Assembly: GCA_038214755.1 (NCBI GenBank)
Contig: JBBQRQ010000057.1
Location: 1 to 32,027, forward strand
Length of the DNA stretch: 32,027 bases
Direction: 5' to 3'
Source: Verrucomicrobiota bacterium
Lineage (GTDB): Bacteria; Verrucomicrobiota; Verrucomicrobiia; Limisphaerales; CANJXF01
Shown in pieces: positions 1 through 32,027 of this stretch; positions within the stretch are counted from its first letter, which is position 1; every line of letters starts with the position of its first letter. The position numbers and the translations under genes are program-made. The notes below the pieces were generated by a model, which did not search any database, was not told the origin of the DNA, and saw nothing but the letters and a program-made list of their open reading frames with translations.

Positions 1-3000
1 AGTTCCATCGCGGTGACAGGCTCGCCAAAGGTTCCCGCCCAGGAATCGAAATGGTGGACATGGAGAGCCTTTAACGCCGACATTTGCAGGTAGCGCTGCA
101 TGGTAAACATTTCGGCAACACAATTCGCAATAGGAGTGCCGGTCGCAAAAACAACCCCTCCGCCACTATTTTTGCTTTGGATATGCCGCACCTTTAGAAA
201 CATATCCAAAGCGCGCTGTGAAGCCGATTGCGGGAGACCCGCAATCCGCGTCATCTTGGAAACGTAAAACAGGTTTTTGAAATAATGGGCTTCATCGACG
301 AACAAGCGATCAACGCCCAACTCCTCGAAGGTGAGGGCATCGTCTTTTTTTTGTATGGCGGTAAGTTCTTTGAGCCGGAATTCCAGATGCTTTTTTGAAC
401 GCTCCAAAATTTTTACCATCCGTGAGTTCTCATTCTCACGCTGATTTTCTATGGCCAGCGTCAGTTCGCGTAGTTGTTCATTAAAAAATTCCTCCTGGGT
501 TTTTGGGGAGACGGAGATTTTCTCAAAACTGGAATGGGTGACAATGACCGCGTCCCAATTGCCCGTGGCAATCCGATTCATCAGCGTCTGGCGTTTGGTT
601 TTCTCAAAATCATCTTGCGTGGCCACCAAAATATTTGCGCCGGGGTAAAGGGTGAGAAGCTCTGCCGAAAACTGACCCAGCATGTGATTGGGGACGTCGA
701 AAAGAGGTTTTCGCCCCAGGCCCAACCGCCTTAACTCCATCGCCGCCGCCACCATCGTGTAAGTTTTTCCAGCGCCGACAACATGCGCGAGAAGGCAGTT
801 CGGAGTTTGCAGAATGCGCCATACCGCCGCCTTTTGGTGAAATCCAAGCCGAATGACCGAACTCGCTCCGGGCAGTGTCAGGTGCTCGCCATTGAAAGAG
901 CGCAGTCGGATGTTATTAAACTCATCGTTGTATTTGCGGATTAGCCGCTCTCTTCTTTCATCCTCCTGCCAAATCCAGTTTTTGAACTTCTCCCTGATTT
1001 TAGATTGCTTCTCGCGCGCCACTTCCGTGGCGGACGCGTTGATCACGTTCCTATCTTTCTCCGAATCGAAATCATAAATGGTGGGGGTGCGCAGATTCAG
1101 GGTATCTTCCAAAATCTCGATGGCGCTCTTCCGATCAAAGCCCCATTCCGTGGTGTTGGCCACGGAATATTTTACGGCTCCAGTGCCTTGCACTTTCCAA
1201 AGTCCCAGTTCAGGCGCATGACTGACTTTTATTCCTGATTCTCCCAACAAATCCTCGGCGAACTTCCGTATATCCTCCGTTGGAATCCAGGTGCTCCCGA
1301 GCCTTGCGTCAATCTCCGTGGCGGATAAATCAGCGGGTTGAACGGCTTTGAGCGCTTCTGTATTCAACGCAAACTTTTCGTCCAATAGTGTCGCCGCATC
1401 AGCGACCGCAAGTTTGGAGCGCACATTTCCTGAAAGATATTCATCTTCCGTTTCCCATTTATTGGTTTGTGGATTCAGGAAAATGGCTCCGCGTAAATCG
1501 GGCAAAACGTTTTCGCTCGCACGGCCCAAGAGTTTGCCCATGTATTCCACATCAACTGCGCCCCGCGCGTTTAACGTGACGAGTAAAGCATCTTGAGCCG
1601 TTGTGATATTAAGCGGGATACAGTTTCTTTGGATTGTCCTCTCTCGAAAAATCGCTGCTTTTGTTGCTCTCTTTGTTTCGGGATTAAACCATTCCAGCGA
1701 GAGAAGGAGAGGCAAGTCAGGGTCGCCACGAAACGCCGAAGCGTTGGCGGGGAGTGAAATCGCACCGAACTTCGCGATAAAGGAGTCGTATCTTTGATTG
1801 AGCACGGCTCGCGTGACGATTGCGTCACTTTCTTCCCTGCTCTCTAGTTGCGACTTCAAACAGTTCCGAACCGCATCCCGCACCCACACCAAACCTCGAA
1901 TACGCTGCAACGTTACGGCGGCGAGATCAGTCAGGACTTTCATTTCATCTCCCTCGCGAATGCAGAGAGTTCCATTGACCAGTGCAAACGCATTGGGTTT
2001 TACATATTCGGGGGCAGGAATTCTGATTTCAGAGAGGCCGCATTCCAATCGCGGACTCGTTTCTCGAAAAATATTTTGTGGCAGTCGGTTAATAGCTTCA
2101 GCTAACCTCGCCTCTAACTCTCCTTTGATACCAACGAGGGTGGGTTCTCCTCGCTGATACATCCGTCCTTCCAATCGCATCTCACCTAACATCATCTCAG
2201 GATGACGAGCGTAATACTCATTTACAGTGATGGTCTCGCTTAGCGAGTTCGTTATTTGATCGGTCGCAATCCAACTTTCTCCTTGAGGCAATTCACCGAC
2301 CAATCGTTTTCGCAGAATGACTATATCCGTTGTCACTTCGGTATTAGCATTGCGTTTGAACGCATCATTGGGCAATCGAATCGCCCCTAAAAGATCCGCC
2401 TTGTTCGAGATGTATTCCCTCAGCTTGCGATCAATTTTATCGAGTGTTCCTTTCGAGGAGATAAAGACCAGGAGTCCACCCGGTTTAACGGTTTCCAATG
2501 CGCGTGCAAAAAAATAATCGTGAATGACAAAGTTCCAGGACTTGAAACGCAGGTCGTAAGGTTTGTAATCACCAAAGGGAATATTTGAAATGGCGACATC
2601 ATAAAAGTCATCCACCAGTTTAGCTTCTTCAAAGGGCTGATGACGGATGTCGCTGTCAGGATAAAGAAGCTTCGCCATCCGGGCTGTGACGGAATCAATT
2701 TCAATGCCGGTGATTTGGGAACGCCGGTGCATTTCATCGGGCATGGCTCCGATGAAATGGCCAACGCCCAAGGCCGGCTCTAAGATGCGGCCGCCATAAA
2801 ATCCCAATCGCTCCAGGATTTGATACATCGACCGAATCACGAGAGGGGAGGTGTAGTGCGCGTTTAAGCTCGAAGCGCGAGCGGATTCAAGCTCCGATTC
2901 AGACAAAATCCTTTGTAACTGTAATCGCTCATTTGTCCAAACTTGGTTTGCCTCATCGAATACTTGTGGGATGCCACCCCACCCCACATAACGCACCAAT

Positions 3001-3389
3001 GTTTGTTTCTCTTCGGGCAGAGCGGGACGATTCTCCGTCTCAATTTTTTTTATCAGTTGCAATGCCGCCAGATTGAAACCGTATTTTGCTTTGATTGACC
3101 CCATCCCAATTTTATCGCTTTCGGAAATGCGATAATTATTGAGATTATAAGACTCGGCGTTAACGCTGGTTTCAGAATCTACCACGGGAAGGGGAGGGAG
3201 CTTGATTTCCTCGAACCCTCCTTCTGGTGGTTGTGCGCCGTCTGGCGCGTCTGTCTTGGCTATAATTTTGTTTGGCTTATTCGGTTCCTGCGGAACCTCA
3301 GGCTCAACTCGGTTTTGAACAAACGTCAGTTGAAAAAAATCAAGTTGTGAGTCCTGGTTCTTCTCGTTCCGCGTTAATCCTCTCGCCAT
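1..3389 (-). CDS. N6-adenine methyltransferase / SNF2-family helicase fusion (DarB-like), 3' end outside window
   Basis: Hand translation from ATG at 3389 (MARGLTRNEKNQDSQLDFF...) gives YVGWGG, NAHYTS, ILEPALGVGHF (SAM binding), AISNIPFG (catalytic motif), HVVGAGKT (Walker A), LFVDEAHYFKN (Walker B, same frame as the ATG) and FATGTP. It is missing from the ORF track, consistent with no stop inside the window. Confidence 0.92.
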   Translation of the reverse strand, partial: MARGLTRNEKNQDSQLDFFQLTFVQNRVEPEVPQEPNKPNKIIAKTDAPDGAQPPEGGFEEIKLPPLPVVDSETSVNAESYNLNNYRISESDKIGMGSIKAKYGFNLAALQLIKKIETENRPALPEEKQTLVRYVGWGGIPQVFDEANQVWTNERLQLQRILSESELESARASSLNAHYTSPLVIRSMYQILERLGFYGGRILEPALGVGHFIGAMPDEMHRRSQITGIEIDSVTARMAKLLYPDSDIRHQPFEEAKLVDDFYDVAISNIPFGDYKPYDLRFKSWNFVIHDYFFARALETVKPGGLLVFISSKGTLDKIDRKLREYISNKADLLGAIRLPNDAFKRNANTEVTTDIVILRKRLVGELPQGESWIATDQITNSLSETITVNEYYARHPEMMLGEMRLEGRMYQRGEPTLVGIKGELEARLAEAINRLPQNIFRETSPRLECGLSEIRIPAPEYVKPNAFALVNGTLCIREGDEMKVLTDLAAVTLQRIRGLVWVRDAVRNCLKSQLESREESDAIVTRAVLNQRYDSFIAKFGAISLPANASAFRGDPDLPLLLSLEWFNPETKRATKAAIFRERTIQRNCIPLNITTAQDALLVTLNARGAVDVEYMGKLLGRASENVLPDLRGAIFLNPQTNKWETEDEYLSGNVRSKLAVADAATLLDEKFALNTEALKAVQPADLSATEIDARLGSTWIPTEDIRKFAEDLLGESGIKVSHAPELGLWKVQGTGAVKYSVANTTEWGFDRKSAIEILEDTLNLRTPTIYDFDSEKDRNVINASATEVAREKQSKIREKFKNWIWQEDERRERLIRKYNDEFNNIRLRSFNGEHLTLPGASSVIRLGFHQKAAVWRILQTPNCLLAHVVGAGKTYTMVAAAMELRRLGLGRKPLFDVPNHMLGQFSAELLTLYPGANILVATQDDFEKTKRQTLMNRIATGNWDAVIVTHSSFEKISVSPKTQEEFFNEQLRELTLAIENQRENENSRMVKILERSKKHLEFRLKELTAIQKKDDALTFEELGVDRLFVDEAHYFKNLFYVSKMTRIAGLPQSASQRALDMFLKVRHIQSKNSGGGVVFATGTPIANCVAEMFTMQRYLQMSALKALHVHHFDSWAGTFGEPVTAME

Positions 3390-3591
3390 TGCTCGGCCCT
3401 TAATTTTTCCTTCACCATCGAAGCAAGCTACCCGCGTCTTATTTCACTCACGCGCGAGTGGGTCAAGAGAACCACGAAAAGTTTTTCACCTTTTCGATAA
3501 AAAATCCATCAAGCCTATTGGATCTAAAAGAAAGCCATGCTAGAGACACGACAAAGGTTTCTTCTGTGGTTTCGGGCTTGCTTTTATGGAT

Positions 3592-3846
3592 ATGGCAAAA
3601 ACAAACACACCAGCCCATGAGGTCCGCCTCGGCTCCATCAAAGCCGTAGTGTGGAAAAACAACACGGACGCCGGAGTTCGTTACAACGTTACCCTGTCGC
3701 GAATTTATCGTGACCAGGAAGAATGGAAGTCCACCGATTCATTCGGTCGCGATGACCTTCTTGTCGTAGCAAAAGTAGCAGACCTGGCTCATACGTGGAT
3801 TCACCAACAAAGTGAATCTGAAGGTGAAAAGCGCGAGAAAAAATAA
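3592..3846 (+). CDS. Small conserved protein, putative PC4-like ssDNA-binding fold
   Basis: 84 aa with beta-strand pattern (EVRLGSIKAVVWKN, YNVTLSRIYRD, EWKSTDSF) then a helix (DDLLVVAKVADLAHTWI). Alternative ATG at 3586. The fold is inference. Confidence 0.7.
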   Translation: MAKTNTPAHEVRLGSIKAVVWKNNTDAGVRYNVTLSRIYRDQEEWKSTDSFGRDDLLVVAKVADLAHTWIHQQSESEGEKREKK

Positions 3847-4035
3847 CTCACGCTTAACAAGGCTTTGGGATTGTGCCTCTAAACAACTCCCACCCCACAT
3901 CTTCTCTGTAGCTCGAAGACACCACGGCATTTCATAATTCACACCGACTTGAAACGAGCGGATGACATGGAGAGCGTCCGGCAAAATGCTCGTTACCTCA
4001 TGATGGGAATTCAAGATCTCTAATCCATGCAAATT

Positions 4036-4271
4036 GCCTAAAGGCTGTCTCTTTAGGCTCCGCGCGACGGCGCAAAGAAGAACACGCAACGCGCGCCAAG
4101 GGGAACTTGTCACGCCTTGCTATCGTGTTCTTCTTTGCTTTTCTCCGTCTCGACTCCGCCTGCGGATTAATCCAATGCCAGCAAATAGGGCTGACCGCTG
4201 CTTTGGCTTCGCATTCCCCGGAAGGAGGGGTTTTCAAAACCTAATGAAAAACCCCTCCTTCCAGGGAATGC
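4036..4271. promoter_or_regulatory. Cluster of three hairpins, candidate single-stranded-DNA (Frpo/ssi-like) promoter
   Basis: GCCTAAAG/CTTTAGGC (4036-4058); perfect 15-bp GCAAAGAAGAACACG/CGTGTTCTTCTTTGC (4072-4086/4124-4138); about 26-bp near-perfect inverted repeat 4211-4236/4245-4271. Confidence 0.55.
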
Positions 4272-4310
4272 TTGTTCTGGGAAGGAGGCTTAAACATTGG
4301 AGATAATAAA

Positions 4311-4898
4311 ATGGAAAATGAGAAATGTGTCCTTCTTGCCCCGACTACAAACGACCTCACTTGTGATTTGGGAACCTTCGAAGGGTTCAACTTTCGCAAC
4401 CAATCCGCCATCGAGAAAATTTTGCGCGCGCACGAAGTGGTAAATTGGGACCACGACGGTGAAGGGGAGGCGGAATTCTGGCCCTCTGGAGATAACGCGG
4501 GGGTGTCTTTGATTTTCGCCCATCAAACCGCAGTGAGCGCGTCGCAAATTCTGCTTCTCGATAGATTATTGGAGGCGTTGGGCGGCGACGACTCAGTTAA
4601 CTTTCTTAAAATTCACTACGCCCAAAATAGTTGCGGAAGCGACCTCGAAAAAATTTCAGCCGGGGAAATCGAAGATTTCAATCTTCATATTTTTTTCGGA
4701 CGGAGCTTTATGGATGTGCGCTCACAAGCTGCCTATGAACTTTTTGAGCTTTATTATCCCGAAGCTTACGCCATTTGGGAAAAAACCCATTGTGACGGCC
4801 TTATCTTCGATACCGACCGATTTCTTGATTCGCCGTCGTTTCATGTGGAGGAAATACGACTCGATGATGAAGTCGTTTTGCTTGTCGCACCCCAATAA
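4311..4898 (+). CDS. Acidic hypothetical protein, possible distant ArdA-like anti-restriction protein
   Basis: GGAG before ATG 4311. D/E-rich 195 aa. The C-terminal AAYELFELYYPE...LIFDTDRFL loosely recalls the ArdA C-terminus. The CDS is solid; the function is weak. Confidence 0.6.
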   Translation: MENEKCVLLAPTTNDLTCDLGTFEGFNFRNQSAIEKILRAHEVVNWDHDGEGEAEFWPSGDNAGVSLIFAHQTAVSASQILLLDRLLEALGGDDSVNFLKIHYAQNSCGSDLEKISAGEIEDFNLHIFFGRSFMDVRSQAAYELFELYYPEAYAIWEKTHCDGLIFDTDRFLDSPSFHVEEIRLDDEVVLLVAPQ

Positions 4899-4907
4899 AC
4901 TTATGAT

Positions 4908-4931
4908 AGGGGTGGGCGCTTTCGCCGCCCC
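4908..4931 (+). terminator. GC-rich hairpin after the acidic gene
   Basis: GGGGTGGGCG-CTTT-CGCCGCCCC imperfect stem about 10 nt after the stop codon; no strong U-tract. Confidence 0.35.
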
Positions 4932-5061
4932 GACTTCGCTAACAAACTTTGTTGACTAAGATTAAGAAGGAGCGCCGCGAGTCGCCTCTTTCCGTTCTCA
5001 CCAAAAAGCTCTAAACTTTTAGAGAATAGTTTTTCCCACACTGTTTTTTTGCGGGAGGTAT

Positions 5062-6342
5062 ACGTCGAATCTTCTCGTTATCCAAAAGCTTGGCCGGAAT
5101 AAGAAAGCAGCGCGACTCTGGATCGAATCACGGCGGCTCGAATCATTGGGTTTTTGTCACGGCACCCCGCTTGGAATAAAACCGAAAGAGGAAGGATTTA
5201 CAATCTGCCCCGCCATTCTTGGAGAAAACCATGTATCCAGCCGAAATATTAAAGGCGGGCGTCGTCCGATTATTGACATCGCAAATCAGTCATTACTTTC
5301 CGGGCTTACCAACTACTCTGAAATAAAAATTATAGCGTCGTTCGAGAGAATTGAGGTCACACCTTCCAACCGAGCCTTTGCCATCCGAAAAAGTGCTTCT
5401 CTCCACCCACCGTTTCGCGTGCTGGAGGTTTTTGCCGGAGGCGGCACTTTAACTGCGGCCTTAACGGAAAACCCTCTTTACAAGATCGTCGCTGGAGTTG
5501 AAATCGAACCCGATTTTGCTGATGAATGGCAACAGAATCATCGACACGCCTTGTTGGTTCAATCCGACATTCGCTTGGTTCAGCATTCAGAGATGCCCGA
5601 ATTTGATGTGCTCATCGGGGGTATTCCTTGCACCAGCCATTCCAATCTCGGCCGGGCGAAAAATCATCTGGCGGGAAAACCAGAACTCGGTGAAGCGGGA
5701 GATTTGTTCTTGCCCGTTTTAACTTTGGTCAGTCTTCGCCTGCCGGCGCTCCTCGTTTTTGAGAATGTCCCGGCTTTCGGTTCCAGCCTGGCGGGTGAGC
5801 TGCTCGTGACCCATCTACAGCGAATCGGCTATCATGTTTTCACCACGATTCTGCAACCCAATTTGCAATGGGGCGAAATTGAAGATCGAAAACGCTGGCT
5901 GCTTGTGGCGACCCTCAATAAGCGATTTGTGCTCACCGCCCCGATGATTTCCTGCCAACAAAATGTTTCATCGTTTTTGGATGCACCCGACAGCAATCGT
6001 GACAAAGCCGATGCCATGCGGATTGCCAACACCATCGAGGCTCTTAAGACCCACAACGCACGCCATCACTCCTTAGGGCATGGATTTGAGTTCAGCGTTA
6101 TGGAGGGGCACGAAACACGCCTGCCGACCCTTCCCAAATCGTATCACAAAATCAATACCGGGCCGTTTGTCAAAACGCCTTTCGGACTTCGTTTGCTGCG
6201 CCAGGAGGAATTGGAGAGAATTCGGTGGCATCGCGTTTCAACACGTCATTTCGCCACCGCTGCCCAAATTCTCGGTCAAGGAGTTCAAACCAGAATTTTC
6301 CGAGAAATCTTCAATCAACTTGGCGCTCATCTCGTCAGCTAA
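5062..6342 (+). CDS. dcm: C5 DNA cytosine methyltransferase with N-terminal extension (orphan, mobile-element type)
   Basis: Motifs LEVFAGGG (I), GGIPCTSHS (IV), FENVP (VI), EDRKRW (VIII), QILGQGV (X). The frame is open from 5023. Start uncertain: TTG 5146 in the ORF track, or non-canonical ACG 5062. Confidence 0.9.
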   Translation, partial: TSNLLVIQKLGRNKKAARLWIESRRLESLGFCHGTPLGIKPKEEGFTICPAILGENHVSSRNIKGGRRPIIDIANQSLLSGLTNYSEIKIIASFERIEVTPSNRAFAIRKSASLHPPFRVLEVFAGGGTLTAALTENPLYKIVAGVEIEPDFADEWQQNHRHALLVQSDIRLVQHSEMPEFDVLIGGIPCTSHSNLGRAKNHLAGKPELGEAGDLFLPVLTLVSLRLPALLVFENVPAFGSSLAGELLVTHLQRIGYHVFTTILQPNLQWGEIEDRKRWLLVATLNKRFVLTAPMISCQQNVSSFLDAPDSNRDKADAMRIANTIEALKTHNARHHSLGHGFEFSVMEGHETRLPTLPKSYHKINTGPFVKTPFGLRLLRQEELERIRWHRVSTRHFATAAQILGQGVQTRIFREIFNQLGAHLVS

Positions 6343-6615
6343 CTTTTCAGAATTACGAGCCGCAATTTTCTGCCGTCGTTGCAATCTGAGTCAAATTGTT
6401 AGACGCCAAAAAACCCAAGAATTCAATTTTTTAAGAGTTGCACACCGGATGCACCTTCGGTGCGACAAAATCCAATACAATGGAACGCAAGGTTCAAATT
6501 CCAACGGGCTTACGCCGTTATCAATTTGTTAACTATTCCATTTGAGATAAACGGAACTCCGTTGCTGACACGGCGTTATTGAGTTAGCAAAACATTTCAG
6601 CACCGATTAATTGCC

Positions 6616-9069
6616 CTATATTCCGACCACGGCTCTTTCGTTGCGGAGTGGGCTGGCCAAGGGCAAGCGTAGCACGACTTGTGTGCCTCCCGATTTGGTC
6701 TCGGTGCTAACGCAAGTGCCGTTTAGTGATTTCATTCGTGCAGACAAATTGCCAATTCCATTGCCTCCGCCAGGTCGCGCAGCCTTCTCTTTGTTTCCAC
6801 GCCCATTATCTTCTATTGCGATTTCAAGCCAGGGATCAGACCAGACAACGCGAAAAGTCACGCCCTTTGCTTGCGAGTGCTTGAGAATGTTGAGCAATAC
6901 TTCATTGACGGCGAGGACAAGGTTCTTCCTCGTGTTTCCGGGAAGCGAGCGGTTGGGAAAAGAAGCTGGAAGCTCCAATGCGCACTCGATGTCGCCAGGC
7001 TGCAACACAGAAGGGGCGTAAGAAGCAAGAAATGTGACGACGTTCTCAAGGGTATCATTCTCCGGTTTGACCGACCACACCGCGCGATCAACTGAACCGC
7101 TCAAGCTCTGGGCCATAGCGAGCACTTCGTCGCGTAGCGCCTTGGCTTCATCACTGTCCGGTGGTGTGCTGTTCAGACGTTCAGTCAGCAGTTGCAATCT
7201 TTGCACGCCTGCGCCCAAGTCATCATGTAGATCACGAGCCATTCGTTCCCGTTCGCGGCGCGCTGATTCCCGCTCACTCCGGTAATAACGCCGTCGTAAC
7301 CATAAAAAAATACCCGCGATCACCGTTATGGCAGTTACGGTTGCTCCAAGAAAAACTTTTCCTAAGACTGGATTTGCTGAAACAGGCGAGGGATGGGACA
7401 ACCCGGCCAATGGCTCGGGTGTCTTCTTGGAAAATTGGCCGAGCTGATTCGAACTCGAGCTTTCTATCCGCGCATTGGAAGCTTCAACACCATTGCCCTT
7501 CCTGATGTCAATTCGCCCGAGGAGTGAGCGATCACCTGGACGCAATACGTTTCCGTCAGCAGGGAATTGCTCTCCGTAACCATAGCCTTTGCGAAGTCCG
7601 CGGAAAACATCGATCCTCCCTTCTTCTAATGGCGAAGATATAAAAAAATCGTCTAATCCATCTCCATCCAAATCACCTGCGCAACCCGCAAGAGTTCCGA
7701 AACCAGTGTGGCCAGCTTCCGAAGTCACCTGCCAGTCTGGTTCTTGGGAAAAGCCCTCGCGCCGTCCAAGCCATAAAGTAGCGCGAGCGGAAAACCTTGC
7801 GTCAGTAGGCGCACAAGGCGCGCCAACAATCAAATCAGGAATTCCGTCGCCATTTACATCGCCTGCTCCTGCGACACGCTTTCCAAATAAACAATCGTCC
7901 CGCCACCCCCGAGCTTGCCAAGCGGGTTGCTTCGACACGCCCGTGCGTGAACCCAAAAACAAATAAGCTTCGCCTCGCCCAGTAGGAGTCCCCGCAATGC
8001 CCGGAGCGCCCACCACAATGTCAGTGCAATTATCTCCGTTCAGATCGCCAAATGCTGCGATGGATTCTCCAAATTGAGACCTTGCCGTAAACCCTCGTAA
8101 CACTTGATTCGGGCTTGGAGAAAAACCGGCGGCAGAGCCGAAATAGATATTTATTCTTCCATTGCGATTGTTTTCCCCCGCAGATTGCGGCGCGCCCAGA
8201 AGTATGTCTGGCCAACCGTCCCCGTTGACATCGCCAACGGCTAAGCCAGCACCGAGGGATTCTGCTGACTCCCCTTGAACGGACCAGGCCAGCGTTGGAG
8301 CCAACCCGGTATCAGTTCCCAGGAACAATTCCACCTTCCCGCGCGCGTTTGTCTCCCCCGCAACCCTCGTTGCCACAATCAACGCATCCGCGCGTCCGTC
8401 ACGGTTGACATCCACCAGCAAGAGTTTTTTACCCGCAGAGGTCAATGGATCACCCAGTTTTTGCCAGGAATGAGAATGACTCACACCGTTCGACGTTCCA
8501 AAATATAAACGCACAAGCCCTTGACGACGGGAGTCCTCATTTGCGACAAACTCCGGCATGCCACTCAATAAATCCGAAATGCCGTCACCATTTACATCAC
8601 CTGCGGTAAGCTCCATCCCGAAGCGTTTCCATGCGAATTCTGCCAGCCAGAGATCTTCCAGATAGGGTTTCTTTTGCTCCTCGTGAAACGAGAAGAAACA
8701 AATGCCGCCCATCCCGCGCCCTGATCTTTTTCGACTTATTCCTATCGCCAGTTGGGGATAACCACGGCCATAAAAATCTCCGACGGCGACACCTGAACCA
8801 AATGCATTCCCACCGCTGCATTGGATCGCCCAATGAGCTTGCCCTGCAAAAATACGTCCCGAGATATTCGTTAATAGAAGACCCTTGGAAGAAAGGGAGC
8901 GCAGGGTGAAAATTTGCGACGGGGGATTTGTTGATGAGTTGTTCGACTGGCGCGGATTTGTCAGTAGCGAAAGATTCGTGGCCGCGAGAGCCGTCGTTTG
9001 CGCGCCATTCCCGACCCACGCTAAGCAAAGTAGCATTAAAATGCGTCGCAGTGGAAGCGGCCGTGCCAT
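6616..9069 (-). CDS. Sensor histidine kinase, HisKA_3/HATPase with extracytoplasmic FG-GAP (integrin alpha-like) propeller
   Basis: Signal peptide, about 7 repeats of FG...GDxNGDGxxDxxxGAP, one transmembrane helix (VFLGATVTAITVIAGIFLWL), H-box RERMARDLHDDLG, NILKHS, IEDNGRG, GGNGIGNL. Confidence 0.93.
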   Translation of the reverse strand: MARPLPLRRILMLLCLAWVGNGAQTTALAATNLSLLTNPRQSNNSSTNPPSQIFTLRSLSSKGLLLTNISGRIFAGQAHWAIQCSGGNAFGSGVAVGDFYGRGYPQLAIGISRKRSGRGMGGICFFSFHEEQKKPYLEDLWLAEFAWKRFGMELTAGDVNGDGISDLLSGMPEFVANEDSRRQGLVRLYFGTSNGVSHSHSWQKLGDPLTSAGKKLLLVDVNRDGRADALIVATRVAGETNARGKVELFLGTDTGLAPTLAWSVQGESAESLGAGLAVGDVNGDGWPDILLGAPQSAGENNRNGRINIYFGSAAGFSPSPNQVLRGFTARSQFGESIAAFGDLNGDNCTDIVVGAPGIAGTPTGRGEAYLFLGSRTGVSKQPAWQARGWRDDCLFGKRVAGAGDVNGDGIPDLIVGAPCAPTDARFSARATLWLGRREGFSQEPDWQVTSEAGHTGFGTLAGCAGDLDGDGLDDFFISSPLEEGRIDVFRGLRKGYGYGEQFPADGNVLRPGDRSLLGRIDIRKGNGVEASNARIESSSSNQLGQFSKKTPEPLAGLSHPSPVSANPVLGKVFLGATVTAITVIAGIFLWLRRRYYRSERESARRERERMARDLHDDLGAGVQRLQLLTERLNSTPPDSDEAKALRDEVLAMAQSLSGSVDRAVWSVKPENDTLENVVTFLASYAPSVLQPGDIECALELPASFPNRSLPGNTRKNLVLAVNEVLLNILKHSQAKGVTFRVVWSDPWLEIAIEDNGRGNKEKAARPGGGNGIGNLSARMKSLNGTCVSTETKSGGTQVVLRLPLASPLRNERAVVGI

Positions 9070-9229
9070 GCGCCAAGTAAAAACGAAAATTCGATGCGCG
9101 CCAAGCTTCCATTGAAAAGCTTCCGTAAAATTGCCTTACTGGATTTGGCTGTTCGACAACCTCGCGAAAAATAGCGAGGTATTCACTATTCCTTTGCGGG
9201 CCGGGGTATGCGACAATCAGCGCAGTTTT

Positions 9230-9937
9230 ATGAACGTCACGCTTGCTCCAGGTGCCAGCCTTCGCCGGGTCGCGGAAATTGTCCGCAACGCCGTGCTGTT
9301 TGGCCCCGACGCCTGGGCAGGCGGCTCGCTCCCGGAGAGAAATGTGAATCCGAGTCAACGCCAGAACATCCTTCCCACAGATCGCGACGTAGTGGAACTA
9401 TTCACGCTGCTGGGCGAACGAAATATTCCTTATCTGCTCGTGGGCGGCATCGCTATGCTGCGCTACGTCGAAGGTCGAAACACTGAAGATATTGACCTTC
9501 TTATGTCGCTCCCTTCTGTGAAGCTGCTCCCGGAAATCTCCATCGAGAAGCAGGACGAATACTTCATCCGGGGACGCTTTCGCAGCGTGCGGGTGGATGT
9601 GCTGCTGACGGCCAACGCCCTCTTTGCTGAGGCACAGCAATCCTTTGGCACCACGCATCGTTTCGCAGAACTGGACGTTCCGACGGCCACGCCGGAGGGA
9701 CTTGTCCTGCTCAAGCTCTACGCGCTCCCCTCCCTTTATCGGCAGGGGTTGTTTGACCGCGTATCGGTTTACGAATCCGACATCGCGAGCCTCATCCACC
9801 GGCATCGTCCGGCAGTTGAGCCGTTGCTCCAGCGATTACAAACTCATTTGGAAACAGGAGACATGCATGAACTCCGGGACATCGTTCGGGACATCGAGTC
9901 TCGCATCGCTCGTTTCGAGCAACTAAAGAACCCTTGA
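9230..9937 (+). CDS. Pol-beta-superfamily nucleotidyltransferase (AbiEii/type IV TA-like)
   Basis: YLLVGGIAM...RNTEDIDLL signature and later LVLLKLYA. ATG 9230 preferred over TTG 9131. Confidence 0.8.
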   Translation: MNVTLAPGASLRRVAEIVRNAVLFGPDAWAGGSLPERNVNPSQRQNILPTDRDVVELFTLLGERNIPYLLVGGIAMLRYVEGRNTEDIDLLMSLPSVKLLPEISIEKQDEYFIRGRFRSVRVDVLLTANALFAEAQQSFGTTHRFAELDVPTATPEGLVLLKLYALPSLYRQGLFDRVSVYESDIASLIHRHRPAVEPLLQRLQTHLETGDMHELRDIVRDIESRIARFEQLKNP

Positions 9938-10085
9938 CCACATGCGCCAAAGGCACGTTCGGGGATTTTGCCGATTGGGGCGGAGTGCGGCTTTTTTCAC
10001 AAAGGTTATCTCAGGTTTCGCGCTCTATCCGTGGCTCGCTTTGCGATGCCGTTTTGTGGTAAAAATGTTTACCGTGGAAACGCAC

Positions 10086-10829
10086 ATGAGCAACAAACCG
10101 ATTCCCGAATCGCTCCGCGACCAACTGGCGCGGCTGGACGCAAAGCGCCAGACGTTCAGGGAACTGGGCGCCCCCGCACTGGAATCGCTTTTTGGCCGGT
10201 TGCGTATCGAACTCACTTACTCCTCGAACGCGATTGAAGGAAACACACTCTCACTGCGCGAGACGCAGCTTGTGGTGGAGGAAAAACTTGCGCCCGGACA
10301 AGGCAAGACGCTTCGCGAAATTTACGAAGCCAGAAATCATTACGCGGCGGTCAAGGAGGTAGAAATCTTTGTGGCCGAAAACCGCGACCTCAGTTCGCGT
10401 GCAATTCTTGACTTGCATCAAATCGTGATGCGCGACATTGACGCAACTTGGGGCGGGCGGCTCAGAAACGCTCCGGTGTTTATCAAAGGCTCGCGCCACA
10501 CTCCGCCCAATGCGGCGCGCGTGGGCGAGGAACTCGATGCGCTCATTTCCGGGGCAGGGCAGAGCGCGCTCCACCCGGTGCTGGTTGCTGCCGAAACGCA
10601 TTTTCGATTTGAAGCGTTGCACCCGTTCTTTGATGGCAACGGGCGGACTGGGCGATTGTTTCTAAATTGGCAACTCCTTCGTGCGGGATTTCCCCTCACG
10701 GTGATTCAAGTCGAGGAACGCGCGCGTTATCTCGATGCGCTGGATCAGGGACACACCGGAAATCTGCTCCCGCTTCAAGCGCTTGTGGCCGCCGCTGTCG
10801 AGAGGAGCCTTGATTTGGCGGCGGGCTGA
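10086..10829 (+). CDS. fic: Fic family protein, class II (N-terminal inhibitory helix)
   Basis: Catalytic HPFFDGNGRTGR and inhibitory SNAIEGN motif. ATG 10086 likely start. Confidence 0.93.
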   Translation: MSNKPIPESLRDQLARLDAKRQTFRELGAPALESLFGRLRIELTYSSNAIEGNTLSLRETQLVVEEKLAPGQGKTLREIYEARNHYAAVKEVEIFVAENRDLSSRAILDLHQIVMRDIDATWGGRLRNAPVFIKGSRHTPPNAARVGEELDALISGAGQSALHPVLVAAETHFRFEALHPFFDGNGRTGRLFLNWQLLRAGFPLTVIQVEERARYLDALDQGHTGNLLPLQALVAAAVERSLDLAAG

Positions 10830-10876
10830 CATGCACGCGGTTGACGCCTCGCTCTTTTCTCTCGATAGTTCCGACC

Positions 10877-11143
10877 ATGAAGACCGAAACATTGAACATG
10901 TCGGTGCCGGTTGAACTGGCTGAGTTCGTGCGCCAAGACATGACCGAGGGGCATTTTGCCAATGTGAACGAATACTTTCGCTCCCTCATCCGCCAGCGTC
11001 GGCAAGCGCGCATCGAGGAGGAAGTCCGCTTCCTGGAACAAGCCATGACGGGTGCGCCAGCCGAGGATGCGCCGCCCGAATTCTACGCTCGCGTTCAGGA
11101 ACTACAGAGCCAAATCCGCCGGGATAAAAAGGCCCGCCGGTGA
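10877..11143 (+). CDS. Ribbon-helix-helix antitoxin (ParD/CopG-like)
   Basis: TLNMSVPVELAEFV...GHFANVNEYFRSLIR pattern; GTGA overlap with the PIN gene. Confidence 0.85.
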   Translation: MKTETLNMSVPVELAEFVRQDMTEGHFANVNEYFRSLIRQRRQARIEEEVRFLEQAMTGAPAEDAPPEFYARVQELQSQIRRDKKARR

Positions 11144-11553
11144 GGGTCGTCTTCGACGCCAACATCGTGTTGTCCGGTGCCGGTTGGCGGAACGAATCGT
11201 ATGCGTGTTTGGTTCTGGCGGCCCGCCGGAGGGTGCATCCCTTTGGCACTTCGGAAACGCTGGGCGAACTCAAACGGATTGCCACCACGATGCACGCCGA
11301 GGGCGTCTTTCGCCGTGACCCTTGGCCAATCTTGAAGTGGTATCTTCGTCGCGTCCGGCGGGTGGAGCCTGCGCCGTTGGGCAAACAACGCAGCCGCGAT
11401 GTCAAAGATGACCCGTATCTGGCCTGCGCGTTGAGTGCGAAGGCCGCCTACCTCGTGACCAGCGATTCCGACCTGCTGGCATTGCAGAAACCTTTCGGTA
11501 TCGAAATTCTGACCCCGCGTGCCTTCCTCAATCGGGTTGCAGCAATTGTTTGA
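11140..11553 (+). CDS. PIN-domain toxin (VapC-like, PIN_3 type)
   Basis: RVVFDANIVLSG, SRDVKDDPYLACA, YLVTSDSDLL. Confidence 0.92.
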   Translation: MRVVFDANIVLSGAGWRNESYACLVLAARRRVHPFGTSETLGELKRIATTMHAEGVFRRDPWPILKWYLRRVRRVEPAPLGKQRSRDVKDDPYLACALSAKAAYLVTSDSDLLALQKPFGIEILTPRAFLNRVAAIV

Positions 11554-11791
11554 CGCAGGAAAGACGATGCGCATGGGACGGCTGCTCCTGAAATGGCAAC
11601 GGCGCCGCGCCGGGTTTCCGCTGACCGTCATTCATGTGGAGGAACGGGCGCGGTATCTGGGCGCGCCGGATCAAGGCTTGTCACGCCATAGCTCCGCAGG
11701 AGCGAAGGCGGAACACGCGGGCCAACTGCTCGATTTGCAATCCTTGGTCGCGGGCGCGGTCGAGCGCAGTCTGGATTTGGCGACGGGATAG
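11549..11791 (+). pseudogene. Degenerate fic 3' fragment (repeat copy 2)
   Basis: Translates as FD...RMGRLLLKWQRRRAGFPLTVIHVEERARYLG...AVERSLDLA. The catalytic HPF motif is lost and there is a 36-nt insertion. Confidence 0.85.
11678..11713. repeat. REP-like palindromic insertion
   Basis: TTGTCACGCCATAGCTCCGCAGGAGCGAAGGCGGAA is absent from the other two fic copies. It folds as CGCC..GCTCC-GCA-GGAGC..GGCG. Confidence 0.7.
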
Positions 11792-12026
11792 AATCGGATC
11801 GGTATGATTCACAGCATCCCCGGAGGAAGTCCGGCTGCGAGTATCCAATATCAAGAACCGACCCCTTCACCTTCACGAGATCTTCCGTTTGACCAACAGT
11901 TCAATCTACCCCGCTCCAGCCAGTGCTCGTGGCCGCCAGGCGGCCGGACAGAATGATTTTCCGAACAACGGTTTTACAACGATTCCATCCTCAGGCGCAC
12001 TGTGATAGGCTGGAGCCAGTGAACGC

Positions 12027-12752
12027 ATGAGTGCCGAAATGAAAAACCAAAAGCCCGATGAATCCGCTCCCGCGCGAGCGGCGGAGTGGGCTTGTATCCT
12101 CAAGGCTGGCGTTCAAGCCCAGCGCCTCGTGCCCGGTGCCGTTTGCGTCGGCGGCACGGCAGCGGCTTTGTATGCCGGCCACCGCGTTTCGCAAGACACC
12201 GACCACCTGTTGCCCGCTTTGCGCGATCACTTTGAAGACGTCCGCGCCCGGCTGGAAGCCCAGCCGGAATGGAAGACCGCCCGCGTCAACCCGCCCGTCC
12301 TCATTCTCGGCAGCATCGGCGGCGTTGAAGTCGGCTTCCGGCAACTCAAACGCTCGCTTCCCATTGAGACCCAGACCATGCAGACAGAAGCGGGACCGCT
12401 CGTGGTTCCCACCCTGGACGAAATGCTTGGCATGAAGGCGTTCCTCGCTTACGACCGCAACGCCACGCGCGATTACCTCGACTTTGCCGCGCTGACCGAG
12501 TGCGCCGCCCCGCCGGCCGTGCTGGATGCGCTGCTGAAACTCGACGCCCGCTACGGCGCGCTCCAAACCGCCTCCGTCGGACTGGAAGTGGCCAAGGCAC
12601 TCTGCGCCGCCGCGCCCTTCGACCTCGATGAATCCGAGTTGCCGCACTACAAAGGGCTCACCGAAAAGTGGCACCACTGGGAAACCACGCGCACGATCTG
12701 CCACCGCTTCGGCGCGCTTCTGGGCGAGGCGCTCGTTCAGGGAGGGAAATGA
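12027..12752 (+). CDS. AbiEii-like nucleotidyltransferase toxin (type IV TA-like)
   Basis: VGGTAAALYAGHRVSQDTD, MLGMKAFL, RNATRDYLDF; ATGA-coupled to the next gene. Confidence 0.85.
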   Translation: MSAEMKNQKPDESAPARAAEWACILKAGVQAQRLVPGAVCVGGTAAALYAGHRVSQDTDHLLPALRDHFEDVRARLEAQPEWKTARVNPPVLILGSIGGVEVGFRQLKRSLPIETQTMQTEAGPLVVPTLDEMLGMKAFLAYDRNATRDYLDFAALTECAAPPAVLDALLKLDARYGALQTASVGLEVAKALCAAAPFDLDESELPHYKGLTEKWHHWETTRTICHRFGALLGEALVQGGK

Positions 12753-13270
12753 TGCAACACCGCCATCTCACCACGCAACACTGGTCGGCTGCCACTGTCG
12801 ATTCCGCGCTGGAACGCGGCGGGCTGGAAGACTGGCGCGAACTCTTTACTGCCGTGCGCGCCGACTCAGCTCTGGCGGAGATGGTTCTGCGCGTGGCCCG
12901 ACAACACGCCCCAAGCGGCAGCTCGATTCTCGCCACGGCGCTCGTGGAGCGGTTGCGCCCCGGCTTCAGTGAATTGCGTGCGCCGCAACTTCAGAAAATA
13001 GGAGGGAACATGCTGAACGATTCATCTGTTGGTCACGGGCACGTTGAGAAGGCAACCCCGCCCCAGCCCGGCGGGGATTTGGCGGCGGATTTGGAATTCG
13101 CGTCGGCGAACCAACAACTCGAAGGCTTTCCCGGAAAAATCACGCCGGAGATTGCCGCGCATCGTCCGAACATGGACGAGATCGCCGCCTCGGCCCGGCG
13201 GTTTGGTGCGCAAATTCCCACCGAAGAAAACCGTCAGAAGCCGCCGCTCTTTCCTCTGCGGAGCAAGTGA
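12749..13270 (+). CDS. Putative antitoxin partner of the nucleotidyltransferase, read through in frame into a VbhA-like segment
   Basis: ATGA overlap at 12749-12752. Helical N-terminal domain (DSALERGGLEDWRELF). Internal GGAGG plus ATG at 13010. Confidence 0.6.
   Translation: MMQHRHLTTQHWSAATVDSALERGGLEDWRELFTAVRADSALAEMVLRVARQHAPSGSSILATALVERLRPGFSELRAPQLQKIGGNMLNDSSVGHGHVEKATPPQPGGDLAADLEFASANQQLEGFPGKITPEIAAHRPNMDEIAASARRFGAQIPTEENRQKPPLFPLRSK
13010..13270 (+). CDS. VbhA-like Fic antitoxin (internal start)
   Basis: RBS GGAGG at 13001, ATG 13010, FASANQQLEGF resembling the (S/T)xxxE(G/N) inhibitory motif; GTGA-coupled to the downstream fic ORF. Confidence 0.5.
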   Translation: MLNDSSVGHGHVEKATPPQPGGDLAADLEFASANQQLEGFPGKITPEIAAHRPNMDEIAASARRFGAQIPTEENRQKPPLFPLRSK

Positions 13271-13581
13271 CGTTGGCAGAACTTCCGGTTCAAAAAAAGT
13301 TCAACTCAGCTTACTTCCACACGTTCCTCGTGGCTGCGGAGACTCACTTTCGTTTTGAATCGCTCCATCCTTTCTTTGACGGCAACGGGCGCACCGGACG
13401 GCTGCTCCTGAACTGGCAACTGCTCCGCGCGGGCTTTCCGCTGACGGTGATTCAAGTCGAGGAGCGGGCGCGATATCTGGGCGCGCTGGATCAGGGACAC
13501 GCGGGCCAACTGCTCGATTTGCAATCCTTGGTCGCAGGTGCGGTCGAGCGCAGTTTGGATTTGGCGGCGGGTGGGAAGTGA
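13267..13581 (+). pseudogene. Truncated/chimeric Fic (repeat copy 3) retaining the catalytic motif
   Basis: 104 aa: unrelated 20-aa N-terminus, then LVAAETHFRFESLHPFFDGNGRTGR... closely matching 10581-10829. Confidence 0.8.
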
Positions 13582-13762
13582 AGCGGTGTCGAGGCGCGCT
13601 GGAGGAAGGCCACCGGGAATCTCCTATCGCTTGAAACGCTCGCGGCACTGGCTGTCGAGTTAAGTTTAGATTTGATTGGGAGGCGGAGTATCGACATGAA
13701 GAAAGCATCGATTCATCGAATGCCCTTTATTACAGCACGTTGGGCCTTTCGGAGAGGGAAAA

Positions 13763-14014
13763 GTGCATTCTACACGTAGTTTGAACTGCCCGAAATGTGG
13801 CTCCTCAATTCAACTTCGTGACGGCCTGTTCGCCCTCTATCGGATTTATGTAGTTCCGCCCGGTTTCATTGTTGTGTGTCCAAAGTGCGGATGCTCATTC
13901 TCGCCACAGGAGATCGCGTTGACTGGAACCAAAGGCATATCATGTGGACTAGCAACGACGACGCTGTGGGTTATCTGCCTGTTCGCTTTTCTGGTTGTGT
14001 TGTTGCGTTGGTAA
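13763..14014 (+). CDS. Small zinc-ribbon protein with C-terminal membrane helix
   Basis: GGAGAGGG before GTG; two CPKCG motifs; hydrophobic tail LWVICLFAFLVVLL. Confidence 0.7.
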   Translation: MHSTRSLNCPKCGSSIQLRDGLFALYRIYVVPPGFIVVCPKCGCSFSPQEIALTGTKGISCGLATTTLWVICLFAFLVVLLRW

Positions 14015-14046
14015 TCAGCCGATACGCCGACAACTCGAATCCATCA

Positions 14047-17000
14047 TTAACGCTCAATCTCTTCAAGGAGGCGCAACAGCGCCCTGATCCGATCCGCCAA
14101 TTCGGGATGGGTGTATAGAAACTTTCTCAAGAACTTGATTTTGCTACCTATGGAAACAGCGCAGTCGTAGAGCAATGTAACTCCAATTTCGTTCCCGAAA
14201 TTGCCTGGCCCTTCTTCAACCGGCCGTCCTGAAGCAAGCGAGAAAATCAGGTCATTAAAAAGTCCAATTGCGACGCTGGCTATGCATCTACGGGTCGCTT
14301 CGCCAATTAAACGTGCGCTGGCTGTAGATGCGCTTTGTTTACCCAGATTCACGCTGTATTCCACGAGCGCCACTAAACCAAATGCGTCGGTTCCCATGTT
14401 TGGGCTATTCAACACGTAACGATAGTTGTTGAAGTCTCCTGCCTCGAATCTAATTGGATCTTGGCTGATAAACCGCCCAAGTTGAGTCGAGTAGTAACGA
14501 GCCCGATAGAAATACAGCCCTGTCTCTCCGTCCAATTCCCGCCCGGTGAACAGAAACCGATCCACCGCACTCTGATTGCTGACACCGAGCACCTGCCCAA
14601 AGCTGCTGTAGTCCACATGAGCGACGACTGCGCCCGCCGCGTTCGCGATGTCGCGCACGGTGCCGAGATGGTCGGTGAGATACCAGCCGCGTCCGTCGCT
14701 TGCGCGCTGGCGGGCGAGCAGTTCGTCAATCCTCGCGCCGTGCAGGTAGCGGGCGATGACGGCGTTGGTGCCGTCGAGGTCGGCCCATGAATCGTCCTGG
14801 TTGTAGAGGAAGCGCGTGACCTGACCGTTCACCGTTTTGTTGAGGCGGCGGTTCATGGCGTCATACACGAACGCCACGGTTTGTGTGACCACGCCGCCGC
14901 CGTCCCGGTCGGTCACATTCACGAGCCGGTTGCGGTGGTCAAACTGGTAGGTGGTGAGCACGCCGGTCACGGTGTTCGACCGAGAGGTCATGTTCCCCTC
15001 GGCATCGTAGGCGTAGCTGTTTGTTCCGTCGGAGAGAATCTGGTTGTTCTGCCCCACCACGTAGCCGCCGCCAGATTGCGCGCCCACGCGATTGCCATTC
15101 GCGTCGTAGTGGAAGTTCTCGTTCGGCTGCGCTTGTCCTCCGGGAACACTGTTCAGCGCGTTGGTGAGTTGCCCGGTTCGGTCGTAGGCAAAGTCCGAGA
15201 GCTGATTGCCAATGGCCCAGCGCGTGATCTGGTAAGCCGCATCGAAGTTGTAATCGTAGCGGGCCAGCACGCTGTTCGTCGGGCCAAGGTGCGTGATGTT
15301 CGTGACGATGCTGGCGCGGTTGTAGGCGTTGGTCGTGCGGCCCACGCGATTCGTGCCCGCGAGATCGGCGAAACGGTCGGTGCGGAGACGGTTTCCCGCC
15401 GGGTCGTAAGCGAAGTCCACCCGCGCCGGGTCCACGCCAGAAGGTCCCGGCATCGAAGATGACCAGGTGCGGCTCGCCAGGCGATTGCGATTGTCGTAGC
15501 CCGAGCCCACGCGCACGCCCCAGTTGTCCGTCACGGACTCGACCTGCCCGAGCGCCGTGTAGGTGTAGAGGAGCGTGAAGTCCGGAACGCCCGCCGATTG
15601 CGCGAGCGTCCGCTCCAGCCGGTTCAACGCATCGTAGCTGTATTCGTAGCGCGCCGCCGGGTCCGCCGCGAGCGTCTGCACGCCGAGTTCATTGAACCCA
15701 AAAACAATCGAGCGAACGACGTTGGTGCCTTCCCACCAAAGTTCATTCGTCATCCGATTCGCGGCGTCATAGGCGAAGGTGCGCCGCCGGCCATTGCGGT
15801 CAATCGCCTCGATACGATTCCCCGCCGCATCGTATCCAAAGAAGTTCGTGTGCCCCAGCGGATCAATCTGCCGGATGAGCCGGTTACCCGCGTCATAGAT
15901 GAAAGTTGTGACGTTCGTCACCGCATCAATGACCTTCGTGCGATTGCCGTTTCCATCATATTCAAACCGAACTACGCCACCTTGGGCGTCGATGATGGCG
16001 TTCGTTCGATTCAGCACATCGTATTCATAGCGGGTGCTGCGGCCCAGCGCGTCCACGATGTTGGTTAGGAGCGGGCCGTTGTAATAAAAATAGGTATAGT
16101 TGCTCAGTGCGTCGCGCGTCCTGAGTAACTTCCCGCTGGTGTCGTAGAAAGAGAGCGATTCCGCGCCCAATTCATTGATAGTGCGAGTGGCATTTCCGAG
16201 CGAGTCGTATTCATAGAGTTTGAACGAACCGTCAGGATTAATCACTTTGGCTGGCTTGCCGCAGGTGCAACCGCCCGTGTAGTCAAACTGAGTCGTATTG
16301 CCCGCCGCGTCCGTGAGGCTGGCGACACGACCTTGACTGTCGCGCGTCACAATCGTTTTTAATCCCGCGTTGTTGACGACTTCGACCAACTTGCCCGCGC
16401 TGTCATAGCGCAAGTTCAGTGTTTGTCCCAAAGCGTTGACGACAGAGACCGGTTTGCTTTGAGCGTTGTATGCAATCGTCGTGCGATTCGAGAGAGCATC
16501 TGTAATGGTTTTAACATTTCCTCGCGCATCGTAAGTGAAATTCGTGGCAAAGCCCCGGCCATTGGTAGAGGCGAGCAAGTTGTTGTTCGCGTCATAGGCA
16601 AAATAATTCGTGGAAATTCCAACGATGGCTTTTACCAGTTCATTTCCATTCGCATCGAATTTGCTGATGTTCGTATTCCCGTTTCCGTCCGTGAACGTTG
16701 CGACGCGGGTGTTTGGATCGAAGTCTTGATTCAATTTGTGACCTTCGGCATCCGTGATGGAAAGAAGGCGTCCGGTCGCATCATATTCCATGCGCAGAGC
16801 GGAGCGGCCAAATGGATCAATGATATTGGTGAGATAATGCGCGCGTTGCGTCGAATACAGGTATTGCGTCGTATTAGTGACCGCATCGGTAAAGGAGCGG
16901 AGATTTCCGGCAGTGTCGTAAGCATAGTTGACGACGACGTTCGGGCCGGTCACTTGACGAATCCGGCCAAAGGCGTCACGGCTGAATGACACGCTTTGAT

Positions 17001-20000
17001 CAGGTGTGGTTGAACCAACCGAGTAATGGAAAATACCGTTCGCTGTGTAATCAAGGCGATTGCCGTTTAAGTCGGTGACGCGTTGCAACCCTTTATTCTG
17101 GTCGTATTCGTAAACCGTGCCGTCCCTCGTGGTTAGCTTGTAGGAATCCGGATCAAAAACTTCGTCGCCCAATCCCCCGAGGAAATCACCACCGAAGACG
17201 ACCACCTGCTTGCCGCCATTTATTTCCAACTTCTCAAAAACGCCAGCATCCGGCTTGAACTCGACATCCGCGAAGACGAAACCAAAAGCGATAACGCGGG
17301 TGGGATAGGCGGTGAAGCCAACACGGCGTCCATCAGGAGTGTTTAGATAAACGCGCGTGCCATTATAGAAGGTTCCATCGTGCAAGGTCTCTCGAATCTG
17401 CGCGCCCTGCACGCCCAACGTCCAGCCGTATCCGAAGTCACCGATGCGCTGCGCATCGCGTGTGTCATAAACGCGGGAAAGAGTGATTGGAATGCCCGCG
17501 AGCGGAACTTCGAGGTCGGTAAATTCCAATCGGAATTCGCCGAATTTCAGGTTCCCACTCACTCCGACGATGACCGGCTCATACCAGCCGGAGCCATTCA
17601 CGTCTTGGGCATACACTCGAATGACGTAAGAATCGTTTTTTAACGCGGTGGGATCAAACGTTGCCAAGGTTGCTGCGTTGATGGCGCGAGTTCCTGAAGG
17701 AAGGCTCACGTTAGTCAGGGTGATAAAGGCAGAGTTAGGCGCTCCGATGTTATTCAGGTCCACCAAATCTACCGGCGCGAAATCGACGCGGTAGGACGCG
17801 AGATCAAACACATTGGTGATCGTGGCGATAACCGGCGTAGGTGCGGTTACCGTCGCGTTATTGGTAGGAGTGAGAATTGAAACGAATACAGTATTTGTCG
17901 CACGGGGGTCACGGAATTGAATTGGCCGCGTGGCCGTGCCGATGTTATTGGCAGCGTCTGTGGCGATACCAATCACGTTGAACAATCCGGTTTGATTGAC
18001 CACGAAAGACCCGACGCCATTTGCCGCCAGCGGAATATTATTTGTGCCGATTCGCAGAGATCGGCTGGCAACACTGATGTTATCTGTGGCGTTTACTCGA
18101 ATTTTCACGGTGGAGCCTAAATCACCTGCCCATTGTCCCGAATCGAGGTTGACCAAACCTTGAATAAGATCAAGCGACACCGTGGGCGGTTGCGTGTCCG
18201 CCGCGACTTGCACCATGAAGGACTGATTCGCCGTCGCGCCAAAGCTGTCGGTCACATTGACTGTGAATGACTGCACTCCAACTTGTGTAAAGATTGGAGT
18301 CCAGGTGAGACGACCCAGGTTGTCAATGATCGCCCCGGCAGGAATGGGAGCGGTTAAAGTGTAGGTAAGAGCATCTCCGTCCGCATCGTAAGCGGTCACA
18401 TCGTATCGATAGGTGACGCCCGGCACCGCATTAGTAGGAGGGGAGGACGTAATCACCGGCGGTTGATTGGAACGGACCAAAACATTGAACCGCTGCGCAG
18501 AACTGGCGAGCGAGGGGTCTTTGGCAACCAGGATGAATTCGTTTATGCCAAGTTGCGAGAAGGTTGGAGTCCAACGAACGACCGCTTCTGCCAAGCCTGC
18601 GCTTGAAGTCGTGGGAGTAAGAGTGGCACCCGTGGGCAGCACCAACGACTGAAGAGTGAGGGCGTCCCCATCCGCATCGGTCGCGCGGAGAGTGTAGGTA
18701 TAAGGTCGATTTACCGTGGCTCCCAGAAATGGACTGGAAAGGATGACAGGCGCTTTGTTAGCCTTTGAGTTGACCACATAAAGAGAATAATTCTGCGTGT
18801 CGCTTCCACCCCGACCATCACTCACACGGACTCGAATAAATTGCGCGCCGACCTGATTCGTCGTCGGCGTCCAGCGGATGAGTCCGTTGGTTGAATTAAT
18901 CGTCATGCCGGAAGGCGCGGGGGTCGCGAAGCTCCAACTCAGTTTGTCGCCGTCCGGGTCTGTGGCGCGCGGAGCGTAGAGATATAAAGTCCCCGTATGC
19001 CCTTCGACGGGCGGGACGGAGCTAATCTGCGGCGGGCGGTTCACACAACCAACGTCGATGTTGAAACTCTGTGTAGTGCTGGCGGAAAAGATGTCTCGCG
19101 CTTCGATGATTACGTTGTTAGTTCCTAATTGATCCAGGGTTGGAATCCAAAGGACTTTGCCGCTGACAGAATCAATGGACATGCCTACAGGTCCGCTGAC
19201 TAAGTTCCACGTCACAGGGTCGCTGTCAGGGTCTATGACAAACGCGTCGTATTCGTAGGTTTGTCCATCCGTGGCATTCAATGATGGACTGGAGGTAATC
19301 AACGGCGCTGAATTGCTTAGAGTTGAAGTGACGTTGAGAATGAATTGTTGGGTGACTATTCCACTTGCACGGCCATCACTGACCGCCAAGGACACCGGGA
19401 ATTGTCCAAGGCCGCTCGGAGTCCACAAGAGGAGTTTAGAGTTGAAAGTTGAGGGTTGTGAGTTGGTCAGGCTCATTCCGGATGGACCGCTGACAAGGGA
19501 GAAGGCGAGCGGGTCGCCATCCGCGTCAGTTGCTTCGGCGAGATACATATAGGGAAAACCAATGCGTGTTTGAGTGCGCGGGCTGGTAGTAAACAGCGGC
19601 GCGTGATTGGGTGCAAAGACAACAACTTCGAGATCGAACACCTGCCGAGCCTCAGCCCCCTTGGAATCGCGCACGATGATTTCAATCCGATTAGTGCCGA
19701 TGTTTGTCAGAGCGGGAGTCCAGTCGAGAACGGCGGAATTGAGAGTTGAAGGTTGAGAGTTGAGCGACATTCCCGCTGGTGCGTTTGAGCCAAGAGAGAA
19801 CGTGAGGGTTTGACCCTCCGCGTCTTGAGCGCGAACAATGTAGCGATAGGGCAAGTTCGTCACGGCAGGGTTGGGCGGGAAGGACGTGATAATCGGAGGA
19901 GAATTCGGTGCGATGACGGTGATTCGGAACGATTGCAGCGCAACGCCTCCACGCCCGTCCTGAACCCGCAATATTACATCTTGAGCACCAAGTTGTATGA

Positions 20001-23000
20001 GCAGTGGTCGCCAGGCGACCACCCCAGTATTCGTATTCACCAACATACCATCAGGATGCGTTACTAGATCGAATGAAAGGAGGTCGCTATCGCCGTCATC
20101 TGCGACTGCTTCGTAGCGATAAACAGTTGCGACTGTGGAAAGAAGAGGCGCAGACGAAATGAATTGTGGGTTGCTATTAGAGGACGAGGTGATCTGACGA
20201 AGTCCGAAGTCTACTCCGGCAACGATCTGATCATTACTTAGCGTAATTTGATGTGCTGTTTGAACCGGCGCCGTTCGTTGCCATCCGGGAGGTTGTTCCT
20301 CCATCACAAAATTTGTGCCAGCAGGCAAACTGTTGAATCCGTAGGTTCCAGCAGAATCAGTTCGCACGAACGGCTCCCCAATATCCCTATGGTTGTTGCG
20401 ATTTCGGTCAATAAAAACGATCCAGTCGGTCAGTCCTGTCTCTGGAATGTTTTTAACTCCGTTTGAGTCGAGGTCGTTGAAGACGATGCCATGAATTTCG
20501 GCTGTTCCCCTAGGAAGGACATTGACACTGAATGTTTGCTCGTCAACGCCGCCTCGTGAATCGCTTACTACGACTTTTACATCGTATGTTCCAAGCTGAT
20601 TGGTTCTTGGCGACCAAATCATCAAACCATTCGTAGGGTTGACGCTCATTCCATTCGGAGCAATCCCCAACGAAAAGCTTAATAAATCCCCGTCGGGATC
20701 AACGGCACGAACTAAATAGAAATAGTTAGTATCAGCGGTGGAGGTAGGGAGGCTTATAGCGGTTGCCTGAATATCTACGTAAGTGACAGCACCATAATCA
20801 TGGCCACGAACAGCGAGCAGATTTGTTCCGGGATAAAAAATATTGGAAGATACATAAAAAACGTATTGATCTCTCCTCGCACAGCCGCCACTTGTCCGCA
20901 GTCCACCCGACACGTCCAGGCCATTAATGAAAACCTGAAGATCATTGTCAATGGCTGCTCCGATTTTCAGTTGTTGAATGCCTTGAGGGAGAACAAAGCG
21001 CTTGCGCAATAGAATATCGGTATTCACGTTCCAAAGCGTTCTGGCATATTCGGGGATACTGAGAGGGCAATTAGACAGATTACCGAACCCACCCTGACCG
21101 ACAGCGAAGAGTGAGTCATCATAGTTCGTTGCTTCAAAGCCAGTACCTTGTCCCGACGCAACTTCCTTGTAGCGGTATCCTTCAGACAGATAAGAAATGA
21201 CGACGTTTGTTTGAAAAATGCTGAAGGATGGTGGAAGAAAAACCTCTGTATTAGGAGTGCTGACGATGATCGGCGGACGATTACCTTCAGCGGGCAGAAC
21301 ACAAACAAAGTAAGATTGCGTGTTGGAGCCGCCGCGCCCGTCTTGAACCAGCACAGTCACATTGTGTGTGCCGGTTTGTTCGGCGGTTGGCCCCCAGCGG
21401 ATGAGGCCGGTGCCCGGGTTAATGGTCATATTCGTCGGAGCGGTGACAAGAGAGTAGGTCAGCGTATCGCCGTCGGGGTCGAGGGCATCGGCGTCGTAAA
21501 CGTAGGAAGGTGAATGGCCCGGATCATCAAAAGTGATGTCGTCGTAAGCGAACCCACTGACACCCCCCAAGCTTTGCAAAACCACGGAAGAGATCGGCGT
21601 CCCCGAAAACGTCACCGTTACTCCTCCATTCGTGCCCTCAAAGGTTGTGAACGAACGGGCTTGCAGCAGTTCGCCATGAAGTCCATAAAACCTAATCTCA
21701 AACGACTCACTTGCGCCATCTCCGTCGCCGACTCGCACTGAGAAGAAGTCCGTGGCGCTCGGTTGACCAGATGTTGGGTCGATGATTCTAATGGTCGAGC
21801 TATTGGCCGCAGAGGTCCCGATACTGACTGCGTTTCGCGGAGAAGACCCAAAATCGACAATCCCAAAATCACCTCGAATAAAGTCGACGACAGTCCCTGC
21901 AACGCCAGAATGTTCAAATAAAAGCCCCATCGACTGATACTGGTTCGTAACAGTGTTTAGAGGAAGGAGATCGTCAAACGTCACAACCAAGCGCCTAGCC
22001 ACCGGTTCTATCCGCGCCACAGTCACCGGCGTGGAGACAAAATAGGGTGGCCGGTTGGACGGCGCGGTGATGACGCTAAGTAGAAAATGCTGCTCGGCCA
22101 CGCCACCCTTGCCGTCGTCGGCGCGAAGGCGGATGTCGTGGGTGCCGATTTGCGCGGTTGAGGGTGTCCAGCGGAGTTGAGGGTTGATGGGTGAGGTTTG
22201 AGAGTTGGTCAAGCCCGCCGGGGCAGTGAGCAGCGAATACGTGAGCGCGTCACCATCAGGATCAGTCGCGCTGAAGGCGTAGGTGTAGGCGTGGCCGGCG
22301 ATGACTTCCAGCGGCGGAGCCGTGGTAAAGTAAGGCGCTTGGTTCAACTGGCCGAGGACGACGAGTTCGTAGGTGAACTGGACTTTATTCGGGTTGTGAA
22401 ATGCGAGGGTTCGGCTCAGGGAGGTTTGCTGAGGGTTGATAGTTCCATTCGTCAGCGTCGTTGTGAAATCGTAATAAGGGACGCCGTCGGCGGTTACACC
22501 ATCGGCGGCGAGAAGGCGCACGGTGGGATCGCTGATGTGGGTGACGCCAACATAGAACGGGGCGCGGACGGGATAGGTGCCACCGTTGCGTAAGGCGAGA
22601 TCGGCGTAGAGGGTTTTGGTCCACTCGTTGAAACTAGTGCGACCGTATTCGGGTTGCACGCTGGCGGAGACGACCTGGAGAGTAGAAGCGTTGTTAGGAC
22701 AGGCACCCTGGAGGATAAGTGTGTTGGTGGTGGTTTGGCCGAAGAAATCGGTAGCCGTCACGGCAAACGTGTTCAAGCCGGGGCGGATTTGGACGGCGCT
22801 GTAGTAGTTACCCGCAGGGTCGAGTGCTTCCACGGAAGCACCGTTCAGCGTGACGTGAGTAATAGAGTTGCCGACGACAGACCCGCCCGGCGCACTGGGT
22901 TGCGCGGCGGTTGCCTGACCGCTGAGAAGGACGGTCGCGCCAGGAGCGAATACAGTTCCGGGCGCATCGGTAACGAGCGATGGAGGCGGAACAGCGAGGA

Positions 23001-26000
23001 CAGTGATGTCCTGCACGGAGGGCGTGGCATCCTGGAGGTCGGAGCGCAGAGATACTTCTACTTGGAAGAATCGACCCCGAACTCCTGGTAGAGTCTGTGC
23101 AGATACTACCTCCACAAATGATAAATTGAGCAAGGCATCACGGCTATCGGAAGCTCGCACACGGATACGAGTGGAGGTCGCCGTAGGAGTCGCAGCGCTA
23201 ATGGCGACAGCGCCCCAAGCCGTTGCTTCCTTCCCGCTATCGGCTATTGCGGTCCAGGTGCCGCTCGGACTCGTTGTGGTGAAGGTGCTAAGGCCCGTGG
23301 CGTCTGTGTAGAGGTAGGGATAGTTACCGACTGGGAATACGCCTAGCGGCGCGCCGTCGAACCCTCTGAACTTAGAGATATTAGAGGTGTCAAGGTGGAT
23401 TTGCCAGACGTTGTTGTCGGAATCAACGACAGTCCCTCGCACTTGTCCGGTCCCGGTCTGCTTGGGTCGCGACCAAAGAACGCTGCCATCCGGTCTAAAT
23501 TTGGTCGCGCCGCCGCTGATAAAGGGCCCCGCCAACAGGTTGCCATCCATGTCCACCGCCAGATGAAGCGAACTGAAGCAGGAGGCGGCAGGTGCCCGAA
23601 ACACTTCCGTCAGTGGGTTGAATTCCAAAAAGGTGCAACCGCCTTGATAGGCTGATACGTAAACGCGGTTGTTGCCAACGGCGATGCCGTATCCTTCGCT
23701 GAGGTAAGAGCCAATGTTATAAATGCGATTGGTCAGCTGAACCGTATCGAACTTCAAGAGACTTGTGCCTTCATTGGGCGACCATAGCACCCCTTGGCCA
23801 TCAATCACCGCTCCGTAGGGCTGATGCGGGGCCACGCTAATCGGTCCCAGCAAAATATGTCCGTCGTCGGGACTTAACTTATAAAACGTCCGAGCACTAT
23901 AAAGGCCAAGCCAAATATTACCGTCACGGTCTAGCGTCAAGGCTCGCCCAAGCCCGCCAGCGGGTCCCACCGATACGATCCAGGCAATTCGCTCATCACG
24001 GATTTCAGCGGGATCAATACGTCCATTTCCGTTTGTGTCGCCCATCGGCAGAAACTCATCGACTCCGATCATGCCGTTGGTGTTCGCGTCAAACGAGGTG
24101 TCGATGACCCCATTGTTGTTCCGGTCGATGCCACCAAAAGCGAGGATTTTGATCACGTCTGTAGGACGATTATCAAAATGGCGGTTAGCTACATAAACGT
24201 TACCATCGCGATCTACCGCCGTTCGGGAAGGGGCGGCACCTTCCGACTGATTTAAGTGATTGAAATAGCCCGGCTGTCCAGCGGGTCCAAACCAAGTTCG
24301 ATAGCGGGCTGTCTCGCGACCCGTGCGTGTGTCGATTTTCGAAACGGTGTCCTCACCCGTGTTCGGAATCCACATGACGGGAAAGGTGGTGCGATTTGAA
24401 CTGAGCCTCAGTTCATCGAATATGTTGGTTGCTGTGACGTTGAACAGTGTGCCGCGCTGGAAGTCAGCAGTAGTTGTAAAGACCAGCCAACCATCAGAAG
24501 GAAGTAATGAATCCCCGTTGGTGGTTTCGGAACCAGGCGAGCCGCCGCCGAAAAGGTTGGTGGGATAGTGCGTGACGGAGGCGATCAAGCCAGCGGCACG
24601 TGGGCCATCTGAGCCGGGTGGACAGTCCGAGTTGGTCGAATTCCTCCGAGCAACGATGCCAGAACCGCCGCCCAGCAGCGAGAATGCAGTTGGCGGCGAA
24701 CCGTTTAGGTTCAGGGATGGGTCGGCGGCTTTCCAACGAACGTCCACGATGCGGATGGTGGTGTGGCGGTCAAGGTCGTTGTTCACGAGGCGCAGGATTA
24801 GTTTCGCGTTGGAGTTGGCAGCAAGGTGGCTTACGTCAGCGAATATGGTTGAGAGTTGAGGGTTGAGGGTTGAGGGCTGGAAAGCAGTGCCGGGTCCGGC
24901 GAATGGCGATTTGCCATCGGAGTGGTTGAAGAATGCGGCGGGATTTGCCGGAAGCGTTGAAGGTGTATCTACGTTGGCCGGTGTGACACTGGCACTTCCC
25001 TGGATCGTAAAGGTAAGCGGGCGGCCGCTGGCATCGACGAGCGCGGCTTCGAAAGCGTCGCGCATTAGGTTAGTGGCCGAAGAATCAAATGTGGGCGCGC
25101 TGTATTGAATGGTCAGCAGACCGGGAGTGGGTGGAATGATGAACGATTTCTCCAACGTGACAGTGAAGGAATCTCCTTCCGTCATCACGGCTTCGCAGTT
25201 GGTGAAAATAACGGAACCAGGAGTTGCCGCTGGCGCTCTACTCACAACCCAGCCACTGCCGTTTGGAAAGAAACACTCGCCTTCTCCGAGGACAAAAGGG
25301 AGCAGGAAGGTGGAGGAAATCGTTCCATTGGTTTCCACGGTTCGTAAGACAAGGACATTTGTGCCGAGAAGAAGAGGGCCACCTTTAATTTGCGCAAGAC
25401 GATTGGAACTAAAACGAAAGGTGCCGTTGGTAGTCAGGTCAGAGATGACATTTAGAAAATTGGTGGGAACAACGGAGATATTGGTGGTGAGCGCGGCACG
25501 AAAGCTAGCGGAATTGTTCGTGCGAAACACTGTGCCAGATATGGTCGGGTCGGAAGTAATTGAGTCCGTGGCGCTGGTTCCGGTATCGTTCGCCAACGCG
25601 GCAAAAATTCCGGGCTGTGGAGGGAAGATGGTGAAGTAATTTGATTGGAACAAAGGGAGATCATTGGAGTTAACGATTCCATCGCCGCTAAAATCGAAGC
25701 GACGGTCAAAACCGATTTGGTTCGACGCGCGAAGCCATGTGCTCTTGAACCAGTAAGTGTCGGCAAAATCGACGTCGCGGTCACCATTCACGTCCCCGGA
25801 ATAACGATAGAATTGAAACGCCAGCGGGTCGCCCGGAGCGCCGCCCGGGACGCCGATCAGCGCGTTGCCATTGGTGTCGGTAACGGCGGAGGAGGGAAGC
25901 CCGGCCAGCCAATTGCCAGGCGGCAGTGAACCTCCTGCTAAACCGGGGAAAGTCCAGGTAGCCTCGTGGGTAAGCGAGTCGTAGGAAAGCGCGAGGTTGG

Positions 26001-26250
26001 TGGAAGGTAAGTTTGTGCCAGTGGTAAGGTTTTGGAGAAGGAGGTTAGGGCTGGCAATGGCTACATTCGTATTAAATGTAACGGCGAGATTCGTAACGAC
26101 ACTGCGGCTGGCATCGCCGTGGTTGATGCGAACTTGAGTAACGACGGGCTGCGCCCATGATTGCAGACAACTTGCGGGTGAGACAATCAACGCAATCTGT
26201 ATCCAAACAATAGTCTGCTGGAAAAAATTGAGTGGGCGATATTTTTTCAT
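14047..26250 (-). CDS. Giant secreted RHS/YD-repeat protein (4067 aa): dockerin, beta-propeller, tandem putative-Ig (He_PIG-like) repeats, SdrD-B-like and jelly-roll domains, RHS core, about 108-aa tip
   Basis: Signal-like N-terminus; paired EF-hand loops GDVNGDRDVDFAD and DFSGDGIVNSND; many NxPPxIxSxP...DxDGD...WTP repeats; YD repeats; core DHLGTVR...YSSFG...FTGRELD...YFYRARYY...GRFISQDP...SPNMGTDAFGL. Confidence 0.95.
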   Translation of the reverse strand: MKKYRPLNFFQQTIVWIQIALIVSPASCLQSWAQPVVTQVRINHGDASRSVVTNLAVTFNTNVAIASPNLLLQNLTTGTNLPSTNLALSYDSLTHEATWTFPGLAGGSLPPGNWLAGLPSSAVTDTNGNALIGVPGGAPGDPLAFQFYRYSGDVNGDRDVDFADTYWFKSTWLRASNQIGFDRRFDFSGDGIVNSNDLPLFQSNYFTIFPPQPGIFAALANDTGTSATDSITSDPTISGTVFRTNNSASFRAALTTNISVVPTNFLNVISDLTTNGTFRFSSNRLAQIKGGPLLLGTNVLVLRTVETNGTISSTFLLPFVLGEGECFFPNGSGWVVSRAPAATPGSVIFTNCEAVMTEGDSFTVTLEKSFIIPPTPGLLTIQYSAPTFDSSATNLMRDAFEAALVDASGRPLTFTIQGSASVTPANVDTPSTLPANPAAFFNHSDGKSPFAGPGTAFQPSTLNPQLSTIFADVSHLAANSNAKLILRLVNNDLDRHTTIRIVDVRWKAADPSLNLNGSPPTAFSLLGGGSGIVARRNSTNSDCPPGSDGPRAAGLIASVTHYPTNLFGGGSPGSETTNGDSLLPSDGWLVFTTTADFQRGTLFNVTATNIFDELRLSSNRTTFPVMWIPNTGEDTVSKIDTRTGRETARYRTWFGPAGQPGYFNHLNQSEGAAPSRTAVDRDGNVYVANRHFDNRPTDVIKILAFGGIDRNNNGVIDTSFDANTNGMIGVDEFLPMGDTNGNGRIDPAEIRDERIAWIVSVGPAGGLGRALTLDRDGNIWLGLYSARTFYKLSPDDGHILLGPISVAPHQPYGAVIDGQGVLWSPNEGTSLLKFDTVQLTNRIYNIGSYLSEGYGIAVGNNRVYVSAYQGGCTFLEFNPLTEVFRAPAASCFSSLHLAVDMDGNLLAGPFISGGATKFRPDGSVLWSRPKQTGTGQVRGTVVDSDNNVWQIHLDTSNISKFRGFDGAPLGVFPVGNYPYLYTDATGLSTFTTTSPSGTWTAIADSGKEATAWGAVAISAATPTATSTRIRVRASDSRDALLNLSFVEVVSAQTLPGVRGRFFQVEVSLRSDLQDATPSVQDITVLAVPPPSLVTDAPGTVFAPGATVLLSGQATAAQPSAPGGSVVGNSITHVTLNGASVEALDPAGNYYSAVQIRPGLNTFAVTATDFFGQTTTNTLILQGACPNNASTLQVVSASVQPEYGRTSFNEWTKTLYADLALRNGGTYPVRAPFYVGVTHISDPTVRLLAADGVTADGVPYYDFTTTLTNGTINPQQTSLSRTLAFHNPNKVQFTYELVVLGQLNQAPYFTTAPPLEVIAGHAYTYAFSATDPDGDALTYSLLTAPAGLTNSQTSPINPQLRWTPSTAQIGTHDIRLRADDGKGGVAEQHFLLSVITAPSNRPPYFVSTPVTVARIEPVARRLVVTFDDLLPLNTVTNQYQSMGLLFEHSGVAGTVVDFIRGDFGIVDFGSSPRNAVSIGTSAANSSTIRIIDPTSGQPSATDFFSVRVGDGDGASESFEIRFYGLHGELLQARSFTTFEGTNGGVTVTFSGTPISSVVLQSLGGVSGFAYDDITFDDPGHSPSYVYDADALDPDGDTLTYSLVTAPTNMTINPGTGLIRWGPTAEQTGTHNVTVLVQDGRGGSNTQSYFVCVLPAEGNRPPIIVSTPNTEVFLPPSFSIFQTNVVISYLSEGYRYKEVASGQGTGFEATNYDDSLFAVGQGGFGNLSNCPLSIPEYARTLWNVNTDILLRKRFVLPQGIQQLKIGAAIDNDLQVFINGLDVSGGLRTSGGCARRDQYVFYVSSNIFYPGTNLLAVRGHDYGAVTYVDIQATAISLPTSTADTNYFYLVRAVDPDGDLLSFSLGIAPNGMSVNPTNGLMIWSPRTNQLGTYDVKVVVSDSRGGVDEQTFSVNVLPRGTAEIHGIVFNDLDSNGVKNIPETGLTDWIVFIDRNRNNHRDIGEPFVRTDSAGTYGFNSLPAGTNFVMEEQPPGWQRTAPVQTAHQITLSNDQIVAGVDFGLRQITSSSNSNPQFISSAPLLSTVATVYRYEAVADDGDSDLLSFDLVTHPDGMLVNTNTGVVAWRPLLIQLGAQDVILRVQDGRGGVALQSFRITVIAPNSPPIITSFPPNPAVTNLPYRYIVRAQDAEGQTLTFSLGSNAPAGMSLNSQPSTLNSAVLDWTPALTNIGTNRIEIIVRDSKGAEARQVFDLEVVVFAPNHAPLFTTSPRTQTRIGFPYMYLAEATDADGDPLAFSLVSGPSGMSLTNSQPSTFNSKLLLWTPSGLGQFPVSLAVSDGRASGIVTQQFILNVTSTLSNSAPLITSSPSLNATDGQTYEYDAFVIDPDSDPVTWNLVSGPVGMSIDSVSGKVLWIPTLDQLGTNNVIIEARDIFSASTTQSFNIDVGCVNRPPQISSVPPVEGHTGTLYLYAPRATDPDGDKLSWSFATPAPSGMTINSTNGLIRWTPTTNQVGAQFIRVRVSDGRGGSDTQNYSLYVVNSKANKAPVILSSPFLGATVNRPYTYTLRATDADGDALTLQSLVLPTGATLTPTTSSAGLAEAVVRWTPTFSQLGINEFILVAKDPSLASSAQRFNVLVRSNQPPVITSSPPTNAVPGVTYRYDVTAYDADGDALTYTLTAPIPAGAIIDNLGRLTWTPIFTQVGVQSFTVNVTDSFGATANQSFMVQVAADTQPPTVSLDLIQGLVNLDSGQWAGDLGSTVKIRVNATDNISVASRSLRIGTNNIPLAANGVGSFVVNQTGLFNVIGIATDAANNIGTATRPIQFRDPRATNTVFVSILTPTNNATVTAPTPVIATITNVFDLASYRVDFAPVDLVDLNNIGAPNSAFITLTNVSLPSGTRAINAATLATFDPTALKNDSYVIRVYAQDVNGSGWYEPVIVGVSGNLKFGEFRLEFTDLEVPLAGIPITLSRVYDTRDAQRIGDFGYGWTLGVQGAQIRETLHDGTFYNGTRVYLNTPDGRRVGFTAYPTRVIAFGFVFADVEFKPDAGVFEKLEINGGKQVVVFGGDFLGGLGDEVFDPDSYKLTTRDGTVYEYDQNKGLQRVTDLNGNRLDYTANGIFHYSVGSTTPDQSVSFSRDAFGRIRQVTGPNVVVNYAYDTAGNLRSFTDAVTNTTQYLYSTQRAHYLTNIIDPFGRSALRMEYDATGRLLSITDAEGHKLNQDFDPNTRVATFTDGNGNTNISKFDANGNELVKAIVGISTNYFAYDANNNLLASTNGRGFATNFTYDARGNVKTITDALSNRTTIAYNAQSKPVSVVNALGQTLNLRYDSAGKLVEVVNNAGLKTIVTRDSQGRVASLTDAAGNTTQFDYTGGCTCGKPAKVINPDGSFKLYEYDSLGNATRTINELGAESLSFYDTSGKLLRTRDALSNYTYFYYNGPLLTNIVDALGRSTRYEYDVLNRTNAIIDAQGGVVRFEYDGNGNRTKVIDAVTNVTTFIYDAGNRLIRQIDPLGHTNFFGYDAAGNRIEAIDRNGRRRTFAYDAANRMTNELWWEGTNVVRSIVFGFNELGVQTLAADPAARYEYSYDALNRLERTLAQSAGVPDFTLLYTYTALGQVESVTDNWGVRVGSGYDNRNRLASRTWSSSMPGPSGVDPARVDFAYDPAGNRLRTDRFADLAGTNRVGRTTNAYNRASIVTNITHLGPTNSVLARYDYNFDAAYQITRWAIGNQLSDFAYDRTGQLTNALNSVPGGQAQPNENFHYDANGNRVGAQSGGGYVVGQNNQILSDGTNSYAYDAEGNMTSRSNTVTGVLTTYQFDHRNRLVNVTDRDGGGVVTQTVAFVYDAMNRRLNKTVNGQVTRFLYNQDDSWADLDGTNAVIARYLHGARIDELLARQRASDGRGWYLTDHLGTVRDIANAAGAVVAHVDYSSFGQVLGVSNQSAVDRFLFTGRELDGETGLYFYRARYYSTQLGRFISQDPIRFEAGDFNNYRYVLNSPNMGTDAFGLVALVEYSVNLGKQSASTASARLIGEATRRCIASVAIGLFNDLIFSLASGRPVEEGPGNFGNEIGVTLLYDCAVSIGSKIKFLRKFLYTHPELADRIRALLRLLEEIER
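19433..19467. repeat. Degenerate 7-bp tandem repeat (RGTTGAG)x5 inside the RHS gene
   Basis: AGTTTAG AGTTGAA AGTTGAG GGTTGTG AGTTGGT; encodes TNSQPSTFNSKL. Confidence 0.7.
19737..19764. repeat. 7-bp tandem repeat (RGTTGAG)x4 inside the RHS gene
   Basis: AATTGAG AGTTGAA GGTTGAG AGTTGAG; encodes LNSQPSTLNS. Confidence 0.75.
22175..22209. repeat. Degenerate 7-bp tandem repeat x5 inside the RHS gene
   Basis: AGTTGAG GGTTGAT GGGTGAG GTTTGAG AGTTGGT; encodes TNSQTSPINPQL. Confidence 0.7.
24847..24881. repeat. 7-bp tandem repeat x4-5 inside the RHS gene
   Basis: GGTTGAG AGTTGAG GGTTGAG GGTTGAG GGCTGGA; encodes QPSTLNPQLST. Confidence 0.8.
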
Positions 26251-26286
26251 AAGGGCTTTGGTGCCGCAGTTGGAATGAAATGTTTT

Positions 26287-27333
26287 TTAGAATGAGAAGA
26301 TGATTCCCGTATTGAGAGACCAGGTTTGGCCTAGATCGAGAGTGACCGAGTGGTTCCCGGTGCGTTGAGAGAAATCGCTTAAATGTTGGTATTCACCTTG
26401 CAGAAACAATCCGAGGTGTTTTGTAAGACCTAAGTTGAAGCCGGCATCGATATAGCCTCCAACAAACGCATCCACGCTATCATTACTTCCGTTTAGTGTT
26501 CTGGTAGAGGAGTCGGGTAGAGTAGCGATTTCATGGAAGCGAAAGTTCCCGCTTGATATACCCCAGGCAATGCCACCGCCTGTCTGGAATGAGATGCGCC
26601 GGGTGAGCGGGATTTCAATCCACGGGCCGATCTTGAAACCGAAAATATCGTCGTCAATGGTTCGATGCCCCGAAATATTAGCGGAACCATTGAAGGAAAA
26701 ATCGCGAGTGACCGGATGATCATCAATAATGGGCGCGGGGCCATTAAGACCTTGATCAAATGTCGCAGCGTATTGCCATGGGCTGCCTCCTGCGGGGGGA
26801 AGAATACCGCCCAGGGAATAGGTATCGGTGAGCCGCCTGACGGAGGGTGAAACCACGTGACGGTCGGTGATATTGATGTTCAGGTAATTAAACGCGAACT
26901 TAAAACCGATTGAGGCGAAGTCTCCTCGTTTGATTTCGCGAAGCCATGCGAGTTCGACCCCTGCTTGAGGGTCGTTTGCGTATTCACGAGTGGAAGCCGA
27001 GCCGAGCTTACTGGCGTGTTGCAGAAGGGTATCGTTTCCGGGAACTTGAGCAACATCACGATAGCCCCAATACCAAGTCAGGTCTTGGGCGTTGCCATCG
27101 GCATCCACGCGAACATAGCCATCGTCATAGTTTCGGTTTATTCCACCGCCAATGGGCGCGCCTGGATTGGTGCCAGGAAGATAGCCGCCTCGATAGTCAA
27201 ATTTGGCGGAGATGTTGAAAGGGAGCCTTGCCCCGAGCGTGAAGCGATTCACTTCTGGTTGGGCTTCTGGGTCGGCGGCATCCGCACAGAATGAACACAT
27301 AAGAAAGGTTGAGAGAAGGAGACGAGTTTTCAT
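26287..27333 (-). CDS. Outer-membrane beta-barrel protein of unknown function
   Basis: Signal peptide, alternating amphipathic strands, C-terminal beta-signal WSLNTGIIFSF ending in Phe. Confidence 0.85.
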   Translation of the reverse strand: MKTRLLLSTFLMCSFCADAADPEAQPEVNRFTLGARLPFNISAKFDYRGGYLPGTNPGAPIGGGINRNYDDGYVRVDADGNAQDLTWYWGYRDVAQVPGNDTLLQHASKLGSASTREYANDPQAGVELAWLREIKRGDFASIGFKFAFNYLNINITDRHVVSPSVRRLTDTYSLGGILPPAGGSPWQYAATFDQGLNGPAPIIDDHPVTRDFSFNGSANISGHRTIDDDIFGFKIGPWIEIPLTRRISFQTGGGIAWGISSGNFRFHEIATLPDSSTRTLNGSNDSVDAFVGGYIDAGFNLGLTKHLGLFLQGEYQHLSDFSQRTGNHSVTLDLGQTWSLNTGIIFSF

Positions 27334-27394
27334 AAGAAGGCGGTTCCCGATTCAGACGGGGTAGAGGTAAGGCGTTTTGAGTTCATCAAGAGAG

Positions 27395-28594
27395 TTATGG
27401 GAGCAGGAACAGGCGGTAAAATCGTTCCGTGTCAGTAGCGGGCGGACGATCCGTTTTCGGTGGGCCGTAGTCGATCCATTGGATGCGGCTTCCATTGCCG
27501 AGAAGCGCGGGCACGACGGTAGTCCAGTTCGTAAGCTCGTGGCTGTATTGGATGCGATAAGAGCGGTTGGAAAGGCTGTTGAATTCCAGCAGAAAAGAGC
27601 CGTCAGGTAGGACGGCGCGCACGGGCAAAGGCTGAGGCGTGCCGTTCGGTGTTGGCGGGGACGGAAACGGGCCGATGATTTCCACGGTGTAGTTGGGTTG
27701 CGGACTGGGAATGCGATTGGGAACGCGATATTCAACGCGCAAGTCCACGAACTCTCCGGGAGCTAAAGGAGAGTTGGATTGAAGGAAGGGATGCCCGTTT
27801 GTCGCTCCGGTTGCATTCATCACGGACCATGTCGAGGCCATGTTCAACACGTGCAAGCGCACAGCCGGAGCAATGTGGGAGAGGTTGTTTATGATTCGGA
27901 CGGTTTGGTCAAAGAAGCCGGTCTGGCGATTGAGAGTGATGCTAGAAAGATTTGATGAGCTGAGGGTGCCTTCCCTCACTACCATTGCGGTGTTGAAGGC
28001 GATTAACGGGTCAAGCACTTGACCAGCACCATTGACGAAGATTTGTTCCGTTGGGCCAAGTGTGTTGAAGAATTCCAACTGCAATTGATAGGAACCGGGA
28101 GCCAAATCGGTAATGTAAAATGTGGCGAGTAATGCGTTGGACGAACTGCGAAGCGAATTGCTGTAAAATTGAGTCGTTCCCTTAACTGCCGCGAAGTTGC
28201 CGCCCGCGGCAACCACCGCCGATTGCGCACGCGGTCCATCGAAAGCAAAATCGCCAGGCACGGTGATAGCGCCCACGCCGCTGATCCGCGCGTTGGTGGA
28301 ATTGATGCGCATTCTTACGCCAAAGCTATACAGGCCAGCCGGAGGAGTGGGGGTGATGAGAACTTGCACCGGGAACGTTTCCCCTCCTTGAATCAGATAC
28401 TGTTCGCGGTCAAAGGTAATTAGGTAGTTAGTCGGGCTGGATACCGTTTGGGATTGAGCGCAAGTGACCCCACAAAAGAGCGCGAGGAGACAACCGCGAA
28501 TAGAACACGCACGAAAGTTCCAGACAAATCGAAACCTTCTAAGAAAAAACGTGGAAAAGGCGGCGCGCGGGCAGGAGAGTTGAAACAGATTCAT
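27395..28594 (-). CDS. Secreted protein: cohesin-like domain, Ig-like domain, Pro linker, C-terminal ...FYR domain
   Basis: Signal peptide ending near CAQSQ; cohesin-type pattern GETFPVQVLI...GLYSFGVRM...LLATFYI...GSYQLQL; tail SYRIQYSHELTNW...WIDYGPP...RFYRL. Start ATG 28594 or GTG 28627. Confidence 0.8.
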   Translation of the reverse strand: MNLFQLSCPRAAFSTFFLRRFRFVWNFRACSIRGCLLALFCGVTCAQSQTVSSPTNYLITFDREQYLIQGGETFPVQVLITPTPPAGLYSFGVRMRINSTNARISGVGAITVPGDFAFDGPRAQSAVVAAGGNFAAVKGTTQFYSNSLRSSSNALLATFYITDLAPGSYQLQLEFFNTLGPTEQIFVNGAGQVLDPLIAFNTAMVVREGTLSSSNLSSITLNRQTGFFDQTVRIINNLSHIAPAVRLHVLNMASTWSVMNATGATNGHPFLQSNSPLAPGEFVDLRVEYRVPNRIPSPQPNYTVEIIGPFPSPPTPNGTPQPLPVRAVLPDGSFLLEFNSLSNRSYRIQYSHELTNWTTVVPALLGNGSRIQWIDYGPPKTDRPPATDTERFYRLFLLP

Positions 28595-28646
28595 ATCGTT
28601 TGAGGTCGCTTTGACTCTTTGTGCCACAGGCTGGCAGGGCTGCGGT

Positions 28647-28661
28647 ATGACGTATTCGCGT
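28647..28661. promoter_or_regulatory. Candidate response-regulator box ATGACGTAnnnGCGT (copy 1)
   Basis: ATGACGTATTCGCGT upstream of the cohesin-like gene; 12/15 identical to 29372-29386. Confidence 0.45.
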
Positions 28662-28696
28662 TATTGACAACCACTGGCCGGAATTGACTACTGCTA

Positions 28697-29335
28697 CTAA
28701 CGCTTCAAATGAGGAACGTATTTGGTCATCGCTTCTGCGCGATTATGAACCTGGAGCTTTTCATAGATATGTCTTATGTGCTGATCCACAGTATGGCGGC
28801 TGATTTTGAGGCGGGAAGCGATGTCTTTATTCGGTCGGCCCCGAGCAACGTGGTCGAGCACTTCGCACTCGCGGTCAGTTAGACTACTCAACCCGGGTGC
28901 CGGAAGCGGAAGAGCCTGAAAATATTGCGTCACCTTCCGGGCGATAGCGGGACTCATGGGGGAACCGCCCTCAACGGCTTCTTCGATAGCACTCACAATC
29001 TGCGCAAGTGGCGTTCTTTTTAGTAAGTAACCGCAGGCACCGGCTTTGAGACTCTCAAAGATTTTCTCATGATCTTCATGCACCGTCAGAATAAGTATCA
29101 ACAAGGTAGGACAACGGTGTTTCAGCGCTCGTGCGCATTCAACGCCGCTTGCGCCGGGAAGGCTCAGGTCGAGAAGGACAATATCGCATTGATACACAGG
29201 AAGTCTCTTTAGCGCATCTTCAGTCGAACGGTGCGTCGAGAGACAACGAAAACCAGGCGTCCCATTAAACAGAACGGCGAGAGATTCGCGGGCTTGATCA
29301 TCGTCTTCAATAATGGAGACGCGAATGATACTCAT
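28697..29335 (-). CDS. NarL/FixJ-family response regulator (REC + LuxR HTH)
   Basis: IIEDD, VLLDLSLPG, GYLLK, LTDRECEVL...NKDIA...TVDQHIRHIYEKL. Confidence 0.96.
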   Translation of the reverse strand: MSIIRVSIIEDDDQARESLAVLFNGTPGFRCLSTHRSTEDALKRLPVYQCDIVLLDLSLPGASGVECARALKHRCPTLLILILTVHEDHEKIFESLKAGACGYLLKRTPLAQIVSAIEEAVEGGSPMSPAIARKVTQYFQALPLPAPGLSSLTDRECEVLDHVARGRPNKDIASRLKISRHTVDQHIRHIYEKLQVHNRAEAMTKYVPHLKR

Positions 29336-29371
29336 GGCCCGCCAAGGTTACACGCTTGACGCCAGTAATCC

Positions 29372-29386
29372 ATGACGTAAATGCGT
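29372..29386. promoter_or_regulatory. Candidate response-regulator box ATGACGTAnnnGCGT (copy 2)
   Basis: ATGACGTAAATGCGT upstream of the regulator gene, next to a minus-strand TTGACA (29391-29396). Confidence 0.45.
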
Positions 29387-29416
29387 AGGCTGTCAAAACC
29401 TCTTGCGCGGAGTTTG

Positions 29417-29881
29417 CTAACGTGTTTTCGCCTTTGCAATACAGTCTTCGATAAAGCAGACAAAAGCAGGATCGCGACTACTGCGCGTATCCAACCAAGC
29501 TGTTTTTGGTAGAGGCAGTCGAAAAAAATTACCCGCGTCAGCGGTCAAAGCTTCAAGTGTGGGCAATGCTTTGCGCTTTGCCAACAACCAGCCTGTATAG
29601 TAATGAACAAACACGACGTTTAAAAATTCTGCTTCGGCGGGAGTGACGGGTTTAGATACCAAATCAACAGTCGTATCTTGAACACGTTGAAGTTCTGGCC
29701 TTCGGTGAAATTCGCTCCAGAGGTCGCGATGTTGTGCTGCAAGAGTCAACAGGTCTGCTATGCGGCGTTCGTGAGTGTTTTGGCGGATCGAGAGCGACGT
29801 GAAGAGCAATCCGACAATTACCCCGAGACTCTGGAGAAGTGAAAACCAGTTTTGTAAAAACCACGCCGTCGCATCCGCCAC
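29417..29881 (-). CDS. Hypothetical protein with N-terminal membrane anchor
   Basis: Hydrophobic WFSLLQSLGVIVGLLFTSLSI followed by a helical soluble domain. Confidence 0.75.
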   Translation of the reverse strand: MADATAWFLQNWFSLLQSLGVIVGLLFTSLSIRQNTHERRIADLLTLAAQHRDLWSEFHRRPELQRVQDTTVDLVSKPVTPAEAEFLNVVFVHYYTGWLLAKRKALPTLEALTADAGNFFRLPLPKTAWLDTRSSRDPAFVCFIEDCIAKAKTR

Positions 29882-29922
29882 GATGCGTTTTTTATCATAT
29901 TTGGTCGCCGCCCGGAAAGGCG

Positions 29923-30153
29923 TTAAATGGCAGTGGGAATATCAGGTCGAGCCAATACCAAGGTCCGTCTCGGGATCTGGACAACTCGTTCGCCCGGACC
30001 GCATCCTGAACCGGGCAGAAGGTTGCCGATTGCTTCGTTTGTTATATCAGAGCCGATGACCGCAAAGTCGCCGCTCTGTAGTTCGAGAATGTTCGGACAA
30101 GAGTGACCCCCTTGGCATTCGCGACGGCTATTTCCAAGAATTCGAGTAAACAT
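29923..30153 (-). CDS. Small Cys-containing hypothetical protein, XRE-associated
   Basis: 76 aa from ATG 30153: CQGGHSCPNILEL..GDFAVIG.DIT...GERVVQIPR. The longer ORF-track version overlaps the XRE gene. Confidence 0.7.
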   Translation of the reverse strand: MFTRILGNSRRECQGGHSCPNILELQSGDFAVIGSDITNEAIGNLLPGSGCGPGERVVQIPRRTLVLARPDIPTAI

Positions 30154-30159
30154 GCGCCT

Positions 30160-30188
30160 GTTATGCATATAAGCATATCCACTGTCAA
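30160..30188 (-). promoter_or_regulatory. Sigma70-type promoter with overlapping palindromic operator
   Basis: TTGACA (30188-30183), 17 bp, CATAAC (30165-30160); palindrome TATGC-N6-GCATA at 30162-30177. Confidence 0.6.
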
Positions 30189-30213
30189 GACGATTCTTTT
30201 GTAAGAATGGCGT

Positions 30214-30468
30214 GTGAAAAAAGCAGAGTATCGTGCTGCCGTGTGTGCAGAGGCCATTCGTCTTTTGGCTTTGGAGCGGACACGTCGCAAACTTTCCATG
30301 AATACTGTTGCTTACAAAACTGGTTTGAATCAATCGACCGTAAGTCGTTTGGAAAAATCCGCTCAGAATCCGACGATGGATTCACTTCTGCGCATCGCTG
30401 ATGTTTTAGAAACCAATCTGGGAGACATTCTGAAACTGGCAATAAAAAATGTTGAGAAGACACAGTGA
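30214..30468 (+). CDS. XRE-family HTH transcriptional regulator
   Basis: ERTRRKLSMNTVAYKTGLNQSTVSRLEK...NPTMDSLLRIADVL. Confidence 0.92.
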   Translation: MKKAEYRAAVCAEAIRLLALERTRRKLSMNTVAYKTGLNQSTVSRLEKSAQNPTMDSLLRIADVLETNLGDILKLAIKNVEKTQ

Positions 30469-30644
30469 TTTCGGAGTGTGCTCAGATCGCTGGTGATCGA
30501 CGAGCGCGGATTCCCCCAAAAGATTGATTTTTTAACTAACGATAATGAATCGTTATCACTAGTTAGGGGACTTAACTTCTCGAATTAGACCACAGCCTAC
30601 GTCTTTTCAGTTGACTGGCCGTCGGAATTTGATCATCTTTTAGC

Positions 30645-31913
30645 ATGAAGCGTGATCGGACGTTGCGTTTTGTTGCGGTCTTTTGGTTCTGCCTTTTTGT
30701 TCCCTCGTTTTTGGTTTCTCTTGGCGCAACAAGCATTTCAGAGGCATTAGATAATACCAATCTCATCTGGACTACGAAAGGGGAGTCAGCTTGGAGCGGC
30801 CAAACTGATATTTATAATTTCGACGGCGATTCTGCTCGTAGCGGCGTCGTAAACGGGTATCCTCAATCCTCTGTCCTTTCGACAACAATCATAGGGCCAG
30901 GCTTATTAAGTTTCGATTGGACAGTTTTTCCAGCATACGGGTTCCTCCGGATATATGTAAATGATATTATTAGAACCAACTTTCCCACTGGTGATTGGCA
31001 GCGCATCGCATTAGACCTTCAGACAGGCACCAATAAAATAGAGTGGAGACTTTCCGACAACTCCAACACGGTGGGTTTTGTAGATCATGTTATTTATGCG
31101 TCCGGGCCGGTTCTTCCAACTATAATACTCGCGCCATCCAATATTGTGGAATCCACGGAGGGTTGCATTCGACTGAGTGCTGCGCCTTTTGGAACGCGAC
31201 CATTTAATTACCACTGGCAACACAATGGAACAAATATTAGCTATGGAGAACAGTCGTTCTTCGACCCACCAGGCCAGAGTCTTTTTTATCTTACAATCAG
31301 TAATATTCGCGAAAGCGATGGGGGAAATTACCGGCTTCTTGTTGCTAATTCAGTGGGGACAAATTTTAGCAGTGAAACGGCTGTAAATGTTATCGCAGCC
31401 CCTTCGTTAGCAATGTCGTTAAATACCCCAAGTTGGATTTGGAGAAATGATTGTTATAGTGCTTCTTGGCACGGACAAACGAATATTTCTCATGACGGAA
31501 TTTCATCGGCTGAAAGCGGTGCTACATTCAAAGATTTTTCTAATAACGCGAATGCTAGTTTATCTACAGTTATCGTAGGTCCGGGAATATTAAAGTTTTG
31601 GTGGAAGATGACCGGATTGCATTATAGGTCCGATAAAGTGCAATTCCTCATCGATAGCCTTCCAGCAGTTGAATTGATTGAGGAACAACCTTGGGAGCAG
31701 CAAGTTATCGAGCTGAAACAGGGCGAGCAGAAACTGTCCTGGATTCATCAAAACCAAAGTGTAGATTCAAATCAAGTAGCGCGCGCATGGTTGGACCAGA
31801 TTGAATTTATCCCTGGTGGTATCGCGCCCCATGACATTGTTGGCCCGATAAATACGGATGCAACTCTCGGACGCCTCGTTAAATTGAGTGCTAGTCTAGT
31901 GTCCCGTAATTAG
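30645..31913 (+). pseudogene. Secreted Ig-domain/repeat protein, truncated by IS insertion
   Basis: Signal peptide; two similar beta-sandwich repeats (W.GQT....DG..SA.SG...L...I.GPG.L.F.W); an Ig domain (YHWQHNG...DGGNYRLLVANSVG). A second Ig-like domain stops abruptly, with the stop codon lying inside the IS end. Confidence 0.8.
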
Positions 31914-32027
31914 CTAGACATATTGGGTTTTCCGTGCAAAATTGGATTCATGGCGAAAATGGCGGCGGCGGTTCAACTCTCGGAGATCGACCGAAATCAA
32001 CTCGGAACCTGGGTTCGAGCCCAATTC
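31899..32027 (+). mobile_element. IS630-family insertion sequence, left end (partial)
   Basis: CTAG at 31896-31899 (TA target), then GTGTCCCG..., then ATG 31950 MAKMAAAVQLSEIDRNQLGTWVRAQF, resembling IS630 transposase N-termini. Confidence 0.7.

Follow-up and report, generated by a model that had tools for sequence, protein, structure and literature searches.

We propose that a giant RHS protein is held at the cell surface of a Verrucomicrobiota bacterium by what is likely a tether of two interchangeable modules, of which module A is a cohesin with its dockerin-bearing cargo and module B is an eight-stranded barrel with a specific C-terminal tail. The window analysed is a 32,027-nucleotide stretch (GenBank assembly GCA_038214755.1, contig JBBQRQ010000057.1, positions 1 to 32,027). 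It contains three co-oriented ORFs on the minus strand, at 27395-28627 (410 aa), 26287-27333 (348 aa) and 14047-26250 (4067 aa), with intergenic gaps of 61 bp (adaptor/barrel) and 36 bp (barrel/RHS), in agreement with the initial annotation. The features are as follows.

28697-29335, minus strand: NarL/LuxR-type response regulator, 69 bp upstream of the trio and, from context, its possible regulator
27395-28627, minus strand: adaptor with one cohesin, 410 aa if read from the first GTG, made up of signal peptide, cohesin, middle beta-sandwich and GPPKT/FYR tail
27965-28429, minus strand: cohesin domain of the adaptor, aa 67-221 (AlphaFold2 model and structural search)
27668-27964, minus strand: middle beta-sandwich domain of the adaptor, aa 222-320, inherited together with the GPPKT tail (alignment A5)
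27395-27640, minus strand: C-terminal tail of the adaptor, belonging to the GPPKT subtype of a FYR-ending domain common in the genome; candidate barrel-binding sorting signal
26287-27333, minus strand: 8-stranded outer-membrane beta-barrel, 348 aa, C-terminal Phe (model and fold search)
14047-26250, minus strand: 4067-aa secreted RHS protein, N-terminal hydrophobic stretch from aa 14
25801-26151, minus strand: Ig-like module, aa 34-150, ahead of the dockerin and conserved with it (alignment A4), forming an X-module/dockerin-like dyad
25633-25800, minus strand: dockerin, aa 151-206, two calcium-loop motifs (Pfam, profile and motifs)
18181-22338, minus strand: Ig-repeat stalk, about aa 1305-2690, with nine He_PIG stretches and one SdrD-B (Pfam; approximate boundaries)
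14377-17703, minus strand: YD/RHS repeat shell and RHS-associated core (Pfam/NCBIfam; left boundary approximate)
14047-14376, minus strand: 109-aa hydrophobic variable C-terminal tip, unlike the tips of seven homologs

The cohesin-like domain that had been proposed for the first ORF was borne out by fold. When the AlphaFold2 model of the adaptor (pLDDT 79.9) was compared with 48,161 chains in a structural search, the top 20 rows were cohesins; the best, 4uyp_A, aligned over 136 residues of model aa 67-221 (Z 13.4, rmsd 2.8), the first non-cohesin appeared at Z 10.2, and a Foldseek check also returned cohesins. The domain gave no Pfam or NCBIfam match (the PF00963 cut-off was not reached) and no sequence match among solved structures, and one relative gave a sub-threshold PF00963 match (E 0.0024). 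The hydrophobic stretch at the adaptor N-terminus starts at aa 43, and the true start probably lies downstream of the first GTG.

The two-EF-hand dockerin of the RHS protein lies exactly where it was initially annotated, with calcium-binding motifs at aa 153-164 and aa 186-197. Pfam Dockerin_1 scored below its cut-off (E 0.0019, 18.8 bits against 22.9), and in a search with a 12-sequence dockerin profile the top three places went to solved dockerins (E 1.8e-6, 1.4e-5 and 0.002). The Ig-like module that travels with the dockerin had been overlooked. The modelled complex of the adaptor cohesin and this dockerin scored 0.90 and the best of three controls 0.01. The mark applied was attained by 116 of 157 solved pairs and by 2 of 215 mismatched ones; for runs with their own alignments and calcium these counts hold only approximately. 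The runs had at least 93% of contacts in common, with a partner pLDDT of 94, and most predicted contacts fell on dockerin helix 1, the two dockerin halves being asymmetric. Columns of the predicted interface were more conserved than the rest in the cohesin (0.65 vs 0.43, 149 rows) and only slightly more so in the dockerin (0.67 vs 0.61, 12 rows). The modelling thus predicts that the adaptor cohesin binds the RHS dockerin through conserved residues, in line with the docking first suggested. We also note that a pass in the complex modelling may stem from likeness to solved cohesin-dockerin complexes.

The association of cohesin and dyad was followed in a sample of 401 genomes and in 160 loci, where related genomes are non-independent and the tallies therefore overstate. 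The cohesin occurs in 19 of the 160 loci; the dyad adjoins it or lies past the barrel in 14, and the other 5 are cut short. A neighbour was readable for 13 of 24 cohesin genes and was dyad-bearing every time. Tail loci with at least 2.6 kb downstream held both cohesin and dyad (10) or neither (99), with no discordant case. By genome, the dyad is present in 16 of the 19 with the cohesin versus 28 of the 382 others. The three genes, whose co-occurrence the initial annotation put forward as a check, show conserved adjacency, with 10 distinct trio loci in two gene orders. Genomes with all three are rare (5 of 401), and the cohesin was not found in eight genomes of the same genus. The dyad sits near the N-terminus in all nine RHS proteins surveyed and C-terminally in nine non-RHS giants; in three cases (L006/L008, L228 and L237) an N-terminal dyad belongs to a protein that lacks RHS. 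In nine dyad genomes the adjacent slot holds a different small secreted FYR-tailed protein, and eight of these genomes lack any match to this cohesin family, the ninth having only a fragment. For the second small FYR-tailed family, beside C-terminal dyads (alignments A6 and A7), hhalign did not support homology to the cohesin (0.2-0.5%), and there was no Pfam or PDB match. The cohesin gene is preceded by a regulator and an FG-GAP kinase in loci L002 and L003; a promoter and terminator scan gave signal at or below chance.

These data bear on the alternative that the genes form a co-inherited surface-protein cassette, in which the dockerin would function alone as a calcium-binding module, without binding this cohesin in vivo. 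Such a cassette would fit the dyad profile matches in 44 of 401 genomes, 28 of which are without this cohesin family, as well as the sub-threshold Pfam scores and a complex model whose pass may reflect resemblance to solved pairs. However, the adjacency outlasts changes in gene order, cargo, dyad position and anchor type, the conservation of the cohesin peaks at the predicted interface, and the nine dyad genomes just described fill the neighbouring position with a small secreted FYR-tailed protein of a different kind. We consider the cassette very improbable.

The third gene was confirmed as an RHS protein with an Ig stalk: PF05593, TIGR01643 and TIGR03696 scored above cut-off, a PxxxxDxxG-type cleavage motif is present in the RHS core at aa 3949-3958, and the stalk consists of He_PIG Ig repeats. 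Past the core, no significant similarity was found among eight complete homologs, as with the variable tips of polymorphic toxin systems. The one strong tip pair among the homologs is explained by remnants of the core in two entries that were cut at the wrong place. The 109-aa tip gave no convincing Pfam family, only a sub-threshold match; no co-oriented immunity ORF or plausible small gene follows the RHS gene, which is followed by a convergent 83-aa zinc-ribbon membrane ORF. No sign of T6SS delivery was found: the 97% complete genome has no PAAR/VgrG-family match (controls positive), as had been noted for the locus, and the RHS protein has a signal peptide. A search for the T9SS Por secretion tail gave no match in the genome, a result shared by equally silent control genomes, and four secretins pass the cut-off.

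The second gene encodes a beta-barrel, as initially read. Its model (pLDDT 89.1) is eight-stranded, its best natural matches are OmpW, OmpA, OprF and NspA, all 8-stranded (Z 17-18), and it ends in an aromatic residue in the manner of the OmpA/OmpW type; Pfam gave only a match at E 0.094, and Atlas clusters are unnamed. Two large conserved loops (aa 40-124 and aa 158-218) hold 11 of the 13 conserved non-Gly positions, and standard barrel topology would place them outside the cell. The initial annotation took the barrel to belong to the RHS system and to export or anchor the scaffold. Dedication to the RHS system is ruled out: many unrelated, usually ordinary, adhesins carry the middle domain with the GPPKT tail and have this barrel as partner, and a second barrel-tail pair in the source genome carries an ice-binding adhesin. 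The barrel adjoins the tail gene in 125 of 140 informative loci (absent beside the tail in 15), and among the 401 genomes both occur in 197, the barrel only in 25, the tail only in 18 and neither in 161. The bare FYR ending proposed as the barrel's partner is generic (136 to 168 ORFs in the source genome, by pattern), and only the GPPKT subtype, with eight invariant columns within its last ~30 residues (41 sequences), tracks the barrel. The middle domain, also overlooked at first, resembles a CBM2 fold weakly (Z 8.6 to 3ndy_E over aa 220-318) and matched no Pfam family in 41 members apart from weak scattered matches. Because barrel and tail genes are paired, anchoring of the adaptor by the barrel, loops to tail, is plausible. 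Mutual information over 100 non-redundant barrel-tail pairs (effective number 75) gave no usable covariation, the top pairs being conserved columns, and the barrel-tail identity correlation of 0.79 is confounded by co-inheritance.

Could the barrel, perhaps in oligomeric form, instead be a dedicated, two-partner-like pore that exports the tail-bearing protein? Strict gene pairing with huge, varied passengers (frames up to 15,710 codons) recalls two-partner secretion, and the fold matches include two Legionella Dot/Icm porins (Z 17.8 and 10.7). To our knowledge, protein translocators have 12 or more strands. With the eight strands of the model, the barrel is too narrow for export of the scaffold through it to be likely; POTRA and Omp85 features are absent, and the conserved residues lie in loops, not strands. 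We regard the pore as very improbable. A two-partner or autotransporter translocator was likewise rejected, since these are a 16-stranded Omp85 barrel with POTRA or a 12-stranded barrel, in contrast to the OmpW/OmpA-like barrel here.

The C-termini of the cohesin family were also tallied. Among the best 150 of 396 representatives, 69 end in a PEP-CTERM-like segment, 27 in the middle domain and GPPKT tail, 15 in a generic FYR tail and 8 in middle-only or variant forms, with 27 other and 4 cut; three of the nine short endings scanned first, plus one more, passed the Pfam PEP-CTERM cut-off or nearly so. The source-genome copy carries the GPPKT tail instead of PEP-CTERM, folded and without a membrane helix, and many cohesin-dockerin loci have a PEP-CTERM or generic FYR tail without an adjacent barrel. 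As its commonest ending is PEP-CTERM, we infer that the cohesin is a sorted anchor. We also observe that this is one cohesin family with three swappable C-terminal endings. A different reading accepts the binding as real and has the complex released, the adaptor acting as a carrier through a general export route by means of its tail and the barrel as a transient receptor or assembly factor. FYR tails on so many ORFs, mostly without a barrel, would suit an export signal, as would the generic-FYR cohesins that adjoin dyad proteins without a barrel (L026, L134, L226 and L228) and the four secretins. Retention is suggested, however, by the membrane-spanning PEP-CTERM, and one barrel per tail-bearing gene resembles a stoichiometric anchor more than a shared factor. 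Release thus appears unlikely, and we favor the surface tether.

In the tether, all three proteins would pass the inner membrane by their signal peptides. The barrel would insert in the outer membrane, where its two large loops may grip the adaptor's middle domain and GPPKT tail, as gene pairing suggests. The single cohesin would take the N-terminal dockerin of the RHS giant with calcium, and the Ig stalk would project the RHS shell and variable tip outward to contact other cells or surfaces. The C-terminus of RHS proteins is self-cleaved cargo. For this reason the RHS protein presumably cannot carry a C-terminal sorting signal of its own, which the adaptor would provide in trans. The outer membrane would probably be crossed by a general pathway, for instance a secretin system of the genome, rather than through this barrel. 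More tentatively, the GPPKT tail and barrel could constitute an undescribed, widespread display pathway of Verrucomicrobiota, in about half of the order's genomes, in which the loops of a dedicated barrel receive a folded tail; the cohesin adaptor would plug into barrel-tail or PEP-CTERM sorting and tether giants of up to ~11,000 aa, including contact-acting RHS effectors, without a T6SS, Tc or two-partner system. We regard this wider reading as quite possible rather than likely.

If true, the tether would offer a route for holding signal-peptide RHS and other giant proteins on a diderm surface, a step usually left open, and would extend cohesin-dockerin anchoring beyond carbohydrate breakdown. 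Through its three swappable endings, the cohesin family points to the FYR tail, very common in Verrucomicrobia and still unnamed, as a candidate sorting signal that is now testable; the barrel-tail pair, present in the genome of a cultured species (L070), is testable as well, and its small size could make it a display tool.

No description of such a system was found in the literature, where surveys of non-cellulosomal cohesin and dockerin modules may already list such proteins. WapA is a signal-peptide RHS polymorphic protein. The RHS giant resembles this class, as far as the available text describes it, in its Sec signal, YD shell, core motif and variable tip (PMC3482391); the same text does not mention dockerin, cohesin or PEP-CTERM, and no immunity gene was found here. 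Clostridial type I cellulosome pairs (1ohz, 4uyp, 2vn5, 6kgc) share the cohesin fold (Z ~13, 8-15% identity) and duplicated calcium loops, unlike here in that our system has one cohesin, one dockerin protein, no enzymes and, in the models, mainly helix 1 in use. A cellulosome, with a multi-cohesin scaffoldin and many dockerin enzymes, was rejected, as the source genome has one cohesin and one dyad when searched with these two profiles. Non-cellulosomal assemblies have been proposed in diderms, one of them PVC, as the hypothetical planctosome (PMC6461901) and the Ca. Stygibacter complex (PMC8542988); in the accessible portions of these reports they involve peptidases or hydrolases with a lamin-tail domain or CTD proposed as anchor, unlike here, and RHS cargo, PEP-CTERM or a barrel is not described. 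In Ruminococcus flavefaciens, a Gram-positive, the ScaE cohesin is sortase-anchored to peptidoglycan and binds the XMod-dockerin of CttA, a cellulose-binding cargo; judging from the available part of that report, the arrangement is much like the one proposed here, in that one cohesin ending in a C-terminal sorting motif keeps a large extracellular protein at the surface by its X-module/dockerin dyad (PMC4266597). Ours differs in its diderm host, in its PEP-CTERM or barrel-paired tail and in an RHS cargo with an N-terminal dyad, whose Ig module is XMod-like by position. PEP-CTERM/exosortase, as outlined in the accessible text of PMC1569441, sorts varied secreted proteins by a C-terminal tail and is abundant in Verrucomicrobia; the surface location of PEP-CTERM proteins is itself a prediction there. 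Sorting by a C-terminal tail is common to both, and PEP-CTERM occurs on this cohesin family, whereas the source adaptor has a folded tail without a membrane helix and a one-to-one barrel partner.

The initial annotation placed three tightly spaced, co-oriented genes in the window, and these were confirmed on the minus strand at the claimed positions, separated by 61 and 36 bp. The contig belongs to a 5.1-Mb genome that is 97% complete. All three ORFs carry a hydrophobic stretch near the N-terminus, compatible with a signal peptide.

27395-28627 (-): adaptor, 410 aa, with cohesin (aa 67-221), middle domain (aa 222-320) and a tail of the GPPKT subtype of the FYR-type C-terminal domain
26287-27333 (-): barrel, 348 aa
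14047-26250 (-): RHS giant (P0003), 4067 aa, with Ig-like module (aa 34-150) and dockerin (aa 151-206)

A NarL-type regulator (28697-29335) precedes the adaptor gene, and an FG-GAP-repeat histidine kinase (6616-9069) lies downstream; in two related loci, L002 (7033-9961) and L003 (3-2417), such genes adjoin each other upstream of the cohesin gene, the kinases sharing 28% identity. An ORF of 83 aa that runs convergently with the RHS gene (13763-14014, +) encodes a zinc-ribbon protein whose C-terminus has a hydrophobic stretch. The window also harbors a cytosine methylase (5146-6342) and a toxin-antitoxin-like cluster (9131-13581, +) of AbiEii-like nucleotidyltransferases, a Fic protein, repeated Fic-tail fragments and an ORF that, from its motif, we take to be PIN-like.

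The adaptor received no name from Pfam or NCBIfam. A structure model built from a 19-row alignment (pLDDT 79.9) was compared with 48,161 solved chains, and the top 20 rows were all cohesins. In the best of them, 136 residues (model range 67-221) aligned with Z 13.4 and an rmsd of 2.8; the first non-cohesin fold appeared at Z 10.2. Foldseek returned cohesins among many Ig-like chains, and residues 220-320 gave a weaker CBM2-like match (Z 8.6). The structure search thus supports the cohesin-like domain predicted for the first gene. The putative dockerin near the N-terminus of the RHS giant is likewise borne out at the sequence level: residues 151-206 contain two calcium-loop motifs and a sub-threshold match to Pfam Dockerin_1, and the three best solved matches of the dockerin profile are dockerins. 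The alignment always places an Ig-like module upstream of the dockerin, and we termed this pair the dyad by analogy with XMod-dockerin (passages of PMC4266597). The genome contains one such cohesin and one dyad. Among 401 genomes sampled from the order, all 9 RHS proteins with the dyad carry it close to the N-terminus. In 9 non-RHS giants it is C-terminal, and two of these giants show some pre-repeat similarity to the RHS query. Three N-terminal dyads are on proteins without RHS. A repeat region at residues ~620-990 of P0003 (window ~23280-24390) looks like a beta-propeller and contains two additional EF-hand-like loops (aa 709 and 738).

The complex of the cohesin (62-222), the dyad (34-213) and two calcium ions was modeled in three runs, alongside three controls. 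The score was 0.90 in the three runs, compared to 0.01 for the best control, with contact agreement of at least 93% and a partner pLDDT of 94. Of 157 solved pairs, 116 attain the score mark, as do 2 of 215 mismatched pairs; these counts are only roughly valid here. Because like complexes have already been solved, the pass indicates likeness rather than binding. Independently of this score, conservation is higher in the 23 predicted interface columns of the cohesin than in its remaining 131 columns (0.65 vs. 0.43; 149 rows), and the dockerin interface shows a small gain over the rest (0.67 vs. 0.61). We predict that the adaptor cohesin very probably binds the dockerin of the RHS giant.

Pattern scans gave 99 genome and 375 metagenome loci, of which the best 80 each were kept, some being duplicates. 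The cohesin was found in 19 of the 160 loci kept; the dyad protein lies beside the cohesin or just past the barrel in 14 of them, and the sequence ends too soon in 5. Tail loci with 2.6 kb downstream contain both cohesin and dyad in 10 cases, neither in 99 and one alone in none. By hand tally of 24 cohesin genes, all 13 with a neighbor readable to the dyad carry it, and 11 run off contigs. In the 401 genomes, the cohesin occurs in 19, the dyad in 44 and both in 16. Part of the 28 dyad genomes without this cohesin family were examined; in 8 of these, and in one genome with only a cohesin fragment, the gene after the dyad gene belongs to another family of small, secreted proteins with an FYR tail. 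The family is conserved, and its members, of ~262 aa with a signal peptide, a 160-aa domain and the FYR tail, lie directly downstream of C-terminal-dyad giants in these 9 genomes (L250, L254, L214, L215 and the loci listed here):

L241:4076-4966, small FYR-tailed protein
L245:4292-5077, small FYR-tailed protein
L251:3143-3931, small FYR-tailed protein
L252:14884-15741, small FYR-tailed protein
L253:8651-9442, small FYR-tailed protein

This family is possibly a second cohesin; homology comparisons with cohesins gave no demonstrated relationship.

The trio (adaptor, barrel and dyad protein) recurs in 10 distinct loci with two gene orders (the window, L002, L003, L005, L006, L008, L010, L083, L085 and L227) but is rare in the order (5/401 genomes). 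Since the cohesin was also found in 0 of 8 same-genus genomes, the trio is patchy and perhaps mobile. Of the 10 loci, 6 show RHS on the dyad protein itself and 2 on the product of the gene that follows; the remaining 2 are cut short. Dyad-protein cargo varies, comprising RHS giants, non-RHS giants (frames up to 12,706 codons) and a split form (L008:12131-15992 and L006:3261-7122) in which an 814-aa PKD-like protein bears the dyad and a separate gene after it encodes the RHS repeats.

A cohesin profile search gave 396 representatives, and the best 150 were classed by C-terminal pattern: 69 end in a PEP-CTERM-like sequence, 27 in the middle domain with the GPPKT tail, 15 in a generic FYR tail and 8 in the middle domain only or a variant, while 4 are cut and 27 fall in none of these classes (including two false giant matches and several further PEP variants). 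In a Pfam scan of 30 representatives, 3 matched PEP-CTERM above its cut-off and another 3 gave sub-threshold matches. The genome encodes two exosortases. PEP-CTERM has been proposed to direct proteins to or through the outer membrane, at that date without experimental proof (passages of PMC1569441). That one cohesin family ends in any of three tails suggests that these do the same kind of job, and the cohesin may be a sorted anchor. A search of mostly open-access literature found no paper combining cohesin and PEP-CTERM. Cohesin-PEP-CTERM genes lie directly beside giants with a C-terminal dyad (~8,500-12,700-codon frames) in L217-L222, L223 and L229-L235, and these giants start with what is presumably a LEPR-type motif. 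The FYR-type domain, a candidate general sorting signal, terminates 136 to 168 ORFs of the genome and had no Pfam name in the examples scanned.

The barrel model (pLDDT 89.1) crosses the membrane with eight strands, has two long loops, and matches OmpW, OmpA, OprF and NspA at Z 17-18; Foldseek was less clear, and the Atlas clusters are unnamed. By usual topology, the two loops would face outward, and they contain 11 of the 13 conserved non-glycine positions in 106 barrels. Of 140 informative loci, 125 have the barrel gene next to one that encodes the middle domain and GPPKT tail. Across the 401 genomes, barrel (222) and tail (215) occur together in 197, barrel alone in 25, tail alone in 18 and neither in 161. 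Of the proteins that bear the middle domain and GPPKT tail, 31 examples were scanned, and most proved to be Ig, DUF11, cadherin-like, FG-GAP, NHL or ice-binding proteins. A second pair in the same genome (C44:16002-19912; L001:13003-16913) comprises a 952-aa ice-binding protein (Ig repeats, middle domain, GPPKT tail) and then a barrel paralog, with no cohesin or dockerin. Gene pairing therefore upholds the proposed barrel-tail link, whereas the other passengers argue against a barrel of the RHS system's own and for a separate module of a wider system. The suggested role of the barrel as an export route is unlikely. We consider it fairly probable that its loops hold the tail; barrel-tail covariation analysis gave no usable signal.

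The RHS giant contains nine He_PIG stretches, RHS repeats and a core, all above cut-off. The C-terminal tips of 8 complete RHS homologs are unrelated (109 to ~240 aa) and often hydrophobic, and one homolog whose dyad is 97% identical differs in both shell and tip. No toxin family was found for the tip and no co-oriented immunity ORF by the RHS gene, so that an adhesin or signaling role is as possible as a toxin function. In line with the initial annotation, to which neither was evident, PAAR and VgrG gave no match in the 97% complete genome, which has four secretins. The genome also encodes five further large RHS proteins (C3, C9, C18, C74 and C100), all of which lack the dyad.

Computation established the folds, motifs, gene pairing and swappable tails. 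The arrangement is real, conserved and apparently undescribed. It would anchor an RHS cargo by cohesin-dockerin binding and builds on a widespread barrel-tail pair without a name, itself possibly a new display pathway. The barrel loops would hold the adaptor tail at the cell surface, and the dyad would be N-terminal in RHS proteins because their C-terminus is cleaved cargo. No description of the cohesin-dockerin-RHS-barrel arrangement was found in the mostly open-access literature covered: cohesin or dockerin domains are mentioned without it in passages of PMC13483458, PMC11557425, PMC9012536 and 10.1101/2023.11.21.568195, and the available text of PMC3482391 contains neither term. Diderm cohesin-dockerin complexes proposed earlier carry enzymes and other anchors (parts of PMC6461901 and PMC8542988). 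The present system is not a cellulosome, T6SS cargo or a two-partner system, and the known arrangement that would work alike is the ScaE-CttA anchor of R. flavefaciens.
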